DNA from: a virus
Length of the DNA stretch: 64,000 bases
Virus record (IMG/VR): IMGVR_UViG_3300025030_000076
Coordinates: 16,306-80,305 of that record
Reading direction: 5' to 3' (one strand)
The notes under the pieces: model-generated
Told to the model about the DNA's origin: nothing
Database searches by the model: none
What the model saw: only the letters and a program-made list of their open reading frames with translations
Shown here: piece by piece, positions 1-64,000 of the stretch
Position numbering within the stretch: position 1 is the first letter of the stretch
Layout of the letters: every line of letters starts with the position of its first letter
Position numbers and translations under genes: made by a program

Positions 1-662
1 TACTTCCGCACGCCTGCCTGCGTAGGCAGGTCAACCAATTCGAAGCCGTGATGGTATCCCAAATTGAGATAATCCCGCAACGTGAAATGATTTAGGTGCT
101 TGGTATTGAAGTCCAATATCGGCATCTTCCACTTTTGAAGCAGGCCCGTCGCGTCTGGTCCGTCCATGATGAGCAAGCCATCAGGCGCGAGCGCATCGTC
201 TATCCGTTCCATCGTCTTAGGCAAATCGTAGACATGCTCGATGACGTGGGAGGCATAGATAAGGTCACATTGCTGGGGCAGGGGATCGCCTGCACCCACG
301 CAGACGGCGTTCGTATATCCCCTGTCCTGCAACATGCCAACGATGATACTTTTGCCATCATCGCCCGCTCCGCCGAAGTCCACGATGACGGCCTCCCGGT
401 TGCGTTCCAGTTCCGCTATCCGTACCGCGTCCATTTTCAGGCGCTCGATATTGGAGGGGTTGTTGACGCCGTAGCCGTAGTATTTGGTGTAGTATTCGTT
501 GAGCATCGCTTGATCAAAATTACCATCTCCGTAAAACATCGAACAGGCGTCACAGGTGTACCAGATAATCTCAGACGGCAGAGGCCAAGAGTCGGGGATG
601 CGGTAGGGCATACGAAATACTTCGGTGCGGGAGAGATGTTCACAGACGGGGCAAGGCCTCAT
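1..662 (-). CDS. Methyltransferase-like protein with N-terminal CxxC (partial, runs off the window)
   Basis: Starts MRPCPVCEH, overlapping the radical SAM stop; homolog of 53088-54104. Confidence 0.75.
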   Translation of the reverse strand, partial: MRPCPVCEHLSRTEVFRMPYRIPDSWPLPSEIIWYTCDACSMFYGDGNFDQAMLNEYYTKYYGYGVNNPSNIERLKMDAVRIAELERNREAVIVDFGGAGDDGKSIIVGMLQDRGYTNAVCVGAGDPLPQQCDLIYASHVIEHVYDLPKTMERIDDALAPDGLLIMDGPDATGLLQKWKMPILDFNTKHLNHFTLRDYLNLGYHHGFELVDLPTQAGVRK

Positions 663-1675
663 ACAACACGCAACCTTTCTGCAAATTCTTCGCGGTATTC
701 GTCAATATTGTCAACGGCTGGCAAAGCTAAAACATAATCACACGTACCACATGCGCGGTTCTCGCTTCGTTTACCCTCAAGGTGCATCAGGCGAAAATCC
801 CGTAAACGTTTCCCGTTCCAAATGTCAATAAGGGATTCTGTGTTTACGTTTCCAAGCTGGTGATAATGGGCAAAGTCATCATTACACACGGATATATCGC
901 CATTGCTGTTTACCGTGAGCATGTACATCGTCAACGGGCAGGCAATCTTGTGCGTTCGCGGCGAGCCATCGAAGCTGTTATCCGTACCCAGCCGCCAGTC
1001 TTTCAAATCAGACGTAGACCAGCCGTGTAAACCTTCTATTGCGATGAAGTCGCAGCGATCACTAAAGTCGTCTATGAATTTCTGCTTGTCGGCGTCGCTA
1101 AATCCAACATCAGCTATCTTCGTGCTAATCTGTACGCCGGTATCCCGGCTCCGCTGGTACAGATCAAGCACGTTGGCACGATACTCCTCATAATCGATCC
1201 GCACGCGGGCGATGTCGTAGAAGCCTTGCGCGTGGACGTGTTGGACTGATACGCCAATCATGTCCAGGCCGCAGGTAACGAGGCGGGCGTTGTAGGAGGG
1301 GGAGAGTTTTGATCCATTAGTTTTCAACCAGATGCGTTCAACTGTATCAGCGTCGCGAAGGTATCGCACCATCTCACAGAAACGGGGATGAAGCAAACTC
1401 TCACCATCTTTGTAAACATTGCACTGCCGGATGCGATTAGGGAACGCCCGCAGATCATCCACGACTTTGACCCATAAACCCCAATCCATCAGCGTGTTCT
1501 TTCTGCCTATCTTGCGGAGTAGGTCAGTGTCACCCGTAGGACAATATCGGCAGCGATATTGGCATAAATTTGTCGGCTCCAAAAAGAGCGTCCAGGGTGT
1601 TGATAATGGCACAACGTCTATAAGACGGTCAGTTCTTTTCCCACGCAAATCCTTAGCCTGGATTATCTTAGCCAT
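659..1675 (-). CDS. Radical SAM protein with SPASM/twitch domain
   Basis: CQYRCRYC (CxxxCxxC) and C-terminal CP...C...CGTC. Start MAKIIQ inferred from copy B. Confidence 0.9.
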   Translation of the reverse strand: MAKIIQAKDLRGKRTDRLIDVVPLSTPWTLFLEPTNLCQYRCRYCPTGDTDLLRKIGRKNTLMDWGLWVKVVDDLRAFPNRIRQCNVYKDGESLLHPRFCEMVRYLRDADTVERIWLKTNGSKLSPSYNARLVTCGLDMIGVSVQHVHAQGFYDIARVRIDYEEYRANVLDLYQRSRDTGVQISTKIADVGFSDADKQKFIDDFSDRCDFIAIEGLHGWSTSDLKDWRLGTDNSFDGSPRTHKIACPLTMYMLTVNSNGDISVCNDDFAHYHQLGNVNTESLIDIWNGKRLRDFRLMHLEGKRSENRACGTCDYVLALPAVDNIDEYREEFAERLRVV

Positions 1676-1916
1676 CACTCCCGCTTTCTTCATAGGTGGC
1701 AATGTTGCCATTGATGTTATAACGAGCCTGTAGAACATCACCCCTCTTCAATATTGGCCCCCAATCATCCCACCCAATAATGGGGAGTACGTCGCTCTCG
1801 TCTATCAATAAATTTATGTCTTGTGCGAAAGGCACTATCACATAGGCAACGCCTTCTGAAACATCCACCTTTGCGCCGTCAGCGGGGCCGCCAATAAGTG
1901 AAACCGTTTTAGCCAT
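1668..1916 (-). CDS. Hypothetical protein (copy A only)
   Basis: ORF overlapping both neighbours; LIGGPADG motif; absent from copy B. Confidence 0.6.
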   Translation of the reverse strand: MAKTVSLIGGPADGAKVDVSEGVAYVIVPFAQDINLLIDESDVLPIIGWDDWGPILKRGDVLQARYNINGNIATYEESGSDG

Positions 1917-2598
1917 TCTTCGCCAGCCATCCCCCATCAATCACGATGGTTTGACCGTACACAAACTCACTTTGAATTAAGTACATCAGCGCCCCAGCGA
2001 TCTCCTCCGGCCTTCCGAATCTGCCCGCGGGCGTTATGCTTTCCAGCAGTTCCCGCCTCTGCAAATCAATGTACTCCGCCGTCATCTGCGTATCCATGAG
2101 ACCGGGCGCGATTGCATTAACTCTTATCAGCGGTGCAAGCTCTATTGCCATCGCCCGCGTGAGGCCGAGCAGACCATGTTTCGCGGCGACATAGCCGGAT
2201 ATGTTGCGCGCTCCCTGGAAGGCGGACGTGGACAGGATATTGATGATGTGTCCGCCGCCGTGGGTAAGCATGTGCCGGGCGGCCTGCTGGGATAGGTCAA
2301 ATGGGGCGGTGAGAATCAGATCGAGTTGATATTGCCACTCAGACAGCCAGTAAGCCGTCACAGGTGCATGATGTTGATAGCCCGCGTTATTGACGAGAAT
2401 ATCCAGCCCGCCTAGTTCTCTCTCGACCTTATCAACGATGTGTTCCCGATCTTGTTCATTCGATAAGTCCGCTTTGATGAACATGTCACAATCCGCCCTT
2501 GTCCTTGCCACAACCGCGACGGTATGCCCCGCGTCCTTCAGCGCACAGACACACGCCGCGCCGATGCCGCGTGAGCCGCCGGTGACAAGGGCAATCAC
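1909..2598 (-). CDS. Short-chain dehydrogenase/reductase (SDR)
   Basis: TGGSRGIG, NNAG, YVAAK, DGG motifs. Confidence 0.95.
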   Translation of the reverse strand: MIALVTGGSRGIGAACVCALKDAGHTVAVVARTRADCDMFIKADLSNEQDREHIVDKVERELGGLDILVNNAGYQHHAPVTAYWLSEWQYQLDLILTAPFDLSQQAARHMLTHGGGHIINILSTSAFQGARNISGYVAAKHGLLGLTRAMAIELAPLIRVNAIAPGLMDTQMTAEYIDLQRRELLESITPAGRFGRPEEIAGALMYLIQSEFVYGQTIVIDGGWLAKNG

Positions 2599-2855
2599 TC
2601 GTCCGTGCTTTCTAGCAGTTCCAGCCGCTCGGCGGGTAGTTCGATGTCATAGAAACTTGGAACATATACGCTTACTATTCCTTTACGCCCCGTTCTGAGT
2701 GTTCCACATCTTGAACACCAGTAAACAGAAGCAAAGATTTTATCCATAGTGTTTCCACAGTGACGACATTTGAAAACCAGGTTCATATTCAGGTCAATAT
2801 CATTTCGGGCTATATCATTTCGGGCTATCATCTTTTTCCTTTCTACTCGATTCAA
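2595..2855 (-). CDS. Hypothetical CxxC protein
   Basis: CRHC...CSRC; C-terminus IELPAERLELLESTDE shared with 55990-56178. Confidence 0.6.
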   Translation of the reverse strand: MNRVERKKMIARNDIARNDIDLNMNLVFKCRHCGNTMDKIFASVYWCSRCGTLRTGRKGIVSVYVPSFYDIELPAERLELLESTDE

Positions 2856-2886
2856 TTATAGTCCGCATGTTCGAATTTTAAAAGTC

Positions 2887-3582
2887 TCAAATCGTAAACT
2901 CGTTTCCATCTTTGTCTGTTATCGAGCAATCGCAGTTATATCCGTTGCAATCCATACCTGCCCCCGGCTTGCGTGGGATGTAATTATTGTCAATGAGCCA
3001 GCTTATTCGATGCCTCTTACCGTCCAGGCTGATGCACGTGGCGCAATGCTTCTCGGTTGCGCCCAAATGCCATGTTACCAACTGGTTTCTTGACCCGCGC
3101 AACACCGCCTCATTATAGAAACCATCAAGACCACTTGCCCATCCATTCGCTCTCCCCAGCGCCTCCGCTGTGGCGTTTACGCCTGCCTGTGCAGACAGGT
3201 CGCCTTTCCGTAGCTCCCGCAGATTCTCAAAGAGTTGATCCACGAAACTAAGCTGCGCGTCCAGTTCCGCCCGCGCCCAAGCAGCCGTCTCCGCGTCAAG
3301 CGGCAATTCCGCACCAGCGTCTGTATAGCCCACGTCCGCCGTCTCGACATATGCCTTCGAGATAGCCGCAGCCATCAACGCCTTGTATATCGTGATGTAG
3401 CCTGAGCCGGTTAGATAATCGTATATCGCATCGTGGATCTCGCCGCTCATCTCGGCGCGGATAGAGGTGTAATCGCCGGATGCTTTCAGCGCCGCGAGTG
3501 TGGCTACGGAGAGGTGCGGGAGGACTTCCGGCACTAGCCGCACAGCCGCACGCAGGGAGGCGAGTAGGATGGTTTTATTCAT
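2887..3582 (-). CDS. MuF/gp7-like minor head protein
   Basis: C-terminal HCATC...CNGYNCDC metal motif; lies downstream of the portal. Confidence 0.6.
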   Translation of the reverse strand: MNKTILLASLRAAVRLVPEVLPHLSVATLAALKASGDYTSIRAEMSGEIHDAIYDYLTGSGYITIYKALMAAAISKAYVETADVGYTDAGAELPLDAETAAWARAELDAQLSFVDQLFENLRELRKGDLSAQAGVNATAEALGRANGWASGLDGFYNEAVLRGSRNQLVTWHLGATEKHCATCISLDGKRHRISWLIDNNYIPRKPGAGMDCNGYNCDCSITDKDGNEFTI

Positions 3583-3760
3583 CCATCACCTCAAGGACGT
3601 ACCAGGCGAGTAATTCGTCCTCATCGTCTATCTCCGGCGGACGGCGGCGCACAGGCGCGTGCATGAGAAGCCAGCCAGCATTATCCGCCGCTGCTTCCGC
3701 CCCGTTGTAGGGGATTGCCGCGTCGTAGTTGATAGCGTCATCGTAGTCGGTGATCGCCAT
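3575..3760 (-). CDS. Hypothetical protein
   Basis: Conserved in copy B (56922-57107). Confidence 0.7.
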   Translation of the reverse strand: MAITDYDDAINYDAAIPYNGAEAAADNAGWLLMHAPVRRRPPEIDDEDELLAWYVLEVMDE

Positions 3761-3966
3761 TATCCCTCAGGCTTCGGCAGCGGCACGACGCCGGAGGCGA
3801 TGACCAGCCGGTAGTCGCCTGTATCCTGGCTCTGCTTCCAGCGCGGCTCAAATGCGATGTTGAAGCCGGTACGCTGACAGAGTTCGCGATATTCTTTCGC
3901 GAACTCCTCAGCCGTGTACTTGTGCGGCGTCACCGCCGGGGCGGGGGTGGTGTTTCCTTTTGCCAT
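3760..3966 (-). CDS. Hypothetical protein
   Basis: Conserved in copy B (57107-57307). Confidence 0.7.
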   Translation of the reverse strand: MAKGNTTPAPAVTPHKYTAEEFAKEYRELCQRTGFNIAFEPRWKQSQDTGDYRLVIASGVVPLPKPEG

Positions 3967-3977
3967 TATCTACCTTT

Positions 3978-4286
3978 CTACAAACTAAAACTGGAGCGCA
4001 TCCGGTCAATGTTTGCGCGTGTATTTGCGTCTGCTGCGATTGCGCTGCCATTCATCAGATTGTTGTATTTCGCGGCGGTCGTGAAAAATGCGAGTGCCTC
4101 CGCCACTGTGAACCCTGCTTCTGCGGGAATGTCAGCAGAAACAATTGGGTCTGCTCCACCTGCGTTCCAGCCCTGATTGACCAGGACCGACCCCGCATCT
4201 TTGATTGCCGCGTCAAGGATCGCCATCATGTTCGCGATGTTCTGTGCCCGCTGAAGAAACGTATATTTTTGTGCTGAATCTGCCAT
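3978..4286 (-). CDS. Hypothetical protein, possible fibre partner/chaperone
   Basis: AGGAG RBS; replaced by an unrelated gene in copy B together with the fibre C-terminus. Confidence 0.6.
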   Translation of the reverse strand: MADSAQKYTFLQRAQNIANMMAILDAAIKDAGSVLVNQGWNAGGADPIVSADIPAEAGFTVAEALAFFTTAAKYNNLMNGSAIAADANTRANIDRMRSSFSL

Positions 4287-4297
4287 GTCAAAACTCC

Positions 4298-5947
4298 TTA
4301 TGCAAATAGATTTACGCCCGTTGCAGAACCGAGTCTTGCTTCCAATTCCGCTACTCGTGTTTGCAAGTTGGCGATAACTGATAGAACCGTGTTGCCCTCA
4401 TCCTGGGTAACGAACCCATAAGGCGCAACATTGGTCAAGTTCTGGATTGCGTAATCCGGCGTCGGGGCTGTGAACGTGATGGTCGTCAGTTGTGTAGTGA
4501 GTGCCGCACCGCGCACAACCGTGGTCCCGCCGTAAAATGCCAGCCGCGCCGCCGTCCCGCTGGCTTCTATCTCCATCCCCAAGCGCGCCGCCGTGTCGTA
4601 GGCTGAGAGAGACAGTTTGGCTTTGCGTGTGGCGTTGGTTGCATCAATCCATGAGGTTGAGATAATTCCTTGAGGCTGGGAAGTGTTGTTGGTGGCTGTC
4701 TCTGCATACCATGACAGCCCAACACCAAACCCTGCCGAACCACCTGTTGATGCCGTTGAAACAATTGCCTGTATTCGTTCAACTTCTAGTACCGCGTTTG
4801 TCGTTGTGGTCGAATCGATAATATGCAATTTTGCAGAAGCAGAAGTACTACCAATCCCAACGCTCCCGGCAATTATCATACCGCTTGCTGGAGCAGCAGC
4901 AGATCGATAAGATGCATCCGAACCTATGGATACCCCTCCACCAATATATAACTGCGAACCTGGCTGAGTTGCAGAAATGCTTGAGTCGCCAATAACAACT
5001 TTTGAGCCGCCAGTTTTGCCAAGATTCAAAGCTCCATACGCTAAGTTGTCGCCCCTCACAACGTCCCATAATGGCGCTCCAGTTGAGATTACTAATCTGT
5101 TAAAATATCCAGTGGACAATCCCAAATAATCAACATCTCCAAACCATAACTGCTTATTAGCTAGGGCGTTATATCCCAATGCCACAACACAACCAGTCCC
5201 GGTGTCCACACCCCCAATAGACATACCTGTGAAAATAAATCCGTCCGTCGTTGCTTTTTGTGTGAGCGTAAGACTGGTTGTTGGTACGCCATTGATACCA
5301 ACTCTTGCGTTTGTAGTGTCCACAATAAAGACATTATCTTTTACCCCATCCTGCTCCGCTAGCAAGGCCAAAGTAGAATTAACATTTATTTTTTGAATGG
5401 CGGTAAACACATTCGCCGTCGCCAGCAGCGCCGCCGTCCCTGTCGCCGGAACAGTCAGCGTGAAGCCTCCCAGCGCAACCGTTCCCCCGCCTGTGATGGT
5501 TGTATTCGATGCGTTGGTTATCGTGCCTGTGTTCGCGACACCAGTCCCGCCGTTGGCTGCCGAGAGGGGCAGGGTAAGCGCGGCCTGTCCGCCAATCGTA
5601 GCCAGAACCGCCGTCCCGTTTGCATCGTCCAAGATCGTGCGTGCGAAGGCAGACAGCCCCGTTTCTGCCCACGTATCCAGCGCCGTTGTATAAAGCATCT
5701 TGTCGGCGGCTGTGCCGAGCAGGGCGATGCTGGTCAGGGTTGCGTCAAGCGGCTGTCTGTTGGCGACCTTGTAATCCAACGACGCCGTGACCGCCGAGCT
5801 ATCTACCCCGACCTTCGCTTCAAGCGCCTCCACCGCGTCGTTGATGCTGGCGTGCTGGGTCGAGTGTAGGACGGCGGGCGTAGAGAGATTGTCCGCCGGG
5901 GTCGGGTTGGTAAAGTCATCGAGTGTTGTTGGGAATGTGGTCGGCAT
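4298..5947 (-). CDS. Fibre-like virion structural protein
   Basis: Thr/Ala/Gly-rich; VGIG repeats; C-terminal coiled coil; N-terminus shared with 57629-59422. Confidence 0.65.
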   Translation of the reverse strand: MPTTFPTTLDDFTNPTPADNLSTPAVLHSTQHASINDAVEALEAKVGVDSSAVTASLDYKVANRQPLDATLTSIALLGTAADKMLYTTALDTWAETGLSAFARTILDDANGTAVLATIGGQAALTLPLSAANGGTGVANTGTITNASNTTITGGGTVALGGFTLTVPATGTAALLATANVFTAIQKINVNSTLALLAEQDGVKDNVFIVDTTNARVGINGVPTTSLTLTQKATTDGFIFTGMSIGGVDTGTGCVVALGYNALANKQLWFGDVDYLGLSTGYFNRLVISTGAPLWDVVRGDNLAYGALNLGKTGGSKVVIGDSSISATQPGSQLYIGGGVSIGSDASYRSAAAPASGMIIAGSVGIGSTSASAKLHIIDSTTTTNAVLEVERIQAIVSTASTGGSAGFGVGLSWYAETATNNTSQPQGIISTSWIDATNATRKAKLSLSAYDTAARLGMEIEASGTAARLAFYGGTTVVRGAALTTQLTTITFTAPTPDYAIQNLTNVAPYGFVTQDEGNTVLSVIANLQTRVAELEARLGSATGVNLFA

Positions 5948-7924
5948 TTACTTACTCTCTATCTCTGTGATCTTGCCGTCCGCACCGCGCTTGATGGTCG
6001 CCTTTCGCGGCTTCCGCTCCTCTTTCTGGATAACAACATCGGACGGCTGGACCGTGATATTATTCTCTACCGGAGTTGGCTGGACCGTGTTAGTCACACT
6101 TACTGCCACCTCCGACGGATGGATGACGGGCGCAAATGCTACCTCCGACGGATGGATGATTGGCGCGAATGTCACGTTCGGCGGGGGTAGGGGATTCGCA
6201 ACCGCCTGCTTCATTGCCGCCAGATTTTCCGTCATTGCCTTGACCGCTGCAATCGTTTCTTTGCTGGTCATATCCACGTTAGCAGGATTTGTAATGTTGA
6301 TAATCATTTCATCTCTCCCATGTGCGACTGTCGGCTCCACATTCGCGGCGACAATCGCCCGCTCGATGGTCAGCGCCAGCGCCTTGATCGCTTCGGTATT
6401 ATCGGGTACAGGCTGATACACCGGCGCGGGCGTGGTCGTCTCGCCGATTACAAATGCCGCCGCAATATCTCCCTCATTCTTTGCGTCCGCCAGTCTGAGG
6501 CGGATCGGAGCGGCAATGGTCTCGCGCAAGTGTTTGCACTCCCAATCCACCGCCGTGCCTTTGCCTTTCGCGTGCCACTGCCGCGCCCGGTCGTACCATA
6601 ACGCCAAATCCTTGATTTCATCGGCGGTAAGGTCAAAAGACTTCTTCGGCTCCTGCTCCTCTTCCGACTCCGCCACGACCGGCTCGCCTTGCTCCGCGAC
6701 CGGCGGCTTCGTCTGCTCCGCCACGTTTTGCCGCGCTTCCTCTTTCGCCGAGATAAGTTTCTCCAATTGCTCCTGTTGTGCCTTGTCAAGATCGTAGCCG
6801 AGTATTGACATCCCCAACTGCGCCACCTCCGGGTTATCTGCAATGGAAGATACAAGAGAGCCGAGCGACTCTGCCCGTTTACTTTCATCCTCCTGGAATA
6901 TCTCAAGCGCCTCCAGGTTGAAGCGCATCTTGTAGCCGTAGGGCTTGAATAACTGGTCGGTGAATGTTTCCTCAATTGTCTGCTTGATGCCGACAAAGCG
7001 GGAGGCGGTGTACCACTGTTTACGCAGCGCGTCGAATTCGCTGGCGAAGGCGTTGTCGGACATGAACAGGGCGGTCGGGATGCCGAAACTATCCGAGACA
7101 GATTCCTTTGCGTCCCGGCGCAGTTCGATATATGATTGCTTGAGTTCATCCATCCCAGCGCCGACGCGGATAAGAGATAGCGCATCCGCGTTGACGATCT
7201 TTGCCAGCACGTTGAAGCCACCGCGCAACAAGCGGTCGAAGAAGCCCTCCGCCTTTTCCCGCTCCCCCTGGTTCACCATCCCTTTCGCGCCGAGCAGGGT
7301 TATCGGAACGAAACCACGCTCGCCATACATCCGCATGGTGTTTTTCATGTTCCAGATGACCTGCGCGTCCAACGTTGCATTGCCGAGCGGGTGATTTTCG
7401 GCGGGACCAATCTCCACATCGCTATCTGGCAGCCAGAAATAAATGATCTTGTTCGGATATACCTTCTCCGCCTTGCCCCGTTGCGCCGTACGCTCGAACC
7501 ACTGCAAGCCGTTTATGTCGATATAGGGCTGGATCGTTCCCGGCGCACAGTATTGCAAGTTAACGATCATTTTGGTGGTGCGCCATGGAATGAGATACGC
7601 CGCGCCGCCGCATAGTGATGAGGCGATCAGGTAGATGATCTTCTGCGGGTTCGGCAGCCCGCCCAGGTTGTTTTTCCAGTTCGCCGACGTATCGAAAATA
7701 TCGTCGTTCTTATCGAGTATGTCGAACGGCAGGGACGAGATCGCCACGGCGGTCATATCTACCGCGTGTGCCAGGTCAGGGACAAACTTTTTTAGCGACG
7801 TGACGTTACCCGTCTGCCCAGTCCTGGACGCCTCAAGGAACCCCTCAATGCCTCCCCAGGGAGAAAAATCAAATCCAGATTTATAGGGGTTTGGACTTGC
7901 AAAAATGAATGGTGAATTCGTCAT
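5948..7924 (-). CDS. Portal protein with long C-terminal extension
   Basis: Directly after terL; SDSFGIPTALF portal-like motif; Pro/Val repeats at the C-terminus. Confidence 0.8.
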   Translation of the reverse strand: MTNSPFIFASPNPYKSGFDFSPWGGIEGFLEASRTGQTGNVTSLKKFVPDLAHAVDMTAVAISSLPFDILDKNDDIFDTSANWKNNLGGLPNPQKIIYLIASSLCGGAAYLIPWRTTKMIVNLQYCAPGTIQPYIDINGLQWFERTAQRGKAEKVYPNKIIYFWLPDSDVEIGPAENHPLGNATLDAQVIWNMKNTMRMYGERGFVPITLLGAKGMVNQGEREKAEGFFDRLLRGGFNVLAKIVNADALSLIRVGAGMDELKQSYIELRRDAKESVSDSFGIPTALFMSDNAFASEFDALRKQWYTASRFVGIKQTIEETFTDQLFKPYGYKMRFNLEALEIFQEDESKRAESLGSLVSSIADNPEVAQLGMSILGYDLDKAQQEQLEKLISAKEEARQNVAEQTKPPVAEQGEPVVAESEEEQEPKKSFDLTADEIKDLALWYDRARQWHAKGKGTAVDWECKHLRETIAAPIRLRLADAKNEGDIAAAFVIGETTTPAPVYQPVPDNTEAIKALALTIERAIVAANVEPTVAHGRDEMIINITNPANVDMTSKETIAAVKAMTENLAAMKQAVANPLPPPNVTFAPIIHPSEVAFAPVIHPSEVAVSVTNTVQPTPVENNITVQPSDVVIQKEERKPRKATIKRGADGKITEIESK

Positions 7925-7933
7925 TTGTCCTCT

Positions 7934-9178
7934 TTAGCTAACCAGCCATGTATCGATCATGTCGCCCTCGTGCGCGTACCTGCCAGCGGCTATCAGATGG
8001 TCGTTCTTCTCGACCGGCTTACGTATTGCGTTGCCGTTAGCATCTTCCTGCCAGTGAAAAGTAGAAATCTCGTTCTTTGCGTTGACGCATTTCGCATCAA
8101 TGATGATCTCTTGCTGTTGCAGCCATTGGATACCGAATAATACGCTATCCTTGCCCTTGACCGCCGCAAGCGCCGAAACGCCATACTGCTGTAATTCGGC
8201 GATGGATTTCGGCTCGGCGCTATCACAGACTACGTAATCCGAGCCGATCCTGTTCTTTACTTCCACGGCCAGCAGGTCATTTGTAAGCCCGCGCTCGTAC
8301 AACTCATCGAAGATATAAATGCGTTTGTGCTTCGCGTCATAGTGAGACACCCACAGGGCGGCGGGGTCTGCTGAGAAGCCGAAATCCAGGCCGTTGCGGT
8401 GGTTGGTGAATTGCGCCTGCATCCCGGACAAATCCTCTACCCGCCAGTTGGTGAAGATGACATAGCCGAGAATGCCCCAGTTGCCTTCTGAATATACGTC
8501 AAAATAATACTTATCCTTCTCGTTTTCCAAGCCCCTAACATCTTCCCTGGTAAGAAACCTATTGTCTCGGTATGTAGTTTTTAGAATGTATAAATCGGGC
8601 GACTTATATTCTTTCTGGTCGTCAGTCCACCCAATCATTGAGAAGTAATCCGCATAGATAAAATGTGATTGTAGAATTGGATTAAATGACAGCATCAGCC
8701 TCTTAGGTGTTTTCTCGCTCCCCCCGCGCTGACGCTTCAAAAGTTGTTTGATGATTGACGAACGTTCTATTTCTGTTGCCTCTTCAATGCGAACATCAGT
8801 GAATACACCTTTAGCCGGGGTCAGGCTTTTTAGCTTCTCAACATCATCTAAACCTGCAAATATTATCTGGTATCCGTTTACACAAGTCACTGTCCCGTCT
8901 GTTTTATTTATAGAGAACAAATCAGACAAACCCCAATCCCTAATAACTTTTGTTATCTCTTGCACAACTGAGCCGCGAAGCGTACGCGCCACCTGCCTGC
9001 AAACAAGGAAATTACGTCCGCCCTTCATAATGTCCCTGATGTCACGTTGCGCCAAAAAAACAGACTTTCCAGACGACGCACCGCCATAGTAAATTTGTAT
9101 TCGCGCCATTTCGTTTAAACACGGAATATAGGCATCATTAAACACGGCGGGGTCTATATCTACATTAATCATTGTCAT
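7934..9178 (-). CDS. terL: Terminase large subunit (PBSX/SPP1-like)
   Basis: GGASSGKS Walker A, IEEATE Walker B, SFNP, GLDFGF nuclease motif, DSAEPKSI. Confidence 0.95.
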   Translation of the reverse strand: MTMINVDIDPAVFNDAYIPCLNEMARIQIYYGGASSGKSVFLAQRDIRDIMKGGRNFLVCRQVARTLRGSVVQEITKVIRDWGLSDLFSINKTDGTVTCVNGYQIIFAGLDDVEKLKSLTPAKGVFTDVRIEEATEIERSSIIKQLLKRQRGGSEKTPKRLMLSFNPILQSHFIYADYFSMIGWTDDQKEYKSPDLYILKTTYRDNRFLTREDVRGLENEKDKYYFDVYSEGNWGILGYVIFTNWRVEDLSGMQAQFTNHRNGLDFGFSADPAALWVSHYDAKHKRIYIFDELYERGLTNDLLAVEVKNRIGSDYVVCDSAEPKSIAELQQYGVSALAAVKGKDSVLFGIQWLQQQEIIIDAKCVNAKNEISTFHWQEDANGNAIRKPVEKNDHLIAAGRYAHEGDMIDTWLVS

Positions 9179-9179
9179 T

Positions 9180-9800
9180 CTATTTCTTTTTCCACGTCCA
9201 ATGTTTACCTAATGTATTTGTATTGCCTTTCATTGCATTAGCTATGCCTTGTTTATTCTTGTCTGAAAGCGGCTTGCCTTTTAGTGCGGCTGAAATCTTT
9301 TGTTTCGCCTTCGCTGTGTGCGCTCCTTTAGAAACACCAGTATGAGATACAGAGATTTTCCGCTTAGTTTCTTCGGATGGTCGCCATCCATTTGCCTTGT
9401 GAGACATGGACATTTTCTGCCGAGTTTCAATTGTGTGCCTCTCACCAAGGTTGGCAATAGCAAGTTTCAGCCTAGTCGCCAATGAGCGCGGCGTTCCAGC
9501 CTTGCTGCCAGCCGTCACACAGACGTTGTATTCAGGATTACAGGAATCTAGATAATCCTGTTCGTAAATCAAAAGGTCGGTGCGTAAACAGGCAACAAGT
9601 ATTACAAAATCGAAGTTTTTAGCCCCGTATTTATTCCAAGCGCGTTGCAGATGTATGCTGTGATGTTTCCCCGCGTTAAGTAATGAGATGTGTTTTTTCC
9701 ATCGGCTTTCAATATTCCACGACGAGCCTACGTATCTTTTGCCGTCTGCTTTGTTTACAATGGCATAAACCCCACTTGTCTTGTGTGTTAAAATGTTCAT
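9180..9800 (-). CDS. GIY-YIG homing endonuclease with NUMOD3-like repeats
   Basis: SGVYAIVN...YVGSS; HTIETRQKMS and SEETKRKIS repeats; GGAG RBS before MNILT. Confidence 0.9.
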   Translation of the reverse strand: MNILTHKTSGVYAIVNKADGKRYVGSSWNIESRWKKHISLLNAGKHHSIHLQRAWNKYGAKNFDFVILVACLRTDLLIYEQDYLDSCNPEYNVCVTAGSKAGTPRSLATRLKLAIANLGERHTIETRQKMSMSHKANGWRPSEETKRKISVSHTGVSKGAHTAKAKQKISAALKGKPLSDKNKQGIANAMKGNTNTLGKHWTWKKK

Positions 9801-9888
9801 ATCAGCACTCCTATGCTGGTCACGCCCTCGGATGTCCAACCATCGCGGGGGCATTTCCTGAATATTTGTTCTATTATAGCACGTGACG

Positions 9889-10275
9889 TTATTCATCAAT
9901 ACCTTTGACTGTGACAGTAATTGTCAGCGGCGCGCCAAGTGGCCCGCCGATTTCAACATTATCCCCATACCCGCGCTTTTTGCCGCGCTTGGACAGTAGC
10001 CATTTGGCGTCGCCAGCATCAACCGGCTTCTGCGTCTGCTCCTGTTCCTTTACGGCATAGGCGATATTCTTGACCAGCACGCTTTCTGCCATGTCAAGCG
10101 GTAACTCGCACTCCGCATCATAGGCGGCCTGTGCTTCGGGGTATACAGGAATAGCATCCTTAGCCGTAGACCATGAGACATCCAGCCGCGCCGCGATAGT
10201 CGAGACAATGCCGCCGCTGCCTGCGATTGCCTTGAGTAGTTGCGCCTTGCGTATCTTGGTCGGATGCTTTGCCAT
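9889..10275 (-). CDS. terS: Terminase small subunit (putative)
   Basis: N-terminal HTH-like segment; AKWLLSKRGKKRGYG motif; upstream of terL. Confidence 0.7.
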   Translation of the reverse strand: MAKHPTKIRKAQLLKAIAGSGGIVSTIAARLDVSWSTAKDAIPVYPEAQAAYDAECELPLDMAESVLVKNIAYAVKEQEQTQKPVDAGDAKWLLSKRGKKRGYGDNVEIGGPLGAPLTITVTVKGIDE

Positions 10276-10292
10276 TCGCGTTATTCTCAGAA

Positions 10293-11426
10293 TTACTCTA
10301 GATTCCAGACTTTCTGTGCTTCGTCTTTTGACAAAGCAGAGCCGATGTATTCAAAGGTAGCTCTAAATCTTATGGCGAAGCCTTTTGTTTTTTGGGAAAC
10401 GACTTCACAGGGGAAGTCGTTTCCCATTGTCTGTGTGCTTATGTTTGGTTTTGCTATCATGCGCCATTTTCCAGATTTAGCCCGTGCTCGTATCATTGCC
10501 GGGTGGGAAGTCTGCGAGATAAAAGACCATCCCAACCCCTTACACAATGCGCCGATATATGCGCTCATTGCGTTCCCAATCCCTACGCCTTGATAATCGG
10601 GTAGACAAACCGTCCGATGTTCGCGCTTTGTGTTCTTGCGCGTCGGATGCGGGAAATGCAAAACAGCCGTAAACGCTACGGGTATATCGTTCCAAAAGGC
10701 ACAGAAACAAACAGATGATGTGTTCAATTTTGTATCTAAATAATGATGCTTCCTGAATAATTGCCAAGCGGACGAATGAACGCGCTTGACTTCGAGAATG
10801 ATTTGAGGTCGCTGAAGATACCTCCCGCTCGCAAACTCATTGGTCGCGGGCTGGTATATCCAATCAGGTTGTAGCCACTCCATAATGTCATAATGACAGG
10901 ACACTGCAATAAACTTCTGCTTTCTTCGCCTCACGGTCTTGGCTATTGCCGCGCTTCCTATCTGTGCAACCGTCCTGTCTATAACACTTGTAAACTCATC
11001 TACCACTGACAATTCCTTACTCTCTGCCAATGTTCGCGCCATATTAACGCGGAACTGTTCGCCGTTACTCAGTACATGGAACGGGCGCACCCAGGACGGC
11101 GGCGAAGAAAACCCAACAGATGACAATAAATCTGTAATCTCTTTGATGCTCATATCCTTCGGAAAATCATCAAGGATACTTTTGTTTTGCGACCATTGCC
11201 AATCTTTGACAATGTAATCACCGAACAATTCACGCGCTACGGTTGTCTTACCGCTCCCGCTTGGTCCCACAATCAAGCCGATATTCCATTCTTGCGGCAA
11301 GTCGAAATTAACCTGCCACGTTTCAATGCTTCTCTCAGACGGCGGAACGTCAAAAATCCCAAGCATCTGCATTAGACGCGGCGTCTTTATGATGTCAGAT
11401 TGTTTTATGATATTAATGCTCGGCAC
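10293..11426 (-). CDS. ABC-type ATPase fused to GNAT acetyltransferase
   Basis: GPSGSGKT, LSNGE signature, VVDEFTS, H-loop SCH; C-terminal LPDYQGVGIG acetyl-CoA motif. Confidence 0.85.
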   Translation of the reverse strand: MPSINIIKQSDIIKTPRLMQMLGIFDVPPSERSIETWQVNFDLPQEWNIGLIVGPSGSGKTTVARELFGDYIVKDWQWSQNKSILDDFPKDMSIKEITDLLSSVGFSSPPSWVRPFHVLSNGEQFRVNMARTLAESKELSVVDEFTSVIDRTVAQIGSAAIAKTVRRRKQKFIAVSCHYDIMEWLQPDWIYQPATNEFASGRYLQRPQIILEVKRVHSSAWQLFRKHHYLDTKLNTSSVCFCAFWNDIPVAFTAVLHFPHPTRKNTKREHRTVCLPDYQGVGIGNAMSAYIGALCKGLGWSFISQTSHPAMIRARAKSGKWRMIAKPNISTQTMGNDFPCEVVSQKTKGFAIRFRATFEYIGSALSKDEAQKVWNLE

Positions 11427-12025
11427 TGCAAGCCTTCCTCAATAAATCGTTCTAATAATTGCGTTTGCGTCTGTTCATTTTCACACGTAATCATTATTGA
11501 GAATTGCTCAGGTATATCTTCCGCTTGTCCGTTCGTTTGCTCTGTTACGCTTTTCAGCATCGCATCCAGCGCGCTCCCAAAGCTACGCGTGTTCAGGAGC
11601 ATCTCGGTATCGAAGCCGACCGATGTTAGAACAGATGTGTCAATTCCACTTAGCAGGTCAATATCCCATGCACCGCCTCCAGCATTTGCTACCAGATTCG
11701 CCCGCGTGCGCTTATCCGCGTCCCAGCCCGTTACCGCCCGGTATGCGAAGCGCCTGCCCTGGTACTCGAAGTGTCCGAGTAACGCGGTTCCGTCCGGTAG
11801 GGCAGGGTCAAAGCGTTCGGTGATGACCGGCGCTGTCTGCATCAGCGCCGCAACGTTGGAACGCTGGTTCCCGCCGATGACCTCATCAGTCTCAAGATCG
11901 TGGACGATTCCAGATAGATCGCCAAATTCCTGCATGGTTTCCTTTAGGCGCTTGGCTTGCGTCTTGGATAACTGGCGAGGGTTATTCGTGAATGGCCTCA
12001 TTTGGTTTATTCTTCCCAAGTCCAT
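11405..12025 (-). CDS. ParB/Srx-like N-terminal domain protein
   Basis: NNPRQLS...FGDLSGIV...IGGNQR pattern; ANxxGGxWD motif. Confidence 0.75.
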   Translation of the reverse strand: MDLGRINQMRPFTNNPRQLSKTQAKRLKETMQEFGDLSGIVHDLETDEVIGGNQRSNVAALMQTAPVITERFDPALPDGTALLGHFEYQGRRFAYRAVTGWDADKRTRANLVANAGGGAWDIDLLSGIDTSVLTSVGFDTEMLLNTRSFGSALDAMLKSVTEQTNGQAEDIPEQFSIMITCENEQTQTQLLERFIEEGLQCRALIS

Positions 12026-12402
12026 GTTACCGTGTGTCCGGTGTCAGTCCTGGTCATGATGTAATTATAGGGAGGCACGTCCTCATCAGCGCAGGTGGTT
12101 GCGGGCTTCCAGAGGTCGTACTGCCTACGCATCATTAGCCAGGGCAGGACGTAGGCGGAGAGAAGGAGGCCGAGCAGGAAGGGGAGGATGCGTTTCATTT
12201 ATATTTCATGCTTTCGACAAGTATAGTTATAACAAGCATTCCGAAGAGCCACAAACGGCAGCAAATCATTCGCATAACTGAACATCATTACAGCACCGCC
12301 TCCGCATGACGAGCAGACGAAATCGCAAGGGTCACGCCACACGATAATCGTTTCCTCACCACAGCAATCACATTGATGCCATTCGCCACGCCGCATTCAG
12401 CC

Positions 12403-12624
12403 TCACTCACTCGCGCCCATGTCCTGCTCACCATACAACGACAAGCGCCTGTCGGTTTCGTCGCCTGGATATGACTTGACTGTTACACGAAATCGCCTCC
12501 CGCCTACGTCATGAACGTGGTCATATGGCAGCGGGTCCAGATGCTGAGCAACCATCCGGGCTAGAAACTGAGCAGTCTCTTTGACAATGGACGTTCGGAC
12601 GGTATCGGCTTCGCGGTCAGTCAT
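12403..12624 (-). CDS. Hypothetical protein
   Basis: ORF with GAGG RBS in a run of small genes. Confidence 0.5.
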   Translation of the reverse strand: MTDREADTVRTSIVKETAQFLARMVAQHLDPLPYDHVHDVGGRRFRVTVKSYPGDETDRRLSLYGEQDMGASE

Positions 12625-12688
12625 TCAGCCTCTAAAATTAGAACAGATGTACATGACAAATGTCATACTTTTTTTAAGGTTGTGTCTA

Positions 12689-12716
12689 TTGACATATACC
12701 CGACGTCGGGTATAAT
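12689..12716 (+). promoter_or_regulatory. Consensus sigma70 promoter with a 20-bp palindromic operator
   Basis: TTGACA-16 bp-TATAAT; TATACCCGACGTCGGGTATA (12695-12714) is a perfect palindrome. Confidence 0.85.
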
Positions 12717-12746
12717 CCAATCATACACAGATAAGGAGATGACAAA

Positions 12747-13220
12747 ATGACGACAATAACAGCAAGCAGAATGATTAGCACAAATGGCAAGACAATCAAA
12801 GTATCCCTGGAGCGCGGCACCTGGGACGAGGAAATCCGCCTGGATGGTATGCTCTGTGGAACCAAGACACACCCCATTGACAGAACCGAAATTGTTATCT
12901 ACGACGCCAGCGGTAAGGCAGTTGCCAGCGGGAGCGGTTTGTCTGGCTTGAGTAAAGCCTATAATCAATATAATGAGGCCATAAAGCGAGGATGTATCGG
13001 GATGGTTGGCAAGTGCTACCTCATGCCAGATACATATAATCTGATTGCTTCCGCCCTCGCAGAACTGGAAGCCGAGAATCCCAAGACCGCCGAGCAGATT
13101 GCGATTGTGTCCGGCAAAGCCATCGCCAAAGCCGAATACGATGCTTGGTATAACTCGGATGAGCAACGCGCCGCCCGTAAGTTTGAGCGCGAAATGAATG
13201 ACCCAAACAGCGATTATTAG
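12747..13220 (+). CDS. Hypothetical protein (moron-like unit)
   Basis: AAGGAG RBS downstream of the consensus promoter. Confidence 0.8.
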   Translation: MTTITASRMISTNGKTIKVSLERGTWDEEIRLDGMLCGTKTHPIDRTEIVIYDASGKAVASGSGLSGLSKAYNQYNEAIKRGCIGMVGKCYLMPDTYNLIASALAELEAENPKTAEQIAIVSGKAIAKAEYDAWYNSDEQRAARKFEREMNDPNSDY

Positions 13221-13229
13221 GAGGACGAC

Positions 13230-13730
13230 ATGACCAAACACTATGACCCTTATGGTAACGAGTTGCGACCCTACTCTGTAAGGCAACCCTCTCACCCACT
13301 GCTGCCAAACTTTGTGCCATCCGAAGTCGAGCCACACATCGCGGCTCTTGAAAAGGCTAATATATACAACGATCTTACCCAGGAGCAGCAAGCGACCATT
13401 ATCCGATTGATGCAACAAGCCTATCGCAATGGGCAAGCCCATCAGGGCGCTGAAAAGATTGACAATGATTGTGTATGGGTCAATGATGTGGGAATGATTG
13501 AGCGCCAAGCAGACAACACCTGGATCGTCACTGGATACGACGCGGCGAAAGACGCCGAAATGATTCGGGCGCGTGACGCTGAACTTGGAATCGGGTACAC
13601 CATCCAGCAATACAACGAGTGGTGCAAATCCTACGCCGCCCGCGCCCTGCGCGCAATCCCCTCTGAGACGCGTAGTGAACAAAGCCGAATCAACGGCAAA
13701 CTCGGAGGCCGTCCCCGCAAAATCAAATAA
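13230..13730 (+). CDS. Hypothetical protein with C-terminal NGKLGGRPRK basic motif
   Basis: AGGAGG RBS; putative DNA-binding tail. Confidence 0.8.
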   Translation: MTKHYDPYGNELRPYSVRQPSHPLLPNFVPSEVEPHIAALEKANIYNDLTQEQQATIIRLMQQAYRNGQAHQGAEKIDNDCVWVNDVGMIERQADNTWIVTGYDAAKDAEMIRARDAELGIGYTIQQYNEWCKSYAARALRAIPSETRSEQSRINGKLGGRPRKIK

Positions 13731-13747
13731 CACTTCTCTTACTCCTC

Positions 13748-13773
13748 TGCCCCGCTCCGTGCGGGGCTTTTTA
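13748..13773 (+). terminator. Intrinsic terminator
   Basis: GC-rich hairpin (GCCCGC..GCGGGGC) followed by a T-tract after the two-gene unit. Confidence 0.65.
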
Positions 13774-14353
13774 TTTGTCTCATGCCGTCACCAACTTGGA
13801 CAGGTATCCAACCACACCATTTTTCGCCGCGTATGCTTGCGCCGCGTCCCAGCCGTTGGACCTCAGTATGCGCCGTACCTTGTTCATTTCGCGCGTGTGC
13901 ATCGCCCGATACCGGGCGCATTTTTCCTTGTTGCGCCCGATCTTTTTCGCGCCGCCTGATTTGGCTTGTGTCATCGCCACACTCCGCTAATAAGGATCGC
14001 CACGAACAGCAGAAACAAGAACACGTACCAGAGCCACCATTTGCCTTTATGATCGTCGTCTCTCATCTGTCTTTCTCTACCAGCAGTTTCAGAAAATCAA
14101 GGATGCTTGTAATGACTGCATATCCATCAGCCCATGTTGACAAATACAGGATTTCAGGTTCTTTCTGGAACGCCAGATAGACTTGTACCTCATACATCGT
14201 CCCGTATTCACGGTCATCCGTTTTGAGTTCGATCTTTCGTATGTTCATTCATGCGCCTTTCTTTATCTCATAAAAAACGCCGGGTATAGGATTATGGCAA
14301 TAAGAATAAATGGAATAACAAACCTTAATATTCTTTGTGTTTTTCTGCTCATT

Positions 14354-14614
14354 TCATACGCCTTTCTTTACAATCTTCCACGCGTCGGAAACGTGATTGA
14401 ACATCGGTTCACTTCGCTTTCCAACGTACTCGATCAGCCCGCCTGCCAACCATCGCTTAATCATTCCCTTTGCCCTCACTCGTCCACAGTCCGCCCGGCC
14501 TGCAACCCGGTTAATGGTCAGTTCGTCATCAGCCAGTATCGGAGCGGATTCCTGCGCGATCAGGTTGTCAAGCAGACCGTAGAAATCGGCGAATTCCTTG
14601 ACCTCTTTTTTCAT
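14354..14614 (-). CDS. Small wHTH-like protein
   Basis: LTINRVA...RAKGMIKRWLAGGLIE pattern. Confidence 0.5.
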   Translation of the reverse strand: MKKEVKEFADFYGLLDNLIAQESAPILADDELTINRVAGRADCGRVRAKGMIKRWLAGGLIEYVGKRSEPMFNHVSDAWKIVKKGV

Positions 14615-14615
14615 G

Positions 14616-15215
14616 TCAATAAATCTTTTTCAGCGCCGGACGCGGGTCTGCATTCCACAAATAACGAAAAACGTTAGCATTAAGACGGACATCTCTCGAA
14701 CAATGGTCTACAATTTCGTCCATTGATTCCTTGCGCTTTGCTTCCTTAGCCCAGATCGTTTCCCACCAATCGTGGGGGAAGATACTGGTCTTTAGCTGTT
14801 TGACATGCAGGAAATCCGCAACCATCGCCAACCCGCCGGACGGCTTTCCAAAACCATTCGGGATCGTGAGATAGCCGGTCCTGCGAAATGCCGTCAGCGT
14901 GTCATAAACCACTACCGGCTTTGTTTCCATGTCCCGCTGAAAGGCTCTGGACTTCAGGTATGGAATATCGTATCTGATTACATTGTGTCCAATCAACACA
15001 TCATATTTATCAAGCTCATCCATTACATCTGTCAGCAGCGCCTTTTCTTCGCGCTCCACTATTCCGTATTCCTTGCTCGCCTTGAAATCATATTGGTCGA
15101 GCCGAAATGATCTTGTCCTCTGGGTAGCCGTCGGCCTCACACAAACCGCCAATAGAATGCCCGCCCCAACTGCTCCCAAGCTCGTTGTTTCAATGTCGAA
15201 AACGCAGGAGTTCAT
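14616..15215 (-). CDS. DnaQ/RNase H-like 3'-5' exonuclease
   Basis: FDIETT, GHNxxxYD, HCxxDV exonuclease motifs. Confidence 0.85.
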   Translation of the reverse strand: MNSCVFDIETTSLGAVGAGILLAVCVRPTATQRTRSFRLDQYDFKASKEYGIVEREEKALLTDVMDELDKYDVLIGHNVIRYDIPYLKSRAFQRDMETKPVVVYDTLTAFRRTGYLTIPNGFGKPSGGLAMVADFLHVKQLKTSIFPHDWWETIWAKEAKRKESMDEIVDHCSRDVRLNANVFRYLWNADPRPALKKIY

Positions 15216-15553
15216 TTGTTAAGGGGCACGGCCTCTATGGACGGCAAGCACAACAGGCAGTACCAGCCGTCTTTGCGCCAGATCAACGTCCTGTGTCTTG
15301 CGCCGCATTTGCAGCACTCATAAACACGGACATAACCGCTTGAATATACGTACATCTCAGCCTGCTTTCTCAATTTCAACCGTTCCGATTCGCAGCCCCC
15401 CCATGCTTCCATAATGAGATACGTACTGGTCACCCGTATCCACGACGACCATTCCATGTACAGGAACATTCAACAGAATGCGCCGCCCGCAAATCGGGCA
15501 GAACCATTCATCTGCACCATCTGACCGTGTAAACTCAAACTCCATTTCGTGTT

Positions 15554-15910
15554 TCAAAGCGGCATCCCTCCTGTGTATCCATTGTCCCTTGCCCATGCGT
15601 CAATCGAGAGCGCCCAGGCCAGGGATACGACAACGGTGTCCGGGGTTCCTTCAAACGGTGAAACCAAATCGGCAAACAGGGTATTCCCGTTCCAAAGACA
15701 TACATAATGCGCCTGAGGCGCACCATTTGGGGTGATGATGCCCCATGGGAAGCCCTTCCTATCGAATTCGATGGCATAGACAGGAAATTCTTTTCCCTGC
15801 GTGAGTTGTATTCCCACGAGATTCCCGTCCTGAGTAGAGTCGGGCGTGCCTCTTACGTTGAGTCGAAACGCTTTCAGACGATATGTACCTGGGATGAAGT
15901 TATAAGTCAT
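15554..15910 (-). CDS. SH3b-like domain protein
   Basis: LNVRGTP...WG...YVCL pattern. Confidence 0.5.
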   Translation of the reverse strand: MTYNFIPGTYRLKAFRLNVRGTPDSTQDGNLVGIQLTQGKEFPVYAIEFDRKGFPWGIITPNGAPQAHYVCLWNGNTLFADLVSPFEGTPDTVVVSLAWALSIDAWARDNGYTGGMPL

Positions 15911-15931
15911 TTTATTCCTTGTTTATTTCAC

Positions 15932-16702
15932 TCACAATGCGAACTCCATTATCATTTGCTGTTGCGCCTGTTCGATGCGCTTCTCTGCAATTGCGAAGTA
16001 ATTCTCTTCGCGCTCAATTCCGATAAAATCACGGCCAGTCTTTACACACGCCACGCCCGTAGTACCTGAACCCATGCAGAAATCCAAAACGGTATCCCCT
16101 TCGTTCGTGTATGTCTTGATTAGATACTCGTACAGCGCGACGGGCTTTTGGGTGGGGTGTCCATTATTCTTTTTAGCCCAGCCATTACCAGTCCTAAACT
16201 CGATAATCGTTTTCGGGTATGAGTAATCGCTTCTAAACCCTGACCCGTTGACATGTTCCCCGTAAACACCTGCCTTGATAGGCTTGCCAACCCTTGTAAA
16301 ATTATCGCCTGAGCGATGAGTATTTCCAGACTTCTTAAACTTTTGCGGGTTGTAGGTATATCCATTTTGAGAAAACACAATAATGTTTTCGTGTTGCTTT
16401 AGCGGTATTCTCTTAGCGTTCAAGAAACCCGTTGGTGTGTGTTTATCCCAAATCCATTCATGCCTAAACATTTTCATATTTGAGTTAATTAAAATAGTTG
16501 TAAATGGCTGGCTTGCGGTCGTCACGAACGCACCCTTGCACAACCGCCTGACCTGCTCCCACATCGGCTCTAAGGGAATAATCACATCCCACTTGCAGGC
16601 CGTCGTGCCGTAGGGAACATCCGTGATAATCGCATCCACCGACCTTTCAGCCAGCATTGGCAGTATCTCAAGGCAGTCGCCAAGATGCAAGTCGAATGTC
16701 AT
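15932..16702 (-). CDS. DNA amino-methyltransferase (N6A/N4C, beta class)
   Basis: TDVPY (DPPY variant), HPTQKP, DFCMGSGTT. Confidence 0.9.
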   Translation of the reverse strand: MTFDLHLGDCLEILPMLAERSVDAIITDVPYGTTACKWDVIIPLEPMWEQVRRLCKGAFVTTASQPFTTILINSNMKMFRHEWIWDKHTPTGFLNAKRIPLKQHENIIVFSQNGYTYNPQKFKKSGNTHRSGDNFTRVGKPIKAGVYGEHVNGSGFRSDYSYPKTIIEFRTGNGWAKKNNGHPTQKPVALYEYLIKTYTNEGDTVLDFCMGSGTTGVACVKTGRDFIGIEREENYFAIAEKRIEQAQQQMIMEFAL

Positions 16703-16859
16703 TGCAATCCAAAAAACCACAGCACCACGAGCGCCAGGCAGTCCAATAACAAAGCCACGAAAAAGAGCGGGTTCATGACCAGCGCCTCACACAAGGCACG
16801 TACATAGTCGCGGGTATCCTGCAACCATCTTTCAAAGCGGGACGGGACGCGGTAGTGTC

Positions 16860-17207
16860 TCATCGGTTCCATCCCACCGCCGCGGCAACGGCAACGCCGA
16901 GACCATTTACAATATCGAACAGATTTGATTTCTTTTGCAACTCCCGAAAGTTTCCACCCAGGTTATCCATGTCGGCGATCAATTTCTCTATTCGTTTGGA
17001 GTTATCCAAACTGCGCTGTATCTGCTCCATGATGCCCCGGAAACGCTCGCTATCCCGGCTGTCACTTTTTTCCAGCACAGAGACGCGGCTCACTAATTCG
17101 GTATGCCTTTCCTCATATCGCTTGTAAAAATCAGATTGATTTTGTATCATCACATCCATTAGCGTCTTGAGCGTTACAAGAATGTCATGATCGTTTTGGT
17201 CAGTCAT
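16860..17207 (-). CDS. Coiled-coil protein with C-terminal hydrophobic segment (lysis-region type)
   Basis: Composition and position. Confidence 0.55.
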   Translation of the reverse strand: MTDQNDHDILVTLKTLMDVMIQNQSDFYKRYEERHTELVSRVSVLEKSDSRDSERFRGIMEQIQRSLDNSKRIEKLIADMDNLGGNFRELQKKSNLFDIVNGLGVAVAAAVGWNR

Positions 17208-17455
17208 GATACAAGCCTCCCGATAACCGTCACCGTCTGGTCGGTATACGGTTCCTTCTCCAGTTTTTCCCCCAGCCAGTCATGGAATTTTTTCATGTCA
17301 TACGGAGTCAAATGCAATTCGTACGATGACCTGACCACGTCTATAGAGGCAGACGGCTCGAATACTATTGCGTCCACAAATAGCTTGAGCGGGAAACGAA
17401 CTATGTCGGTGTATTCCGTACTCCCATCGAATTCTGTTTTCTTGTTTTTATCCAT
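17204..17455 (-). CDS. Hypothetical protein
   Basis: ORF with ATGA overlap. Confidence 0.5.
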   Translation of the reverse strand: MDKNKKTEFDGSTEYTDIVRFPLKLFVDAIVFEPSASIDVVRSSYELHLTPYDMKKFHDWLGEKLEKEPYTDQTVTVIGRLVS

Positions 17456-17769
17456 AGTTCTATGTGGTCAAGCCCCGGCCATCACCTGTATCAGGCATGG
17501 AGTGAGTGTTGGCCGGGACGTTGACACTACATATATGCCAGGAGGTCGCGTTACTCCTCCAACCTTCGACGGCGATCAACCCGCCTCCAGCGCGGGCGGC
17601 ACGTCGGCCGCCCCACAATACAAGCCAGTGGAAGCTACCCACTCGGTTCATGATCCCGCTACGCATCAGATTTGAACCTTCGGTTTCTGTCATGGCATAG
17701 GGTAATAACTGTCCCGCCGCGCCGCCCCGGAGAATAGATCGAGCCAGCGGCGCAGGCACGGGACGGGGG

Positions 17770-17970
17770 TTATTTGAAGCCGCGTAAGCCAACCTTAACA
17801 AGCCCATCGCGAACGAAAGGCTCGACGATCTCGATGCCCAGCTTCACCAGGACGTAGACCACAAAGGCAAGTAAGACCTCTTGTGAGACCGGGAAGTCCG
17901 GGAAGTATTGCACGATGATCCCGTATGCCAAACCAACCGCAAGGGCAATCAGAGTCAGACTAAGTTTCAT
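17770..17970 (-). CDS. Two-TM holin-like membrane protein
   Basis: Two hydrophobic helices; AAGGAG RBS before MKLSL. Confidence 0.55.
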   Translation of the reverse strand: MKLSLTLIALAVGLAYGIIVQYFPDFPVSQEVLLAFVVYVLVKLGIEIVEPFVRDGLVKVGLRGFK

Positions 17971-18001
17971 GTTTACAATCTCCTTATTTATGTTGATAAA
18001 C

Positions 18002-18046
18002 AAAAAAAACACGTCGCAAAGACTCGGTTGAGTCTCTGCGACGTGT
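18002..18046 (-). terminator. Intrinsic terminator/attenuator
   Basis: ACACGTCGCAGAGACTC-aacc-GAGTCTTTGCGACGTGT followed by a long T-tract. Confidence 0.8.
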
Positions 18047-18592
18047 CACTTACGTGAGAGGTCGCTTTGCGTCTACCAGGGGATTTTATTCGCGTGGCAA
18101 ACGATATTCAATTAGCGTTCGGGCGTCCAGGTCGCTCATCTGTGCAATGACGACGCCGACTTATATATTCGCTCGGCCAACACGATTCCCTGCACTACGT
18201 CTTAGTGGCGGGACGCCCTCGATGCGCCCGAACTACCAAAGAACATTATACACTATTCCAGTAGTTTTGACAGTTGACCGGCGCTTCTTTTCAGAGCGCC
18301 AAAAAGTTTATTCAGCCGCGTATCATGCTCGGCTACTTTCTGCTCGATAAAATTCAAGTTCCTGTACCACTCCACCCCCTCTGGAATAACCATAGCCTGA
18401 TTCTCTGGCCTGGCGTTAATCATTATCCTTCGGAAAAATTCACGCCGATACGTCGTGTCGATTTGTCGCAGCCAGTTCTCCTGGCTCTGTGTCAGTTGTG
18501 CTTCGCCCATATCGTGCTCCAATGACGGATGGTTCCGCCCCGCTTAATCTAGACGTGATCGTCCTGCAAAGGCAACATTACAATTTCATTAC

Positions 18593-18606
18593 TGAACATT
18601 TGTTCA
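18593..18606. promoter_or_regulatory. LexA/SOS box-like operator (GAAC-N4-GTTC)
   Basis: TGAAC-ATTT-GTTCA, intergenic. Confidence 0.5.
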
Positions 18607-18790
18607 CAAAGGATAATTAACTATCCAATATCGGGTCATTTGCGCTGCCTGTATTCTGCAGATGTAATTTCGCTGCCGGGCGGTATTCGTAATATTTTGT
18701 CTACTTGCCCTATTCCGTGATAAGTTCCGTGTCTATGCCCGATAACGTAGCCAATCACCAAACCAATCAAAATGCCGATTAGTATTTCCA

Positions 18791-19168
18791 TTATTTCGCC
18801 TCGCACCCAAGCCCGTCATTGATACTCAAACAGCCCTGCCACACATACCCGGATGGTTCTGCAATGGAACACCATCTGTAATCATCTGCTTCCGGGTCAG
18901 TTCCACATCCCAGTACCGTCACCGCATCCCCGGCCTTGAGCGTCCCGATCACCGTACCGTCAGGAGTTTGTCTGACATTTACAGTAGGGGCAACGATCTG
19001 CGCCATGTCCGGGGAGAGAGTCACAGTGGGGGAGGGGATAGGGGAGGGGGCCACGGTAAGCGTCTGAGTAATCGCGATTACAGCAGTGGGAATAGGTGTT
19101 GTCACGATCTGCCCGCAGGCAAGACTCGCCAGTACAAGCACCAGTATAAAAATACGGGCTTGAATCAC
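18791..19168 (-). CDS. Lipoprotein with Pro/Thr linker and SH3b domain
   Basis: LASLAC lipobox, PT-rich linker, VNVRQTP...GYVW. Confidence 0.75.
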   Translation of the reverse strand: MIQARIFILVLVLASLACGQIVTTPIPTAVIAITQTLTVAPSPIPSPTVTLSPDMAQIVAPTVNVRQTPDGTVIGTLKAGDAVTVLGCGTDPEADDYRWCSIAEPSGYVWQGCLSINDGLGCEAK

Positions 19169-19545
19169 TCTTCCGCCAGTAGTTTTTCAATCAATATACT
19201 GGCGGGTTCATTGTCCACCAGTAGAATTCCATCCATGATAGAGAGAGTATGCCCAGGTAGTTCTGCGCTCCAGTATATTTTTCCGTTACCGCTTGCTTGT
19301 CGACTTGCCGGTAGTTCTGCCTTCAATGCCCTGAAATCTCCCATCATCACTTGCACCGCCAGTATTTTTGAAGCTGAGACTTCGGCGGTAGAAATCAAGG
19401 ATTCGTCCTTCATAGGGGCATCTATCAATACTAGTGATCCGCTTCTCTCTGCGGTAGATTCTACTGGGGCTAACGCGCTTTCTTTGCCCATTGGCGTAGG
19501 TAGTGTATATCCAGTAGATTTTTCCGGTCTTAATCCATCGTCCAT
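19165..19545 (-). CDS. Hypothetical protein
   Basis: RBS and ATGA overlap with the next gene. Confidence 0.5.
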   Translation of the reverse strand: MDDGLRPEKSTGYTLPTPMGKESALAPVESTAERSGSLVLIDAPMKDESLISTAEVSASKILAVQVMMGDFRALKAELPASRQASGNGKIYWSAELPGHTLSIMDGILLVDNEPASILIEKLLAEE

Positions 19546-19692
19546 TTTGTTTCACCTTTCCGTAATAGAACTCAATGCTCGGTAGATTTTCAGCATCGCC
19601 AGTATATTCTTCACCAGTAGTTTTGTAGGCTTCTTCGGCTTCTTCCGCCAGTATATTCGAAACTACTGGATATTCCTCTTCCGCCGCCTCAG

Positions 19693-20418
19693 CTAACGGG
19701 CGGCGCGGGTAGGGTCCGCGTTTTGTCCGTTCATGAGCTCGCCATACATGCGGCGCATGTTCCCGCCGCTAATGTAGTCGAATTTCCCGCTAGCAACTCT
19801 CATGAACGCGTCCCGATCCTTGAACTGCGCCTGGGCCTGCTGTCTGGTCATTCCGGCGCCGGCCAGGAACTCGTCGAGTGTGTGCTGCGGCTGTTGGTCG
19901 GTCTGTGTGTATGCGGGACGCTGATTAGAACCTTTGTTCTTGCCAATCCTGCCATCCTTATTTATATCCTTGCCTGATGCCTCTTCAATGATTTCAAATA
20001 TTCGGTCACCAAACCAGTACAGCAGGAGAGCAAGACCGTGTACAAGCATAATAATTCGGATTGCCAAAATCATGAAGTCATAATCAGCAGGGGTAAGCGC
20101 CCAGCCCATCTTCTTCCAGCCTTCGATTTGCATCCCAAAACCTGCTGTTGCCAATTCTCCGATCAATCCAACGCCGGTCATAATCAAAGCAACCGTCTTT
20201 TGCAAGGAGGTTTCCGCGTCCTTCAAAAGCAAGTATAGGTATACAGCAAATGCGCCCATAGTCAGACCGAAAATCGTATAGGCGATATACCACTTGTCAG
20301 GAGGGGTGATGAAGTTGGCGAAATTCATCGTTTCTGATCCTAAAAGCGCAGCCACCATAACAGCAAGAACTATTTTTAGCGCCAACCCAATCCATTTTGC
20401 CATCGTCATATCTTTCAT
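19693..20418 (-). CDS. Four-TM membrane protein
   Basis: Four hydrophobic segments; DINKDG motif. Confidence 0.75.
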   Translation of the reverse strand: MKDMTMAKWIGLALKIVLAVMVAALLGSETMNFANFITPPDKWYIAYTIFGLTMGAFAVYLYLLLKDAETSLQKTVALIMTGVGLIGELATAGFGMQIEGWKKMGWALTPADYDFMILAIRIIMLVHGLALLLYWFGDRIFEIIEEASGKDINKDGRIGKNKGSNQRPAYTQTDQQPQHTLDEFLAGAGMTRQQAQAQFKDRDAFMRVASGKFDYISGGNMRRMYGELMNGQNADPTRAAR

Positions 20419-20609
20419 GTCATTTCCTTTCCGTTATTCCTGCCAGCCATCTTCGCGATATCTTCGGCTTTCACACCGAACCGCGCCCCGATCTGGACGG
20501 GAGAATATCCCACCAGCACACGGTATTTCAGTTTCTTGCCGAATTTCTCTTCGAACTCAGTCTTGACGCGGGCGGCCTCCCATTGCGTCAAAGGATTTTT
20601 TAAGTCCAT
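20415..20609 (-). CDS. Small HTH-like protein
   Basis: SPVQIGARFGVKAEDIAK. Confidence 0.5.
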   Translation of the reverse strand: MDLKNPLTQWEAARVKTEFEEKFGKKLKYRVLVGYSPVQIGARFGVKAEDIAKMAGRNNGKEMT

Positions 20610-22272
20610 AGTTTCTGCCTTTCTTTTTTATTTATTTTATCAAATCAAATTCCCCCTGTCAATCCCCGCGTGGCTCCTTCATCAGCCCGCCGCAGCGGGG
20701 GCAGGTGGTCATTTCGTAAAATCCGTGTCCCATTCCTCGACACGTATCTCCCACTTGTTGCGCCCGGTATGGACAATGGCAATGGATGCGTTTCCTTCGA
20801 TGGTCACGCCTTCGGAAAACTTCGCGGCCTCTGCGTAGTTATTGGCCGTGACTTCCAAAACCGTGTATGCTTTGCTGTTTGGACGCTTGCCGGTTATGTT
20901 TGCAGCCCCTTTGCCGGTCTTAGCTTTGCGTGTGTCTGTCACCGCAGGGGTCACGCGCTCGCGCTTGTCGTACGGATCGTCCAGGGTCAGCAACTCACAA
21001 GTTATTCCCACAATGTGCCGGAATATGCTCATTTGTGCCTTCCCGCGTCCCACCGAAGCAGGACGATGAACGCGAACAGCAGCACGTATGCCGCGACACA
21101 AATCAAAACGGGGTCTATCATTTCAATTCCTTTCTATGTAATTGACTGATACGTCGCCGTGGCGCCGTGGCGACACAATAGGCCGCCCAAACAACAGCGG
21201 CGGCAAGAAAACAAGCGGCGAGAATGAACGCAATCACGGCTCACGCTCCTTTTCTTCGCGGGCGTGGTCTGCCATCGCGCCCAGCCCAGCCGCAAGCAGC
21301 AGGAACCACACGAACAGCACACCTAAAACAAGTGCGGCAATGTAGATCATTTTGTCAGCCTTCCTTTCTCCTGCAACAAAGGCAGGAATATATTTACAAA
21401 CGTATCCCGCATCGCTTTCCATTCAGGACTACGTATGAGTTCAACCGTCACGCGCTGGCCTGTCACCTTCTCGAAGTCAAGCAGAAACATCGTCATTAGG
21501 AGCGACTTATGCTTGCGCGTCTCAGTGGCGGGAAAGGGGGTGGTCATGGCTTCACCTTCCGGTAGTAGTTCCGGCTCGTCACGACCCGGTATTTATCGCT
21601 CTCGAATTCCACCAGCGCCGAATTCATGCGCCGCCCAAACACAATCACCCTGCAACGCTCCCCGAAACGCTCAGGCAGGCGGGTATGCACGCGCCAGTAA
21701 TACGGGTATATCATTTGCCACGCAGCAGTCTTTCCGCCGCCTCGCGGCAGACTCTAGCCATACCGAAGTCGCCGCATTTCTCGTACAACTGCGCGGCGAC
21801 AATGTAGTCAGTCGCCAGCCCGCTTTTCTGCGCGGCTTCATGAGCGGCATCCGCTTCCTTGTGCAGCATTGTTTCATATCGGGCTATGTTCATGCCAAAC
21901 TCCTTTCTCGGAACGTGCGCCCGTCACGCACAAAACCGGCCTGACGAACGCCGCCGATCTTCTTCGTGAAAATAGGGTAGACATTTTCTTTGTATTCCTT
22001 CCAGCGGCGATTGTTGCGGCATCTGAGACACTTCCCATTTATGTAGTCCGCATGGAAGCACTTGTGGACTGTACTTCGTTTTTGTTTTGCGGGAGGCATG
22101 TCAATCCTTACTTTCTGGCACTAAAAGGTACAGCGCCTTGATGATCTGCGACTGGAACAGGTAGCATCCGGTCTTGCCTTGCGCTATCTGCGCGGCTTCC
22201 GCTTCGTCGTGAACCAGAAACCATCTGTGCCAGCCGTGCGGTAAATCCATCGTCGTGTGTATCGTTGCCATT

Positions 22273-22989
22273 TCATTTTTCCAATCTGGCTGTAAGCCGT
22301 TTCATTTGCTTGCTGAGTTCTGCACTCTCGCCGGTATCAAGCGCTGCGCGCTGGTCATCTTCCAGCAGGTGTTGAGACTGTTCAATAAACTGTGATACTC
22401 GCGGCGTCATCGCCATCTTCATGCGCTCGCGGGCGACTACTTCGCGGTATGCTTCAATAAAGCGCGCTCGGTCTGCTACGGGGTTGTCGGTCAGAATGAT
22501 GTCACGCCCCCCCAGCAGACGCACAGTTTCAGCGACGGCATTATGCCCGTAAATTTCCTGAAAGCCACCAGGACGACAGGACGTACATTCGTCATCATGC
22601 TTGCGTGATTCCTTGACCACCTTCCAGTATTCTTCATTCGCCTTATCCCCGGTTGATCGTGACCTCCAGCCCTCGGCACAAAATACAGGCTCCACATATT
22701 GCCGCGCCGTGAGCACCATTCCCCATGCCTCCGCAGGCGTCGGGATTCCAAGAGCCAGCATTTGCAGTTCCATCGCCTTATCGCGGATTGCGCCAGGAGT
22801 GGGGAAGAAGGGGTTGCCCTCGCTCAAGTATTGGATGGTCGCCGTCTTTATAGTTTCAGCAGGTAGATCACCCAGCACCGCCAGGAACAGGCGTACCGTT
22901 TCGTCAAGTCCGATCTTGTCTGTAATAGGGGAGTTTGGGAGACGCTTGATTAAGTTTACGACTTCTGTTATCTCAAAATGCGTTGCCAT
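22273..22989 (-). CDS. Replicative helicase loader/inhibitor-like protein
   Basis: Follows the initiator; FFPTPGAIR, AEAWGMV and DRARFIEAY motifs typical of G39P-like proteins. Confidence 0.65.
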   Translation of the reverse strand: MATHFEITEVVNLIKRLPNSPITDKIGLDETVRLFLAVLGDLPAETIKTATIQYLSEGNPFFPTPGAIRDKAMELQMLALGIPTPAEAWGMVLTARQYVEPVFCAEGWRSRSTGDKANEEYWKVVKESRKHDDECTSCRPGGFQEIYGHNAVAETVRLLGGRDIILTDNPVADRARFIEAYREVVARERMKMAMTPRVSQFIEQSQHLLEDDQRAALDTGESAELSKQMKRLTARLEK

Positions 22990-23740
22990 ATCCATGTTCC
23001 TCTGCATATTCGCGCATGATTTCGGTGAGGTCAGGCTTGCTGGATTTCCATTTACCGTTTTTATTCATCGCTTCTTGGTTGCCTTGCGCCTTCCAGCGTT
23101 TCAAAATCGCCTCGATGTACTTCCAGTTCCGGACGTTGTTTTTCACGGCTTCTGTAATGGCATCACAGACCCATTTGGGGCCGTAAGTCTTTTCAGCATC
23201 TTCCAAGAAGTCAGCAGATACTTTAGTCAATACACCAATCTCGCGTTGGTAAACTTTGAAAATGTCTTGAGTTACGTCCTCCTCCTCAATCTTTGAAGTA
23301 GTCTCTGCTGTAGTCTCTGTTAAGGAAAGTTCGGATTCGGACGTTCCATCGTCCGTTTTCGCACTTTCCGTTCGTTCGTTTTCAGACGAACGGAGCCAGC
23401 TAATCCACTCGTTTTCTAGAGTTTCCCAAAGGATTAGGTAATGAGTGGTTGGTGCGCCGTTGAATTTCTTTATTTGTGTTTCAGCCACACCCATCAATAC
23501 AAGTGTCTCGGTTGCTTTTCGATGCCCGTATCTGGTAAGACAAAGTTCCTTTTTCCAGTCCTTATCTGACTTTGCTATCCACCCGCCCATTGTTGATCTT
23601 GATGTCCAGTAGAGCAATTGAGATAGCATCATTGCCGCCTCAAGTGATCCTGTGAACTCGACAAACGGGCGGTGAACCGTAATAACATTATCTTGCCCTG
23701 TCATCGAAATAAGGGTTTGAAGTAGTGGGTTCTTGCTCAT
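22973..23740 (-). CDS. Phage replication initiator with DnaD-like C-terminal domain
   Basis: AAMMLSQLLYW wHTH N-terminus; RNWKYIEAILKRW DnaD motif. Confidence 0.85.
   Translation of the reverse strand: MSKNPLLQTLISMTGQDNVITVHRPFVEFTGSLEAAMMLSQLLYWTSRSTMGGWIAKSDKDWKKELCLTRYGHRKATETLVLMGVAETQIKKFNGAPTTHYLILWETLENEWISWLRSSENERTESAKTDDGTSESELSLTETTAETTSKIEEEDVTQDIFKVYQREIGVLTKVSADFLEDAEKTYGPKWVCDAITEAVKNNVRNWKYIEAILKRWKAQGNQEAMNKNGKWKSSKPDLTEIMREYAEEHGYGNAF
23329..23387. repeat. Iteron-like repeats inside the initiator gene (probable ori)
   Basis: GTTCGGATTCGGAC / GTCCGTTTTCGCAC / GTTCGTTTTCAGAC at 22-23 bp spacing. Confidence 0.45.
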
Positions 23741-24645
23741 GTGCTCTCCTGTTCCAGCGCGGCGGCGAGTTCCACGATCTTCGTGATCGGCTGTTTGCAA
23801 ACGATACAGATGTACCCGCCGTGGCCATCACGGTCTACGCCGTGCCTGTTCCGCCAGCCGTGCTCCATGCACCAGAAGGCGCGGGGCGGGCTGATGCGAA
23901 TGCTCTCCATTCGCGTTTTGAGTGTTTGGTCGATATATGCCAACATTGGTCAATCCTTTCTCATGTAGCAAGTCACGCCCACTCGACTAAGCCAAACGCC
24001 TGTTTTCAAGAGACTGCAAGACCCGCTTGCTCGGTGACCTATGCTCCCCTTGCCGCTCGCTAGAATTACGTTGTCGTCGGTAGCGATAAGAGACAACTCA
24101 CACGGCAGGGGTGGTAGCGGGCTGGTAGGGGCTTGTTTGTCTCTGGATGTTCTGCAACTTCGGCATACTTATCGAGAATTGCTAACGGCTATACAGCCCA
24201 AGCACCCTTTCGACCAGCCCGTAATACCTTATGTTTTGCCCCGCCGCTCCGGGGCTGTTGCTGGTGGAACCGCCAGCAGGGTTATGTAGTGGTTCATACT
24301 GGTCGGTGGGGGCGGCGGCCAGCCGGCGGTTGCAATCATCTGTGTAATCTAATCAGATTAGATTTGCCAGCATGCCGCCGGTCACGCTTGTGGCTAAAGT
24401 CCGGGGTCTGCGTCGGAGAAGTCGTCAAACTCTTGGGTGTAGATAGAATATTGCTGCCCAGTTCCCAAGGGATGAACAAGATCGCCATACTCTTCTTCGG
24501 TGATCTCTATCCATAAATTACCAAATGGCGGATCGTCAAAATCCCTTGCTGTTACTTTTCCTGTATCAATATTCATCCAATACATGTCATCCTTCTTTCA
24601 TGTTCGCGCCGGTGGTACGCGGAGTGGCTTAGGTAGTGCGAAGGC

Positions 24646-24849
24646 TCACGGCGTGTTGCCCGCTTCACCGCCATACTCGGCTTGAAGTTTCGCCTGGGCT
24701 TCTTTCAAAAGCGCGATTGCTTCATCAACAGTTTTCGCGCCTGTGATAGTTGCTTCATAGTTGAAACCCTTTGTATTCTTTTCAACTTTTACATTGATAC
24801 GTGCGCCGTCATTATCTGAGTGGTGATAAATATGTTGTTCTTCCATCAT
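24646..24849 (-). CDS. Hypothetical protein
   Basis: AAGAAGGA RBS. Confidence 0.6.
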   Translation of the reverse strand: MMEEQHIYHHSDNDGARINVKVEKNTKGFNYEATITGAKTVDEAIALLKEAQAKLQAEYGGEAGNTP

Positions 24850-24915
24850 GTCCTTCTTTCATGTTTGCCCACCCCAGCGCGGCGAGCCAAGAAACCGCGC
24901 TGGGGGATGATAGGG

Positions 24916-26028
24916 TTATAAAAGTTTTGGGCTTTCCGGTTCTGCGCTCACGGCTTCCATCTGGAAATCATGGGCAAGCACAATCCTGGCGGCTTCGACT
25001 TTCTCGTTCAGGATGGATTTTTCAATCACATAATCGAGTTGCTCTTTGGTCAACTCGCCCATAAACTTCTCTTTGCCGCCTTTGACTTTGACGACAACCT
25101 GCTTCGCTTCGTCGTAGGTCATGGGGTGCAAGTCGGTTTCGGGTGGAAAATCTTTATCCAAATCGCCAGTGATGTCCTCCGGCTCTGCCTGTGCAGACAG
25201 GTCTTGCGTCACCGGAATATCCTCTGCCTCCACGTCAATCGGCTCATCTGCCCTCAATGCTTCCCTGAGTTGCGGAGAGTGTTCGATGCCGCTCTTATCC
25301 GCCCAATTCAAAAGCGCACGCAGGACGGTTTTCATTTCCATCGTGGGGCGCTTCTTTGGGTCTTTCCAGTTTGGGTTTTTTATCTTCCCGTCGTCGTCTA
25401 AATAGTCTTTGACATAGTTCATGGCGTGTTCTTCGATCTCGACGCAGGACATATAGACGGACTTCTCAAACCCCTTCGTGGTCTTGTAGTAGCCAAGCCA
25501 GCCTATTACTTTCTTGCCCTGGTCGCGTCGCACAGTGACATTGCGGGAATATGCGGCGTTATAGGATTGCGGCTGACCCATAAATCCATTTTCCTCCTGT
25601 ACCGCGTGCAGTCCGGTCAATGGGTTTTCAAACACCTGCTGGCCTTCATAGATCGGCGCAACGTTGATGATCCAGTACTTGTTCGTTCGCATAGCGAGGA
25701 AGTAAACCCCAAAATAATGAGGCTGAAATTGCGCTTCCTTGATCCACTTCGGGGTCTGCCCTTTCGGGGCAATGTTTCGATTGCGAGGGATAAGCCATGC
25801 CTGTTTTACGGCGGGGTCACAGGATAAACCGAGAGACGCGGCGCGCAAGGCGGCTCTATGAATGCTCTGCGGCGTGCATTGCATCAAGTCCTCTGTGGAG
25901 GACGCGGCAATGATTACGCTTTGCACATAAGGCGCGGCATCTTTTCCAAGCAGGTTGACAAAATCCTGGAAGTTGTCAGGCTGGCGGAGGTATTCGGTAA
26001 CTGGATTTTTTACGATTGCATTTTGCAT
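24916..26028 (-). CDS. recT: RecT-family ssDNA annealing recombinase
   Basis: CTPQSI..AA.LGL..DP...AWLIP; MEMKTVLR motif. Confidence 0.85.
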   Translation of the reverse strand: MQNAIVKNPVTEYLRQPDNFQDFVNLLGKDAAPYVQSVIIAASSTEDLMQCTPQSIHRAALRAASLGLSCDPAVKQAWLIPRNRNIAPKGQTPKWIKEAQFQPHYFGVYFLAMRTNKYWIINVAPIYEGQQVFENPLTGLHAVQEENGFMGQPQSYNAAYSRNVTVRRDQGKKVIGWLGYYKTTKGFEKSVYMSCVEIEEHAMNYVKDYLDDDGKIKNPNWKDPKKRPTMEMKTVLRALLNWADKSGIEHSPQLREALRADEPIDVEAEDIPVTQDLSAQAEPEDITGDLDKDFPPETDLHPMTYDEAKQVVVKVKGGKEKFMGELTKEQLDYVIEKSILNEKVEAARIVLAHDFQMEAVSAEPESPKLL

Positions 26029-26268
26029 GATGTTTATTCCTTTCTTTCTGTGATTAGGGTTCAATTTCAGGCACACTTGCGAACCACTCCGCCGATCCAA
26101 AGACGGGAGGCGGTTGCGGCGCTCGTGCGGCGGCTCGCTCGGCTCGCTCCCGACTCAATGTGCGGGATAGGTGCGCCCATTCGCTCAGGTTCTCGTCGCA
26201 GTCGTCCGCTTCAAATGCGGCATGTGCGTAGAGTTCCAGGAATATCAACTCGAAATAATCGTTGTCGG

Positions 26269-26607
26269 TCATGATCGCACCGCTTTCAGCAATCGGCGCA
26301 TTCCCTCTGTGTCGTTTGCCAGGATAGCGTCAAAAAACGGGAGGCGTTTTTCAAGTTTGGCACGCTGGGGGTCTGCGTAAATGTGCGCCTTGATCTGCTC
26401 GCGCTCCATCTCGAAGCGGGCGAGTGTCGCCTGATGAGTGGCAGCTTCTTTGGCCTGCCCCGCCTTGAGATAAACAGTTATCCAGCCGCGGAGCGTCTTG
26501 ATCTCTCTGTCGAGAATGTCAAGCTGCTCCTGCGGCGTGATCTCGCGTACAGGAACCTGCGCGAGGGAGATACGTTCGATTGTTTTGGATTTGTAGGGAT
26601 GATACAT
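26269..26607 (-). CDS. Hypothetical protein
   Basis: RBS before MYHPY. Confidence 0.55.
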   Translation of the reverse strand: MYHPYKSKTIERISLAQVPVREITPQEQLDILDREIKTLRGWITVYLKAGQAKEAATHQATLARFEMEREQIKAHIYADPQRAKLEKRLPFFDAILANDTEGMRRLLKAVRS

Positions 26608-26697
26608 TCTTGCCTTTCCGCCCTTTCCCATTTTCCACGAGTTGTGGTAAGATGGAGAAGAGCCTAATCCCGGAGAAGGATGATTGCTCAGTTGCCT

Positions 26698-26724
26698 GCC
26701 CGTCATTCACGTGACGGGCTTTTT
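26698..26724 (+). terminator. Intrinsic terminator (plus strand)
   Basis: GCCCGTCA-ttcacg-TGACGGGC-TTTTT. Confidence 0.75.
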
Positions 26725-26763
26725 CTATTCTATCACCAACATGACGCTGGCGATGTGTTTTGG

Positions 26764-26979
26764 TTACGCTTCCCCTTCCGCCTCCTTATCTGATGGATAG
26801 TATATATTCATCCATAAATTAATTGTTTGGTGGCTAACCCCGATGATCGCCGCGGCCCGTCTCAGCGAGTAACCTTTCTTTAGCAGGCTGCGCGCCCGCT
26901 TTGCATATTCGCGGCGGGTCTGTTCATATTCATTTCCCAGCACGCGGCGGGAGTGGGGGGTGGGGTATTTTTTTTCCAT
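26764..26979 (-). CDS. Cro-like HTH regulator
   Basis: GYSLRRAAAIIGVSHQTINLW helix-turn-helix. Confidence 0.8.
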   Translation of the reverse strand: MEKKYPTPHSRRVLGNEYEQTRREYAKRARSLLKKGYSLRRAAAIIGVSHQTINLWMNIYYPSDKEAEGEA

Positions 26980-26985
26980 GTCCTG

Positions 26986-27014
26986 ATATTACTACGCCTT
27001 GATTGTGTTGTCAA
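26986..27014 (-). promoter_or_regulatory. Leftward sigma70 promoter
   Basis: TTGACA-17 bp-TAATAT immediately upstream of the HTH start codon. Confidence 0.65.
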
Positions 27015-27068
27015 GTAAATTTACTGTCATTTTTGTAACTTCTTTATAAACCAGTTTAGTAAACGCCC

Positions 27069-27098
27069 TTGACAAATTCAATGTTCCTGCTTTATAAT
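27069..27098 (+). promoter_or_regulatory. Rightward consensus sigma70 promoter driving the cassette-array operon
   Basis: TTGACA-18 bp-TATAAT. Confidence 0.8.
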
Positions 27099-27123
27099 CC
27101 TGGTATAGAAAAGGAAAACGCAC

Positions 27124-27390
27124 ATGAACAAATTCGAAGAATTGCATGGTAGTCAAACACAAACTATCGCGGCGCTGGAAGCGGAGAATGCGAAACTGAG
27201 GGAGTTTGTCAGTAAATTTTCTGACAACTTCAGCGATTGTGATTACTGTAATGGCAAAGGCGTTTTTTCGGATGATATGATTGAGTGCCGCGTCTGTAAC
27301 GGGACCGGAAAACACATAACCTCAATTGGTGTGATGTTCGTGGAATTACCTGAAGAAGCCCGCGCCCTTCTCGCCCAGGAGCCAGCATGA
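27124..27390 (+). CDS. Hypothetical protein with DnaJ-like CxxCxGxG repeats
   Basis: CDYCNGKG...CRVCNGTG. Confidence 0.75.
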   Translation: MNKFEELHGSQTQTIAALEAENAKLREFVSKFSDNFSDCDYCNGKGVFSDDMIECRVCNGTGKHITSIGVMFVELPEEARALLAQEPA

Positions 27391-27528
27391 CCCGCCTCAC
27401 CTTCGACCCTCCCTCCGAATCCCCGGACGGCGATCCCGTCTGCCGGATATGCGATCACGAGATGGAGTACAACCCACTCACCCGCGAGTGGGAATGCGTC
27501 CAGGATCACGACGCGCTGGAAAACGAAG

Positions 27529-27723
27529 ATGAAATACCGACCTGATCTCACGGACTACCTGCCTTGCATCGAAGCACTTGCAGATAAATTGAATGAGGAT
27601 GCGATCTACAAAATGAGCAGGACTGATGCGGTAAAAATCGCCCTGGAAAAGGCACTTGAGAAAGTCGTGCCTGATGTTGTAATAAACAAAAAGCGGAAAA
27701 GGTACATCAAGCTGGATTTTTGA
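27529..27723 (+). CDS. Small ribbon-helix-helix-like protein
   Basis: MSRTDAVKIALEKAL pattern. Confidence 0.5.
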   Translation: MKYRPDLTDYLPCIEALADKLNEDAIYKMSRTDAVKIALEKALEKVVPDVVINKKRKRYIKLDF

Positions 27724-27809
27724 AAATGAGTGCGACGATGTACACTCCGCTCATACCCTAGTTAGACCCCTGTCTTGCTGGCAGGGTATCACCCAAAAGG
27801 AGAAAAAAC

Positions 27810-28097
27810 ATGAGCGCAGCAAGTGATTTGATTGAACGAATGGAACGCGAAACAGGTCTGCGGATTGATTCTGATGACCCAAACAATATGGCAATGGCTG
27901 GTTTATTCGGCGCAGTTGCCCGCATGATGGGCAAGTCAAGCCACGATGAGCGCGATGATGTTGTGGCTGGTCTCTTGGTCATGCACCAAATGACCCCAGA
28001 GTATCGCAATGAACAAGAGAGTAAACAAATGATTGCTTCTCTTTTGTCCAGTGGTCTCTCCCCTGATGATATTCGCAATATGTGGGGCGGGGTCTAA
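27810..28097 (+). CDS. Cassette 1 hypothetical protein
   Basis: AGGAG RBS; TAA stop lies in the R'' box GTCTAAC. Confidence 0.8.
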   Translation: MSAASDLIERMERETGLRIDSDDPNNMAMAGLFGAVARMMGKSSHDERDDVVAGLLVMHQMTPEYRNEQESKQMIASLLSSGLSPDDIRNMWGGV

Positions 28098-28182
28098 CAA
28101 ACGCTTGCAGTGGACTTGGCGGTACGGTGTGTCTTTTTGCGAAGGTTACGAACCGCCAAGCCACTAAAGCGAACCGTTCGGC
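28092..28182 (+). repeat. attC-like site 1
   Basis: GTCTAAC..CGCTTGCAGTGGACTTGGCGGT..ACCGCCAAGCCACTAAAGCG..GTTCGGC, with unpaired C and A on the left arm. Confidence 0.9.
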
Positions 28183-28214
28183 GGCTACCTTGCCAGCCGA
28201 GAAGTGAGAAATAA

Positions 28215-28448
28215 ATGGGTATTTATGAATGTAGTTGTTTGCCAGCAAATCTAAGCCCAAGCGGTGAATTTGAGTTGTGCGAAGTTTGCCGCCTGGAAGA
28301 AGAAAACGAAGATGATAACGCCGCCGAACAAAGCCTGCACCTGACGCTTGGGAGTCTGCGCCTAAAAAAGCAGTTTCCAAGCCGAAAGTTTTATCCACAT
28401 CTCAAACCTTATCCAAGCCCACCAAGCGCAGGTAAAGCACACCGTTAG
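28215..28448 (+). CDS. Cassette 2 Cys-containing protein reading through attC
   Basis: ORF track; stop lies in the R' GTTAG. Confidence 0.65.
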   Translation: MGIYECSCLPANLSPSGEFELCEVCRLEEENEDDNAAEQSLHLTLGSLRLKKQFPSRKFYPHLKPYPSPPSAGKAHR

Positions 28449-28450
28449 GT
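28323..28450 (+). repeat. attC-like site 2
   Basis: GCCGAAC..CCTGCACCTGACGCTTGG..CCAAGCGCAGGTAAAGC..GTTAGGT. Confidence 0.85.
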
Positions 28451-28455
28451 GGCTT

Positions 28456-29082
28456 ATGGCTAAATTTGATACGAAGTTTGCACACGCAAGAGAAGATTGG
28501 GAAACTCCCGATAGTATCTTCAAACCGTTGGAGGCTGAATTTGACATCGTGATTGATGTTTGTGCTTCCGAGCATAACAAGAAGTGTTCACTAAGATATA
28601 CCATTGAGGAGAATGGTCTTTTGCAAGATTGGTCACAGTGGCATGCGTGTTGGATGAACCCGCCATTTGGTCGGCAATCTGTGTGGGTCAAAAAGGCTTA
28701 CACGGAAAGCCTGCGAGGAGCAACGGTTGTCTGTCTACTTCCTGCCCGCACTAATACTAATTGGTGGCACGACTTTTGCATGAAAGGCACGGTTCGCTTT
28801 TTGCGTGGTCGTCCCATCTTTGTCGGAGCCAAACATGGTTTACCCCAGCCGTTGGCTGCTGTGATGTTGAGCGCCAGTGTGCTCGCGGCCGCATTGGTCA
28901 GGGTCAGAATGTTTGTGGCGGGTGGGATGATTGCCGCCGCCGTGATGTGCATTGTCATATTCCAGCCACCTAACACATGCGTGCAGTCGGACGGGGCTTA
29001 CTGTGCGTGCAAAGAAGGGTTATCCTTCACGGTGGCGAATGGCACAAATTATTGTCTTGCGTGCGGTCAGCCCCGCCGCTAA
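28456..29082 (+). CDS. Cassette 3: phage-type DNA N6-adenine methyltransferase with a 31-aa insertion
   Basis: WETP, DVCAS, WMNPPF, LPARTNTNWWH, FLRGR. Confidence 0.85.
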   Translation: MAKFDTKFAHAREDWETPDSIFKPLEAEFDIVIDVCASEHNKKCSLRYTIEENGLLQDWSQWHACWMNPPFGRQSVWVKKAYTESLRGATVVCLLPARTNTNWWHDFCMKGTVRFLRGRPIFVGAKHGLPQPLAAVMLSASVLAAALVRVRMFVAGGMIAAAVMCIVIFQPPNTCVQSDGAYCACKEGLSFTVANGTNYCLACGQPRR

Positions 29083-29097
29083 CGCAAGCCGTTAGCT
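28968..29097 (+). repeat. attC-like site 3
   Basis: ACCTAAC..GCGTGCAGTCGGACGGGGCT..AGCCCCGCCGCTAACGC..GTTAGCT. Confidence 0.9.
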
Positions 29098-29120
29098 GGC
29101 ACTTTGCAAAGGATGTAATT

Positions 29121-29285
29121 ATGAGTATTGTCAGACCGCACGGAAGCAGTACCAAGATTTTTCGTGAACTACGTAAAACAAGATGTATTTTTTGTGGGTT
29201 CGGCGTGAAACTTGTTGTCAGGAAAACTGGCAACAAAGTCGAGAAAGTATGTCCGAAGTGTGGCAGGAAGTTTCAGAGGTCATGA
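29121..29285 (+). CDS. Cassette 4 zinc-ribbon protein
   Basis: CIFC...CPKC. Confidence 0.65.
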   Translation: MSIVRPHGSSTKIFRELRKTRCIFCGFGVKLVVRKTGNKVEKVCPKCGRKFQRS

Positions 29286-29289
29286 AGCG

Positions 29290-29379
29290 GGCTAACAAAT
29301 GCGTGCAGGCGACATGGGTGGGCGGCGGTCAAAATCGGACAGTCATAGCCACCCATGCGCCTAACGCAAGCCGTTCGGC
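29290..29379 (+). repeat. attC-like site 4
   Basis: GGCTAAC..GCGTGCAGGCGACATGGGTGG..CCACCCATGCGCCTAACGC..GTTCGGC. Confidence 0.9.
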
Positions 29380-29408
29380 GGCTACCTTATAGCCAGAAGG
29401 AGCAAACA

Positions 29409-29678
29409 GTGAAAATTTTAGGTGATACTATCGTGTGTAAGATCATGCACTCTCAATACTGTTTTTCGTGTGGTCGCCATTTGGCAACTGCCAAAACAAC
29501 CAAAGCCACCGAAAAGATTGTTTTGAAAAATGGCGGCTCGATCCGTAAAGATGGTTTTTATCGTGCGTACTGCGCGTCCCATGTGCCGCCCAACACGGCG
29601 TGCAGCGGATTGGCGGATGAATTATTACCCGGTATTGCGTTGCCCGAATGGATTTTGAGAAATCCCGCCAACCGCTAA
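29409..29678 (+). CDS. Cassette 5 CxxC protein reading through attC
   Basis: AAGGAG RBS, GTG start, stop in the L' TAA. Confidence 0.7.
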   Translation: MKILGDTIVCKIMHSQYCFSCGRHLATAKTTKATEKIVLKNGGSIRKDGFYRAYCASHVPPNTACSGLADELLPGIALPEWILRNPANR

Positions 29679-29693
29679 CGCAAACCGTTAGCC
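29588..29693 (+). repeat. attC-like site 5
   Basis: GCCCAAC..GCGTGCAGCGGATTGGCGG..CCGCCAACCGCTAACGC..GTTAGCC. Confidence 0.9.
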
Positions 29694-29717
29694 CGCTCTT
29701 TCGGGCAAGGAAAATCA

Positions 29718-29831
29718 ATGAACAAGAAACGAGAACTAATATTTATCACAGTATGGCTGGCTGGAGTCATAGGTTTGGTTTTGGTTGTATTACAGCTTCG
29801 CCAAATTTGTCCGTGTTGGTGGCTACCATGA
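29718..29831 (+). CDS. Cassette 6 small single-TM peptide
   Basis: MNKKRELIFITVWLAGVIGLVLVVLQLRQICPCWWLP; AAGGA RBS. Confidence 0.6.
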   Translation: MNKKRELIFITVWLAGVIGLVLVVLQLRQICPCWWLP

Positions 29832-29835
29832 AGCG

Positions 29836-29960
29836 GTCTAACAATGCGTGCAGTTGACGGCGGGAAGGCTCCCGGCTGTACATGCAACGCCTACCAATTA
29901 GAGAACTTCGGTTGTAAATGTGGTGCGGCAACCCGCCGCAACTAACGCAAACCGTTGGTG
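29836..29960 (+). repeat. attC-like site 6
   Basis: GTCTAAC..GCGTGCAGTTGACGGCGGG..CCCGCCGCAACTAACGC..GTTGGTG. Confidence 0.9.
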
Positions 29961-29985
29961 CGGACTTAGTTAGGAAAGGTAAAAT

Positions 29986-30219
29986 ATGTATCTAAAACTC
30001 ATGAATGATTACGAGGAAGAATTGAGACTAGCAGGAAGAAAAATTAAGGTAAACGATCATTTTGCAAGGTTTGATTTTGCAAGTTGGCTAGATAGACAAG
30101 CCGCCCAACAACCGCTTGCACAGCCGACTGGTTGCTGGGCGTGTGGCGATAAAGGTATCATCCGCGCCGATGGTATCGCTATCAACTGTTCGGTTTGCAA
30201 TCCCGCAACCAGCCGCTAA
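29986..30219 (+). CDS. Cassette 7 protein; its C-terminal CxxC...CxxC is encoded by the attC loop
   Basis: ORF track; stop in the L' TAA. Confidence 0.75.
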   Translation: MYLKLMNDYEEELRLAGRKIKVNDHFARFDFASWLDRQAAQQPLAQPTGCWACGDKGIIRADGIAINCSVCNPATSR

Positions 30220-30233
30220 CGCAAGCCTTGGGC
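30103..30233 (+). repeat. attC-like site 7 (R' degenerate, CTTGGGC)
   Basis: GCCCAAC..CTGGTTGC..GCAACCAGCCGCTAACGC. Confidence 0.75.
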
Positions 30234-30253
30234 GGAAGCCCTGCAAGGTAAAC

Positions 30254-30454
30254 GTGAAAGAAAGTTTTTGTGAATGCAATCACCCCCAAAGGTTTCATGG
30301 TACGCACTTGTCTGATGATACTTATGATGGTGCTTGCGTGCGTCAAACCTGCAAATGCCGTAAATTCCGCCCAACAAAGCGTGGGCTTTGGGCGTGGGCT
30401 AATTATCGTATTGGTGAATTTGTGTGGTCTTGCCGAGCGTGGTTGGATGTATAA
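30254..30454 (+). CDS. Cassette 8 Cys/His-rich protein
   Basis: GTG start; CECNH...H...C...CKC. Confidence 0.6.
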   Translation: MKESFCECNHPQRFHGTHLSDDTYDGACVRQTCKCRKFRPTKRGLWAWANYRIGEFVWSCRAWLDV

Positions 30455-30485
30455 ATCGCCAGCCAGTAATGCAAGACCATTGGAC
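30369..30485 (+). repeat. Degenerate attC-like site 8
   Basis: TTCCGCCCAAC matches the cassette start (C)TTGGGCGGAA; right arm eroded. Confidence 0.55.
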
Positions 30486-30506
30486 AGTGCGCTGTAAGGA
30501 GTAGAA

Positions 30507-30770
30507 ATGAACGTTGATTTAGAAAAAGAGATCGACACTGTTGCGGAATTCTGCTGTGACAATCCTAACTATAATGAGTTGCGCGAAGAAATTGCAACTC
30601 TTGTCCGTAAATATCATCAAATTGCTGGAGACTTGGCGTTGGAGGTTTGGAGATTGAGCCGCCCAACTACGGGTGCAGTTGACTCGGCGGAGATTCCCGA
30701 AGTTTTCAACCTGCAACCAAAAGTGATTGCAAAAGGTCGTATTGTGTTCGATGACCCGCCGAGCAACTAA
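30507..30770 (+). CDS. Cassette 9 hypothetical protein reading through attC
   Basis: AAGGAG RBS; stop in the L' TAA. Confidence 0.75.
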   Translation: MNVDLEKEIDTVAEFCCDNPNYNELREEIATLVRKYHQIAGDLALEVWRLSRPTTGAVDSAEIPEVFNLQPKVIAKGRIVFDDPPSN

Positions 30771-30779
30771 TCGTTAGCT
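30661..30779 (+). repeat. attC-like site 9
   Basis: GCCCAAC..GCAGTTGACTCGGCGG..CCGCCGAGCAACTAA..GTTAGCT, with a shortened L'-R' spacer. Confidence 0.8.
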
Positions 30780-30803
30780 GGCTCTTCAAGAAAGAAGGTA
30801 ATC

Positions 30804-31016
30804 ATGGAAAAATGTGATCGTTGTGGTAAAAAAGTAAAGGTGTATCCAACTCATTATTCGGCATGGAATGAACTTTGCCTGCCGTGTATCAAACTCATGG
30901 GGCTTGGTTTGCCTGAAATGCAACCAGCTAACAAAAGCGTGGAGCCGACTTGTCCAAACTGCGGCGAACCATTGCATTATCACCCTACCGCCGACTGCAA
31001 AGTAGCCCGCTCTTGA
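30804..31016 (+). CDS. Cassette 10 multi-CxxC protein
   Basis: CDRC, CLPC, CPNC. Confidence 0.75.
   Translation: MEKCDRCGKKVKVYPTHYSAWNELCLPCIKLMGLGLPEMQPANKSVEPTCPNCGEPLHYHPTADCKVARS
30926..31008 (+). repeat. Degenerate attC-like site 10
   Basis: CCAGCTAAC matches the cassette start GTTAGCTGG; R' is GTAGCCC (one T lost). Confidence 0.6.
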
Positions 31017-31027
31017 AAGGATAGGTT

Positions 31028-31240
31028 ATGAACTATACAAAAGCGAATCAGGCTCTTGCTAATGAGTTCGGCGCAGGTCAGGTCGAAGTCCATAAGGCAA
31101 AGAAGGGTGATCCGTGGGAATACACACTCTGGTTCTTGGATGATGATCCTGCGCCTGGCGTAATCGAGAAGGCTAAGAAAATCGTTGGTCGCTTCGAGCC
31201 GTCTCGGTGGTTCGATAAGTTGAAATTCCATTCCGAGTAG
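31028..31240 (+). CDS. Cassette 11 hypothetical protein
   Basis: RBS present; stop just before the R'' GGCTAAC. Confidence 0.75.
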   Translation: MNYTKANQALANEFGAGQVEVHKAKKGDPWEYTLWFLDDDPAPGVIEKAKKIVGRFEPSRWFDKLKFHSE

Positions 31241-31242
31241 CG

Positions 31243-31370
31243 GGCTAACACGGGCTTGCACAGGGACGGCTTGCCAGCCGAACATCGCGTGCAGTGGACT
31301 TTGGCTACTGTGTGGCAAATTTTTTGTGGCTCTATATCGCCGCCAAAGCCACTAACGCAAACCGTTGGGC
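31243..31370 (+). repeat. attC-like site 11: truncated left arm fused to a complete second attC (31277-31370)
   Basis: GGCTAAC..GCTTGCAC, then GCCGAAC..GCGTGCAGTGGACTTTGGC..GCCAAAGCCACTAACGC..GTTGGGC. Confidence 0.85.
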
Positions 31371-31397
31371 GGACTAGCTCAACAGAAAGATTTTGAA

Positions 31398-31622
31398 ATG
31401 AATTGTCAATATTGCAAACATTCGATAGACGAGCATGATAGTGGGGGATGTCATCGTAAAATTGACGGCGGTATCTGCGATTGTAATCATTCCCCAAACT
31501 ATATCGCCGCCCAACAAATGCGTGCAGGCGACTTGGCTACTGGTTGCCCGTTCTGCGGTGTCTCCGCCGAAGATATTGCATTGCTCAATGAATCGCTTGC
31601 GCGTGAAACGCCAAGCGTCTAA
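31398..31622 (+). CDS. Cassette 12 Cys/His-rich protein reading through attC
   Basis: CQYCKH...C...CDC; CPFC in the attC loop. Confidence 0.75.
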   Translation: MNCQYCKHSIDEHDSGGCHRKIDGGICDCNHSPNYIAAQQMRAGDLATGCPFCGVSAEDIALLNESLARETPSV

Positions 31623-31638
31623 CCCAAGTCCGTTGGGC
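31509..31638 (+). repeat. attC-like site 12
   Basis: GCCCAAC..GCGTGCAGGCGACTTGGC..GCCAAGCGTCTAAC..GTTGGGC. Confidence 0.85.
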
Positions 31639-31667
31639 GGACTACCCGACTTTGAAAGGAAAATAAA

Positions 31668-31856
31668 ATGTCAGACGAGAAAAAACAAGTAGTAATTCAC
31701 AGGGATGGCTCTGTGACCGAGCAAAGAAGTAATGATCTTCCAATTGTTTTGCTGCCATCAAAGCAAACCGCCCAACACGGCGTGGAGCCGACTGTTTGTC
31801 CTAAGTGCGGTCACGCTGTTGGTGGTCATAATGCACTTTGTCCAATTGGTAATTAG
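31668..31856 (+). CDS. Cassette 13 protein; CPKC..H..C encoded in attC
   Basis: AAGGA RBS. Confidence 0.7.
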   Translation: MSDEKKQVVIHRDGSVTEQRSNDLPIVLLPSKQTAQHGVEPTVCPKCGHAVGGHNALCPIGN

Positions 31857-31881
31857 TGGCGGCTCACGCGCCCCGTTGGGC
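31770..31881 (+). repeat. attC-like site 13
   Basis: GCCCAAC..GCGTGGAGCCGAC..GCGGCTCACGC..GTTGGGC. Confidence 0.85.
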
Positions 31882-31908
31882 GGACGCTCCGCCAGGAAGT
31901 GAGGAAGC

Positions 31909-32130
31909 ATGAAAATTTGTGATGCTTGCGGAAAAGCATGTTATAGTTTTGCAACTTACAAAATATGTAGGCATATTGTTTGTAGCCGTCACGAATATCC
32001 AGAAAGTTGCCCTGTGTGCGCCGCCCAACACGGCGTGCAGCGGACGACTGATGACGTCCGCGAAAATGTTGGTGTTTCTGAAAATGGTGAACTGCATTCA
32101 GTAATGCGTGGAACAACCCGCCGCCGCTAA
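31909..32130 (+). CDS. Cassette 14 Cys-rich protein reading through attC
   Basis: CDAC...CPVC; stop in the L' TAA. Confidence 0.75.
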   Translation: MKICDACGKACYSFATYKICRHIVCSRHEYPESCPVCAAQHGVQRTTDDVRENVGVSENGELHSVMRGTTRRR

Positions 32131-32146
32131 CGCAAGTCCGTTGGGC
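32023..32146 (+). repeat. attC-like site 14 (terminal)
   Basis: GCCCAAC..GCGTGCAGCGGAC..GCCGCTAACGC..GTTGGGC. Confidence 0.85.
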
Positions 32147-32152
32147 TCCAAT

Positions 32153-32173
32153 AGCCCCCACTTAGGGGGCTTT
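32153..32173 (+). terminator. Hairpin terminator closing the cassette operon
   Basis: AGCCCCC-ACTTA-GGGGGCT-TT. Confidence 0.65.
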
Positions 32174-32250
32174 GTGTTATAATCAGAACGAATGTGCTCC
32201 CGCGTGATGGAACACCGGGAGCGTGATCTCAGCACAACGGAGGTGCTTCG

Positions 32251-32739
32251 ATGGAAGAGATTTTAACACGCTTTTGTCCAAGGTGCGGGGTAGAGCATAA
32301 ATTATCGGAATTCAAAAGAGAACCCAAGCCAGGTAGATACCCAGGGTCATGCGTTTACAGCGGACGAGATGCGCGTATTTCTAAACCACCTAAAACAAAA
32401 ACAACAAAACCGCCTCCCGTTTATCTAGACGCCAGTTATCTTCCAAAAAAGAGGGTGGTAGGGTTATTTCCGCGTATTCAGACAATATTTTCCCATTCTT
32501 ACCGCGCTCGCGCCAACGGCAACAATGGGAAAATCATATATCAGGAATGGGAGGATCTGAAAGAAAAATATAACAATACCTGTCTGTGTTGTGGCAGACG
32601 ATCTCCTGAAGTCGAAATAACTCTTGACCACGTACTCCCCTTGAGTATGGGGGGTAGGAATACTATTGAGAACGCCCAGCCGCTTTGTCTTTCTTGTAAC
32701 TGCAAGAAAAGCACGAAATACATTGATTATCGCCCCTAA
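32251..32739 (+). CDS. HNH endonuclease
   Basis: CLCC...DHVLP...GG.N...N.QPLC..CN. Confidence 0.9.
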   Translation: MEEILTRFCPRCGVEHKLSEFKREPKPGRYPGSCVYSGRDARISKPPKTKTTKPPPVYLDASYLPKKRVVGLFPRIQTIFSHSYRARANGNNGKIIYQEWEDLKEKYNNTCLCCGRRSPEVEITLDHVLPLSMGGRNTIENAQPLCLSCNCKKSTKYIDYRP

Positions 32740-32969
32740 ATCTAATTCGATGCCTATTGAATTAGATTGACACGCGTAGCCGAAAGTGCTACACTTTAGG
32801 AGGTAGTGGCCTCTTCCTTTAGACCGCCGCCACCCGAATACAGCAGAGAAACCCTGCCCGACAGGAAACTAAAAGAGAAATCGCCGCCAGCGTCGCCCTT
32901 TGCTAGTTTCTGCAACCCCCGCTTCCATTTCCCAAGTCGAAGCGGGAGTGTTGTTTTTATGGGGGAGTG

Positions 32970-33512
32970 CTATCTTACAAACACCTGCACCCAGCCCAGC
33001 ACGTTCGTCGGATCTGTCACCCAGGTCGGCGTTACCCACTTGATCTCGAAATAATCCCCGGCCACTACCGCAATAGAGAGCGCCGTGTTTTGCACGTGGA
33101 ACGGCGACGCGTTCAAAGCCACGGCGCTTGAGATGGTTGTATCGGTCGTATTATTCAGGCGGAATGAGATTGTGCTTGTCTCACTCGTCCCGGTCGTGGC
33201 AACCAAAAAAACATCAGCGGCGACTACCGTCCCGGCGCGCATGACGTAAAGCCGCTGTATGGCTGCGGTTGTCCCAAGCGCTACATGCGGGAACGCGCCG
33301 AAGTAATAAGTCGTTGCATCAGCAGGATTGACGGAGGCGAAGCCCGCCGGGATTGCATAGCATCCCGCAACGGTGCGAGTATAGGTGGCGATGGAGGACA
33401 CGAGCGCGACTTGGTTGCCCGAAATAGGGAATACTTCCGTTCCAACCAGCGTTGTCTTTTCGCCTGAGGGCGCGCCTGTGGTTGTGTTGGTGCTTATATA
33501 TCTGTTTGTCAT
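32970..33512 (-). CDS. Virion/tail tip protein
   Basis: Thr-rich, beta-type composition; end of the tail operon. Confidence 0.55.
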   Translation of the reverse strand: MTNRYISTNTTTGAPSGEKTTLVGTEVFPISGNQVALVSSIATYTRTVAGCYAIPAGFASVNPADATTYYFGAFPHVALGTTAAIQRLYVMRAGTVVAADVFLVATTGTSETSTISFRLNNTTDTTISSAVALNASPFHVQNTALSIAVVAGDYFEIKWVTPTWVTDPTNVLGWVQVFVR

Positions 33513-33520
33513 GTAATCTC

Positions 33521-33742
33521 CTATGACCAGTTGATATGATCGCCGCTGTCATAGACGATAAAATCATCATTATCCCAAAGCAACTCAGCGCCCAGCACCG
33601 CCACTTCCGCCGGTCTGCCGTTGGACCAGCCCCCGGCCACGATGCGGGATACCGGCTCAAAGGTGAGCGGCGCGGAGAGATTGGTAATCATCTCGCCTAT
33701 GGCGTGGAAGCCGATCCCGTCAAAGCCGATCATTTCAGCCAC
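33521..33742 (-). CDS. Hypothetical tail-region protein
   Basis: Coupled ORF in the tail operon. Confidence 0.55.
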   Translation of the reverse strand: MAEMIGFDGIGFHAIGEMITNLSAPLTFEPVSRIVAGGWSNGRPAEVAVLGAELLWDNDDFIVYDSGDHINWS

Positions 33743-34452
33743 GCCTCTATCTGCACGTCATTGATAATCGTGTTCGCGTTCGCGCCCAAGTGGTTGTCGA
33801 ATTGAAAACTAACCGCCTGCGTTGTTGTAACGTTGAACAGGAACGGGCCAAGAAAAATTGTATCTGCCAGGATGCCCATCGCGGTCGTGTATCCTTTGCG
33901 GGTTCCCTGCCCGTATTGGTTGCACTCGACATGGACATAACCATTGAAAGCCGACGCCGCGTCGAATGTGACGTGCATGGAGATACTCGCCCAGCATGGA
34001 TAATTAATCGTGATTACGTCGCTTGCCAGCGTTGCTAGGCCGTGTTCGTCTGTCCACTCGGTATCTACATCCAGCAGCGCATTATCCACTGTATCATTGA
34101 CCACCAATGTCGATCCGTAATAGGCTGCAAAGACCGGCAAGTCCTTTCTGCTAGGACAAATGTAAACTTCGGATAATCCCGTCAATACAATCTTTGCCCC
34201 GGCATTTGTTGATGATTCTACCGTTGTGCGTGCCACTGTATTTGTTGCAGTGTTATATGCCCCCAAACTTATCTCGGAGTGTGTCGGGCGGTTGGATGTT
34301 GTCGAGTAGGTGATGATCCCAAAGCGCACGACTTCGCCGTTTGTGATCCCAGCCAGTTCCCAGGTATTGCAGCCGGGAACCGCGCCGGTAAGGACACAGT
34401 CGCTTGTGCCTGTGGTAGTTGAGTATTCTCTAGCTAAGTTTCTATATGGCAT
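33730..34452 (-). CDS. Tail fibre/tip protein
   Basis: RE.STTTGT..LTGA N-terminus typical of tail-tip proteins. Confidence 0.6.
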   Translation of the reverse strand: MPYRNLAREYSTTTGTSDCVLTGAVPGCNTWELAGITNGEVVRFGIITYSTTSNRPTHSEISLGAYNTATNTVARTTVESSTNAGAKIVLTGLSEVYICPSRKDLPVFAAYYGSTLVVNDTVDNALLDVDTEWTDEHGLATLASDVITINYPCWASISMHVTFDAASAFNGYVHVECNQYGQGTRKGYTTAMGILADTIFLGPFLFNVTTTQAVSFQFDNHLGANANTIINDVQIEAWLK

Positions 34453-34483
34453 AAGTTCTCCATGAGTTTTCTAAACGGGTGGG

Positions 34484-35323
34484 TTATCTGGTATCCAGCC
34501 GCACGATTGCAAGCGAGCTTGTCAGGTCAACCGAGCCGTCGGCATTTCTAAAATTAACTGTCAGTGATGTCGTATGACTTGCTGTTTTATGGATAATGAT
34601 CGTCCTGAATTCAGGCAAGAAATCTGTGCCTGATCTGACAAAATGAAAGCGCGGATTACTGACACCGCCACTATCCAATTGTGTGGCAAAGTGCATGTAT
34701 AGATCATTTGTGGCGGTTGGTGGCGTGTTCCATGCTGTTGTAGCTTCTGTTCTATAAGTAATTGCATAAGTTCCTGGTACGGCCAGTGTGACCGTGCTGC
34801 CGGAAGTCCAACTCATCGAAGTCCCGGATTGGAATTGAATTGCGCTCCAGCTAATCGCCTGGTTGAATGAATTCAGGGTCTGGGATGCAGCCGATAAAAC
34901 CAGTGTATCTTTTGCTACTGCGGTTCCCATTGCCCCGGCCAGTTCCCCGGTATTGGTAAATCCATATTGCAACACGCCGTTTTCGTCCATCACGACGAAC
35001 GGGTAGGTATTGCCGTCTGAGAGCGTGAAGCCGAGCGACGAGAAACTCACGCCGGGAGGCGGTATCAGCGTCCCGTATTCGGTCTGTGTCCAGCCCTCTA
35101 CTCCCATATAGATGACGTTGCCCACCCAGCCGACCTGCTGGGACAAATCCGAGAGTTGGTTCACCTGGACAATCGCCGCTTCCAATTCCGCGACCCTCTG
35201 TTCCAAGTCCTTGATACGGTTAAGGGCGTTGCCCGTGTAACCGACTAAATCAGATGGCGAGATGGCGCAGACGCCCGTATCTGTGGAAGAACCGCCGCCG
35301 CCGCTCTCATTCACGATTGCCAT
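34484..35323 (-). CDS. Tail protein (coiled coil plus C1q-like beta C-terminus)
   Basis: RIKDLEQRVAELE; PGTYAI motif. Confidence 0.6.
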   Translation of the reverse strand: MAIVNESGGGGSSTDTGVCAISPSDLVGYTGNALNRIKDLEQRVAELEAAIVQVNQLSDLSQQVGWVGNVIYMGVEGWTQTEYGTLIPPPGVSFSSLGFTLSDGNTYPFVVMDENGVLQYGFTNTGELAGAMGTAVAKDTLVLSAASQTLNSFNQAISWSAIQFQSGTSMSWTSGSTVTLAVPGTYAITYRTEATTAWNTPPTATNDLYMHFATQLDSGGVSNPRFHFVRSGTDFLPEFRTIIIHKTASHTTSLTVNFRNADGSVDLTSSLAIVRLDTR

Positions 35324-36387
35324 TAGATGATCTCCAAATTAAGCGGTGCTTTGCCTATTGTCAGGTCGTTGTAATCCAGTGATAATATCCGCGCGGCTGC
35401 GCTAAACCCGAAGCCCCCGCCGGGCTTGAAACCAACTGTATTATCTCGCACGGTGATGGTATTGCCCGCCGCCAAACTGTCAAAAGTCTTGCCAATATCC
35501 AGCGCGACGCGATGAAGTTTCATGCGCGGCGGCGAGTTATCCGCCGCTGTCTGCGCGGCGTTGGTAAGGGATGTTTGATCCGTGATGCCGGAGAAAACGA
35601 TATTGGTCGCCAGCACCCCATATTTATCCACTGATGCCTGATTGACCCCCTTTGCGAAATAACGGCTCTCTTTCGTGGATGCCTGGGAATATCCGTAGAT
35701 GACGTTATATGGTGTTCCCTGTTCCGTCAGGAGAGGCCCGCTGCCCTCGACATTGTCTCTTGTCAGTTCCAGGCGCGTGACCGCGCCCTTGCGCCTGTAC
35801 AGGTTGGCGTATAGTTGCAGATTGCCGCGCCCATCTATCTGCCCGGTCACGTCCCAATCCATGCCGGAATTGGCACATAATTTTTTGATGTGGTCATAGG
35901 CGGACGTGGCGAGGCTATCCCCGAACGTTTCGGGGATGTCCTCAATAACTCCCGGCTGAATGACAATATCGTCTGTAATCGTGTGTGCCATGTCCAGCAT
36001 CTGCTTGAACATGCTCCCTGGTGTGCCGCTTATCTTGGTCAGCGGCATGGGGCGAAAGGTTAATATCGCTTCCGCGCTGTATGCGGTTGCGTTCAGAATC
36101 TTGTCAGGCCAATTCCTATCAGGCAGGATGATACCCGTCCAGTCCGGTAATTTCCCGTTTGCTGTTCCCGCCGCGTCCTTGGACGGGATATGTTCCACGA
36201 ATACAAGGTTACCGTATTGCATGACCGTTTCTTCTTTTGGCGTGAACTTGTCCTTGAGATATGGCAAGCCTACGGAAAACTCCGCCTTGCCGAAGCTGTT
36301 CAGGAGCCATGAGCGTGGCGTCGTTGGTGCTTCTAGAAAACACAAAGGTTTGGAAAAATGGTCGAATATTCTCAAATTGCTAGGCAT
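35323..36387 (-). CDS. Minor tail/baseplate hub protein
   Basis: Position after the distal tail gene; size. Confidence 0.6.
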   Translation of the reverse strand: MPSNLRIFDHFSKPLCFLEAPTTPRSWLLNSFGKAEFSVGLPYLKDKFTPKEETVMQYGNLVFVEHIPSKDAAGTANGKLPDWTGIILPDRNWPDKILNATAYSAEAILTFRPMPLTKISGTPGSMFKQMLDMAHTITDDIVIQPGVIEDIPETFGDSLATSAYDHIKKLCANSGMDWDVTGQIDGRGNLQLYANLYRRKGAVTRLELTRDNVEGSGPLLTEQGTPYNVIYGYSQASTKESRYFAKGVNQASVDKYGVLATNIVFSGITDQTSLTNAAQTAADNSPPRMKLHRVALDIGKTFDSLAAGNTITVRDNTVGFKPGGGFGFSAAARILSLDYNDLTIGKAPLNLEII

Positions 36388-36403
36388 GTGTTAAAATTTA
36401 TCC

Positions 36404-36673
36404 ATGAAAAAGACATTGCACGGTAAAAGATACTTGCGCTCCAGGGCCAGCGTTCAATTTGGTAGGCGCAAAAAAGCAGAACAAAAATTCGAGCGGCTCA
36501 TATTCTTTCTTAACCAAATCCCAAAAATGGTAGAGGTTATTAGCGAAGGGCTTGTAGAACTTTCCAACGCTATACAAGAAGTCATGGAAAAAGTGCGAGT
36601 AATTTACATTGATAAACTTCATAACATCTATGATCCTACAGGGTTCTATCGCGATGAATCACATGCACGGTAA
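36404..36673 (+). CDS. Small opposite-strand moron gene
   Basis: Extended -10 TGTTAAAAT just upstream; AT-rich; fills the gap between tail genes. Confidence 0.5.
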   Translation: MKKTLHGKRYLRSRASVQFGRRKKAEQKFERLIFFLNQIPKMVEVISEGLVELSNAIQEVMEKVRVIYIDKLHNIYDPTGFYRDESHAR

Positions 36674-38552
36674 CGGCGTTGCTGCCCACATCGTCGTATT
36701 GCAGGGTACTCGCGCCGGGAGATAAATCCAGCCATTCGGCGCGGTCGGTGGATAGCGTCACATTGACCCGCGAGCCGTCTGAGAGATACGCATCCTTAAC
36801 TTCGCAGTCAATTGTCACCGTCTCATTCAGGAAGCAAGGCACGGCGCACTTAATATATTCCGTGCTTGTATTGTTGGTGATCGTAGCATCGAAGTAATAC
36901 GCCGCCGCCTCAGCCCCTACCGCAATGGTTGGCAGGTTGGAACTCGAAAAGGTGACGGTTACCGTGTCGAATTGAGCCAGTGCCATCTCGCTGATGGCAG
37001 ATGACAGCAGGCCATCGATTACAAAGCGGATCGCGGAGGGGTAGGGAGATGCAAGGTTGGCAGTCGTGGGGCCAAAACTCTGCCAGGAATAAGTAACGGT
37101 CGGTTCGGCCTGGTTGTCAGCCGTGAACCATACGGCATTTGTCTGGAGATATTGAAGCCCTACAATGGCAGGCCACGAGCCACTCATATACTTATCACCC
37201 GAAAACAAAACAGTCGTGATCGTGGCGGGGTGGGAGAATATCCAATCCAGCGTACCTGTCTCATTCTGTACCTGGAAGTCCGCACTCCCTATCAATGCCA
37301 GCCCCAGGGATGTGGACGGGTCAGCAAATGTATTATCCGGCGCGGTATAGACGTATGACAGGCCTGTTCGGGATGATAATACCTCCCCTTTCCACATGCC
37401 CGTGCGTGCGCCGGTTGCCTGAAAATAGTTAGTAAGCACCCATGCCCCGTTTGTGGACGCGAGTGAGCACATCGGCTTGTTATCATTGTCCACATCCGGG
37501 GCGGTCAATGTGCTATCCCCGTAGAGTATCCAGATGTCATGCTCGATCCAGCGTACAGTTTTCGGCGCGGTGTGCGCCGCGATGGTCGTATCTTTTTTGG
37601 TACGTGTTACACCTGTCAATTGATAGGTTACCAGATTGGCGCCTGTAAATGTAAATGCCTCCGAATCGATCAGCACGACCTTGTTGACCGCCGCTGCCAT
37701 CGCGTGTAGAAATTCCAGGTTAGCTTTTGTTTTTGATAGCGTGATGGTCGTGATCGCCCCGCTGCCCGCTATGCTGGTATTCGTCGTCCCTTCACGGCGC
37801 GGCCCCAGGTTTAGATTGACCCAACATTTCGTCGTTGCCGTATCCATGTCCTGAAGCCATCTATCTACAAAGACCCCATCCACAAGCACCAGGAAATCAT
37901 CCCCGTCTGCCTGCATCTTGGCAGTGGTGAGTGTCGCCGTATCCAGCCCGCCATTAGTAATGTCCAGCGGCGCAATATAGGATATATCCATATTGTTATA
38001 AATCGGTATCCAGCGCCGATAACTCAGCCCGCCCGTTTTCGCGCTGGTGGGGGTCAGGGTCAGCTTCGGCCCGATCTTGCGGTTACCTGCGTTGGTGATC
38101 GCCTGCGTCTGCCCGGATGCCGTTACACTCCAACTGGTATCGGTCGCCGTGACAAGTTTCCAGTATGGATACTCGATCTGGAATAAGACCATGAAGGAAT
38201 TTTTATTCGTTCCCTCATTTCGGACGTCGCGTACAAAGCCGGTCACGTACCACTGCGTTCCGCTTGCTCCATTCTCCGCAATCAGATTATGACGCTGCCC
38301 GTCCTCAAAATTGAAATACTGCTTGAGTAGTTCCCGATTGGTGTCAATATCCTGTCCCGCTGCAATCCTCACCCGGATTATAAGAGACTGCGGATCTGCT
38401 ACGATCCCCGATACATAGGGATAGTTATCTGCGCGCGGAACGGTAACGACGTTGCCGTGTATATTGACCTTTGAGCCGGGTGGGAAATCGGAATAGAACG
38501 GCGAGCCGTTGTTGATGCTAATCCCGTTCCACGTCAATAGAAGCAGATTCAT
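36636..38552 (-). CDS. Distal tail (Dit-like) protein with inserted domains
   Basis: Follows the tape measure; YPYW and WLDLSPG Dit-like motifs. Confidence 0.65.
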   Translation of the reverse strand: MNLLLLTWNGISINNGSPFYSDFPPGSKVNIHGNVVTVPRADNYPYVSGIVADPQSLIIRVRIAAGQDIDTNRELLKQYFNFEDGQRHNLIAENGASGTQWYVTGFVRDVRNEGTNKNSFMVLFQIEYPYWKLVTATDTSWSVTASGQTQAITNAGNRKIGPKLTLTPTSAKTGGLSYRRWIPIYNNMDISYIAPLDITNGGLDTATLTTAKMQADGDDFLVLVDGVFVDRWLQDMDTATTKCWVNLNLGPRREGTTNTSIAGSGAITTITLSKTKANLEFLHAMAAAVNKVVLIDSEAFTFTGANLVTYQLTGVTRTKKDTTIAAHTAPKTVRWIEHDIWILYGDSTLTAPDVDNDNKPMCSLASTNGAWVLTNYFQATGARTGMWKGEVLSSRTGLSYVYTAPDNTFADPSTSLGLALIGSADFQVQNETGTLDWIFSHPATITTVLFSGDKYMSGSWPAIVGLQYLQTNAVWFTADNQAEPTVTYSWQSFGPTTANLASPYPSAIRFVIDGLLSSAISEMALAQFDTVTVTFSSSNLPTIAVGAEAAAYYFDATITNNTSTEYIKCAVPCFLNETVTIDCEVKDAYLSDGSRVNVTLSTDRAEWLDLSPGASTLQYDDVGSNAVTVHVIHRDRTL

Positions 38553-40738
38553 ACGCCGCCGCCTAATTGCCCGCTGGTCGCTGCGATGAACGGGTTGGGA
38601 TAAATGCAGTCATAAGCAATTTCTCCCCACGAGCCGACGTTGATCGTCGCGCCCGCGAAGTATTGATTGACGACCGTTCCCGTTCCGCTGCCAGTCCCGC
38701 TGCCAGTCCCGCTGCCTGTCCCACCACCAATCGGGATGGGTGTGGGATTGGTCAAGCTGCTGATGTCGATACCAAGCAGGTTCAATATCGGCTCGAAGGG
38801 GGCTAGTAATAATGCAACGATGTTTTGAATTGTATTTATCAACCAGGCCGTTGCAGCGGTAAGACCAGCCACCAATCCCGCAACGATGTTGACGCCAATT
38901 TCCATAAAGACGGTTGATGGACTGGAAATGCCTAGCCATTTCTTTATAGGGTCGATGATTTTCTCATGTACCCATTTGTCAGCATCCCAAGACCAATCGA
39001 AATCCACAGCCTTTTGCCAACCTTGAGAGATAGCTTCTCCTATTTGTCGCCAATCATCAGTGCCAACAATAAAATCCACTATTTCTACAAAGAGAAAGGT
39101 GAGCATATCCATGAAACCTGTCGCGATTTCTCCAAGAGTGTCTAATGAAGCAAGAACGACATAACTCCACATGTCTGCAAAGCCGATACCGATTGCTGCC
39201 CAGTCAGCATTAGCAATCATATTTGGAATACTTAATACAAGATAGCTCCACATATCGGCAAAGCCAATACCGATTGCAGTCCAATTTTCCTGGCTTGTAA
39301 CTTGATCTAACATTCTTTGCCAGAAAACCTTCCAACTAGGAAAGAAATCTGCCAATCCCATAGCACCAAAGAACCAGTCGCTGATTGCCTGACCAATAGC
39401 AGGAACGGCTTCCGATTCATTGCTCTCTATACCTGCTCCAAATGCTGCAAGTAGCGCATCTCCGAACGCATCACCAGATGCCGTCCAATCGTGAAGTTTT
39501 ATCGCCTCCGCCAGCTTAACGTCAATCTCGTCCGTCAAATCAACAACCCAAGTAGCAATATCTTCTATTGGTATACTTGCGAGAACAAAGCCAATTACAC
39601 CTATAACATCACCCTCACCAAAAGCATCTTTTAAATCTAAAATATACTCAAGAACTCCAGCTAATGGACTGCCAGAACCACCTAACCTGTCTGCCGCTGT
39701 AATCAATGCGCCCCAGAGCGTATCACCATTATCAAGAGCCTGCTGAATAATTCTCAATGCTGTTCCAAGATCATAGAAGATTGGATTTACATCTTTCCAC
39801 GATTGCATCGCAGCACCAAGATCATATAATTTGACTATATCGCCGCTTACCAGTTTCATAAAAATATCAACTAATTCTGCAAACCCCTCACCTGCGATTG
39901 CAGCAATTCTCCCAATATCTTCCAGGATTGGACGCAAAGTACCGCCTTCTGAGACAGCCTTACCAAACCATTTAGCAAGATCGGCAATAGCAAAAATGAC
40001 AGTTCCAAACGCCTCCTGAAATGGTTCACCAATAGCGACCATGATGTCATCGAAGTATCGGGGAAATGAGCGCAATACTTTTCCAGGCTCTTCCATTGCA
40101 GCGGCATACGCGCCTGCAATCCCTACGCCTGCTTCCAATACCTCATTCAATGCTATCTGCTGCTTTTCGGCAGTGGTCAGGCTTTCTGTTGTTCTATCGT
40201 TTTCATCCGCCCATTCTTTGTATGCCAATTGTAGATCAACGACAATCCCGGCATGGCGCAATACAAGCGGGTTGAGAGTTTCAATACCATATACAATATC
40301 TTTTAGAGTCTGACTTGAATTTTGTCCTGCAATAACTGCTGCATCCTGAGCAATACGAGCAATGTCAGTAGCATACGCTAAATCGAGTTCTGCACCAATA
40401 AACGCCGCGATTGTTGTTTCGGCAATTCCCGCTTCGATACCCATACTGCGAATTGATGTCGCTATCTTTTCAAGATATAACGCCGGAATTCCAGCAGTTT
40501 CTCCTAAAACCTGATTGACTACTCTAAGTTCATCTACGCGTGCGGCGGTAAGGATGGCTTCCTGTCCAAACGCAATAACCGGCGTAAGCACAGCATCAAT
40601 TGCACCGGCAGCCAAGTCAAGAGCCGATTTGATACCAGTGACGATATTTCCGAAGTCGCCGAATGATCCAACTATTCCCCCCATAACTCCCGAAAATTCG
40701 TCCTTCCCCGTTATCACTATCTCTACTTCGGCAGCCAT
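38549..40738 (-). CDS. Tape measure protein
   Basis: EIVITGKDEFS N-terminus; Ala/Gly-rich helical repeats (WxAIGIGFADMWSY twice). Confidence 0.85.
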   Translation of the reverse strand: MAAEVEIVITGKDEFSGVMGGIVGSFGDFGNIVTGIKSALDLAAGAIDAVLTPVIAFGQEAILTAARVDELRVVNQVLGETAGIPALYLEKIATSIRSMGIEAGIAETTIAAFIGAELDLAYATDIARIAQDAAVIAGQNSSQTLKDIVYGIETLNPLVLRHAGIVVDLQLAYKEWADENDRTTESLTTAEKQQIALNEVLEAGVGIAGAYAAAMEEPGKVLRSFPRYFDDIMVAIGEPFQEAFGTVIFAIADLAKWFGKAVSEGGTLRPILEDIGRIAAIAGEGFAELVDIFMKLVSGDIVKLYDLGAAMQSWKDVNPIFYDLGTALRIIQQALDNGDTLWGALITAADRLGGSGSPLAGVLEYILDLKDAFGEGDVIGVIGFVLASIPIEDIATWVVDLTDEIDVKLAEAIKLHDWTASGDAFGDALLAAFGAGIESNESEAVPAIGQAISDWFFGAMGLADFFPSWKVFWQRMLDQVTSQENWTAIGIGFADMWSYLVLSIPNMIANADWAAIGIGFADMWSYVVLASLDTLGEIATGFMDMLTFLFVEIVDFIVGTDDWRQIGEAISQGWQKAVDFDWSWDADKWVHEKIIDPIKKWLGISSPSTVFMEIGVNIVAGLVAGLTAATAWLINTIQNIVALLLAPFEPILNLLGIDISSLTNPTPIPIGGGTGSGTGSGTGSGTGTVVNQYFAGATINVGSWGEIAYDCIYPNPFIAATSGQLGGGV

Positions 40739-40855
40739 GTGATATAATCCTTGTAAATCAATTCGTCTGGGCTAGCAGGCGTTTCCATGTTAAAATCCAT
40801 ATACCTTTCGTGTCGCGCTAGCCCGCGATGCGAGAGGTATTTTGTTTGGAGTACC

Positions 40856-41530
40856 ATGTCACTAATCGAAATTCACTGCGAACAATGTGGAAAGCATTTT
40901 CAAGGGCGCAGCGATAGGATAATTCGCTTTTGTTCGCGCGCCTGCTGACGTAATTCCCAAATAGAAACAAGAGTGTGCGTTGTATGTAAAAAGCCTTTTC
41001 GGGTAAGGCCATCATATGAAACATCCACTTGTTCCAGAGAGTGCAAGAAGAAAAATTATTCATCCATTCACCTTACAGATAGGCTTAGAGAAATTATTAG
41101 CCGCGTAGGAAAAGCCAACAAGGGACGCACCCGCCCTCACAAGCCACTTTTGGAAAAGATTTGCGAACAATGCAAAACGATTTACTATGTTCCAGGAAAA
41201 CAAAAGGCAAGCCGCTATTGTTCTACTAAATGCTGGTACAACCACATTCGACAAGACCCTGTTAAGCACCCGAATTGGCGCGGAGGAGAATACGATCATA
41301 ACTATGGTCGAAACTGGTTTCAGCAAAAACGCTCCGCACGCAAGCGCGACAAGTACACATGCCAGAACTGTGGCATTACTGAAAGAGAATATGGTCGTCA
41401 CTTGGATGTCCATCACAAAGTTCCTTTTAGAAATTTCGGTATCGAAAGATATAAAGAGGCCAACGTTCTCAAAAACCTAATTTCTCTTTGCAGAGGTTGC
41501 CATATGATTGCCGAGCGTGGCGTTTATTGA
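40856..41530 (+). pseudogene. Zn-finger HNH endonuclease interrupted by an in-frame TGA at 40946-40948 (intact ORF 40973-41530)
   Basis: GGAG RBS + MSLIEIHCEQC..FCSRAC*RNS, in frame with the downstream HNH (LDVHH...NLISLCRGCH). Confidence 0.75.
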
Positions 41531-42059
41531 TTCCTCATTGCATCTATCTCGCGCTGTTGCCTTGCATTCAATTCATTGATATATAAAGTGAGCCTTAATT
41601 GCCATACATACCGCCGCCAGCGCGACGGTTTTTCGCCTGTGATTTTCCAGGGTAATTGATGCAAAGCGAACGCCAACACTACAACGTCGAACCATCCGGG
41701 GAGGTCTGCGGGGTCAGGGAATCGACTTCTGAAGTAGAGTTCAATTGACCCCCTTTCGCGTTTGGGATGGTAGATTCCACAAGTGCTTCGCTAAATTTGT
41801 TGATAGCATCCGCCGCTTCATCCCGGCTCAATTCATCAAATATTGCATACGCTTCGTCTTGCGGAAGGTACTGATTATTTTCGTCAGCCATGAAGCGACA
41901 GGATAGAATCTGGATTTGTTCCAGAAACTCGTCGTTAATATCGTTGCCTTGTGCTTTCAAGCGCCTGAATTTTTGCACCTTTTTTATGTCTTTCCACTTC
42001 AGGCGCTTCCCTACTGTTTTCGCGTCGAACAAAAACTTAATGTGTATATCCTCAGACAT
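41524..42059 (-). CDS. Tail assembly chaperone (41679-42059) with probable -1 frameshift extension to 41524
   Basis: Slippery C CCA AAC at 41760-41766; -1 frame open (…LPGWF…LPWKI…NQ*); lies between major tail and tape measure. Confidence 0.7.
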
Positions 42060-42088
42060 TACAAACTACTTTCTCGCGCATTAGCGCG

Positions 42089-43090
42089 TTATGGAACTGT
42101 TGCCAATTCAACTACAACGATGATCGACCCAGCGGCGGCGGCTGTGGTATCGTACGCAGACACAAACTTACCTGTCACAATATCGTTACCGTTGGCCTCC
42201 CCGATCTTCGAGAAGCTCTCCCAATAGCCGGGGAGATTGATCTTCATCGTCGGGACGCTGTATGTCGTGCCGGGAGTGGCGAATGCCGTCAAACCTTCGA
42301 CTTTGACTTGCAGTAGGACAGGCGTTTGTGCGCGCCATAAAACTTTCTGCGCGGCGGCGATTGCGTCATGCTCGAATTCCAAATCACAGGTAACTACATA
42401 ATCCGTTCCCTGTGCAAAAGAGAAGTCGAGCCGCCCGTCTGCGGTATCCTTCGCCTCAATTCCTGATGCAAACTTGAAATTGACGCCCCGCACCGTATTG
42501 GACTTGATCGTCGTTCCAACCGTGCCGCCAATCGCATCTTGATAGATTTTCGTCAATCCGAAATTCATGTTGTTGACAGCCAGCAGGGATAGACCGGCTG
42601 AGAAGGCGCCCAGGGCCGGGGCGCGCCCCTGGATATTCGCCTGCAACTGGTATGCGGTGCGCCCGTTGCCGGATAGCGTCCAGTCCTTGACGAAACAATA
42701 CGCCATGCGCTCAACTTCGTTATCATCCCCGCCCTCGATGGAATAAGTTTTGATCGCGTTGCCTGCGGTAGTGGGGAACGCATAGGTATAGATGTAGTCA
42801 GTCCCTGCGCCGTCCTGGGAACCGGCAACGGTTTTTACACTCATTTCAAGGATGTGCAGGAGACCCTCAAATGTCGCGGGGGTTTGGCTAATTGCCAGCG
42901 TCCCACCCTTCATGGGTACATTCGTGCGGGTCGTGCCGCTGATAATCCCGATGTCCTCACTGACACGTTGCACCTGGATATTGTCCAGGATCGTCCCGAT
43001 GCCGCGAAAAATAAATGTCGCGGATGAGGTTGTCCCGGCTGTTGCCTCCCTGTAAAACTGGAGCTTTCTCAAACTTCTACGACCAGCCAT
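42089..43090 (-). CDS. Major tail protein
   Basis: Size, position, YTYAF and YSIEGG patterns. Confidence 0.75.
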   Translation of the reverse strand: MAGRRSLRKLQFYREATAGTTSSATFIFRGIGTILDNIQVQRVSEDIGIISGTTRTNVPMKGGTLAISQTPATFEGLLHILEMSVKTVAGSQDGAGTDYIYTYAFPTTAGNAIKTYSIEGGDDNEVERMAYCFVKDWTLSGNGRTAYQLQANIQGRAPALGAFSAGLSLLAVNNMNFGLTKIYQDAIGGTVGTTIKSNTVRGVNFKFASGIEAKDTADGRLDFSFAQGTDYVVTCDLEFEHDAIAAAQKVLWRAQTPVLLQVKVEGLTAFATPGTTYSVPTMKINLPGYWESFSKIGEANGNDIVTGKFVSAYDTTAAAAGSIIVVVELATVP

Positions 43091-43296
43091 TATTCACCTT
43101 CCTTAGCCGTTTTGATTTTCTTCGGCTGTTCTATTTTTGGTTTCTCATACAGGCCGCTTGCAAGCATCCCGGCCTCATCTATTCCAAGTTCCTTCCAGAG
43201 TTCCGCACGCTCGGCGAAATCTTCGTCCATCAGGTCGCGGGCGGGTATGTGTATGAGCGCGTCACCCCGGCCAATGTAATGCAATTTAATTGCCAT
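43090..43296 (-). CDS. Hypothetical protein
   Basis: IPARDL motif; coupled to neighbours. Confidence 0.6.
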   Translation of the reverse strand: MAIKLHYIGRGDALIHIPARDLMDEDFAERAELWKELGIDEAGMLASGLYEKPKIEQPKKIKTAKEGE

Positions 43297-43306
43297 GTTT
43301 GTCTCC

Positions 43307-43714
43307 TTACAATCCTACGCGGCGCGTCACCATCGTGATCTCCTCTTCGATTGCCTTCGGAAGTTTCGCGACTTCCTCCTCCTGCACGTCGCGCAGAAGG
43401 TTCCAGCGCCCTTCGTGCATCCAGGCTTGTTCCAAGCCATAGGCGTTACCCACGACATATTTTGTATATGGTGTATCGTTGCGCGTGGTATAGCCGTTTG
43501 TGTTCGGTATAATCATCCAACCACCGCCGAGCCTGCCTGTGCGGATATATCTCTGCCCCGGTCGCTCAGGCGGGTAAATCTTCATCCGGCGGACAATCGC
43601 CTGTGATGTCTGATAGATTTGCAAGCGCCCGATTTTCGGGATCTCCGCCGACAAATCCTGCAAGCCTCGGCGCACAATATCCGCGTTGTTGATCTGGATG
43701 GATAATTGCGTCAT
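43307..43714 (-). CDS. Head-tail joining protein (HK97 gp10-like)
   Basis: RTGRLGGGW...N.TPY..YV motif. Confidence 0.7.
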   Translation of the reverse strand: MTQLSIQINNADIVRRGLQDLSAEIPKIGRLQIYQTSQAIVRRMKIYPPERPGQRYIRTGRLGGGWMIIPNTNGYTTRNDTPYTKYVVGNAYGLEQAWMHEGRWNLLRDVQEEEVAKLPKAIEEEITMVTRRVGL

Positions 43715-44142
43715 AGGTTTATCTTCTGTTTCACATTCTCAAGCATGGCTCGGTAGCCGACGCAATCCACGCTAGAGTAGATATATACGGGCAGAAATTC
43801 CCATCGCAAAATCCCAAAAGTGTCAATCGAGCCGTCAAAGAAGCGGCTGGTGGTCGTGATTTCGGTTAGGAGCGCCGTGTCAACCAGGTCTACAATCGGC
43901 AGGAGTGCGGCGATGTTCTGCGCAAGGTCGGTATGCGGCGTCAGGATGTCAACGGCAATTGTCGCAAGGTGTTGCATCGTCCCGGTCTCGCTGATCTCGG
44001 TCATTGAGGTCATAAGATACGTCAGTGCAAAAATCCGTTCGTTGATATTTTCCTGCGGCGTCGCGGGCGCGGCTCCGATGCCCGCCACCGCCGCCACGAC
44101 CTCAGCAACTTCCGTTACCGCTGTGGTATAGTCCTGCGTCAC
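43711..44142 (-). CDS. Tail terminator/completion-like protein
   Basis: Position and size. Confidence 0.55.
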   Translation of the reverse strand: MTQDYTTAVTEVAEVVAAVAGIGAAPATPQENINERIFALTYLMTSMTEISETGTMQHLATIAVDILTPHTDLAQNIAALLPIVDLVDTALLTEITTTSRFFDGSIDTFGILRWEFLPVYIYSSVDCVGYRAMLENVKQKINL

Positions 44143-45083
44143 GTAATCCTCACATAAGGACAGAGGAGCTTTTCAACATCCGGGTCGAGCGCCGGGATGG
44201 TTAGCGTAATCGTGCCAACGCTGGACGCCCCGGCCTGTCCAAGCGCGGTGTTGAAGCGTTTATATTCGCGATTGCTTTGCAGGATACAAGCCAGCACAAC
44301 AGTTTTCGGAACCGACGCCCAGCCGAATGAGGCGGTGACTTTCACGCCCTTTTTTGTGCCAGGAAACGAGTAATCTCCCTCAGGTGTGGTTTCTATCATC
44401 TGGTAAGGCCAGCCATCCAGCGTCGCGTTGAATGATGTCAAGTCGTAGTCTGTCGTCGCCCAAGTCGTTTCATACGTTCTGTCCCCGTCCTCATCTGTGA
44501 CAAGCGTCAGCCCGCTTGAGGTTGAGATGTCATCCACGAACATCAGGTCGCCTTCGTCAGCGGTGTAATATCTCGTTTCGGATGCGGAGAAGAAGCGGCG
44601 GGCGCATTTGTTGTCTATCAGGCGCGAGACGGCTTCGATGATGGTTTCCAAAATCTCATCATGGGTCGTGTTCGAGAAATTCAGCACGTCAGACGATTTG
44701 AGTTGCGCCAGCGTGACGTAGCCGTTTGTCATCCCCGTTCCGGCGGTCGTATTCGTGGATGTTGGCGCGGCGGTCAGGCCGGTACAAGTGCCGTTTGCAA
44801 TGGCAATATTCAGCGTGTCATCATTGGCGACCGCGATATGTTTTGTCAGGACTACATTCGCGCCGCTGCCGGATACCAAAAACAGCGCCGCCACATCCAC
44901 ATCGAAGGCCAGCGCCGTGCGTATCAGCCCGCCAACAATGGAGGCGGTATCTGCTGAAGTGACGGCGACTGAGATAGCCTTCGGCGTGTTTGCCATGCCG
45001 AGCGCGGTCACGGTCACAGTAGCATTCCCCGAGCCGGTGACTGTCCCGACGACGGTCGCGGTTTCAACTTGTTTTGTGGTCAT
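44139..45083 (-). CDS. Head-tail connector with extra N-terminal beta domain
   Basis: GYVTLAQLK...AVSRLID..C.RRF...FGW..VP. Confidence 0.75.
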   Translation of the reverse strand: MTTKQVETATVVGTVTGSGNATVTVTALGMANTPKAISVAVTSADTASIVGGLIRTALAFDVDVAALFLVSGSGANVVLTKHIAVANDDTLNIAIANGTCTGLTAAPTSTNTTAGTGMTNGYVTLAQLKSSDVLNFSNTTHDEILETIIEAVSRLIDNKCARRFFSASETRYYTADEGDLMFVDDISTSSGLTLVTDEDGDRTYETTWATTDYDLTSFNATLDGWPYQMIETTPEGDYSFPGTKKGVKVTASFGWASVPKTVVLACILQSNREYKRFNTALGQAGASSVGTITLTIPALDPDVEKLLCPYVRIT

Positions 45084-45245
45084 GCTGTTCCCATAGTGGT
45101 AAGTAGCACGCCTAGTATTTGGTTAAGTTCTTTTATGGCTTCATCGCGTCCACATGAACAATGCCGATCACAGCTAAATACCCAAAAAGTACAATGCTTC
45201 GAATGGTATTTCAGCATCTTGTCAAGCGCCTTTGTTTTGGGTGCT

Positions 45246-46001
45246 TTAGTTTTCTTGGTTGTCATTTATTACAGGCTCTCCCGTATTGTGAAAATCACTC
45301 ACGCTATCCCAAGCAATGAAATCGGCGCTGGATGTGGGAATGTCGCCAGCCACATGACCAGCTATACAGGAGCGGTCTACAAACGCTTCGTAACCAGCAG
45401 CCCGCGCGTATTCGTAGAAGCGCCGATCCTCCCCGCCGCCTGAAGTCTCGTTGTCGCAGGCAAACCACAAGCCATCACCCTGGTCGGGTACTTTGGCGCG
45501 GATGTCCTCAAAGACAGTCCGGTGTATCAGCGTGCAGGCGGTCGCGGTGAAGCCGACAGAGACAAGCGCATCGGGGGGGCAGGGGTCTATCAAGAACGGC
45601 CCAAACTTGATCCACTCTTTATGATCGTAGAACCATTCGCGAGTATCATTGATTCTCATCACATAATGGCCTTCATCTCTATCGTAGGATTTCCAAATCT
45701 GTGGGACGACCGGGTTATGTCGCATGAACACCAGCGCCGATATAAGGGGCTTATCCCAGGACAGTAATCGCTTCAATGTTTCAGGGACGAAAACAACATC
45801 GTGGTGCGTCGAGAATATCCATTCGGCGTCGGTTGCGAGAAACTCCCGCACAATATCATTCCAGACGACACGAACCGAGCCAGCGCCGCTCTGCTTAAAT
45901 GTCCGCTTTGCGCCATCAGGCAAGAGCAGGTTTACCCACGAGTGAACGCACGACCACGGAGGCGGCGCGCCAGACGAGGGAACCCAATGGAATATGTGCA
46001 A
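45246..46001 (-). CDS. GT-A fold (GT2-like) glycosyltransferase
   Basis: HHDVVF (DxD-like), TACTLIHRTVF, GEDRRF, terminal GH. Confidence 0.75.
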   Translation of the reverse strand: MHIFHWVPSSGAPPPWSCVHSWVNLLLPDGAKRTFKQSGAGSVRVVWNDIVREFLATDAEWIFSTHHDVVFVPETLKRLLSWDKPLISALVFMRHNPVVPQIWKSYDRDEGHYVMRINDTREWFYDHKEWIKFGPFLIDPCPPDALVSVGFTATACTLIHRTVFEDIRAKVPDQGDGLWFACDNETSGGGEDRRFYEYARAAGYEAFVDRSCIAGHVAGDIPTSSADFIAWDSVSDFHNTGEPVINDNQEN

Positions 46002-46059
46002 GATAAAACGCTTTCCGGGGGAGGCAATTGCTCGCCTCCCCCATTACTTATCAGTAGTG

Positions 46060-46497
46060 TTAGACGGTTACGACTTCGATGCTGGATGCTGTTGGCGGAC
46101 GATTGATGCCGTTGTACAGTTCCACCACGCACGAATGCGGGACGGCTGTCGAGAGCAGTGAGCCACCGGAGACAAGCAGCCAGGGCGTACCCGCTGAAAT
46201 AGGTACATCCACTTCCAGCGTGACCGAGGTGCTCGATAGCACGCCGGAGGTCACAGCGGCCAGAGATGCGCTTGCGATAGCAGCGTAAGTTGCGCCGGAT
46301 GTGGACGCCTGCCAGGGTCCAATACCCGCCGAAAGTGCGGCGGTCGTTGCGGCGCCGTTACCGAAATTGAAGATGAAGTGCGCGCGGGAGTATCCGGTCG
46401 CGTCGACCTTTGTTCCGACCAGCGCACCAACTTGTCCGCCGCTGGCTGCTACTGCAACCATCGACTTCTGGACATCAGGATTCTTGTTGCGTGACAT
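46060..46497 (-). CDS. Head decoration/cement-like protein
   Basis: Directly after the capsid gene; VDATGY motif; GAGG RBS before MSRNK. Confidence 0.6.
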   Translation of the reverse strand: MSRNKNPDVQKSMVAVAASGGQVGALVGTKVDATGYSRAHFIFNFGNGAATTAALSAGIGPWQASTSGATYAAIASASLAAVTSGVLSSTSVTLEVDVPISAGTPWLLVSGGSLLSTAVPHSCVVELYNGINRPPTASSIEVVTV

Positions 46498-46508
46498 GTC
46501 ATCACCTC

Positions 46509-48575
46509 TTATGCAGCGTTGGTCAGATAGTAGAATGCTTCGCTCTGAAGTACTCCGCCACCGCGGAAGATAGAGGCGAAGATACCGATTTGCCCGGTTG
46601 CCATGTACAGGTAGGGGTTGCGCTGTACGACCATGCCCGGCTTTTCCACTACTGCGTAGTAGGAGAAATTGCCGAACACGACGCACTTGGCTGAGGCTGT
46701 GGTATACGGGTCAAGGTCGTCATCAATGACAGCCTTGTAGCCGAAGAAATCGCCATCCTGCGGGGTCTGCACGTATGCAAACGGGACAGCCGATGTTCCG
46801 CCACTGCCTTTGAGATACCATTTGGTCTTATTCGCCATGAGCATGGCGGACTCGGACGGCACGTTATACCCGCCGCCGAGATAGCCGATCAGGGCCGAAA
46901 GTTCTGAAGGCAGAATGACATCGGTCGTGGCGGTCGTGTTTGCAACCGTCGCGCCGGTCACGATACCCTCAGGCTGCGCCGTGCCTGTGCCTGTGGTGTA
47001 GATGGTGTTCTCGGTGTTGGCAACCGCACGACCCAGGGCATTGGTAAACCATGCTTCCCAGTTCGTGCCGTTGTACATCAAGAACTCTTCATTCATCTTG
47101 GTCAGCTTGGTGTACTTGTACAAGATGAGGTCTTTCTGCGATACCGTGCCCTCATTCTCATCGTATGTACCAGCCTCAGCCGTCAGGACGAAATCGGTTA
47201 GCTTGGTGTCTTCACGCGGGACCAACAGGTGATCGGAAGGGGTCGTCAGGAACGTGCAAGGAACCTGCCGCGCCCACGACATAATGTCGCGCTTGGCGAT
47301 GATCTGGTTGTACAGGGGATCAGGAACCAGGAATCCACCGCTTGCTCCGGTCGTGATGTTCCAGGCCGCCTTGCCTGCCTTGATGTTGTCGAAGGACGAG
47401 TCGGGGCGGATCAGCCCTTGATTTTCCTGCCCGGTCTTGAGCCAGGACTTGAATGCTCCGATACCATCGTTGTCATCGTCGGTCGGCTCGGTGGGGTGGT
47501 AGAACTTCTGCGGCCCGTGCTCCTTCAATTCCTCAATGGCCTTTTTGTACCCGGCGTCCTCAGCAGCTTTCAATTCTGCCGCCTTCTGCAATTCCGCCTG
47601 GGTTTTCGCTTCGCGCATTGCAAGCGCGTCTGCGACCGCCTTATCAACGGCGGATTTGATTTCTTCTTCCATGATGTTCTCCCTTTGTTTGGTAACAGGT
47701 TGATTGGTTGGTTTAGTTTGGTTATACTCCTCAACGGGCAACGCCGTATGGGAAGTTAGTAACGATTTAATTGGTAGTATCTGGTTGGTCTTGCGGAATT
47801 CTGCCGGGGTAGGGGTCAGTGACGCGTCCAGACCAAGAGGCCAGCGCGTGATTTCCCACACGCCGCTCTTGATTGCTTTGCGGTCTACAAGGTGCGAAGC
47901 TGTGCCGGATGACCAGGCTAATTTCCCCGCAAGTCCCAGTTCCGCGATTGTCTTTTCGTATTCATTACGCGCTTCGATTACCACCTCGGCAAACACTCCA
48001 ACGTCATCAATGGTAAGCGTCGCTTTATTGGATAGCGGCTCGGTGTATTTCACTTCGATGTTGTGCTTTTTGATCTGGATCGGCAGGCGGTGGTTGAACC
48101 ATACATCAGACTGTTTTGCATCGCCGTAGTTGGCCCTTTTCGTGAAATAGTCGCCCGCCAGGTCTGTATTCTCTGCATCCCTGAAACTGATTAGATAACC
48201 CCCTAGTTTGACCGCACCGCCGTCCAATGACGTGGCTTTGACCGCATCGCCGGGGTAGATATATTCCTCATCCAGCGATTTGCCCTCCATCATCGGCATT
48301 TCACCCCCTGGCTTTTCACACTCAGCGCCGTTTTCCACCATGATGTCATGCACGGTCTGGAACGCCTCTGTTTCTTTGCGCGTGTGCCGCGCGCCGATTT
48401 TCAGGAAATGCTTGACCGCATCTTCCACAGACATCCCGTAGAATGACTTTTTTTCTCCCCACATAGACATGCACGCGGCGGCGGCTTCGTCCTGTTCTTT
48501 CCCCTCTTCCGTCATGGCGGACATACACGCGCTCATCCATTTGTCTTTATCGTCGTATTCCGAAACGTTCGGCAT
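46509..48575 (-). CDS. Prohead protease-major capsid (HK97 fold) fusion
   Basis: DL.GDYF, NH, WSSG, SLTPTPAE protease motifs; GGFLVP, GTGTAQPEGI, FGNFS capsid motifs. Confidence 0.9.
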   Translation of the reverse strand: MPNVSEYDDKDKWMSACMSAMTEEGKEQDEAAAACMSMWGEKKSFYGMSVEDAVKHFLKIGARHTRKETEAFQTVHDIMVENGAECEKPGGEMPMMEGKSLDEEYIYPGDAVKATSLDGGAVKLGGYLISFRDAENTDLAGDYFTKRANYGDAKQSDVWFNHRLPIQIKKHNIEVKYTEPLSNKATLTIDDVGVFAEVVIEARNEYEKTIAELGLAGKLAWSSGTASHLVDRKAIKSGVWEITRWPLGLDASLTPTPAEFRKTNQILPIKSLLTSHTALPVEEYNQTKPTNQPVTKQRENIMEEEIKSAVDKAVADALAMREAKTQAELQKAAELKAAEDAGYKKAIEELKEHGPQKFYHPTEPTDDDNDGIGAFKSWLKTGQENQGLIRPDSSFDNIKAGKAAWNITTGASGGFLVPDPLYNQIIAKRDIMSWARQVPCTFLTTPSDHLLVPREDTKLTDFVLTAEAGTYDENEGTVSQKDLILYKYTKLTKMNEEFLMYNGTNWEAWFTNALGRAVANTENTIYTTGTGTAQPEGIVTGATVANTTATTDVILPSELSALIGYLGGGYNVPSESAMLMANKTKWYLKGSGGTSAVPFAYVQTPQDGDFFGYKAVIDDDLDPYTTASAKCVVFGNFSYYAVVEKPGMVVQRNPYLYMATGQIGIFASIFRGGGVLQSEAFYYLTNAA

Positions 48576-48597
48576 TTTGTCCCTTTGCGTATTAACG

Positions 48598-48649
48598 CAA
48601 AAAGCCGGTTATCTTTCCCGACCCATTTCGAGTCGAAAGATAACCGGCT
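48598..48649 (-). terminator. Terminator-like hairpin in the capsid gene leader
   Basis: AGCCGGTTATCTTTC...GAAAGATAACCGGCT-TTTT. Confidence 0.7.
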
Positions 48650-48746
48650 ATAACCTGGGGTTGTATTAGTTAAGCACTGTCTGTGTCAACACGTATTCAG
48701 TGCCTTAAACTTCGGCATTCCTGCCTGCAAGCATTATAACACAGAA

Positions 48747-49016
48747 TTAGATTTTATGTTCTGTCAAGTACCTTTTGGTCTTGCGTATCGCCACGTCTTT
48801 CGCGATGTTGGCAAAATCCTTTGACCTTACAAAATCACCTGCGAATCTGTATACCCAGGTATATCCATACCCACCTATTTTCACCTTTAATAGATATGCA
48901 AACACATCGTCAGGCAGTGGAGGCTTGTAATAATCAAACATTTCTGTGTATCGGTGGGTAATATCCTCTAACCCTACAAACTCAATATCGTTCTCAATAT
49001 CGTTATCGTTGCCCAT
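48747..49016 (-). CDS. Hypothetical protein
   Basis: ORF with RBS. Confidence 0.5.
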   Translation of the reverse strand: MGNDNDIENDIEFVGLEDITHRYTEMFDYYKPPLPDDVFAYLLKVKIGGYGYTWVYRFAGDFVRSKDFANIAKDVAIRKTKRYLTEHKI

Positions 49017-49161
49017 TACTCAACTTCCTTTCTTCCAACATTCTTTGCAGTCGCGGCGGTGCTTGTCCAGCGCCCGCCAGCGGTGGGTAACTAAAGCACG
49101 GTCATAAATTATCCACCCAATCTCACAGATATAAATCATAAAACGATATGACCACATAGCT

Positions 49162-49839
49162 CTATTTCAAAAGCCTCTTCGTTTTAGCCGTGTCACGCGG
49201 CATATAGAACGGCATCGGGATGTGGTGGTCTGGCTCCATGATGATCTCAGATTTGCTCCGGTAGTGGCTGATGATCCTGCGCGCAAGTTCCAGCATCGTG
49301 ACCGGCGTATCATCCCCCACGTCATACGCCTGCCCGCGCTCGCCCCGTAGCAGGATCGCCCACAGCCAGCGGCCAAGTTCTGCGCCATACATATATGACC
49401 GCACACAAGACCCGTCGCCCCAAATCTTGAGCGGCTCGCCTGCCTTCGCCGCCTGGACAAATTGGGTGTATGCCTTGCCATCGTCTAGGCGCTCGCCGTA
49501 GAAGGTGAACAGGCGCGCAATGACTACATCGATGCCGCTGTCCAGGCACTCTTTTTCCCAATCGAGTTTATTCTGCCTGTACTCGGTATCGTTCTCATCG
49601 TGGTAGACGATCCCGCTCGAAGCGTATAGCACGCGGACACCGAATGGCTGGCTGAATTCCAGGACTTCATACGGCGAGATATTCGCAAGGTGTACGATGT
49701 AATCCCAGGTCATCCATTCCCAGTGTCGTAGTTCGTAGTCGCTTTTGCCGAAGTAACTGATACGTAAATCGGGCGGGGCGGTCTGCCGCATCCATGAACC
49801 GCAGAAGCCGGTCCCGCCTGTGACTAAAACTTTATCCAT
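49162..49839 (-). CDS. NAD-dependent sugar epimerase/reductase (extended SDR)
   Basis: TGGTGFCG, YxxxK, GDG..RSY. Confidence 0.9.
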   Translation of the reverse strand: MDKVLVTGGTGFCGSWMRQTAPPDLRISYFGKSDYELRHWEWMTWDYIVHLANISPYEVLEFSQPFGVRVLYASSGIVYHDENDTEYRQNKLDWEKECLDSGIDVVIARLFTFYGERLDDGKAYTQFVQAAKAGEPLKIWGDGSCVRSYMYGAELGRWLWAILLRGERGQAYDVGDDTPVTMLELARRIISHYRSKSEIIMEPDHHIPMPFYMPRDTAKTKRLLK

Positions 49840-50980
49840 TGAAATACTTCCGTATTACTTCGACTTGATAGTCTCGCATGTCCGGGGTGATTCCTGGGAA
49901 TACGCCAATCCAAATACCGCGCTCATATATTAAATCGGCTCCATCCAAATTACCTACCACACGATAATCTACGCCATTTATCAATTTTCGGTAAGCTGGT
50001 TGCCGTAATAAATTACCAGCCATCACAGGTCTACTGCCTACACCGTGCTCGTCAAGATAACGCGCCAATTCGTTACGTCTTTCTGTCAAGAACGCAAAAC
50101 CAAACCATGACGGATTGCTACCAGGAGTAGCTTGAACTATCTCAATCGGCAAATCCTTCAAACCTTCGTTCAAGTAAGCCCAATTCTCGCGGCGCTTCTG
50201 TATAAAACCTTCTAATCTATCTAATTGCGCTACACCTACAGCGGCGGCTAAGTCGTTAGCTTTGAGGTTCCATCCGATACGACTGTAAATATATTTATGA
50301 TCGACTTCGTAGTTGAAGCGTTTTCCACATGTATTATCTTTACCTGGTTCACAGAAACAATCCCGCCCCCAGTCGCGATAACTCTCGATGACCTTCCTCA
50401 GCCGCGGGCTGTCTGTTAGCACCGCGCCTCCCTCCCCGGTAGTGATATGATGCGCCGGGTAGAATGAGACGGTAGACATTATGCCGCGACGACCAACCAT
50501 TTGCCCGTTGATTGTGCTCCCTACCGCGTCGCAGCAATCTTCGATAGTTGGATACCAATCACATATACCAGACAGATCAACAGGGTTTCCGAGTGCATGC
50601 GCCATAATGACAGCGCGTGTTTTATCGCTGATGGCTTCCCAAACATTCGCCATATTAATATTATTCAGCGTCTTTGGGTCACTATCCACGAACACCGGCA
50701 CTAGCCCAAGCTGGATGATGCAATTGACCGTCGTGGGGAAGTTCACCGCCGTCGTGATGACTTCGCTTCCTTTTGGCAGTTCCAGCGCAGCCAATGCCAG
50801 CAGATTTGCGGATGACCCGCTATTGCACAGGATCGCCTCACGCGCGCTCATGAATCGGGCAAAGCCGCGCTCGAAGCGGTTCGTCCAGATGAAGCCGCCA
50901 TAGCTCTGCGAGTTTGCGACCTGCATCACGTTATCCGCTTCTTCCTTTCCAGTCACTTGCCCCGAAATAGGGACTTTCAT
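49832..50980 (-). CDS. rfbH: CDP-4-keto-6-deoxyglucose 3-dehydrase (E1)-like enzyme, DegT family
   Basis: NSGSSANL, EDCCDA, SFYPAHHITTGEGG (His in place of the Schiff-base Lys) and DWGRDCFC...NTC Fe-S motif. Confidence 0.85.
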   Translation of the reverse strand: MKVPISGQVTGKEEADNVMQVANSQSYGGFIWTNRFERGFARFMSAREAILCNSGSSANLLALAALELPKGSEVITTAVNFPTTVNCIIQLGLVPVFVDSDPKTLNNINMANVWEAISDKTRAVIMAHALGNPVDLSGICDWYPTIEDCCDAVGSTINGQMVGRRGIMSTVSFYPAHHITTGEGGAVLTDSPRLRKVIESYRDWGRDCFCEPGKDNTCGKRFNYEVDHKYIYSRIGWNLKANDLAAAVGVAQLDRLEGFIQKRRENWAYLNEGLKDLPIEIVQATPGSNPSWFGFAFLTERRNELARYLDEHGVGSRPVMAGNLLRQPAYRKLINGVDYRVVGNLDGADLIYERGIWIGVFPGITPDMRDYQVEVIRKYFNG

Positions 50981-51452
50981 TGCACACCTCCATTGAGTAG
51001 CAGGTGTACAACGACACTCTACGGTTGAAAATTATTTTATTTCCTGTTTTACTGCGATAACTCGTAAAGCAAAGGACTTACGAAACAATTAGTAATCGCC
51101 TTATATGTGGTAATAATAGAATACCAGAGAGAGAAGAAACAGTATTGTGCTGATCGCTCCGCAAATATCGCATAGGGGCGGGTCTGGTTCTAAATCTCCC
51201 ATTCTCTTATCGGGCGGTATTAGAGCAATACCTATTAAACCAATTACCAAGGCCAACAAAATAGATATACCTGTTAACATAGTTTTCCTTTCTTGCCGCC
51301 AGCGTCAACGCGCTAGACAGGCGAACATGATTGTATAAGTTGTATTATTATAATTGAGGCGATTAGAATCATAACGGCTCTTGAAATCACCTCCACCAAT
51401 CCAAAGCATCCTGGTTTATCACTGTTCATTTTCTTCCTTTCTGGATGAGGCG

Positions 51453-52589
51453 TTACCCATCCCACTCCATAAGAGCCTGTAAATCATCAATCTTAGGCGT
51501 CATGTCCTGCATGTCATCTGTCCTGATAGGGTTGCCCGATGCCATTACGCGCGGGAGCTGCTGCCAGTCGGGGTCTACGAATACCTCAACTATCATCGGA
51601 GCAAAGTCCAGACATTTGCAGAAGTTTGACAAATCCATGCCCCTCAGCGGCATGTACACAAAGCGATACGCCTCCGCAATCGCTTCGATGCTGGGGAGCG
51701 TCAGCCCGCTTTGTGGGTTCGCTCCTGTCACGCGCCCGAAGCGCGCAAGCTGTCCCACTCGAATACTGTTATAGCCACCGTTGTTCATCACAAAGAAGAT
51801 AATCGGCAATCTCAGTCGCCGGATCGTCTCAAGTTCCTGCGCGTTCATGGCAAAGCCGCCGTCGCCCGTCACGCAGATGGTGCGCCGCCCGGATGCGAGA
51901 GCAGAGCCGAGAGCCATCGGAATATCAGCGCCCATTGCGCCAATCGTGCAGACGTTGGAGATTCGCTGCCCCGCCTTGACTTTATATGCCTGAAAGAACA
52001 CGGTTGGCGCGTTGCCCGATGAGCCGAGGGCGAATACGTCATCGGGATGGCTGAATTCATGAAGTAAAGACATCAGCCGAAACGGATTAACATACTGTGC
52101 CCACTTGTGAACATCCATAGTTTCATGCACCCAGCCGTCCAGTTCCGGGCGGAAGCGGGCGTAGAGCGCCTTGCACCAGTTGAGCCAATCGCGATGAGGC
52201 GGGGCAAGGGATGGAAGAAAATCAATATCGTCTCTACAGTCAAGGGTCTGCGAAACATGGTAACGCTTCGGGAACTTCTGCGCTTCCGCCTCATCAATGT
52301 CATACACATAGATTTGAGCATTCGGCGCAAAGCGGTCGTAGTCGTAGGCGACCTGTTCGCCGTCCAGCCGCGCGCCGAAGCAATAGAGATGGGTCGCTTT
52401 TTGCGTCGCAATATTCGCGGCGCGTTGCCCGAAGATTCCGGGGCGGCCTATAAACACAGGTGAGTTTTCAGGGAGTAAGTCCGCCGCCATCCAAGTTGTG
52501 CAAATCGGGATGTTCAGACTGCATAGATGTTCGATGAGCGCAGGGTTATTGCGGATGCCGTTACCGAGAATTATCACTGGCTTATACAT
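51453..52589 (-). CDS. ThDP-dependent enzyme, central and C-terminal domains (acetolactate synthase/YerE-like)
   Basis: GRPG...QR.AN, GARLD, GDGG...NNGGY ThDP-binding motif. Confidence 0.85.
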   Translation of the reverse strand: MYKPVIILGNGIRNNPALIEHLCSLNIPICTTWMAADLLPENSPVFIGRPGIFGQRAANIATQKATHLYCFGARLDGEQVAYDYDRFAPNAQIYVYDIDEAEAQKFPKRYHVSQTLDCRDDIDFLPSLAPPHRDWLNWCKALYARFRPELDGWVHETMDVHKWAQYVNPFRLMSLLHEFSHPDDVFALGSSGNAPTVFFQAYKVKAGQRISNVCTIGAMGADIPMALGSALASGRRTICVTGDGGFAMNAQELETIRRLRLPIIFFVMNNGGYNSIRVGQLARFGRVTGANPQSGLTLPSIEAIAEAYRFVYMPLRGMDLSNFCKCLDFAPMIVEVFVDPDWQQLPRVMASGNPIRTDDMQDMTPKIDDLQALMEWDG

Positions 52590-53091
52590 CGGCGGCCTGC
52601 ACATCCATTGGAATATCGAGCCAAGCACCGCCGCGCCTGCCTTCCTTAGCTGCGGTAATGCAGTTGTCTAACTCAATCATCGCCTCTACCGCGCTTTGTG
52701 GTTGCGCCACGTATTTCGTTATCGGTCTCACCATTTCAATCGTCGGCCCTTCCTGCGTCCCGCGTGAGCGCATCCCAGGTAGAGCCAGCCACTTGACCAT
52801 AACCTGCCCGGATATAAATAGAACAGGCACGCTATCCAGCCACGCCGCAAGGCAGGGGGTCATGGCATTGGTAACGCCGGGTCCGCTCGTCACAAGGCAC
52901 ACGCCAAAACCCTTGTATTGTGCATACCCGACCGCGGCATACCCGGCTGATTGTTCATGGAGACAGCATACGGCGCGCAATCCCGACGCGCCCAGCGCAT
53001 CCACCAGCGGACCGGAGCCACCGCCGGGGAGGTAGAATACGGTGGAAACTTCACTTTTCAGTCTTTCCCAAATTGCTTGTGATACATTCAT
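52582..53091 (-). CDS. ThDP-dependent enzyme, N-terminal (PYR) domain
   Basis: LHEQSAGYAA, TSGPG.TN, DIPMDVQ. Confidence 0.85.
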   Translation of the reverse strand: MNVSQAIWERLKSEVSTVFYLPGGGSGPLVDALGASGLRAVCCLHEQSAGYAAVGYAQYKGFGVCLVTSGPGVTNAMTPCLAAWLDSVPVLFISGQVMVKWLALPGMRSRGTQEGPTIEMVRPITKYVAQPQSAVEAMIELDNCITAAKEGRRGGAWLDIPMDVQAADV

Positions 53092-54104
53092 GTTTCGATC
53101 AGGGGATTGGTAATCCCGGCCTTTCGTATATTTTCGATAAGTCTCTGTCTTTGACCTTGACTCATTATTAATATCGGCGCGGCGTTGGTAGGTCGTTCCT
53201 GTACCGGCTTGCCGTTGTACGTCTGCCCACGGTACGCGGGATCATTGTCAATGTAGTCCAAGATGTTCAATTCCACCTGTGCCAGCAGATGCCACGTAAT
53301 ATCACCCATGCCCCACACGTTGAGCGGCAAGCCCTCAAGCGTCCTGAGCCTGTCCACGCGGGCGGATATATTGTCTGTGATGTGCTTCGCTGACTCCTGC
53401 GCCACGTCCAGCCGCCTGAATTGCAACTGGTACGCGGGCGCGTTCTCAAGCTCGTACTTCCGCACGTCTATCAATTCGAAGCCGTGCCGGTATCCCAAGT
53501 CGAGATAGTTTCGCAGCGTGAAATGGTTGATGTGCTTCGTGTTGAAATCCAGAATCGGCATTTTCCAGTGTTGCAAAAGCCCCGTCGCGTCCGGCCCATC
53601 TATAATGAGTAGGCCGTCAGGCGCAAGCGCGCCGCTGATGCGCTCCATCGTTTCGGGCAGATCGTAGACGTGCTCAACAACGTGTGAGGCGTAGATAAGG
53701 TCACATTGCTGGGGCAGGGGGGCGCCCGCGCCCACGCAGACGGCGTTGATATATCCCCTGTCCCGCAACATATCTACGATGATGCTCCGACCATCGTCTC
53801 CGTTGCCGCCGAAGTCCACAATGACGGCCTCTCTCTCGTGCTTCGCCAGACCGCTTATCACGACCGCGTCCATTTTTAGCCGCTCGATATTGGATGGGTT
53901 GTTGATGCCATAACCGTAGTATTTCAGGTAATACTCATTGAGCATCGCCTGATTGAAATCCCCGTCGCCGTAGAGCATCGAACAGGCGTAACAGGTATAC
54001 CAGATGATCTCGGACGGCAAGGGCCACGAATCGGGCACGCGGTAGGGCATACGGAATACTTCTGTGCGGGAGGGGTGTTCACAGACGGGGCAGGGGCGGG
54101 TCAT
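53088..54104 (-). CDS. Class I SAM methyltransferase-like protein with sugar C-methyltransferase-like architecture
   Basis: N-terminal CPVC/CYAC, VDFGG, SHVVEH, HINHFT, C-terminal VWGMG/YIDND. Confidence 0.75.
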   Translation of the reverse strand: MTRPCPVCEHPSRTEVFRMPYRVPDSWPLPSEIIWYTCYACSMLYGDGDFNQAMLNEYYLKYYGYGINNPSNIERLKMDAVVISGLAKHEREAVIVDFGGNGDDGRSIIVDMLRDRGYINAVCVGAGAPLPQQCDLIYASHVVEHVYDLPETMERISGALAPDGLLIIDGPDATGLLQHWKMPILDFNTKHINHFTLRNYLDLGYRHGFELIDVRKYELENAPAYQLQFRRLDVAQESAKHITDNISARVDRLRTLEGLPLNVWGMGDITWHLLAQVELNILDYIDNDPAYRGQTYNGKPVQERPTNAAPILIMSQGQRQRLIENIRKAGITNPLIET

Positions 54105-54307
54105 TCTTCCTCCACGAAAGAAGAATTTGCCCAATAATAGACAATTCCGTAATTTCTTGATATACCCTCGTAATTCTGTTCAACAGTAACCCACTCAAGC
54201 CATCTGGTTTCAGAGACATGATAGTTTTCGGTTGTAACCGGGAACCACGCAAACCACCTTTTTATTCTTTTTTCACCAACCTGCGGAATTATTTTAATAT
54301 TTCTCAC
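54101..54307 (-). CDS. Hypothetical protein (copy B only)
   Basis: FAWFPV...RWLEWV motif; coupled to neighbours. Confidence 0.65.
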   Translation of the reverse strand: MRNIKIIPQVGEKRIKRWFAWFPVTTENYHVSETRWLEWVTVEQNYEGISRNYGIVYYWANSSFVEEE

Positions 54308-55311
54308 TTTTGTATTCTTTCTGCGAATTCTTCGCGGTCATTGTCGATGTTATCTGGTAATGCCTGTATATAGTCGCACGTACCACAAGCCGCGTTCTCG
54401 CTCTTGCGCGCTTCCAGGTGCATCAGCCGGAAGTCACGCAATCGTGCGCCGTTCCAAATCTGGTACAGACTTTCATTCTTGATGTTCCCTAATTGGTGTA
54501 GATGGTATTGGTCATCGTTGCATATTGAAATGTCGCCGTTGGAGTTGATCGCGAGCATGTAGAGCACCAGCGGGCAGGCTATTTTCTGTGTGCGCGGCGT
54601 GCCATCAAAACTCTGATTAGTTCCCAGCTTCCAATCGAATTTGTCGGACGTACTCCAGCCATGCAGGTTTTCTATGGCGATGAAATCACAGCGGTCAGAG
54701 AAGTCGTCAAGGAATTTCTGCTTGTCGCCGTCCGTCAAACCCACGTCTGCTATCTTTGTTGACACCCGTGTACTCGTATCCCGGCTCCGCTCGAACAGGT
54801 CAAGCACACCATCCCTAAACTTTTCGTAATCCACTTTGACGCCTGCAATGTCGTAAAACATCTGCGCGTTTATGCCTGTTACACTCACGCCGATCATATC
54901 CAGCCCGCACGTTACCAGTTTGGCATTTAGTTCAGGCCGCAAAACATGACCATTTGTTTTCACCCATATACGCTCTGACACATTTGCATCCTTCATGTAG
55001 CGCACCATATCGGTAAAGCGGGGGTGTAGAGTTGGTTCGCCATCTTTATATAGATTCGCCTGCTTACATGGTCTGTCAAATTCTCGCAGGTCGTCCACGA
55101 TCTTGCAGAACAGTTCGTAACTCATTAGTACGTTCTTGCGCCCGTACTCACGCAGTAAGTCGGGGTGTCCAGTCGGGCAAAATTTGCATCTGTAGTTACA
55201 CGCGTTGCACGGATCAATAAAAAGCGTCCACGGCGCGGGCAATGGTACGACATCTATCAGCCGCTCCCGCCGCTCGCCGCGCAAGTCTTTCGCCTGAATG
55301 AGTTTAGCCAT
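54304..55311 (-). CDS. Radical SAM/SPASM protein (copy B)
   Basis: CNYRCKFC; C-terminal Cys motifs. Confidence 0.9.
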   Translation of the reverse strand: MAKLIQAKDLRGERRERLIDVVPLPAPWTLFIDPCNACNYRCKFCPTGHPDLLREYGRKNVLMSYELFCKIVDDLREFDRPCKQANLYKDGEPTLHPRFTDMVRYMKDANVSERIWVKTNGHVLRPELNAKLVTCGLDMIGVSVTGINAQMFYDIAGVKVDYEKFRDGVLDLFERSRDTSTRVSTKIADVGLTDGDKQKFLDDFSDRCDFIAIENLHGWSTSDKFDWKLGTNQSFDGTPRTQKIACPLVLYMLAINSNGDISICNDDQYHLHQLGNIKNESLYQIWNGARLRDFRLMHLEARKSENAACGTCDYIQALPDNIDNDREEFAERIQK

Positions 55312-55993
55312 TTTTTGAAAGCCACCCTCCGTCAACGGTAATAACCTGACCGTAAACGTATGTACTCGAAATTAGATACATCAGCGCCCCGGCTATCTCC
55401 TCCGGCTTCCCGAACCTGCCCGCGGGCGTGATGCTTTCAAGTAGCTTGCGCCGTTCGGGTGTTATGTATTCATCTACCATGCTAGTCTGCGTTAAACCGG
55501 GGCACACTGCATTGACCCGAATCAGCGGCGCGAGTTCGATTGCCATCGCCCGTGTGAGGCCGAGCAGACCATGTTTCGCGGCGACGTAGCCGGCTATGTT
55601 GCGTGCTCCCTGGAAGGCGGACGTAGAAAGGATATTGACGATATGCCCGCCGCCGTGCGCGAGCATGTGCCGGGCTGCTTCCTGGGACAGAAAGAACGGG
55701 ACGGTAAGCATCAACTCGATTTGTTCACGCCATCTTCCCGCGCTGTATTCGATAAGATTTTGATGATACTGCGAGCCTGCGTTGTTGACAAGGATGTCAA
55801 TACTACCAAGTTTGTCTATCACTTCAGATACAACCGGGTTACGTCCAAAAAAATCTGTCAGGTCAGCATGGATGAATAAATCACAGTCCGCCCTTGTCCT
55901 TCCTGCCACCGCGACGGTATGCCCTGCGTCCTTCAATGCACGGACGCATGCCGCGCCGATCCCGCGTGAGCCGCCGGTAACAAGGGCGATCAC
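55304..55993 (-). CDS. SDR oxidoreductase (copy B)
   Basis: TGGSRGIG, YVAAK. Confidence 0.95.
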   Translation of the reverse strand: MIALVTGGSRGIGAACVRALKDAGHTVAVAGRTRADCDLFIHADLTDFFGRNPVVSEVIDKLGSIDILVNNAGSQYHQNLIEYSAGRWREQIELMLTVPFFLSQEAARHMLAHGGGHIVNILSTSAFQGARNIAGYVAAKHGLLGLTRAMAIELAPLIRVNAVCPGLTQTSMVDEYITPERRKLLESITPAGRFGKPEEIAGALMYLISSTYVYGQVITVDGGWLSKNG

Positions 55994-56178
55994 TCGTCTG
56001 TACTTTCTAGCAACTCCAGCCGCTCGGCGGGTAGTTCGATTTCGGCTGGCGTCTCGTTGATGATCTCGATAGTAAATCGCCCATGACCGCTGAAATCATG
56101 TACGTAGTTTTCCTCAAACCAATATAGATCGGTTATTTCTTGTTTGTTGCCGTTTTGGTCTGTTGCAAATATCCTCAT
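55990..56178 (-). CDS. Hypothetical protein
   Basis: AAAGGA RBS; C-terminus shared with 2595-2855. Confidence 0.6.
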   Translation of the reverse strand: MRIFATDQNGNKQEITDLYWFEENYVHDFSGHGRFTIEIINETPAEIELPAERLELLESTDE

Positions 56179-56233
56179 GCCAATCCTTTCTACTCGATTC
56201 GATTATAGTCCGCATGTTCTAATTTTAAAAGTC

Positions 56234-56929
56234 TCAAAGTGTAACTACATTTCCGTCATCGTCTACAAGACCGTCGCCGCAGTTACCGCCCGGCGCACAT
56301 GCCAAGCCGCCGCCTTTCGGGGGTACGAAATCATGTTCAACCCACCACGACGCGCGATGTCTCTGCCCGCGCAGCCTCACGCAATCAGGACAAGATTCTT
56401 TTGTGTCGCTTATCTGCGTGAATGTAAGCATCTTATTCTTGGACCCGCGTAAGACTGCCTCATTGTAGAAGCCATCCAATCCGCTTGCGTACCCGTTCGC
56501 CCGCGCTAGCGCCTCCGCCGTTGCGTTCACGTCACCCTCTTTCCGTAATTCCCGCAAGTTCTCAAAGAGTTGATCCACGAAACCAAGCTGCGAATCCAGT
56601 TCTGCCCGCGCCCAGGCTGCGGTTTCTGCGTCAAGCGGTAGTTCCGCTCCCGCGTCCTGATACCCTGCGTCAGCCGCGGCGACATACGCCTTCGAGATAG
56701 CCGCAGCCATCAACGCCTTGTATATCGTGATATAGCCTGAGCTGGTCAGGTAATCATATATCGCATCGTGGATTTCGCCGCTCATCTCGGCGCGGATAGA
56801 GGTGTAATCGCCAGCCGCCTTGAGCGCGTGTAACTTCACGAACCGCCGCGCATCAGCGGACAGGTACGGCAGGACTTCCGGTACGGTCTGCACTGTGTCG
56901 AGCACGATCTTGGTCAATGCGTCAGTCAT
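56234..56929 (-). CDS. MuF-like minor head protein (copy B)
   Basis: Homolog of 2887-3582. Confidence 0.6.
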   Translation of the reverse strand: MTDALTKIVLDTVQTVPEVLPYLSADARRFVKLHALKAAGDYTSIRAEMSGEIHDAIYDYLTSSGYITIYKALMAAAISKAYVAAADAGYQDAGAELPLDAETAAWARAELDSQLGFVDQLFENLRELRKEGDVNATAEALARANGYASGLDGFYNEAVLRGSKNKMLTFTQISDTKESCPDCVRLRGQRHRASWWVEHDFVPPKGGGLACAPGGNCGDGLVDDDGNVVTL

Positions 56930-57107
56930 CCATCACCTCAAGGAAATACCAGGCGAGCAATTCGTCCTCATCGTCTATCTCCGGCGGACGGCGTACCGGC
57001 GCGTGCATAAGAAGGTAGCCAGCGGCCTCCGCTGCTGCCTCCTCCGCTCCGTTGTAGGGGATCGCAGCGTCGTAATTGATCGACTCGTCGTAGCTAGTGA
57101 TAGCCAC
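56922..57107 (-). CDS. Hypothetical protein
   Basis: Homolog of 3575-3760. Confidence 0.7.
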   Translation of the reverse strand: MAITSYDESINYDAAIPYNGAEEAAAEAAGYLLMHAPVRRPPEIDDEDELLAWYFLEVMDD

Positions 57108-57307
57108 TATTCCTCTTTCGGCATCGGCGCGACGGATGACACAATCACCAGCCGGTAATCGCCTGTGTCCTTACTCTGTGCCCACTGCGGCGCGAACACG
57201 ATCTGGAAGCCTGTCTCTTTGCATAGCTCCTGATAGAGTTCGACAAAGTCCTTCTCTGCGTACTTGCGCGGCGTCACTGCCGGGGCGGGGGTGGTTTTAC
57301 CTTTCAT
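57107..57307 (-). CDS. Hypothetical protein
   Basis: Homolog of 3760-3966. Confidence 0.7.
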   Translation of the reverse strand: MKGKTTPAPAVTPRKYAEKDFVELYQELCKETGFQIVFAPQWAQSKDTGDYRLVIVSSVAPMPKEE

Positions 57308-57627
57308 GGGGTCACTATCTCGCTTTCTTCCGCTGTGATTGCGGCGTCTCTGGCGGCGTTTGCGTCGACGTTGGCTTTGTACGACTTGGACGCGTCCAGA
57401 ATGGTACTGAGAACATACTTATCCAATATTGCCAGCTTCTCAGCCGCCGATAAGTCGGCATAGACACGCGGCGCTTCTGGCGTGCCGTGATTGCCCATAC
57501 CAACATCGAAAAGATAATGCGCTGCCTGGTCTGCTTTCTTATCAATGAGTGCGGTGGTCGCGCTGTATTGGAAACGGTACGCGGTCAGTCCTGCTGAGGG
57601 TGTGTTGGGTAGTCGAGTGAGTGCCAT
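57304..57627 (-). CDS. Hypothetical protein (fibre partner, copy B allele)
   Basis: Coupled ORF after the fibre gene. Confidence 0.6.
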   Translation of the reverse strand: MALTRLPNTPSAGLTAYRFQYSATTALIDKKADQAAHYLFDVGMGNHGTPEAPRVYADLSAAEKLAILDKYVLSTILDASKSYKANVDANAARDAAITAEESEIVTP

Positions 57628-57628
57628 A

Positions 57629-59422
57629 TTAAGCTGCTCCTTTCATGATTCCTGTGTTGACTAATGCCGTCCGCATTGCAACGACTAAATCATACAATGC
57701 GTGCATGTTGGCATCGCTATCCAATCCAAATATGCCGGTAGAATACGCGGCGGGCGCGGCCTGCGTTGCTCCTGCTGGCTGTATGATCGGCGCCACGTTC
57801 CAAAAGCCTAGTTTCTGCGTTGTTGCCGTGCCGATCTTCGTTCCAGTGGTAGTATCAGTCTGGATGTTCGCAACCGATAAATCTAGTCCGCCATCAAAGC
57901 GGGATAATCCATCATCCACCCAAATAGCGTAGGGATTTGAGATTGTCGCTGGCCCTGCTCCGCCTCCAAGCGGTGAATTGGCAATGTACAGGGTTGCGGC
58001 GTTGGTCACAGTCAAGGCGGAGGCTGCCGAAAGGGTAGGACGTGCGATGTCGAGATAGTTGAAGCCTGTCGCGGTTGTGATATTGGTCGAGCCTGAAATG
58101 GTTGCAGTTGCGGCGCGTAGTTCAATCCCTTTCCAGACCGCGCCTGCTGCGCTTGCGCGTGTGCCAGAACCTAGAAATGATATATCTCCTATATTGGTGT
58201 AAATGGCGTAATTCAGAGTGCTGGCTATATTCTGATTTTGGATGTACACCCCATACATATTTACAATAGTTCCGGCTGCACCTTTAGTTGGCGTCTTTAC
58301 AAATAGACCTCTAGCATCAGTGATCGTCCCTGCCGTATTTGCCTGCCGAATATCAACCACAGCCGCGCTAGAGTCGGTGATGGTTCCGGTTGAATTATTC
58401 CAAATAGTCGCAACAAAACCAGAAGCGCTTGTGAGTGTTCCTGCTGCCGAGTTGAAAATATCATACTGCGCTCCTATCGCTGAACTCATTGCGGACGCAA
58501 ATGAATTAGCCACTGAGAAATAAGCACCCCTTATAGTACCGGTCAGATTTTGGATTGTATTAGTCCCAACTTGTACAAACATTCCGTAGAAGTTGGCGGA
58601 CGACGCTGACGCAGGATTTACGGTTTGTTGAACCCACAATGTCCTTTCGTTGTCGCCCGATAATGCCGTACTAACTTGCTTTAGGTAGACAAGTTTTTGT
58701 GTGACGGTTTTGTTGATTTCAAAAAACCCGACCCCCGCCGTATCAGTCGTTCCAATTATAAGTTTACCAGCGCCTGATATACTAGCCCATACAGCACCCG
58801 TGCTCGCCTCCCACGTTTGCAGTGCGCTTGTCTGTGTGCTATGCCCCTGTACCCGAAACTGTATCTGGTCGCTTGTGCCGTCCACCATCTGCTGAGTCGT
58901 AAACACATTCGCCGTTGCCAGCAGCGCGGCCGTGCCTGTGGCCGGGATGGTCAGGGTGAACCCACCGAGTGCCACGGTTCCCCCGCCTGTGATGGTGGTC
59001 GCCGCTCCGAGCGTGAGCGTCGAGCCTGCCGCGTTGGCAATGCCTGTACCGCCCAAGTCTGCACCCAACGGGAAGGTGAGCGCGGCCTGCTTCGCGTTGA
59101 ATGTGCTCCAGTCTGTACCGGATAGCGTGCCTGTCACACCAGCAGAAGCAAGGCCAAGAGATAATGCCTGTCCCACCAGAGACAGCCCGTTAGCCGTGCC
59201 GATGGTGACGGCGGCGTGGTCAATGGCTTCCAACTGCACAACCCGGTAATCGAGCGACGATGCAACCGCCGAACCGTCTACCCCTATCTTCGCTTCGAGC
59301 GCCTCAACTGCGTCGTTGATGTTGGCGTGCTGGGTCGAGTGCAAGACGGCAGGCGTAGAGAGATTGTCCGCCGGGGTAGGGTTGGTGAAGTCATCGAGTG
59401 TTACTGGAAATGAAGTAGGCAT
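57629..59422 (-). CDS. Fibre-like virion protein (copy B allele)
   Basis: N-terminus shared with 4298-5947; remainder largely different. Confidence 0.65.
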   Translation of the reverse strand: MPTSFPVTLDDFTNPTPADNLSTPAVLHSTQHANINDAVEALEAKIGVDGSAVASSLDYRVVQLEAIDHAAVTIGTANGLSLVGQALSLGLASAGVTGTLSGTDWSTFNAKQAALTFPLGADLGGTGIANAAGSTLTLGAATTITGGGTVALGGFTLTIPATGTAALLATANVFTTQQMVDGTSDQIQFRVQGHSTQTSALQTWEASTGAVWASISGAGKLIIGTTDTAGVGFFEINKTVTQKLVYLKQVSTALSGDNERTLWVQQTVNPASASSANFYGMFVQVGTNTIQNLTGTIRGAYFSVANSFASAMSSAIGAQYDIFNSAAGTLTSASGFVATIWNNSTGTITDSSAAVVDIRQANTAGTITDARGLFVKTPTKGAAGTIVNMYGVYIQNQNIASTLNYAIYTNIGDISFLGSGTRASAAGAVWKGIELRAATATISGSTNITTATGFNYLDIARPTLSAASALTVTNAATLYIANSPLGGGAGPATISNPYAIWVDDGLSRFDGGLDLSVANIQTDTTTGTKIGTATTQKLGFWNVAPIIQPAGATQAAPAAYSTGIFGLDSDANMHALYDLVVAMRTALVNTGIMKGAA

Positions 59423-61920
59423 TACTTACTCTCTATCTCTGTGATCTTACCGTCCGCTCCGCGCTTGACGGTCGCCTTGCGCGGCTTCCGTTCCTCTTTC
59501 TGGATAACAACATCGGACGGCTCGACTGTGATGTTATTCTCGACCGGCGCAGGCTGGACCGTGTTGGTCACATTGACGATGGGCGTCTGTACTTCATTTG
59601 TCACGCTTACCGCCACCTCCGACGGATGGATGACAGGCGCAAATGTCACGTTCGGCGGGGGCAGGGGAGTCTCAACCGCCTGCTTCATTGCCGCCAGATT
59701 TTCCGTCATTGCCTTGACCGCTGCAATCGTTTCCTTGCTGGTCATATCCACGTTAGCAGGATTTGTAATGTTGATAATCATTTCATCTCTCCCGTGTGTG
59801 CCCGTTGGCTCTACCTTCGCGGCGACAATTGCCCGCTCGATGGTCAGCGCCAGCGCCTTGATCGCTTCGGTGTTATCGGGCACAGACTGATATATCGGCA
59901 CAGGCGTGGATGTCGTCTCGCCGATCACAAACGCAGCTGCAATATCCGCCTCACTCTTTGCGTCCGCCAGTTTCAGACGGATCGGAGCGGCGATAGTCTC
60001 GCGCAAATGTTTGCACTCCCAATCCACCGCCGTTCCCTTGCCTTTTGCGTACCATTGTCGCGCACGGTCATACCATAGCGCCAGGTCCTTGATCTCATCG
60101 GCGGTAAGGTTCGCGGCGTTGGATGCGGTCGCGCTCTTGTTTTCGTAGCCGACCAAATCGACAGGGAACCACACCTCACCATCTACATAATAGACTTCCG
60201 AAAAATTGATCTCAATCGGCTCGATGGTTTCAACGGGCAGATCGCTATTCTTTGGAATATAAGCTAGTGTCATGTGGGGGATAAACCCGTAATCTTTATG
60301 ATATGGCACATGATAGTTATCCAGCAAGCCGCAAAGCATGTTATACAGCTTCGGCGCCTGCGGGCTATCGAACGTCATAACAACCGGGTCGTTCTCGCCG
60401 TCGCTAACAAAGCGCGCCAGTCCTTGCAGTCTGCCCTTGATCGGGCTTTGGAACATTCCCAAATCTGACACGGCGCGAATAACATCTAGTTTGTCTATCG
60501 TTCTGTTATCGCCCAGGTAAACAAGCGTGATGTGCAAATCCTTTAGTAATTCCTCATCCGCGAAAGTGTACTTACTTTGTATCTCTGCCTTGATTAAGTC
60601 AGGGATACGTAACGCGATCATTGCCGAGTATTCACCCGCTTTGAAAGCCTTCATATCTTCCAACTCTGTCTCAACTGGCTTGCTCTGCTCCGCGACCGGC
60701 GGCTTCATCTGCTCCACCACTGCAAGCCGCGCTTCCTCTTTCCGGGCAATGATCCTATCCATCTTTCCCTGCTGCACCTTATCGAGATCGTAGCCCATGA
60801 AGCTCATGCCCAAATCAGCCACTTCCGGGTCAGTCGTTACGGCGGTAACAAACGAAACGAGCGACTCGTTACGCTTTACTTCATCTTCCTGGAATATCTC
60901 CAACGCCTCCAAGTTGAAGCGCATCCTGTAGCCGTAGGGCTTGAATAACTGGTCGGTGAATGTTTCCTCGATTGTCTGCTTGATGCCGACAAAGCGGGAT
61001 GCGGTGTACCATTGCTTACGCAGCGCGTCGAATTCGCTGGCGAAGGCGTTGTCGGACATGAACAGGGCGGTCGGGATGCCGAAACTATCCGAGACAGATT
61101 CCTTTGCGTCCCGCCGCAGTTCGATATACGATTGCTTGAGTTCATCCATCCCGGCCCCGACGCGGATAAGAGATAGCGCGTCCGAGTTGACGATCTTTGC
61201 CAGAACGTTGAAGCCGCCGCGCAATAAGCGGTCAAAGAAACCCTCCGCCTTTTCCCGCTCCCCCTGGTTTACCATTCCCTTAGCACCGAGCAGCGTGATC
61301 GGAACGAAGCCGCGCTCGCCATACATCCGCATGGTATTCTTCATGTTCCAAATGACCTGCGCGTCCAGCGTCGCATTGCCAAGCGGGTGGTTCTCGGCGG
61401 GACCAATCTCCACGTCGCTATCTGGCAGCCAGAAGTATATGATCTTATTCGGATATATCTTCTCCGTCTTGCCCCGTTGCGCCGTACGGTCGAACCACTG
61501 CAGGCCGTTTATGTCGATATACGGCTGGATTGTGCCCGGCGCACAGTATTGCAAGTTAACGATCATTTTGGTGGTGCGCCAGGGAATGAGATACGCCGCG
61601 CCGCCGCACAGGGATGAGGCGATCAGGTAGATAAGTTTCTGTGGGTTCGGCAGCCCGCCCAGGTTGTTCTTCCAGTTTGCCGACGTGTCGAAAACATCGT
61701 CGTTCTTGTCGAGTATGTCGAATGGCAGGGACGAGATCGCGACGGCGGTCATGTCCACCGCGTGTGCAAGATCAGGTACGAATTTCTTGAGCGACGTGAC
61801 GTTACCCGTCTGCCCGGTCTTGGACGCCTCAAGGAAACCTTCAATACCTCCCCAGGGGGCAAAGTCAAAGCCAGATTTATAGGGGTTTGGACTTGCAAAA
61901 ATGAATGGTGAATTCGTCAT
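59422..61920 (-). CDS. Portal protein with inserted 2H phosphoesterase domain
   Basis: Homolog of 5948-7924 plus ~175 aa containing LHITL and PHMTL (two HxT motifs). Confidence 0.85.
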   Translation of the reverse strand: MTNSPFIFASPNPYKSGFDFAPWGGIEGFLEASKTGQTGNVTSLKKFVPDLAHAVDMTAVAISSLPFDILDKNDDVFDTSANWKNNLGGLPNPQKLIYLIASSLCGGAAYLIPWRTTKMIVNLQYCAPGTIQPYIDINGLQWFDRTAQRGKTEKIYPNKIIYFWLPDSDVEIGPAENHPLGNATLDAQVIWNMKNTMRMYGERGFVPITLLGAKGMVNQGEREKAEGFFDRLLRGGFNVLAKIVNSDALSLIRVGAGMDELKQSYIELRRDAKESVSDSFGIPTALFMSDNAFASEFDALRKQWYTASRFVGIKQTIEETFTDQLFKPYGYRMRFNLEALEIFQEDEVKRNESLVSFVTAVTTDPEVADLGMSFMGYDLDKVQQGKMDRIIARKEEARLAVVEQMKPPVAEQSKPVETELEDMKAFKAGEYSAMIALRIPDLIKAEIQSKYTFADEELLKDLHITLVYLGDNRTIDKLDVIRAVSDLGMFQSPIKGRLQGLARFVSDGENDPVVMTFDSPQAPKLYNMLCGLLDNYHVPYHKDYGFIPHMTLAYIPKNSDLPVETIEPIEINFSEVYYVDGEVWFPVDLVGYENKSATASNAANLTADEIKDLALWYDRARQWYAKGKGTAVDWECKHLRETIAAPIRLKLADAKSEADIAAAFVIGETTSTPVPIYQSVPDNTEAIKALALTIERAIVAAKVEPTGTHGRDEMIINITNPANVDMTSKETIAAVKAMTENLAAMKQAVETPLPPPNVTFAPVIHPSEVAVSVTNEVQTPIVNVTNTVQPAPVENNITVEPSDVVIQKEERKPRKATVKRGADGKITEIESK

Positions 61921-61929
61921 TTGTCCTCT

Positions 61930-63171
61930 TTAGCTAACCAGCCATGTTTCAATCATGTCGCCCTCGTGTGCGTACCTGCCCGCGGCAATTAGATGGTCGT
62001 TCTTCTCGACCGGCTTGCGTATGGCGTTGCCGTTAGCATCTTCCTGCCAGTGAAAAGTAGAAATCTCATTCTTTGCGTTGACGCATTTCGCATCAATGAT
62101 GATCTCCTGCTGCTGTAACCACTGGATACCGAATAGCACGCTATCCTTGCCCTTGACCGCCGCAAGTGCCGAAACGCCGTACTGCTGTAATTCGGCGATT
62201 GACTTCGGTTCGGCGCTATCACAAACCACGTAGTCGCCACCGATCCTGTTCTTTACTTCCACGGCCAGCAGGTCATTTGTCAGGCCGCGCTCATACAATT
62301 CATCGAATACATAAATGCGTTTGTGCTTCGCGTCGTAGTGCGATACCCATAGCGCCGCAGGGTCGGCTGAGAAGCCAAAGTCCAGCCCGTTGCGGTGGTT
62401 GGTGAATTGTGCCTGCATCCCGGATAAGTCCTCAACGCGCCAATTGGTGAAGATGACATGGCCGAGAATGCCCCAGTTGCCTTCTGAATATACGTCAAAG
62501 TAATACTTATCCTTCTCGTTTTCCAAGCCCCTAACATCTTCCCTGGTAAGAAACCTATTGTCTCGGTATGTAGTTTTTAGAATGTATAAATCGGGCGACT
62601 TATATTCTTTCTGGTCGTTAGTCCATCCAATCATTGAGAAGTAATCCGCATAGATAAAATGTGATTGTAGAATTGGATTAAATGACAGCATCAGCCTCTT
62701 AGGTGTTTTCTCGCTTCCCCCGCGCTGACGCTTCAAAAGTTGTTTTATGATTGACGAACGTTCTATTTCCGTTGCCTCTTCAACACGAACATCAGTGAAT
62801 ACTCCTTTAGCAGGGGTCAAACTTTTTAGTTTCTCAACATCGTCTAAACCTGCAAATATTATCTGGTATCCATTTACACAAGTAACCGTCCCATCTGTTT
62901 TATTTATAGAGAATAAATCAGACAAGCCCCAGTCCCTAATAATCTTTGTTATCTCTTGCACAACAGAACCGCGAAGCGTACGCGCTACCTGCCTACAAAC
63001 TAGGAAGTTACGACCGCCTTTCATAACGTCTCTCACGTCGCGCTGTGCTAAAAACACAGACTTACCAGACGATGCGCCGCCATAGTAAATTTGTATTCGC
63101 GCCATTTCATTTAAGCACGGAATATAGGCATCATTAAACACGGCGGGGTCTATCTCTACTTTATGTTCCAT
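61930..63171 (-). CDS. terL: Terminase large subunit (copy B)
   Basis: Near-identical to 7934-9178. Confidence 0.95.
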   Translation of the reverse strand: MEHKVEIDPAVFNDAYIPCLNEMARIQIYYGGASSGKSVFLAQRDVRDVMKGGRNFLVCRQVARTLRGSVVQEITKIIRDWGLSDLFSINKTDGTVTCVNGYQIIFAGLDDVEKLKSLTPAKGVFTDVRVEEATEIERSSIIKQLLKRQRGGSEKTPKRLMLSFNPILQSHFIYADYFSMIGWTNDQKEYKSPDLYILKTTYRDNRFLTREDVRGLENEKDKYYFDVYSEGNWGILGHVIFTNWRVEDLSGMQAQFTNHRNGLDFGFSADPAALWVSHYDAKHKRIYVFDELYERGLTNDLLAVEVKNRIGGDYVVCDSAEPKSIAELQQYGVSALAAVKGKDSVLFGIQWLQQQEIIIDAKCVNAKNEISTFHWQEDANGNAIRKPVEKNDHLIAAGRYAHEGDMIETWLVS

Positions 63172-63802
63172 TTTTCCCAGCCTTGCGCCTTATCCAAGCC
63201 TGCTTAAGTTTCTCTATGGTCTCCTTTTTCGGCTTGTATCCTTTTTGTGCGTCGCTGATTTTCTTGCGGGTTTCGGCACTCTTGGGGTTATACTGCCCGA
63301 TTGCTAATCCGCGTTTCTGGTTGTCGTTTATCTTCTTTCCCTTGTGCGCCGCTGAAATTTTAGCAGCTCTCTCCTCTGTGTATTTTCCACGCGGCCTGCC
63401 TGCCCATATTTCAGACATCTTCTTTTTGGATTCTTCTGTATGCTTAAATCCAGAATGAATGAGAGACATTAGTTTTTTGGCTTCCTCGCTAAACCTAAAA
63501 CCAAACATACTCCCGGCTCTCCTGTTTGTGTTGTATTCTGGAAAGTCACGATCTAGATACCCCTGCTCAATAGGTATAAGACTGTTCTTATCTTTGACAG
63601 TCTCTAGAATCACGAAATCAAAACTTGCCGCCCCGTATTTATTCCATGCGTTTTGTAGATGTTTACTTGGATGTGTGCCTTTTCTGAGTTTATAGGTATG
63701 TTGTCGCCATCTCCCAGAAATATCAACAGCGGATCCGATATACCTGTGTCTATTGCGTGTGTTTACAATGGCATAAATCCCACTTATAATAGTTGACATC
63801 AT
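63161..63802 (-). CDS. GIY-YIG endonuclease with NUMOD3-like repeats (different allele)
   Basis: SGIYAIVN...YIGSA; HTEESKKKMS. Confidence 0.9.
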   Translation of the reverse strand: MMSTIISGIYAIVNTRNRHRYIGSAVDISGRWRQHTYKLRKGTHPSKHLQNAWNKYGAASFDFVILETVKDKNSLIPIEQGYLDRDFPEYNTNRRAGSMFGFRFSEEAKKLMSLIHSGFKHTEESKKKMSEIWAGRPRGKYTEERAAKISAAHKGKKINDNQKRGLAIGQYNPKSAETRKKISDAQKGYKPKKETIEKLKQAWIRRKAGKNGT

Positions 63803-63893
63803 TGCACCTCCGTTGTGCAGTGGTCGCGCTCCCGGATGCTTCAACATCGCGGGAGCAGCGCTTAGATTATTTGTTCTATTATAACACGTGACG

Positions 63894-64000
63894 TTATTCA
63901 TCAATACCTTTGACTGTGACAGTAATTGTCAGCGGCTCGCCAAGCGGCCCGCCGATTTCAACACTATCCCCATACCCGCGCTTTTTGCCGCGCTTGGACA
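63894..64000 (-). CDS. terS: Terminase small subunit, 3' end (partial)
   Basis: Matches the 3' end of 9889-10275. Confidence 0.7.
   Translation of the reverse strand, partial: SKRGKKRGYGDSVEIGGPLGEPLTITVTVKGIDE

Follow-up and report, generated by a model that had tools for sequence, protein, structure and literature searches.

The row of 14 small cassettes in the early rightward operon of a tailed phage of ~54 kb and of groundwater origin is a genuine integron cassette array without an integrase, that is, a CALIN (a cluster of attC sites without integron integrase) preceded by an attI-like entry site, whose cassettes are probably exchanged by the integron integrase IntI acting in trans. The interpretation of the array given in the original prediction is hence supported, while its count requires a correction. 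Fourteen co-oriented one-ORF cassettes are indeed present between positions 27761 and 32146 of the analysed DNA stretch of 64 kb (the window), and each ORF has its own ribosome-binding site, but the 14 attC sites initially counted become 13 sites and one half-site, S10. The cargo consists of one Dam-type methylase and 13 small ORFs, several of which have weak zinc-ribbon matches (Table 1). The majority of ORFs extend into their own attC, and the ORF tails encoded by the attC loops are often zinc ribbons. Within 26700-32150, one strong + strand promoter alone is present, the early promoter ahead of the three leader ORFs, and a homologue of the third of these ORFs (57-68% amino acid identity) is located immediately 5' of the arrays at four other loci (L050, L102, L073 and L007).

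Table 1. Features of the cassette array from the leader region to the predicted terminator, with scores of attC sites (S1-S14) against covariance model R1.
Feature	Position	Strand	ORF or sequence	Site and remarks
Early promoter, predicted driver of leader genes and array (Pc counterpart)	27069..27098	+	TTGACA-18-TATAAT	12/12
Three leader ORFs	27124..27723	+	27124-27390, 27387-27545, 27529-27723	27124-27390: DnaJ-type CxxCxGxG zinc protein; PF00684 at 29 bits, under cut-off
Putative attI-like left boundary	27737..27767	+	GATGTACACTCCGCTCATACCCTA|GTTAGAC	Insertion point after G27761
Cassette 1	27762..28176	+	27810-28097, 95 aa, no assigned function	S1 28092-28182, 54.6 bits, E 2e-13; stop TAA inside R''; start GTTAGACCCC is reverse complement of own R'' flank, 10/10
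Cassette 2	28177..28444	+	28215-28448, 77 aa	S2 28323-28450, 86 bits, E 3e-22; typical bacterial-type attC, aligned end to end, loop included
Cassette 3	28445..29091	+	28456-29082, 208 aa, Dam-type DNA adenine methyltransferase; PF05869 100.7 bits (profile positions 7-128 of 169), phrog_111 155 bits	S3 28968-29097, 50.4 bits; contains final 37 codons of ORF, Cys pairs among them
Cassette 4	29092..29373	+	29121-29285, 54 aa, CxxC..CxxC; weak zinc-ribbon Pfam matches, under cut-off	S4 29290-29379, 55.7 bits; fold z = -3.45
Cassette 5	29374..29687	+	29409-29678, 89 aa	S5 29588-29693, 62.7 bits; ORF stop is TAA of L'
Cassette 6	29688..29954	+	29718-29831, 37 aa, hydrophobic	S6 29836-29960, 65.6 bits; loop holds 33-codon open frame, 29844-29945
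Cassette 7	29955..30227	+	29986-30219, 77 aa	S7 30103-30233, 38.2 bits; R' degenerate, CTTGGGC; contains CxxCG..CxxC tail of ORF
Cassette 8	30228..30479	+	30254-30454, 66 aa	Decayed S8 30369-30485; R' = ATT; expected hairpin not formed in bottom-strand fold
Cassette 9	30480..30773	+	30507-30770, 87 aa	S9 30661-30779, 33.2 bits, E 2e-7; fold z = -3.37
Cassette 10	30774..31005	+	30804-31016, 70 aa, zinc-ribbon-like; weak zinc-ribbon Pfam matches	Half-site S10 from 30926, no match to R1; fused to cassette 11
Cassette 11	31006..31364	+	31028-31240, 70 aa	Orphan S11a 31240-31273; complete S11b 31277-31370, 66.2 bits
Cassette 12	31365..31632	+	31398-31622, 74 aa, Cys-rich	S12 31509-31638, 37.1 bits; fold z = -3.37
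Cassette 13	31633..31875	+	31668-31856, 62 aa	S13 31770-31881, 38.2 bits; contains CPKCG..C tail of ORF
Cassette 14	31876..32146	+	31909-32130, 73 aa	S14 32023-32146, 50.7 bits
Intrinsic terminator, predicted operon end	32153..32171	+	7-bp G+C-rich stem, then T-rich tail	

Cassette Boundaries and the Putative Entry Site

The first bases of the cassettes had been proposed to complement the R'' of the same cassette. This was borne out, as 83 of 98 variable positions are complementary between the cassette start and its own R'' flank, compared with 60.8±4.5 in shuffled sets, none of which out of 100,000 scored as high. Between R'' and R' within one attC the score is 63, at the random level. At cassette 11, the start G-TAGCCCGC agrees with R'' of the orphan S11a, GCGGGCTAAC, apart from a 1-nt deletion. 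Such complementarity is what the insertion of circular cassettes at G|TT leaves behind.

At the left edge of the array, a core ..CATA|GTT is common to six phages, with a different first cassette in each. Among five phages, 15 of the 24 nt preceding G|TT are invariant, and pairwise identity over these 24 nt amounts to 80% versus 63% for the adjacent ORF. This boundary resembles the bacterial attI cores ATAAAACATA|GTT found beside intI, as well as attI3 of KJ631731, and IntI-binding repeats of the bacterial attI kind were not found upstream of it. Such findings support the assignment of the left edge as an attI-like core, with the resemblance limited to a short A/T-rich core.

The array is partly decaying. 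Three sites (S7, S8 and S10) are degenerate and because of this cassettes 7-9 and 10-11 are fused into larger units; the G of G|TT is lost in S7 (CTT) and in S8 (ATT). These sites, together with the orphan left half at S11, are the remnants that deletions should leave if the array were a fossil, captured in the past from a host chromosome, as an integron segment or as single cassettes, and no longer served by any IntI, with its diversity generated by deletions and by homologous recombination between the conserved attC arms of 25-30 nt, for example by the RecT that the phage encodes. The S14 attC, which is common to the related phage L091 with a different ORF and a breakpoint at R'', also fits such an origin. 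However, exchange between arms would not keep a variable 7-nt cassette start complementary to its own R'', the first cassettes of six phages abut the boundary exactly at G|TT, each agreeing with the R'' of the same cassette at 9-10 positions out of 10, and AAC/GTT and the bulged stems are kept in eleven sites, leaving the fossil explanation unlikely, though it is the best of the alternatives.

In the preferred explanation of an array served in trans, we infer recombination by a host IntI. Cassettes would enter as circles at G|TT, the attI-like point of entry being the conserved boundary ..CATA|GTT, and their gain, loss and exchange would be mediated by an integron integrase supplied from the host chromosome or a co-resident element, acting on bottom-strand hairpins in single-stranded replication intermediates. 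The whole row is predicted to be transcribed from the early promoter to the terminator at 32153. The phage would thereby have early accessory proteins whose set can change rapidly, comprising the Dam methylase and many zinc-ribbon micro-proteins, which plausibly serves host takeover or counter-defence.

Identity of the attC Sites

Covariance model R1 was trained only on 27 bacterial attC sites that adjoin true integron integrases in genomes (MAGs) of Anaerolineales; stems of the training sites are 97.8% paired, with compensatory changes in 10 of 17 L-stem pairs. Where about ten or more sites had been expected from an attC covariance model, R1 identified 12 in the 64-kb window. All of them are co-oriented (+ strand) and confined to 28092-32146, with scores of 33-86 bits and E values from 3e-22 to 2e-7. 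S8 constitutes the 13th site (13.7 bits, E=0.06), and no other match below E=1 was obtained in the rest of the window. S10 (~30926-31011) is represented by its R''/L'' half alone, and S11 has an additional orphan left half. The sites measure 86-131 nt and about 11 of them look intact. Consistent with the attC architecture with extrahelical bases described earlier, bottom-strand DNA folds reveal the terminal stem and, on the R''/L'' arm, a T and a GC that remain unpaired, although fold z-scores are modest, ranging from -1.05 to -3.45 (-1.05 to -2.0 in long-loop sites). R1 also aligns end to end, with identical bulges, to the attC between orf2 and orf3 (1016-1075) of Tetrasphaera phage TJE1 and to the attC of blaGES-1 in a class 3 integron.

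In the Anaerolineales MAGs, the same attC family occurs in arrays that immediately adjoin IntI genes and have a divergent orientation to them. These integrases score 460 and 438 bits with TIGR02249 (cut-off 265) and are 52-63% identical to annotated integron integrases, class 3 included. Overall, the comparison supports the view that the window sites are true attC of a family adjoining bona fide IntI genes.

PeSL (promoter-stem-loop) modules of T4-type phages consist of short repeats that flank small early accessory genes in hyperplastic regions; they carry an early promoter, shuffle by homologous recombination and are thought to promote modular shuffling. In the window, too, repeats lie between the small early genes of a hyperplastic region, and their hairpins could attenuate transcription, hence they might be a phage repeat class that mimics attC, serving as regulatory stem-loops, terminators or PeSL-like modules. 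This possibility is largely refuted and very improbable, since a model trained on bacterial sites beside IntI alone scores up to 86 bits, promoter-like sites are absent within the repeats, the cassette-circle signature is present and the geometry is the same as in TJE1 and blaGES-1 attC.

Phage Genome and Related Arrays

The genome encodes a large terminase, portal, major head, tape-measure and tail-fibre proteins and is that of a tailed dsDNA phage whose host, judged from attC family and composition only, is probably a bacterium of the Anaerolineales (Chloroflexota). The absence of a tyrosine recombinase, noted originally, holds for the whole 80,305-bp record, in which profile searches with PF00589, TIGR02249 and PF00239 gave no matches to tyrosine or serine recombinases. 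A complete genome length of ~54 kb had also been proposed; this length rests on a repeat between contig positions 2-26300 and 54808-80305 that is imperfect (72-96% identity) and not an exact terminal repeat. This odd 80-kb contig of 1.47 genome units with two diverged variants, and attC repeats being assembly break points, could suggest an artefact in which the assembler fused a bacterial integron fragment to a phage contig at repeats, which is the least probable explanation of all, as contigs X18 (26801-28314 and 29871-33500) and X19 (26697-28027 and 29957-32889), from runs not flagged as source, match without differences and bridge both array junctions, arrays occupy this position in L091 and in four other phages as well, and the cassettes are ~4 times shorter than in bacterial arrays.

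The comparison of related phages for cassette gain and loss, as had been proposed, revealed that in L091, a close relative with flanks 73-94% identical, other cassettes make up the array at this locus and only one attC is common to both phages. In other viruses, R1 found 181 matches in co-oriented arrays of 2-11 sites at 33 other viral loci, and attC lengths in other phages are 58-135 nt. Recombination events were not observed; the sides of all joints in metagenomes were shorter than 30 nt and lay within repeated attC arms, which makes these joints uninformative. The suggested link of phage genes to the cassette pool remains weak: S2 is of the typical bacterial type, but none of the sampled bacterial arrays contained a cassette body of the window.

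Comparison with Known Cassette Systems

Sedentary chromosomal integrons of Anaerolineales/Chloroflexota MAGs (e.g., JAEURJ010000013.1) have in common with the phage the attC family, with R''-L'' of ..YAAC-N3-GCGTGCA..GAC and L'-R' of ..CTAACGCAARCC-GTTRRRY, the cassette-boundary rule and the attI core form. Unlike these, and Vibrio-type integrons generally, the phage lacks intI. The bacterial Anaerolineales sites, 123-133 nt in length, are uniform, their loop is conserved and non-coding, and the cassettes measure ~0.7-1.9 kb, whereas the loops here are variable and often coding, in cassettes of 233-648 nt.

Phage CALINs with 2-4 sites each were described by Qi et al. 2023, including that of TJE1 with three attC sites and four ORFs, whose attC recombined experimentally (PMC9892861). 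The window array shares with them co-oriented, attC-bounded one-ORF cassettes, the absence of intI, a DNA methyltransferase in the cargo and identical attC geometry. It differs in having 13 sites and a half-site, in its Anaerolineales-type sequence family (TJE1 scores only 19 bits with R1), in the conserved attI-like core at its start, in its position downstream of a consensus early promoter, in a locus fixed among related phages with differing cassette sets and in ORFs that mostly extend into their own attC. Since phage cassette clusters were first reported in 2023, the kind of element is known, and the present array is a large and clean case of it that adds new details; an array this large, the attI-like site, a locus fixed across a phage lineage and attC loops encoding ORF tails were not found described in the literature.

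Mobile integrons of classes 1 and 3 likewise exhibit G|TT insertion, complementarity of the cassette start with the R'' of that cassette, as seen directly for blaGES-1 in KJ631731, and promoterless cassettes driven by an upstream promoter, and the attI3 core GATAAACCATAA|GTTAGAC resembles the phage boundary. In contrast to them, the window has no integrase gene, the cassettes are carried by a virus genome and not by a transposon or plasmid, and the cargo is of phage-type micro-proteins without resistance genes. The likeness to PeSLs lies in short repeats flanking small early accessory genes, whereas the window repeats lack a promoter, belong to an IntI-associated attC family and bear the circular-cassette signature.

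One observation speaks against the preferred explanation: window positions 32020-32135 and L091 positions 6878-6993 are 91% identical, with the homology beginning at R'', so that the ORF body in front of the S14 attC differs between the two phages, which IntI cleavage at R' does not explain.

The attC sites of the array

Approximately 14 co-oriented repeats were recognized by reading of the sequence and by a repeat finder, each with a left half of the form ..RYYYAAC-N3-4-GCGTGCAG-N2-3-GAC.. and a right half of the form ..CTAACGCAARCC-GTTRRRY, the two halves lying 30-90 variable bases apart. Every repeat interval carries one ORF with a purine-rich ribosome-binding site, in line with the original prediction of small co-oriented ORFs followed by attC-like palindromes. 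As Rfam holds no attC model, and a search of the window with it returned no relevant family, the family was sought in other genomes, and a covariance model (R1) was built only from 27 bacterial sites, located beside IntI in Anaerolineales MAGs. These bacterial sites have stems that are 97.8% paired, with compensatory changes in 10 of 17 L-stem pairs. When the entire window was searched with R1 without filters, 12 sites were recovered with 33-86 bits (E values from 3e-22 to 2e-7) as well as the eighth numbered site, S8, at E=0.06, and nothing else in the 64 kb below E=1. All matches are on the plus strand, lie within the interval predicted to hold the array and are spaced by 231-645 nt, and hence the expected ten or so attC sites are indeed present. 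With at least two close and co-oriented attC sites found by a covariance model, the array is a CALIN, i.e. an attC cluster lacking an integron integrase.

Folding of the bottom strand as single-stranded DNA produced the anticipated terminal stem, with 2-nt and 1-nt unpaired positions on the R''/L'' arm, which correspond to GC and T on the bottom strand. The fold z values are modest, amounting to -3.4 for short-loop sites and to -1.05 to -2.0 for several long-loop sites. Over its full length and with identical bulges, R1 can also be aligned with the published attC located between orf2 and orf3 in Tetrasphaera phage TJE1 (19 bits) and with the blaGES-1 attC from a class 3 integron (12 bits), whose geometry the window sites have in common. 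Taken together with the bacterial sites, these alignments show that the architecture is canonical and that the sequence family is that of Anaerolineales. Assignment to the TJE1 sequence family was rejected, since the 19 bits reflect likeness in architecture alone, and blastn of the array against GenBank phages gave no match.

Some sites have decayed. AAC/GTT is kept in 11 sites, and S7, S8 and S10 fail the attC architecture: S7 and S8 are without the G of G|TT and S10 is without its right half, while S11 has an orphan left half. Therefore, if cassettes 7-9 and 10-11 still move, they would do so as joint units.

Features discussed in the text and their coordinates
Feature	Sequence	Position	Strand
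Large terminase gene	window	7934-9178	
Promoter upstream of the array	window	27069-27098	
64-aa ORF next to the left boundary	window	27529-27723	
Cassettes 1-14	window	27761-32146	
attC repeats	window	28089-32146	+
Dam-type methyltransferase ORF	window	28456-29082	
attC S14, part in common with L091	window	32020-32135	
attC S14, part in common with window	L091	6878-6993	
Hairpin with T tail	window	32153-32171	
HNH endonuclease gene (PF14279, PF01844)	window	32251-32739	
intI	L058	5418-6482	
intI	L110	1743-2732	
intI	L045	8911-9894	
intI	L085	5099-6124	
intI	L059	1036-2022	-
intI	L107	8-757	
Frame matching the IntI C-terminal end	L071	258-392	

Cassette boundaries and a possible attI-like entry site

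In integron arrays, the TTRRRY that follows each G|TT is part of the next cassette and pairs with the R'' of that same cassette. When complementarity was scored over the seven variable positions beyond AAC/GTT, the start of a cassette and its own R'' matched at 83 of 98 positions, as compared to 60.8+-4.5 in shuffled pairings, and none of 100,000 shuffles reached 83. This validates the proposed complementarity of cassette starts with their own R''. For R'' and R' of one and the same site, the matches number only 63. The bacterial arrays and the blaGES-1 cassette follow the G|TT boundary rule as well, and such a pairing with the own R'' is a pattern that homologous recombination or duplication would not produce.

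The left end of the array resembles the point at which cassettes enter bacterial integrons. Beside intI, the first cassette starts at ..ATAAAACATA|GTT in two bacterial genomes (G001 and G002), attI cores in other MAGs read ..TATAATTAATA|GTT, ..TAAAATAAATA|GTT and similar, and attI3 of the class 3 integron (KJ631731) is GATAAACCATAA|GTTAGAC. The array in the window starts at GATGTACACTCCGCTCATACCCTA|GTTAGACCCC, and the same kind of boundary is present in five other phages (L091, L050, L102, L073 and L007), so that ..CATA|GTT is common to six phages; it resembles Anaerolineales attI cores and attI3, and upstream of it no repeats comparable to the integrase-binding ones of bacterial attI sites were recognized. 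In L102 the boundary, ..CCGCATAAAACATA|GTTGGGC, has 17 consecutive bases in common with the attI of G002. In five of these phages, the 24 bases before G|TT include 15 invariant ones and have a pairwise identity of 80% vs 63% for the adjacent leader ORF. The first cassette differs from phage to phage, and in every case 9-10 of the 10 positions at its start are reverse-complementary to its own R''. Judged from these sequence comparisons, the phage left boundary would look like an attI-type insertion point. A 64-aa ORF of the window without Pfam or PHROG match is conserved, with 57-68% identity at the amino acid level, immediately upstream of the boundary in L050, L102, L073 and L007; it is missing in L091, in which the attI-like boundary persists.

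The idea that the right boundary represents the remaining half of an original attI was rejected, as this boundary is not conserved between the window and L091 and has an inserted HNH gene. This gene lies between the array end and the promoter region that comes next; as L091 does not have it, it looks to have been inserted separately.

The phage and the absence of a recombinase

The window encodes a large terminase, portal, major head protein, tape-measure protein and tail fibres, together with RecT and a DnaB_2-type replication protein, which identifies it as part of a tailed dsDNA phage. The full IMG/VR virus record has 80,305 bp, of which the window is positions 16306-80305. A complete genome length of about 54 kb had been suggested; the contig ends are indeed similar (positions 2-26300 and 54808-80305, involving window 1-10000 and 53400-64000), but at only 72-96% identity and without an exact terminal repeat. 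The contig thus holds approximately 1.47 genome units, with two diverged variants head to tail, which could be due to a strain chimera or to a tandem arrangement. The array is present once in the record, and both its junctions are bridged by independent metagenome contigs from runs not flagged as its source: X18 covers 26801-28314 and 29871-33500, and X19 covers 26697-28027 and 29957-32889, both without differences. The stretch was found in groundwater, soil and sediment metagenomes of 14 studies, representing perhaps a few campaigns. Many apparent joints or loose ends at attC arms were seen in the metagenome contigs; as these runs consist of contigs, and every joint has one side of less than 30 nt inside repeats, they were not counted as evidence of excision or reordering.

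The whole 80,305-bp record was searched for tyrosine recombinases (PF00589), integron integrases (TIGR02249) and serine recombinases (PF00239) without a match. This extends the noted lack of a tyrosine recombinase beyond the window, and hence intI does not adjoin the array as it does in complete integrons. That this is a true attC cassette array, located in a phage and devoid of an integrase, is secure.

Integron integrases associated with the same attC family

An exact-pattern scan with the L'-R' consensus over one genome per prokaryotic species gave at least 119 stretches, and the matches listed are overwhelmingly from MAGs of Anaerolineales and other Chloroflexota. The bacterial sites are very uniform, being 123-133 nt long, 0.7-1.9 kb apart and organized in long co-oriented arrays. 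An IntI accompanied by similar attC sites, as had been envisaged for the host, was found in two such Anaerolineales-type genomes (TIGR02249 460 and 438 bits, cut-off 265), where intI adjoins the array in divergent orientation. This IntI is 52-63% identical to annotated integron integrases, including that of class 3.

Six other IMG/VR contigs with this attC type also encode full integron integrases (TIGR02249 307-428 bits, cut-off 265). Two of them, L058 and L110, belong to records of approximately 37 kb that carry direct terminal repeats and are classed as complete; in both, intI is located just upstream of the array and on its strand, as opposed to the divergent arrangement in Anaerolineales chromosomes. 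A search of the six contigs for the large terminase (phrog_2) returned one weak match only. Separately, L071, a 9.8-kb viral contig with a 10-hit array, has just upstream of this array a 62-codon open frame that matches only the C-terminal end of IntI (TIGR02249 268-314, 56.8 bits) and looks like an intI remnant.

No cassette body of the window was found in the sampled bacterial arrays or in other phage loci. Apparent matches of cassettes 2 and 14 were rejected as cassette bodies, since they are located in the attC itself. A protein of the L095 phage array resembles a gene beside an attC in the Anaerolineales contig L179, which was not accepted as a clear link between arrays as L179 has only this one attC.

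Related phages and cassette turnover

A RecT-based search for relatives in IMG/VR returned one distant locus only, and relatives were found via the attC pattern. The L'-R' pattern occurs in at least 114 stretches of IMG/VR contigs, with left and right halves correctly spaced in 79 loci among the matches listed, and R1 gave 181 hits in 33 other viral loci, in co-oriented arrays of 2-11 sites. The close relative L091, with flanking DNA 73-94% and tail proteins 88-94% identical, has at the same locus an array of eight R1 hits and one further site read by eye, whose cassette content differs from that of the window.

The anticipated turnover of cassettes between relatives is thus supported by a difference in content at one locus. 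The sole piece common to both arrays is attC S14 (91% identity over 116 nt, including a 36-codon coding loop), which follows unrelated ORF bodies in the two phages. As this homology begins at R'' and not at the IntI cleavage point in R', IntI cleavage does not explain the joint; the simplest reading would be that an exchange took place in the conserved left arm, to which RecT may have contributed.

A proposed integron platform in phages

Integrons are regarded as bacterial devices; the first reports from phages date from 2023 and describe small clusters only. Screening of 10,705 phage genomes revealed three complete integrons, one In0 element and 17 CALINs, each with at least two attC sites and that of TJE1 with three (Qi et al. 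2023, PMC9892861). Experimentally, five of six tested phage attC sites recombined with attI1 under IntI1, TJE1 sites were among those recombined by IntI1, and methyltransferases were noted among the CALIN cargo (PMC9892861). The array in the window belongs to this known kind of integrase-less phage attC cluster. It goes beyond the earlier descriptions in its size, attI-like entry site, fixed locus with turnover among relatives and coding attC loops, and the literature searched contained no large arrays in Chloroflexota phages. It combines a large array and a full platform minus the integrase at a locus conserved in a phage lineage, and uses the attC family of the presumed host with a cargo of phage-type early genes.

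Regarding function, the original prediction holds for the attC array and the missing integrase; that IntI is supplied in trans and that cassettes continue to be exchanged we infer with good support from sequence comparison. More tentatively, and somewhat short of an even chance, a whole group of Chloroflexota phages may maintain an integrase-less integron platform as its standard hypervariable early region. Such a platform would consist of the attI-like entry site, an early promoter and the cassette array, and would be served in trans by a host-borne or phage-borne IntI. Its cassettes would come from a phage-adapted pool and be very short, with attC loops recruited for zinc-ribbon tails ending at the conserved L' TAA. 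If so, integrons would rank among the main drivers of accessory-gene turnover in these viruses, with phages regularly carrying cassettes from one bacterium to another. Should a host IntI serve such arrays, phages could try out new genes for early functions or counter-defence through site-specific recombination and ferry cassettes between hosts. The attC family in addition offers a host prediction (Anaerolineales) for many uncultured phages.

Expression, cargo and coding attC loops

A promoter with a 12/12 consensus match precedes three leader ORFs and the array, within which no comparably strong plus-strand promoter was found. Downstream of the array is a G+C-rich hairpin with a T tail, and the array is therefore most likely one early transcription unit. 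As far as sequence matches go, the promoter and the promoterless cassettes parallel the Pc-driven cassette expression of integrons. Phage cassettes of the PeSL type carry an early promoter and a stem-loop, whereas the window repeats have no promoter-like site.

The cassettes are 233-648 nt long (median approximately 270), about four times shorter than in bacterial arrays. A Dam-type methylase and zinc-finger proteins had been predicted as cargo. The former is present in one cassette (PF05869, phrog_111); the latter may correspond to CxxC pairs in several of the 37-95-aa proteins of the other 13 cassettes, for which Pfam and PHROGs gave nothing above threshold and only sub-threshold zinc-ribbon matches.

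In 10 of 14 cassettes the ORF extends 27-41 codons into its own attC, and six of these ten ORFs end with the TAA that is part of the conserved L' motif CTAACGCA. Among 141 phage sites, the frame closed by this TAA is open through the loop in 76%, and the other two frames in 39% and 22%; among 175 bacterial sites, by contrast, the frames are alike (58, 61 and 56% open). CxxC pairs are also commoner in phage than in bacterial loops. This frame bias and CxxC excess indicate that the variable loop of phage attC sites often became coding sequence, of which no description was found in the literature searched, and which bears on how much of an attC may vary freely.

The Dam ORF itself matches the Pfam profile only at positions 7-128 of 169, and its C-terminal 80 residues comprise a hydrophobic stretch followed by an attC-encoded Cys-rich tail, due to which the enzyme may be truncated or remodelled.

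Follow-up and report, generated by a model that had tools for sequence, protein, structure and literature searches.

Integron cassettes of the classical type are recognised by attC sites with R'', L'', L' and R' boxes, an unpaired spacer, extra-helical bases and a variable terminal structure, by the G|TT crossover signature, and by ORFs that lack a promoter but each have a ribosome-binding site. The stop codon of a resistance cassette usually overlaps the beginning of its attC site (PMC11511950), and untranslated stretches as well as attC hairpins cause cassettes further downstream to be expressed less (PMC11511950; PMC8876359, section 3.2). Short ORFs in attC or attI sites, such as ORF-11 and ORF-17, show that translating a recombination site can relieve the structural barrier and couple expression to the next cassette (PMC8876359). 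Arrays of attC sites without intI have been described in phage genomes (Qi et al., 2023; PMC9892861), with a single cassette orientation, methyltransferase cassettes and a host integrase presumably required. As for attC sites within genes, only engineered ones were found in the literature (Nivina et al., 2020; PMC7439510), where an in-frame hairpin inside a coding sequence serves as a peptide linker and stays recombinogenic; no paper describing a natural coding attC was found. The array reported here combines elements of all these systems, i.e., the boxes, spacer, extra-helical bases, variable terminal structure, crossover signature and promoterless ORFs of classical cassettes, the integrase-less, unidirectional, methyltransferase-bearing arrays of phages, and hairpins in frame with genes, the translation of which may act as proposed for the short ORFs.

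The array and its genomic setting

The window, i.e., the whole stretch of 64,000 nucleotides that was analysed, belongs to a groundwater phage with a complete genome of 80 kb. It contains 14 integron-type cassettes, all on the + strand between 27761 and 32146, for which every site and ORF was re-derived. No integrase was found in the complete phage genome carrying the array, nor any tyrosine recombinase in the phage record, and the 14 cassettes form a CALIN, i.e., an integron array lacking an integrase, with attC sites of the type present in Chloroflexota. The surroundings of the array are as follows:

24916–26100, − strand: RecT-family annealing protein of the phage (context), 1.7 kb left of the array
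27069–27098, + strand: sigma-70-type promoter, TTGACA-18-TATAAT (12/12), by consensus match only, heading the unit that contains the array
27761–27767, + strand: left array boundary GTTAGAC, read directly from the sequence
32153–32178, + strand: intrinsic-terminator-like hairpin followed by a T run, immediately 3' of the last attC
32251–32739, + strand: HNH endonuclease (context), then tail genes on the − strand

Bracketed by this single promoter and this single terminator-like hairpin, the array would sit in one early transcription unit of the phage. No attC lies upstream of the left boundary (27761), and the bases following the G of GTTAGAC (TTAGACCCC) are the exact complement of the R'' of cassette a itself (GGGGTCTAA). 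The phage also encodes a free-standing DnaJ-type small protein at 27124–27390 (29 bits, for a cut-off of 32.7).

The cassettes, lettered a to n, are listed below (all + strand; bits refer to the covariance model). ORF starts were corrected for d (29121), e (most likely GTG at 29409), h (GTG, 30254–30454) and l (ATG at 31398).

27810–28097: ORF a, 95 aa; stop is the TAA of R'' (classical arrangement)
28092–28182: attC a, 91 nt, short loop, untranslated; 75 bits
28215–28448: ORF b, 77 aa; reads through the whole attC to a TAG (28446–48) inside R'
28323–28450: attC b, 128 nt, translated; 86 bits
28456–29082: ORF c, 208 aa, Dam N6-adenine methyltransferase; stop is the L' TAA (29080–82)
28968–29097: attC c, 130 nt, translated, CxC..CxxC; 97 bits
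29121–29285: ORF d, 54 aa, zinc-ribbon-like body; TGA stop 4 nt 5' of R''
29290–29379: attC d, 90 nt, untranslated; 81 bits
29409–29678: ORF e, 89 aa counted from GTG, tail PPNTACSGL..NPANR; stop is the L' TAA (29676–78)
29588–29693: attC e, 106 nt, translated, loop without Cys motif; 93 bits
29718–29831: ORF f, 37 aa, hydrophobic; TGA stop two codons 5' of R''
29836–29960: attC f, 125 nt, loop GCTC..GCKC..RRN, then L' TAA; 93 bits
29986–30219: ORF g, 77 aa; stop is the L' TAA (30217–19)
30103–30233: attC g, 131 nt, translated; R' lacks one G (CTTGGGC); 85 bits
30254–30454: ORF h, 66 aa, Cys-rich, GTG start; passes R'' into a decayed attC and stops there at a TAA
30369–30485: attC h, decayed, R'' kept but no GTT R'; missed by the covariance model
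30507–30770: ORF i, 87 aa, tail without Cys; stop is the L' TAA (30768–70)
30661–30779: attC i, 119 nt, translated; 77 bits
30804–31016: ORF j, 70 aa, tail PANKSVEPTCPNCGEPLHYHPTADC; TGA stop 9 nt 3' of a decayed R'
30926–31007: attC j, decayed, AGTAGCC replacing GTTAGCC
31028–31240: ORF k, 70 aa; TAG stop 2 nt 5' of R''
31243–31370: attC k, two tandem R''-L'' left arms (31243, 31277); model match 31272–31373, 81 bits
31398–31622: ORF l, 74 aa, ATG start, Cys/His-rich body, tail AAQQMRAGDLATGCPFCG..; stop is the L' TAA (31620–22)
31509–31638: attC l, 130 nt, translated; 101 bits
31668–31856: ORF m, 62 aa, tail AQHGVEPTVCPKCGHAVGGHNALCPIGN; TAG stop (31854–56) just 5' of L'
31770–31881: attC m, 112 nt, translated; L' CTCAC replacing CTAAC; 72 bits
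31909–32130: ORF n, 73 aa, Cys-rich body, tail AAQHGVQRTTDDVRENVGVSENGELHSVMRGTTRRR; stop is the L' TAA (32128–30)
32023–32146: attC n, 124 nt, translated, right end of the array; 89 bits

Genes reading through their attC sites

A preliminary description of this DNA had reported 10 of the 14 ORFs entering the attC and six ending at the TAA of L', and the re-derived sites give the same counts: ORFs b, c, e, g, h, i, j, l, m and n extend beyond R'', and c, e, g, i, l and n terminate at the L' TAA, while a stops at the TAA of R'' and d, f and k 2–7 nt 5' of R''. The attC-encoded portion makes up the final 30–40 amino acids of the preceding gene. With CAAC as R'', all frames of the R''-L'' arm are free of stops, and the recurring peptides listed in that description are this conserved arm in three frames (AAQQ.., AQHGV[EQ].T, PPNTAC.., PANKSVEPT). 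The Cys motifs it had noted likewise lie in the ORF frame, namely CAC..CLAC in c, CWAC..CSVC in g, CPNC in j, CPFC in l and CPKC..H..H..C in m; in g, the Cys residues (CWAC-x14-CSVC) are confined to the attC loop and occur nowhere else in the ORF, and the Dam of cassette c carries a 31-aa hydrophobic insertion besides its attC-encoded tail PPNTCVQSDGAYCACKEG..YCLACGQPRR. As also described, the loop of the sixth site, attC f, still codes for GCTC..GCKC up to the L' TAA, beyond the stop of ORF f; since this loop is in frame with ORF f with one TGA in between, the tail is severed by a single stop. In cassette b, the TAG lies beyond the crossover point in R', so that the stop codon would be supplied by the next cassette. 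With four of the 14 cassettes exhibiting a classical stop, and with two decayed sites, the read-through design is not obligatory.

The three frames were compared in 85 related attC sites from viral contigs. The one in phase with the L' TAA stays open through the site and for 25 codons or more past it in 49 of them, and the other two do so in 16 and 7 (p = 1.4e-9; 44, 13 and 7 without the sites of the window), an openness in phase that is not due to chance. In IMG/VR arrays other than the window, 38/92 ORFs stop at L' and 16/92 before or in R'', whereas on bacterial contigs of at least 100 kb (33 sites on about 10 contigs) the corresponding figures are 2/33 at L' and 21/33 before R'' (p = 1e-4 and 3e-6 relative to the IMG/VR arrays), the nature of many of the compared contigs being as given by IMG/VR or by MAG binning, with phage genes verified in only a few. 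Because the ORFs of chromosomal Chloroflexota integrons, with the same attC arms, end before R'', the coding attC looks like a trait of phage arrays.

Selection on the loop-encoded peptides

The proposal in the preliminary description that the hairpins are of dual use is borne out at the codon level. In the g-tail family, differences by codon position ([3,2,10], [4,2,13] and [1,0,6]) exhibit a third-position excess, pN/pS is about 0.05–0.2 in frame but exceeds 1 once the frame is shifted, and the Cys codons alternate between TGC and TGT; the n tail follows the same pattern ([1,0,5]). CxxC motifs in the loops number 17 in the ORF frame against 5 in the five other frames combined (p = 7e-10; about 10-fold), i.e., 1.8 per 100 aa against 0.1–0.2 in the other frames and 0.41 in ORF bodies. 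Four Cys/His ligands are present in 14 of 46 tails in the ORF frame (about 30%) and in 3 of 230 in other frames, and three diverged loops have conserved CxxCxGxG pairs. Judged by these patterns, the loop peptides are kept by selection at the protein level, although many tails may be weakly constrained since the pooled pN/pS of 16 diverged tail pairs is only 0.76 (about 1.0 in shifted frames).

That attC translation has been selected only for expression or compaction, i.e., for hairpin melting, coupling and space, with functionless passenger tails and incidental Cys motifs, is the foremost alternative. It would suit the pooled pN/pS just given, the Pro/Ser/Gly/Ala-rich composition of many tails, their addition to complete enzymes (Dam and other methyltransferases), the distance of 33–52 nt from the L' stop to the next start in the window, and the published polar effects of untranslated stretches (PMC11511950). 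It appears unlikely, though, in view of the strong purifying selection on the g and n tails, of a CxxC and four-ligand enrichment of at least 10-fold restricted to the ORF frame, of the CxxCxGxG pairs kept across diverged loops, and of the copy of the g tail in L156 (P0003), which lies in an ordinary operon and has kept 82% identity although its arms have decayed. The tails would be translated, and a tail is often a probable zinc-binding one; all Pfam hits of the tails to zinc-ribbon and DnaJ families fall under the curated cut-offs, and AlphaFold, run on a single sequence, gives a poor model of ORF g (pLDDT 58).

Independent assortment of tails and bodies

Homologous tails are borne by unrelated bodies in 27 of 28 pairs, e.g., the n tail AAQHGVQRTTDDVRENVGVSENGELHSVMRGTTRRR is also found on an unrelated body in L020, and reciprocally the bodies homologous to those of g, m and the Dam gene bear other tails. 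One Dam body family has four different tails; native homologs of Dam are about 140 aa long and finish with ..PLAIVIFR, and the attC tail is added after that end. These observations support a tail that behaves as a module, with bodies and tails assorting independently. The preliminary description had proposed a swappable metal-binding module; modularity holds, while the four-ligand motif applies to only about 30% of tails, and IntI crossover cannot by itself account for the swapping, since the crossover point (G|TT in R') lies 3' of the stop so that body and tail move together.

The same description had considered that the arms were built around coding sequence which the phages already had. In that case, the loop peptides would be native phage C-termini and the arm-less homologs ancestral. 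The g-type zinc ribbon of L156 in a normal operon without attC sites, as well as P0002 and P0126, where the bodies of g and m have different, arm-less C-termini, could be taken in this sense. Nonetheless, four different attC tails appended after the native Dam end, the same tails on unrelated bodies and arms common to hundreds of sites, including chromosomal ones beside intI, all disfavour it; besides, L156, the sole arm-less copy of the g tail, retains a degenerate R''-L'' left arm resembling the family consensus, which fits decay better than a proto-site. Such an origin is thus quite improbable.

Identity of the attC sites

A covariance model built from 12 sites gives 86% paired cells with compensatory changes in the L stem, and the observed value is not attained in any of 500 shuffles. 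R'' fits the first bases of its own cassette better than the adjacent R', with 8.06 against 5.62 of 9 in viral arrays (p = 4e-11) and 8.33 against 6.15 in bacterial arrays, and the same attC family adjoins a divergent intI (TIGR02249, 438 bits) in an Anaerolineales chromosome. By these features, the sites are attC sites. That they are instead phage-specific attC-like palindromes, e.g., transcription terminators or RecT recombination hotspots, as the absence of an integrase from the phage, the proximity of RecT and tail/body swaps at the arms unexplained by IntI crossover at R' might suggest, is very improbable given the presence of every structural attC feature, the strong signature of cassette permutation that excision and insertion by IntI typically leave, the canonical position of the family beside intI in a Chloroflexota chromosome, and the experimental recombination by IntI1 of phage attC sites of other families (PMC9892861).

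Proposed explanation

The reading that best accommodates these observations, and which appears probable as a whole, is that of a phage CALIN where the attC lies within the gene and supplies a linker, a loop-encoded tail and the L' TAA stop, with loops under selection as protein and the whole forming a portable unit of tail, stop and recombination. As such, one stretch of DNA appears to be at once a recombination site, a protein module and a stop codon. The R''-L'' arm would give a linker of about 10 residues and the variable loop a peptide of 20–25 residues, with the conserved L' TAA as the stop codon of the gene. About one third of the loop peptides would form two Cys/His knuckles, i.e., a zinc-ribbon-like four-ligand motif, the remainder looking like flexible tails, and the attC with its tail joins unrelated bodies freely.

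Two reasons can be put forward for such an arrangement. Firstly, translating ribosomes would keep a very stable RNA hairpin (−38 to −62 kcal/mol for the attC sites) melted and terminate 30–50 nt before the next start, so that promoterless downstream cassettes would stay expressed; about 100 nt would also be saved per cassette in a genome limited in size. Secondly, a zinc knuckle would give an obligatory tail its own compact fold and may add a binding capacity. A host IntI, rather than one of the phage, would move entire cassettes at G|TT in R', while the exchange of tails between bodies would need a separate event at or near R''. Both the expression benefit and the recombination activity of the sites are deduced here from sequence.

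Comparison with known systems

Like small zinc-ribbon or DnaJ-type CxxCxGxG fingers, the tails have two Cys/His knuckles 10–20 residues apart, and some related loops contain CxxCxGxG twice; in contrast to those fingers, they stay below the Pfam cut-offs, are encoded inside a DNA recombination hairpin, and their metal binding is putative. Whereas the short ORFs of attC and attI sites are separate, leader-like mini-ORFs (PMC8876359), here the ORF of the cassette itself crosses the site. Compared with classical cassettes, and with chromosomal arrays of the same family, the stop in the phage array is displaced to the L' TAA on the distal side of the site, and the loop is part of the coding sequence. 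The 17 phage CALINs reported previously have at least 2 sites each, with no translated attC described (PMC9892861), whereas the present array has 14 sites, 10 of them inside an ORF, with loops that would encode selected peptide modules. Finally, while the coding attC sites of Nivina et al. (2020; PMC7439510) are products of in silico design with tests in E. coli, those considered here are natural and family-wide, and appear to provide folded-domain-like tails together with the stop codon.

Organisation and Phage Setting of the Array

In an IMG/VR phage record of 80,305 bp, rated complete (100%) by CheckV and covered by the window from base 16306 to base 80305, 14 small plus-strand ORFs, namely cassettes a to n, lie between the RecT gene and an HNH endonuclease, itself followed by the phage tail genes. 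Each of these ORFs has a purine-rich ribosome-binding site of its own, and imperfect palindromes of 82–131 nt (attC a to n) come after them, one per ORF. A consensus promoter and a terminator flank the array plus three small genes, all of which looks, from the sequence, like one transcription unit.

24916–26100, minus strand, RecT gene
27069–27098, consensus promoter
32153–32178, terminator

A profile search of the whole 80,305-bp record returned no match to the integron integrase (TIGR02249) or to the tyrosine recombinases (PF00589). The array is not adjoined by intI, as a complete integron would be; what is found corresponds to the definition of a CALIN, i.e., at least two attC and no integrase nearby, with 12 window sites retrieved by a covariance model, besides 2 decayed ones. 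Since the record carries neither an integron integrase nor any other tyrosine recombinase, the array is considered a CALIN in a phage. Among INPHARED phages, blastn gave no match to the array, and the relatives of the phage sought via HNH and RecT for an empty-site comparison came to none, or only one 35% relative. The region 27700–32200 is near-complete (95–100% of sampled words) in 20 metagenome runs from 14 studies, namely groundwater, sediment and soil metagenomes, the contigs of which also hold array variants, e.g., the body of cassette e (the ORF before R'') at 89% identity. Just upstream of the array, a free-standing gene of 88 aa (27124–27390) exhibits a DnaJ-type CxxCxGxG pair, with a score of 29.2 bits against PF00684, below the cut-off of 32.7; this motif is also encoded in attC loops of three related arrays (L025, L027, and L050).

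Anatomy of the attC Sites and Their Integron Nature

The palindromes of the window show the full attC anatomy, i.e., R'', an unpaired spacer, the L'' arm, a variable loop, L' and R'. The R'' box mostly reads GCCCAAC or GKCTAAC, the L'' arm carries two extra bases, the L' box reads ..CGCTAACGC.. and R' corresponds to GTTRRRY. Both core boxes, R'' (RYYYAAC) and R' (GTTRRRY), are intact in 11 of the 14 sites. The R' of attC g reads CTTGGGC, while attC h (30369–30485) and attC j (30926–31007) are devoid of the GTT (ATTGGAC and AGTAGCC, respectively); the cassettes at these three sites are probably fixed in place, i.e., fused cassettes. In attC k (31243–31300), two tandem R''-L'' left arms (at 31243 and 31277) precede one L'-R' arm, a doubling that may be what is left of a cassette since lost, or else stem from partial duplication.

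A strict regular expression for R'' and R' overlooked most sites and was replaced by the covariance model. The structure drawn on 12 window sites, tested against 500 shuffles and slid controls, is 86% paired with compensatory changes in the L stem; for helix 2 (the L''/L' stem), pairing reaches 94.6% and both-sided changes occur in 6 of 11 pairs. None of the 500 shuffles attained the observed covariation score and the slid controls were only 25–38% paired. In the resulting alignment (A1), columns 13–16 and 131–136 are unpaired (central spacer), and on the top strand the extra bases comprise G/C in columns 21–22 and A in column 30, which correspond on the bottom strand to G (or C) and T, separated by 7 nt. 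In the definition of attC, the extra-helical bases on the R''-L'' arm are G and T of the bottom strand (PMC2727003).

A search with the R''-L'' motif retrieved 28 loci in IMG/VR and at least 80 in bacterial and archaeal genome assemblies, the latter mostly from Chloroflexota (Anaerolineales, Chloroflexia, Thermoflexales), wherein the covariance model built from the window sites located about 100 more sites among the viral loci, and 136 among the genome loci. In related viral arrays, R'' matches the first bases of its own cassette (8.06/9) better than the adjacent R' (5.62/9; p = 4e-11), 58 sites being better and 6 worse for this permutation signature, and the same holds in bacterial arrays (8.33 vs. 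6.15); in the window, 7 sites are better and 2 worse, a difference that taken alone lacks significance. The signature is regarded as the mark left by cassettes being excised and inserted at G|TT. Besides, the integron integrase TIGR02249 scored above the curated cut-off in 3 of 5 genomes tested and, on an Anaerolineales chromosome (L151), an attC of the window family sits upstream of intI, at a distance of about 700 nt and on the opposite strand, as in the canonical integron layout. Judging from such sequence features, the window-family sites are considered to belong to real integrons.

Joints and loose ends at attC arms in Logan contigs from four DNA runs were also considered as signs of excision and rejected, because their sides of only 20–36 nt stem from repeats or other cassettes.

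Predicted Translation Through the Sites

The preliminary description had viewed the cassette ORFs as running into their attC sites. This was re-derived for 10 of the 14 ORFs, which extend past R'', and for the six stopping at the TAA of L' (29082, 29678, 30219, 30770, 31622, and 32130); the recurring arm peptides it listed correspond to the conserved left arm read in three frames, and every one of its Cys motifs lies in the ORF frame. Independently of gene calls, 85 viral sites with an L' TAA were searched for frames open throughout the site and for 25 or more further codons. In 49 of them the frame that shares the phase of the TAA is open, compared with 16 and 7 for the other two frames (p = 1.4e-9), or 44, 13, and 7 when the window is left aside. 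Reading through the attC is a property of the site family, beyond this array. In a metagenomic relative of attC g (L154, 1326–1462, identical in L155), the L' TAA is changed to TAG at the same codon (AGC AGG TAG), the stop being retained despite the changed sequence of the box.

Loops as Protein-Coding Sequence

Codon-level conservation, the lack of which in the loops would have spoken against their translation, was found as an excess of third-position differences in two tails (attC-encoded C-termini), namely those of cassettes g and n. A metagenome scan with the g-tail alignment gave relatives of the g loop in four loci (L154–L157), with differences at the first, second and third codon positions of 1, 0, 3; 1, 0, 6; 3, 2, 10; and 4, 2, 13. 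In frame, pN/pS is about 0.05–0.2, vs. more than 1 in both shifted frames, and the Cys codons of the family switch between TGC and TGT (p = 6e-5 and 3e-4). The n tail, a non-Cys one, differs from its relative in L020 at 1, 0, and 5 positions. Variant Logan contigs from the four DNA runs reproduce the L020-type n tail, and the changes they bear in the m tail spare the Cys/His positions. Many tails are probably weakly constrained, though, since the pooled pN/pS is only 0.76 over 16 mostly saturated pairs. By codon-usage log-likelihood, 35 of 46 loops prefer the ORF frame, a result inflated by the lack of stops in that frame and thus given little weight.

As regards motifs, 46 read-through tails, arms excluded, contain 17 CxxC in the ORF frame and 1, 2, 1, 1, and 0 in the other five frames, and the CxxC density in tails is four times that in ORF bodies (p = 7e-10 and 5e-5 for the CxxC tests). 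A two-knuckle motif with four ligands is present in frame in 14 of 46 viral tails vs. 3 of 230 tail-frames otherwise (0–1 per other frame). In the window, four Cys/His ligands are encoded in the c, g, and m tails and in the untranslated f loop, the j tail exhibits CPNC..H.H..C and the l tail one knuckle. In three diverged loops CxxCxGxG appears twice, and this doubling is read as a motif of the protein and not of the DNA. None of the tails scored above the curated cut-offs of the Pfam zinc ribbons or DnaJ zinc finger; sub-threshold matches were obtained with Zn_ribbon_3 for j (20.4 vs. 27 bits) and Phage_zn_bind_7 for m (14.7 vs. 27), and ORF g had no Pfam zinc-ribbon or DnaJ match at all. The AlphaFold2 single-sequence model of ORF g is of too low quality for use (pLDDT 58), with short strands at 57–59 and 65–66.

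Modularity of Bodies and Tails

The attC tail had been proposed as a swappable C-terminal module, and 27 of 28 homologous tail pairs indeed sit on unrelated bodies. Three other bodies carry the g tail (proteins P0003 and P0004, and locus L154), while the g and m bodies are found with other tails (P0002 and P0126, respectively); neither P0003 nor P0002 was found in the viral contig collection. Phage Dam homologs of about 140 aa end with ..PLAIVIFR; in four Dam genes, cassette c among them, an attC tail follows straight after this end, a different one in each. In the Dam of cassette c, a hydrophobic in-frame insertion of 31 aa (28865–28960; AVMLSAS..AAVMC) splits the last conserved strand (PLA|IVIF) and is absent from the closest homologs (P0005, P0046, and P0087) and the native homologs of about 140 aa. 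Unrelated predicted zinc tails also occur on two bodies 68% identical.

Homology stops within one codon of R''. The IntI crossover cannot produce such swaps because its crossover point lies 3' of the stop codon. Candidate routes for joining body and attC are (i) exchange by homology within the conserved arm, with RecT encoded nearby, (ii) IntI events of the top-strand or secondary-site kind at R'' AA|C, and (iii) cassette genesis.

As an alternative, the preliminary description had suggested that the arms were assembled around coding sequence that the phage already had. In metagenomic locus L156, a g-type ribbon (82% identity) ends a gene with an ATGA stop/start overlap; the operon it belongs to is ordinary and tightly packed, and no attC was found in this 1.9-kb contig. 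A degenerate R''-L'' arm persists upstream of the first knuckle, with L'-R' gone downstream. The favoured reading, in which the direction of change is a probable one, is that the recombination arms of L156 decayed and the protein tail was retained, which would argue for tail function and against that alternative.

Phage-Type and Chromosomal Arrays

The position of the ORF stop differs significantly between the IMG/VR set and bacterial contigs of at least 100 kb (p = 1e-4 and 3e-6), the chromosomal sample being small (n = 33) and the viral status of many contigs being that of the IMG/VR classification.

Position of the ORF stop relative to the attC site in the IMG/VR contig set (window excluded) and in bacterial contigs of at least 100 kb
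At L': IMG/VR 38/92; bacterial 2/33
Inside the site: IMG/VR 23/92; bacterial 3/33
At R' or beyond: IMG/VR 13/92; bacterial 5/33
Before or in R'': IMG/VR 16/92; bacterial 21/33, all before R''

Short MAG contigs resemble viral ones in this respect, and a tape-measure gene adjoins one related array. While the attC arms are common to both settings, translated sites look like a trait of phage-type arrays. An Anaerolineales MAG carries, on Mb-size contigs (L034, L068, L094, and L151), a large integron in its chromosome that shares the attC arms and has an intI; unlike in phage arrays, its ORFs mostly stop before R''. Arrays of the attC family with translated tails are also present on short contigs binned to a CPR bacterium (L083) and to a Woesearchaeota, a DPANN archaeon (L106), which may be mis-binned phage contigs or indicate a wider host range.

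Proposed Working

Untranslated stretches and attC hairpins depress the expression of downstream cassettes, and translation across them relieves it (PMC11511950; PMC8876359). The attC RNA hairpins are here very stable (−38 to −62 kcal/mol). In a phage early operon, all cassettes would need to be expressed in limited space; with the L' stop 33–52 nt before the next start, reading through the hairpin would solve both expression and space. If a tail of about 35 residues is obligatory, the smallest self-folding solution would be a zinc knuckle, which would also fit the Cys-rich small proteins that cassettes encode. A possible reading, put forward tentatively and as rather less than probable, is that phages keep their own cassette pool, distinct from the host chromosomal integrons, where sites of this family are untranslated. 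In such a pool the attC hairpin would be a portable protein part, made up of a linker, a small zinc-binding or flexible C-terminal domain and a stop codon, and recombination at its conserved arms would not only shuffle genes but also give rise to small proteins of new, chimeric make-up.

If true, this would amount to a natural domain-shuffling system built on a structure-specific recombination site. Routine translation of a natural attC family would by itself show that one DNA stretch can satisfy hairpin, recombination and protein constraints at once. It suggests that small zinc-finger proteins form a separate cassette pool in phages, with probable roles in host takeover or anti-defence, and bears on how cassette expression escapes polarity. 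For annotation, tools cutting ORFs at attC or dropping overlapping ORFs will mis-call such genes; for synthetic biology, a ready-made set of natural coding attC would be at hand.

Comparison with Known Systems

The integron attC is classically a non-coding, structure-specific recombination site. CALINs have already been described in phages (Qi et al., 2023; PMC9892861), and attC sites inside coding sequence have been reported only in engineered form (PMC7439510). In the literature, no account of natural translated attC loops was found, which does not prove their absence from it. While the engineered coding attC sites are designed (PMC7439510), those of the window family are natural and lie within coding sequence.

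Follow-up and report, generated by a model that had tools for sequence, protein, structure and literature searches.

A gene cassette for a putative branched, methylated dideoxysugar beside the capsid operon of an uncultured groundwater phage

Gene content of the locus

The 64,000-nucleotide stretch of DNA analysed here (the window) belongs to an uncultured groundwater phage whose full record runs to 80,305 bp. Seven intact genes on the minus strand make up a cassette that separates the portal region from the capsid gene (Table 1), and all of the genes named in the original prediction, which had been made from the DNA letters, were found where it had placed them, on the minus strand. Its portal/MuF and protease-capsid assignments held for the portal and for the capsid (Pfam Phage_capsid, TIGR01554), but neither Pfam nor PHROGs supported a MuF or a protease part, and the N-terminal ~300 residues of the head protein had no Pfam match. 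The cassette is present whole in both genome copies, copy A extending beyond the window into the upstream part of the 80,305-bp record, so that the retention foreseen for the SDR, radical SAM and methyltransferase genes is real but is not limited to that part. The seven genes form one functional unit, being kept together even when reordered (L014, L017). The families present point to a pathway for a rare carbon-branched, methylated dideoxysugar, of which we infer the order of steps, the substrates and the products; a literature search found no paper on such a phage cassette.

Table 1. Features of the sugar cassette and the capsid operon, in window positions
Position	Strand	Feature	Basis or remark
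45246..46001	-	Predicted GT-A fold glycosyltransferase (GT); GGEDRRF, C-terminal GH	Family profile and fold search
46060..46497	-	145-aa Ser/Thr/Ala/Gly-rich head-module protein; candidate glycan acceptor, putative "decoration"	
46509..48575	-	688-aa head protein with C-terminal HK97-fold major capsid domain	Phage_capsid 5.8e-27, TIGR01554 2.1e-40
48576..48770	-	Promoter-like TTGACA-17-TGTTATAAT, then structured leader with strong hairpin and U-run	Immediately 5' of capsid
48747..49016	-	89-aa ORF at cassette end	Weak homolog in L003
49162..49839	-	Short extended SDR, 225 aa; GGTGFCG, YRQNK	Pfam Epimerase 1.1e-16
49832..50980	-	Predicted RfbH/DdhC (E1) PMP- and [2Fe-2S]-type CDP-4-keto-6-deoxyglucose 3-dehydrase	NCBIfam, PDB, motifs
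51453..52589	-	ThDP enzyme, middle + PP-domain subunit, 378 aa; GDG-X24-NN	TPP_enzyme_M, TPP_enzyme_C
52582..53091	-	ThDP enzyme, PYR-domain subunit, 169 aa; catalytic Glu in HEQ motif	TPP_enzyme_N
53088..54134	-	Three-domain methyltransferase of TcaB9/KijD1/MtmC NDP-sugar C-methyltransferase architecture	Pfam, profile, fold
54304..55335 (also given as 54304..55311)	-	Radical SAM enzyme with C-terminal four-Cys SPASM/twitch domain; CX3CX2C	Pfam
55304..55993	-	Classical SDR, 229 aa; TGxxxGxG, NNAG, YxxxK	Pfam adh_short_C2 4.5e-45
56202..56229	-	Promoter-like site TTTAAA-16-TATAAT upstream of first cassette gene	10/12 consensus positions

Enzymes of the cassette

Our searches identified the dehydrase, by its sequence, as a bona fide RfbH/E1 3-dehydrase, in agreement with the original prediction: it scored 450.2 bits against the NCBIfam RfbH equivalog NF011936 (cut-off 423) and matched Yersinia E1 (PDB 3BCX) at 2.6e-105, with SFYPAHH aligned identically and the Cys motif (C150-X57-C208-X-C210-X7-C218) aligned too. 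The expected ThDP enzyme is also present, encoded by two genes rather than the single one foreseen. Its PYR subunit (Pfam TPP_enzyme_N, 5.2e-30) had PpYerE (5AHK, 1.2e-25) as its best PDB match, followed by JanthE (1e-21); the best match of the middle + PP subunit was the YerE-like JanthE (8RPH, 1.2e-43), whereas E. coli AHAS I (6LPI), the highest-ranking true AHAS, reached 2e-25, and every AHAS equivalog model fell far below its own cut-off. In the proposed comparison of YerE with acetolactate synthase, these matches place the ThDP enzyme closer to the YerE-like enzymes.

The division of the ThDP gene may have been caused by an endonuclease: in a related phage (L003) a GIY-YIG/NUMOD3 endonuclease gene lies exactly between the two halves, and nrdA of Aeromonas phage Aeh1, reportedly split by mobE, a free-standing homing endonuclease, is like the ThDP gene in forming two co-oriented ORFs, both under selection. 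Unlike in Aeh1 nrdA, the halves in the window now have no endonuclease between them, and the start codon of the second gene overlaps the stop of the first. A ThDP gene in two pieces could also mark a captured bacterial glycan fragment that is decaying and out of use, as could the ThDP pieces in L113 and L136 and the lone methyltransferase in L117, yet we regard this as highly improbable. The separate PYR gene recurs in copy A and at least 12 related contigs, both halves are intact with their catalytic motifs, a 17-kb region including the split junction showed no indels against contigs of four independent runs, and independent metagenomes, from groundwater and from soil, contain the identical sequence. 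Between the two copies, dN/dS was 0.03–0.21 for every computable gene, including both ThDP halves, and 0.07–0.20 for the cassette genes alone where computable, with dS saturated (for the radical SAM gene to the point of leaving no ratio); the computable genes are under purifying selection.

The methyltransferase (Pfam Methyltransf_23, 1.3e-13) consists of a Zn ribbon, a class I methyltransferase domain and a C-terminal Rossmann-like domain, and shares these three domains and the Cys4 ribbon, which is N-terminal and invariant, with the NDP-4-keto-sugar C3-methyltransferases TcaB9, KijD1 and MtmC. Its family profile matched KijD1 (5.9e-7) and TcaB9 (1.3e-4) in the PDB, and the top 17 Foldseek matches of its AF2 model (pLDDT 85.5) were all KijD1, TcaB9 or MtmC (1e-14 to 1e-12), the next being at 1e-7, a gap of at least five orders of magnitude to generic methyltransferases. 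The phage enzyme differs from these three in that identity is only 15–17%, that the Pfam zinc-binding and C-terminal C-methyltransferase families do not match it, and that its sugar substrate would carry CDP in place of dTDP.

The radical SAM enzyme matched Pfam Radical_SAM (2.9e-14) and SPASM (3.9e-13), with C46, C50, C53, C254, C272, C317 and C320 invariant and a weak PDB match to the twitch region of BtrN; it has more than 300 close homologs, on contigs of up to 40–60 kb. The classical SDR has a dN/dS of 0.20 between both copies, and a bacterial homolog of it lies directly upstream of a radical SAM homolog; the roles that we propose below for these two proteins are guesses. The short extended SDR, which retains GxxGxxG and YxxxK and is kept in full and reduced cassettes alike, is a candidate ketoreductase or epimerase, and naming one particular reductase "YerF" would be a guess. 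Family searches with the 89-aa ORF gave no match.

Proposed route to the sugar

The route would start from CDP-4-keto-6-deoxy-D-glucose supplied by the host, since neither a nucleotidyltransferase nor a recognisable 4,6-dehydratase is encoded by the phage. The 80-kb record gave no matches to NTP_transferase, Fer2 or NAD_binding_1, and its only epimerase/dehydratase-family match was the 225-aa SDR, far below the dTDP-glucose 4,6-dehydratase cut-offs, which fits the predicted dependence on a host NDP-4-keto-6-deoxyhexose. E1/RfbH would remove the 3-OH to give CDP-4-keto-3,6-dideoxyglucose, with electrons delivered by a host reductase. E1 requires an E3-type reductase and the record encodes no such domain, a point that we count against the reading favoured at the end of this paper.

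The TcaB9-type methyltransferase could then C-methylate the carbon adjoining the 4-keto group, and the two-subunit YerE-like ThDP enzyme would attach an acyl group to C4 as a branch, with pyruvate as the simplest choice of donor, given that no enzyme forming a keto acid is encoded by the phage. The short extended SDR may reduce a keto group in a YerF-like step. With full cassettes, the radical SAM/SDR pair may tailor the sugar further, by radical oxidation or diol dehydration followed by reduction (cf. BtrN, AprD4/AprD3), after which the soluble GT-A enzyme would move it onto the capsid protein or the 145-aa Ser/Thr-rich protein.

The capsid operon and its glycosyltransferase

The 145-aa protein, in which Ser and Thr make up 23% of residues, had no match in family searches and is 98.6% identical between copies (dN/dS 0.03); in related contigs its gene always lies between the capsid and GT genes. 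The capsid leader is strongly folded (z = -5.15), and promoter hexamers and a hairpin with a U-run are also found upstream of the capsid genes in L009, L011 and L014. Such a conserved promoter and leader immediately ahead of the capsid gene would put the GT in the capsid operon and make co-transcription probable. The promoter-like site ahead of the cassette is part of 81 nt with 86% identity between copies; across the region as a whole, promoter-like sites are no more numerous than expected by chance. A moron is an inserted gene carrying its own promoter, and the cassette, lying upstream of the capsid promoter and perhaps having a promoter of its own, is moron-like, which also counts against our favoured reading.

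The GT itself had no Pfam or NCBIfam matches; its family profile and its model identify it as a GT-A glycosyltransferase, as had been predicted for the gene following those for the capsid and 145-aa proteins. Among 72 homologs, 25 matched Anp1, 16 Glyco_tranf_2_3 and 12 Glycos_transf_2, the family profile matched STIV A197 at 7.8e-8, and the top Foldseek matches of the AF2 model (pLDDT 94.3) were LH3, ColGalT1, mimivirus R699, A197, SpsA and ppGalNAcT. It has H-x-D at the position of the family-consensus DxD, which we count against the favoured reading. No further glycosyltransferase was detected in the record, where Pfam Glycos_transf_2 had no match even at E 0.1. We found the family only in structural modules of uncultured phages: it was in none of 80 bacterial loci around radical SAM homologs, and a tblastn search of 50,697 deposited phage genomes with this GT returned nothing.

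The position and fold of the GT also bear on DNA hypermodification, an alternative named in the original prediction, in which the sugar would be transferred to a modified base of the phage DNA. This phage has two DNA methyltransferases, and there is precedent in phage glycosyltransferases that act on hydroxymethylated bases (bioRxiv 10.1101/2023.12.21.572611, PMC13326640). The idea gained no support from our searches and appears very unlikely: a thymidylate-synthase-family hydroxymethylase and a C5-methyltransferase are absent from the record, the GT is in the capsid operon, outside the replication module, and its nearest folds are protein and glycan GT-A enzymes. A search for Tet/JBP found nothing, with an uninformative control.

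Related phages and bacterial counterparts

The suggested survey of related phages for synteny yielded ~45 viral contigs in which capsid–145-aa protein–GT(–GT2)–adaptor is constant, while the cassette upstream of this block is full, lacks the SDR and radical SAM genes, is decayed or is absent. The same chemistry and GT might serve another structural protein, such as the tail tube, a fibre or the portal. In L116 and L119 the GT lies among small ORFs that are connector-like by size and position, with no recognisable capsid gene adjoining, and mycobacteriophage glycans reportedly occur on the tail tube as well as the capsid. We nevertheless consider such a target improbable, as the GT is directly 3' of the capsid and 145-aa genes in the ~45 contigs.

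Bacterial homologs of the ThDP, SDR and radical SAM genes occur together with RfbH, nucleotidyltransferase, 4,6-dehydratase, NeuB or HMGL-like, GT2 and GtrA genes. The closest relatives of the cassette genes are in bacterial surface-glycan clusters, from which the GT family is missing, suggesting bacterial ancestry of the cassette as a sugar pathway. This kinship favours remodelling of the host surface, whereby the CDP-sugar pool would be diverted and a new sugar built by host glycosyltransferases into LPS, capsule or S-layer glycan, or the normal dideoxyhexose depleted, altering the receptor and blocking superinfection, with the capsid-operon GT unrelated to the cassette. Moreover, the cassette is outside the capsid promoter unit and is preceded by its own conserved promoter-like site, and its mosaic make-up and greater divergence relative to the head genes are what one expects of an accessory module open to exchange; the GT is also present in relatives without a cassette (L112, L130). 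As the GT in those two can work with host sugar, its use of the cassette product is something that we infer. L017, which is more distantly related and also bears a cassette, has no member of this GT family within 21 kb, which again counts against the favoured reading.

We still judge host-surface remodelling, though a serious rival reading, rather unlikely. No tyrosine or serine integrase was found in the record, weakening its lysogenic-conversion form, nor were Wzx, Wzy, GtrA/B or a membrane GT seen there, and the host would need a GT accepting a sugar foreign to itself. The cassette lies well inside the head module, on the same strand as the late genes, and is not close to an att site or immunity region, and in the window's own lineage all of the cassette-bearing contigs that reach past the capsid gene have the GT.

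Comparison with known systems and proposed role

The nearest described chemistry is that of CDP-yersiniose A in Yersinia pseudotuberculosis (DdhA-D, YerE, YerF), to which the erwiniose and caryophyllose pathways (ErwE/F/I/J, MMAR_2332) are related (PMC12247030, PMC9306805). E1/RfbH, a YerE-like ThDP carboligase and an NAD(P)H reductase are found there as here, and the predicted logic of C3 deoxygenation, C4 acyl branching and reduction is shared. Unlike these pathways, the phage cassette is in a head module and not in an O-antigen cluster, lacks genes for CDP-glucose synthesis, 4,6-dehydration, the E3 reductase and an aldolase or NeuB-type keto-acid supplier, has its ThDP enzyme in two subunits, and adds the TcaB9-type C-methyltransferase and the radical SAM/SDR pair, which are absent from the described pathways.

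Virion glycosylation has precedents. Glycans are attached covalently to the major capsid proteins of some mycobacteriophages, and in Che8, Rita and others phage GTs act on structural proteins to form a virion glycan coat (Freeman et al. 2023, cited in PMC11256854). The GT family here is unrelated to theirs and lies within the capsid operon, and the phage would also tailor its own unusual donor sugar. Chloroviruses, mimivirus (PMC4691112) and STIV, with A197, likewise encode, for use on the particle itself, both GT-A glycosyltransferases and enzymes that tailor sugar nucleotides. The phage GT has STIV A197 and mimivirus R699 among its closest matches by sequence and fold, although identity is only 11–13%, and the giant viruses and STIV have eukaryotic or archaeal hosts, different sugars and no E1/YerE chemistry.

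Taking the evidence together, the reading that we favour, with confidence about evenly balanced, is that this phage turns a CDP-4-keto-6-deoxyhexose of its host into a modified branched sugar, and that the GT of its capsid operon most likely attaches this sugar to a virion (head) protein.

Two diverged genome copies and their sequence support

The record is an 80,305-bp IMG/VR virus sequence, of which the window covers bases 16306–80305. It represents ~1.5 genome lengths, in which two phage genomes (copies A and B), related yet distinctly diverged, are joined head to tail with a period of 53.4–54.8 kb and a nucleotide identity of 69–97%, as a comparison of window positions 1–10000 with 53436–64000 shows. 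The sugar gene cassette considered here lies in the portal-to-capsid interval of copy B and, with the head genes that follow it, spans window positions 45246–55993. It had originally been read as a pathway to a branched 3,6-dideoxysugar accompanied by a GT-A glycosyltransferase in the head module, for decoration of the capsid, with its short-chain SDR, radical SAM (rSAM) and methyltransferase (MT) genes kept in both copies. These three genes are indeed kept, but copy A also holds the remaining cassette genes and thus carries the same set as copy B; the remainder lies upstream of the window (record positions 6916–18903), and inside the window copy A shows only the SDR, rSAM and part of the MT. 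Whether biology or the assembly of two strains joined A to B makes no difference to the finding of the cassette.

Copy B is found again in metagenomes from groundwater, soil and sediment: 20 runs, belonging to 14 studies, contain 94–99% of the k-mers sampled from it, and none of the runs listed is an RNA dataset. Every bin of window positions 43000–60000 was covered by contigs from four such runs with zero insertions or deletions, a 17-kb contiguity that rests on overlapping short contigs, as no one Logan contig spans all 17 kb. Wherever a dN/dS between copies A and B could be computed, it lay at 0.03–0.21, the rSAM gene giving no ratio because its dS was saturated; that the cassette is dead cargo is a reading to which we give almost no credence. 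Between the copies, dS was 0.2–0.6 for the head genes and 1 or more for the sugar genes, and because the head genes are so much closer than the sugar genes, the cassette is mosaic relative to the head module. The contrast between low head-gene dS and saturated sugar-gene dS also points to cassette exchange between relatives.

Enzymes of the cassette

The genes are transcribed in the order portal, three ORFs, cassette and head genes, all on the minus strand.

Coordinates of features in the window and, where a locus prefix is given, in related bacterial loci
Feature	Position	Strand	Basis
Portal with 2H-phosphoesterase insert	59422-61920	minus	Pfam Phage_portal, 2_5_RNA_ligase2
Three ORFs, no family match	between portal and cassette	minus	
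Classical SDR	55304-55993	minus	Pfam adh_short_C2 4.5e-45; TGxxxGxG, NNAG, YxxxK
Radical SAM enzyme	54304-55311	minus	Pfam Radical_SAM + SPASM
Methyltransferase (MT)	53088-54134	minus	Pfam Methyltransf_23 only
ThDP PYR subunit, 169 aa	52582-53091	minus	catalytic Glu in LHEQ
ThDP middle + PP (M/PP) subunit, 378 aa	51453-52589	minus	GDG-X24-NN (GDGGF...VMNN)
RfbH/E1	49832-50980	minus	NCBIfam RfbH equivalog; 3BCX
Extended SDR, compact, 225 aa	49162-49839	minus	GxxGxxG, YxxxK
Promoter-like TTGACA-17-TGTTATAAT and leader with strong hairpin and U-run	48576-48770	minus	fold z = -5.15
Putative GT-A fold glycosyltransferase	45246-46001	minus	family profile + fold search
N6_N4_Mtase DNA methyltransferase	15932-16720		
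Dam-like DNA methyltransferase	28456-29082		
Triplet-bearing bacterial loci	L027:2453-15437, L030:5597-15404, L031:2382-11737		

The RfbH-like enzyme, predicted from a His-for-Lys replacement and an Fe-S Cys motif, is secure, as the equivalog cut-off, the alignment with Yersinia E1 and the Cys spacing all agree. It passed the NCBIfam NF011936 equivalog (450.2 bits against a cut-off of 423) and was matched by Yersinia E1 (3BCX) at 2.6e-105 over residues 3–380; its segment VSFYPAHHIT, in which His replaces the Schiff-base Lys (a PMP enzyme), aligns identically with that of 3BCX, and C150, C208, C210 and C218 have the exact C-X57-C-X1-C-X7-C spacing and align with the 3BCX cysteines. This is said to be the [2Fe-2S] ligand motif that Agnihotri et al. 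described in 2004 for E1 and that distinguishes E1 from the cluster-less ColD; ColD-type chains (no cluster) matched the phage protein at only ~1e-50. For E3 (AscD/DdhD), the reductase partner of E1, we identified no Fer2 and no NAD_binding_1 match in the 80-kb record, an absence that bears on the system and not on the family membership of RfbH/E1, and no sugar-1-phosphate nucleotidyltransferase was found in the whole record. With neither a nucleotidyltransferase nor E3 domains, the pathway would have to start from a host CDP-4-keto-6-deoxyhexose and use a host electron donor, which fits the reliance on a host NDP-4-keto-6-deoxyglucose that had been proposed at the outset.

The rSAM has a CX3CX2C motif (C46/C50/C53) and C254/C272/C317/C320, all invariant in 24 homologs, and as just four C-terminal Cys are invariant this suggests one auxiliary cluster, of the twitch-like kind. 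More than 300 homologs of the rSAM were found. It scored far below the cut-offs of all NCBIfam equivalogs and could be placed in no named subfamily, its ESM Atlas matches had generic rSAM/SPASM names only, and the literature yielded no relevant report of such an enzyme in YerE- or dideoxyhexose-type pathways. The MT had no match to Pfam Methyltransf_13 or Methyltransf_14. Across its family an N-terminal Cys4 ribbon is invariant and the C-terminal domain is conserved, and the family profile matched the sugar 3-C-methyltransferases KijD1 (5.9e-7) and TcaB9 (1.3e-4) in the PDB, albeit with modest E-values. In a Foldseek search with an AlphaFold model (pLDDT 85.5) the top 17 matches were all to KijD1, TcaB9 or MtmC (1e-14 to 1e-12, alignments of ~418 columns), generic methyltransferases starting only at 1e-7. 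The MT has the three-domain architecture of the TcaB9/KijD1 type (Zn ribbon, SAM domain and C-terminal domain), and we treat it as a distant relative of the TcaB9/KijD1-type NDP-sugar C-methyltransferases and a candidate for C- or O-methylation.

Two small hydrophobic ORFs (~38 and ~59 aa) can be read on the minus strand at 51000–51450, in the gap that separates the ThDP genes from RfbH; as the stretch lacks conservation in copy A, they are doubtful as genes.

A YerE-like ThDP enzyme in two genes

The ThDP enzyme is encoded by two genes, the ATG of the second overlapping the stop of the first (ATGTATAA). Against the PDB, the best match to the PYR subunit was PpYerE (1.2e-25, 93.5 bits), with JanthE second (80.7 bits) and the best acetolactate synthase (AHAS) at 78.5 bits, and the M/PP subunit matched JanthE (8RPH; 1.2e-43, 153 bits), PpYerE (5AHK; 7e-27, 97.8 bits) and, as the best true AHAS, a chain at 2e-25 (93 bits). 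JanthE and PpYerE are YerE-like, ketone-accepting carboligases (PMC12247030). Scores against the NCBIfam AHAS equivalogs were all ~110 bits or less, where the cut-offs are 509–1084. The ThDP gene lies near RfbH in the phage cassettes, and a fused bacterial homolog (~600 aa) adjoins RfbH, nucleotidyltransferase and 4,6-dehydratase genes. Judged by these HMM and PDB scores and its bacterial neighbours, the ThDP enzyme does not resemble a true acetolactate synthase in either sequence or context, a distinction that the original prediction had itself named as a test. The pair is nearer to YerE-like enzymes, and we predict it to be a ketone-accepting carboligase acting on a CDP-keto-sugar.

Members of the YerE-like family are single chains of ~560–620 aa, from which the phage genes (169 + 378 aa) depart; the two-gene form is a structural variant of the family. 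A frameshift, a sequencing error or a pseudogene were considered as causes of the split and rejected. Error and pseudogene are ruled out because copy A has the same two genes, the split is present in at least 12 related viral contigs, dN/dS between the copies is low for both halves (0.17 and 0.14), and the junction is crossed by three contigs of independent runs with no differences. The frameshift reading also fails because the halves are parted in some relatives: they are ~200 bp apart in the more distant phage contig L017, and in the related contig L003 (7080–9692) a GIY-YIG/NUMOD3 homing endonuclease gene (L003:7585–8571) is located exactly between them. The fused form (contigs L014 and L123, and bacteria) retains a ~35-residue linker which the split form is without. 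The split is real and old. The nrdA gene of phage Aeh1 is a gene-in-pieces case linked to a homing endonuclease, and by analogy we reasonably infer that a homing endonuclease created the ThDP split.

A glycosyltransferase family in the phage head module

The glycosyltransferase (GT) sequence alone had no match in Pfam, NCBIfam or the PDB (phmmer). An exhaustive HMMER search gathered a family of 866 cluster representatives, and 72 aligned members were matched by three different GT-A families of Pfam, Anp1 in 25 cases, Glyco_tranf_2_3 in 16 and Glycos_transf_2 in 12; the family profile matched the viral glycosyltransferase STIV A197 in the PDB (7.8e-8), as well as Mnn9 and GlfT2. All Foldseek matches to its AlphaFold model (pLDDT 94.3, pTM 0.91) were to GT-A enzymes, namely the collagen glycosyltransferases LH3 and ColGalT1, mimivirus R699, A197, SpsA and polypeptide GalNAc-transferases (ppGalNAcT), with probability 1.0 for LH3, ColGalT1, A197, SpsA and ppGalNAcT. 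The family consensus is ARN...DxD...GED...GH, and the window's clade has H66-x-D68 with D68 invariant. Family profile, model and fold search together bear out the earlier call of a GT-A enzyme. Deposited phage genomes have no member of the family, nor has any of the 80 bacterial loci examined, and it has so far been seen only in the structural modules of uncultured phages.

The head genes run in the order 89-aa ORF with a structured regulatory region, 688-aa capsid protein, 145-aa protein and GT. The C-terminal part of the 688-aa protein is an HK97-fold capsid domain, and the 145-aa protein is 23% Ser+Thr with no family match; family searches did not confirm the labels of protease, given earlier to the capsid N-terminus, and MuF, given to the upstream genes. 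Directly upstream of the capsid gene is the promoter-like element, followed by the leader, and its hexamers and hairpin recur before the capsid genes of the related contigs L009, L011 and L014. Capsid, 145-aa protein and GT would form one predicted transcription unit, and co-expression of the GT with head proteins is supported by the capsid promoter-like element and leader. The leader may be an attenuator or an antitermination target for this operon. The cassette sits upstream of the element, and a promoter-like site before the first cassette gene, where the two copies share a conserved stretch, leaves room for its independent expression.

Elsewhere in the genome, the 832-aa portal of copy B has a 2H phosphoesterase / 2'-5' RNA ligase-like insert (residues ~461–560) that the 658-aa portal of copy A is without, and L003 has a free-standing RLIG1-like ORF (L003:5238–5834) within its sugar cassette, after the rSAM gene. 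The replication module (14616–29082) encodes RecT, a DnaB_2-type initiator, an RNase H-like exonuclease and two DNA methyltransferases.

Variation among related phages and counterparts in bacteria

IMG/VR was scanned with alignments of the rSAM and, from closer sequences of its family, of the GT; the 18 and 62 loci that these yielded, respectively, we annotated against the window's proteins. The order capsid, 145-aa protein, GT (sometimes with a second paralogous GT) and adaptor is constant in ~45 contigs, and the portal-to-capsid region is the variable part. The full cassette is present in the window, L003/L103, L009/L131 and L011/L122, and, reordered and with a fused ThDP gene, in L014/L107. 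A reduced cassette (RfbH, extended SDR, MT and two ThDP genes; no SDR or rSAM) is found in L120, L127, L134, L139 and L140, with a second GT in all but L120; L113 and L136 have decayed remnants, L117 only the MT, and L112 and L130 zero sugar genes. The GT is present in every cassette-bearing contig of the window's lineage that extends past the capsid gene, and the more distant L017 has the cassette but, within 21 kb, no member of this GT family. Against deposited phages, RfbH tblastn matches were of 47% identity or less (the best to a 2.5-kb Salmonella fragment), and the closest capsid was 27.5% identical.

Two tandem paralogous GT genes follow the 145-aa protein in L106, L118, L126, L127 and L132–L140, a sub-lineage with the reduced cassette wherever upstream sequence is present. 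The tandem GTs suggest either that the glycan has two or more residues or that there are two acceptors.

The closest cellular rSAM homologs (42–50% identity) were in MAGs of Victivallaceae, Holophagales, Verrucomicrobia, Omnitrophica, Arcobacter, Sedimenticola and others. In the nine closest bacterial loci (L023–L031) a classical SDR is directly upstream of the rSAM, and a ThDP, RfbH or extended SDR homolog is in the same locus in all except the short L025. The three that were Pfam-scanned (L027, L030 and L031) all have nucleotidyltransferase and GT2 genes, with a 4,6-dehydratase in L027 and L030, a NeuB-type enzyme in L027 and L031 and an HMGL-like one in L030; further genes are those for a HAD phosphatase and methyltransferases in L027 and for GtrA in L030. 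The triplet of YerE-like ThDP, SDR and rSAM with RfbH recurs in the glycan clusters of L023–L034, across many phyla. As the SDR and rSAM are paired in bacterial glycan clusters too, the pair is a conserved part of YerE-type pathways, on which we found no paper. The bacterial loci are surface-glycan clusters, and the sugar that we predict for them is longer-branched and of the erwiniose/caryophyllose kind (PMC9306805); of their pathway the phage cassette retains the tailoring steps only, and no GT2-family gene was found in the record.

Remodelling of the host surface we consider an unlikely but live rival role in the phage. Nothing points to lysogenic conversion: the record has no tyrosine or serine integrase. 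The best 80 genome-contig matches included no prophage of this lineage (best rSAM identity there 50%). No tRNAs were found.

A proposed route to the sugar and its acceptor

The enzyme families, the integrity of the genes, their linkage and the dependence on the host are observations, onto which we place a conjectural order of steps and products. E1 would yield CDP-4-keto-3,6-dideoxyglucose, the TcaB9-like MT would methylate a carbon alpha to the keto group, and the two-subunit ThDP enzyme would put an acyl branch on C4, for which acetyl from pyruvate is the simplest case because no keto-acid-forming gene is present. The extended SDR, sole reductase of the reduced cassettes, would then reduce a carbonyl, and the rSAM/SDR pair could be an add-on tailoring step. 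BtrN, with its twitch domain, is a precedent for the rSAM step in its radical alcohol oxidation, and AprD4/AprD3, a radical diol dehydration followed by SDR reduction, for the pair. Lastly, the GT-A enzyme would move the sugar onto a head protein. We see an even chance that the capsid or another head protein is what is glycosylated; that a different protein of the virion receives the sugar is decidedly unlikely. Modification of the DNA is very improbable, as nothing in the record supplies an acceptor base (no thymidylate-synthase-type hydroxymethylase and no C5 DNA methyltransferase); a Tet/JBP search of the record also gave no match, its control being uninformative. The remaining probability we leave to other uses.

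Virion glycosylation by the cassette sugar, our central claim, is a prediction from sequence. More broadly, we tentatively put forward, at rather less than even confidence, that a widespread uncultured siphophage lineage of groundwater and soil makes an undescribed sugar, a C-methylated, C4-acyl-branched 3,6-dideoxyhexose with rSAM tailoring, and displays it on its capsid, with transfer by a phage-only GT-A family and glycan types that vary like O-antigens.

Significance

The chemistry of yersiniose, erwiniose and caryophyllose is already known in bacteria, virion glycosylation is known for mycobacteriophages (Freeman et al. 2023, as cited in PMC11256854), and giant viruses are known to produce sugars of their own (PMC4691112). 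The novelty lies in the predicted combination of sugar-pathway chemistry, virion glycosylation and a virus-made sugar in a tailed phage, in a YerE-type enzyme encoded in two pieces, in the steps added by the C-methyltransferase and the rSAM/SDR pair, in the GT-A family of uncultured phage structural modules and in the way the cassette varies between relatives; we found no paper linking phages with yersiniose-type sugars. If our reading holds, particle glycosylation extends to bacteriophages outside the actinobacteriophages, and these phages share with giant viruses the trait of carrying exotic donor-sugar chemistry instead of borrowing a common host sugar.

The survey also exposes a conserved ThDP-SDR-rSAM(-MT) module beside RfbH in the glycan clusters of many bacterial phyla, for whose reconstitution the compact phage cassette offers a handy minimal set. 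YerE-like enzymes are in demand as catalysts for making tertiary alcohols (PMC12247030), and a naturally split one is of enzymological interest in its own right. The need for a host CDP-4-keto-6-deoxyhexose is a testable prediction of the hosts that the lineage infects. If true, our reading would describe a phage 'serotype' system, in which close relatives exchange, shorten or lose the cassette and their capsid glycans vary as bacterial O-antigens do. Its chemistry, to which a YerE-type enzyme made naturally of two subunits belongs, is one that bacterial work has left unstudied too, and it would matter for how stable virions are, how they adsorb and how hosts, grazers or immune systems recognise them.
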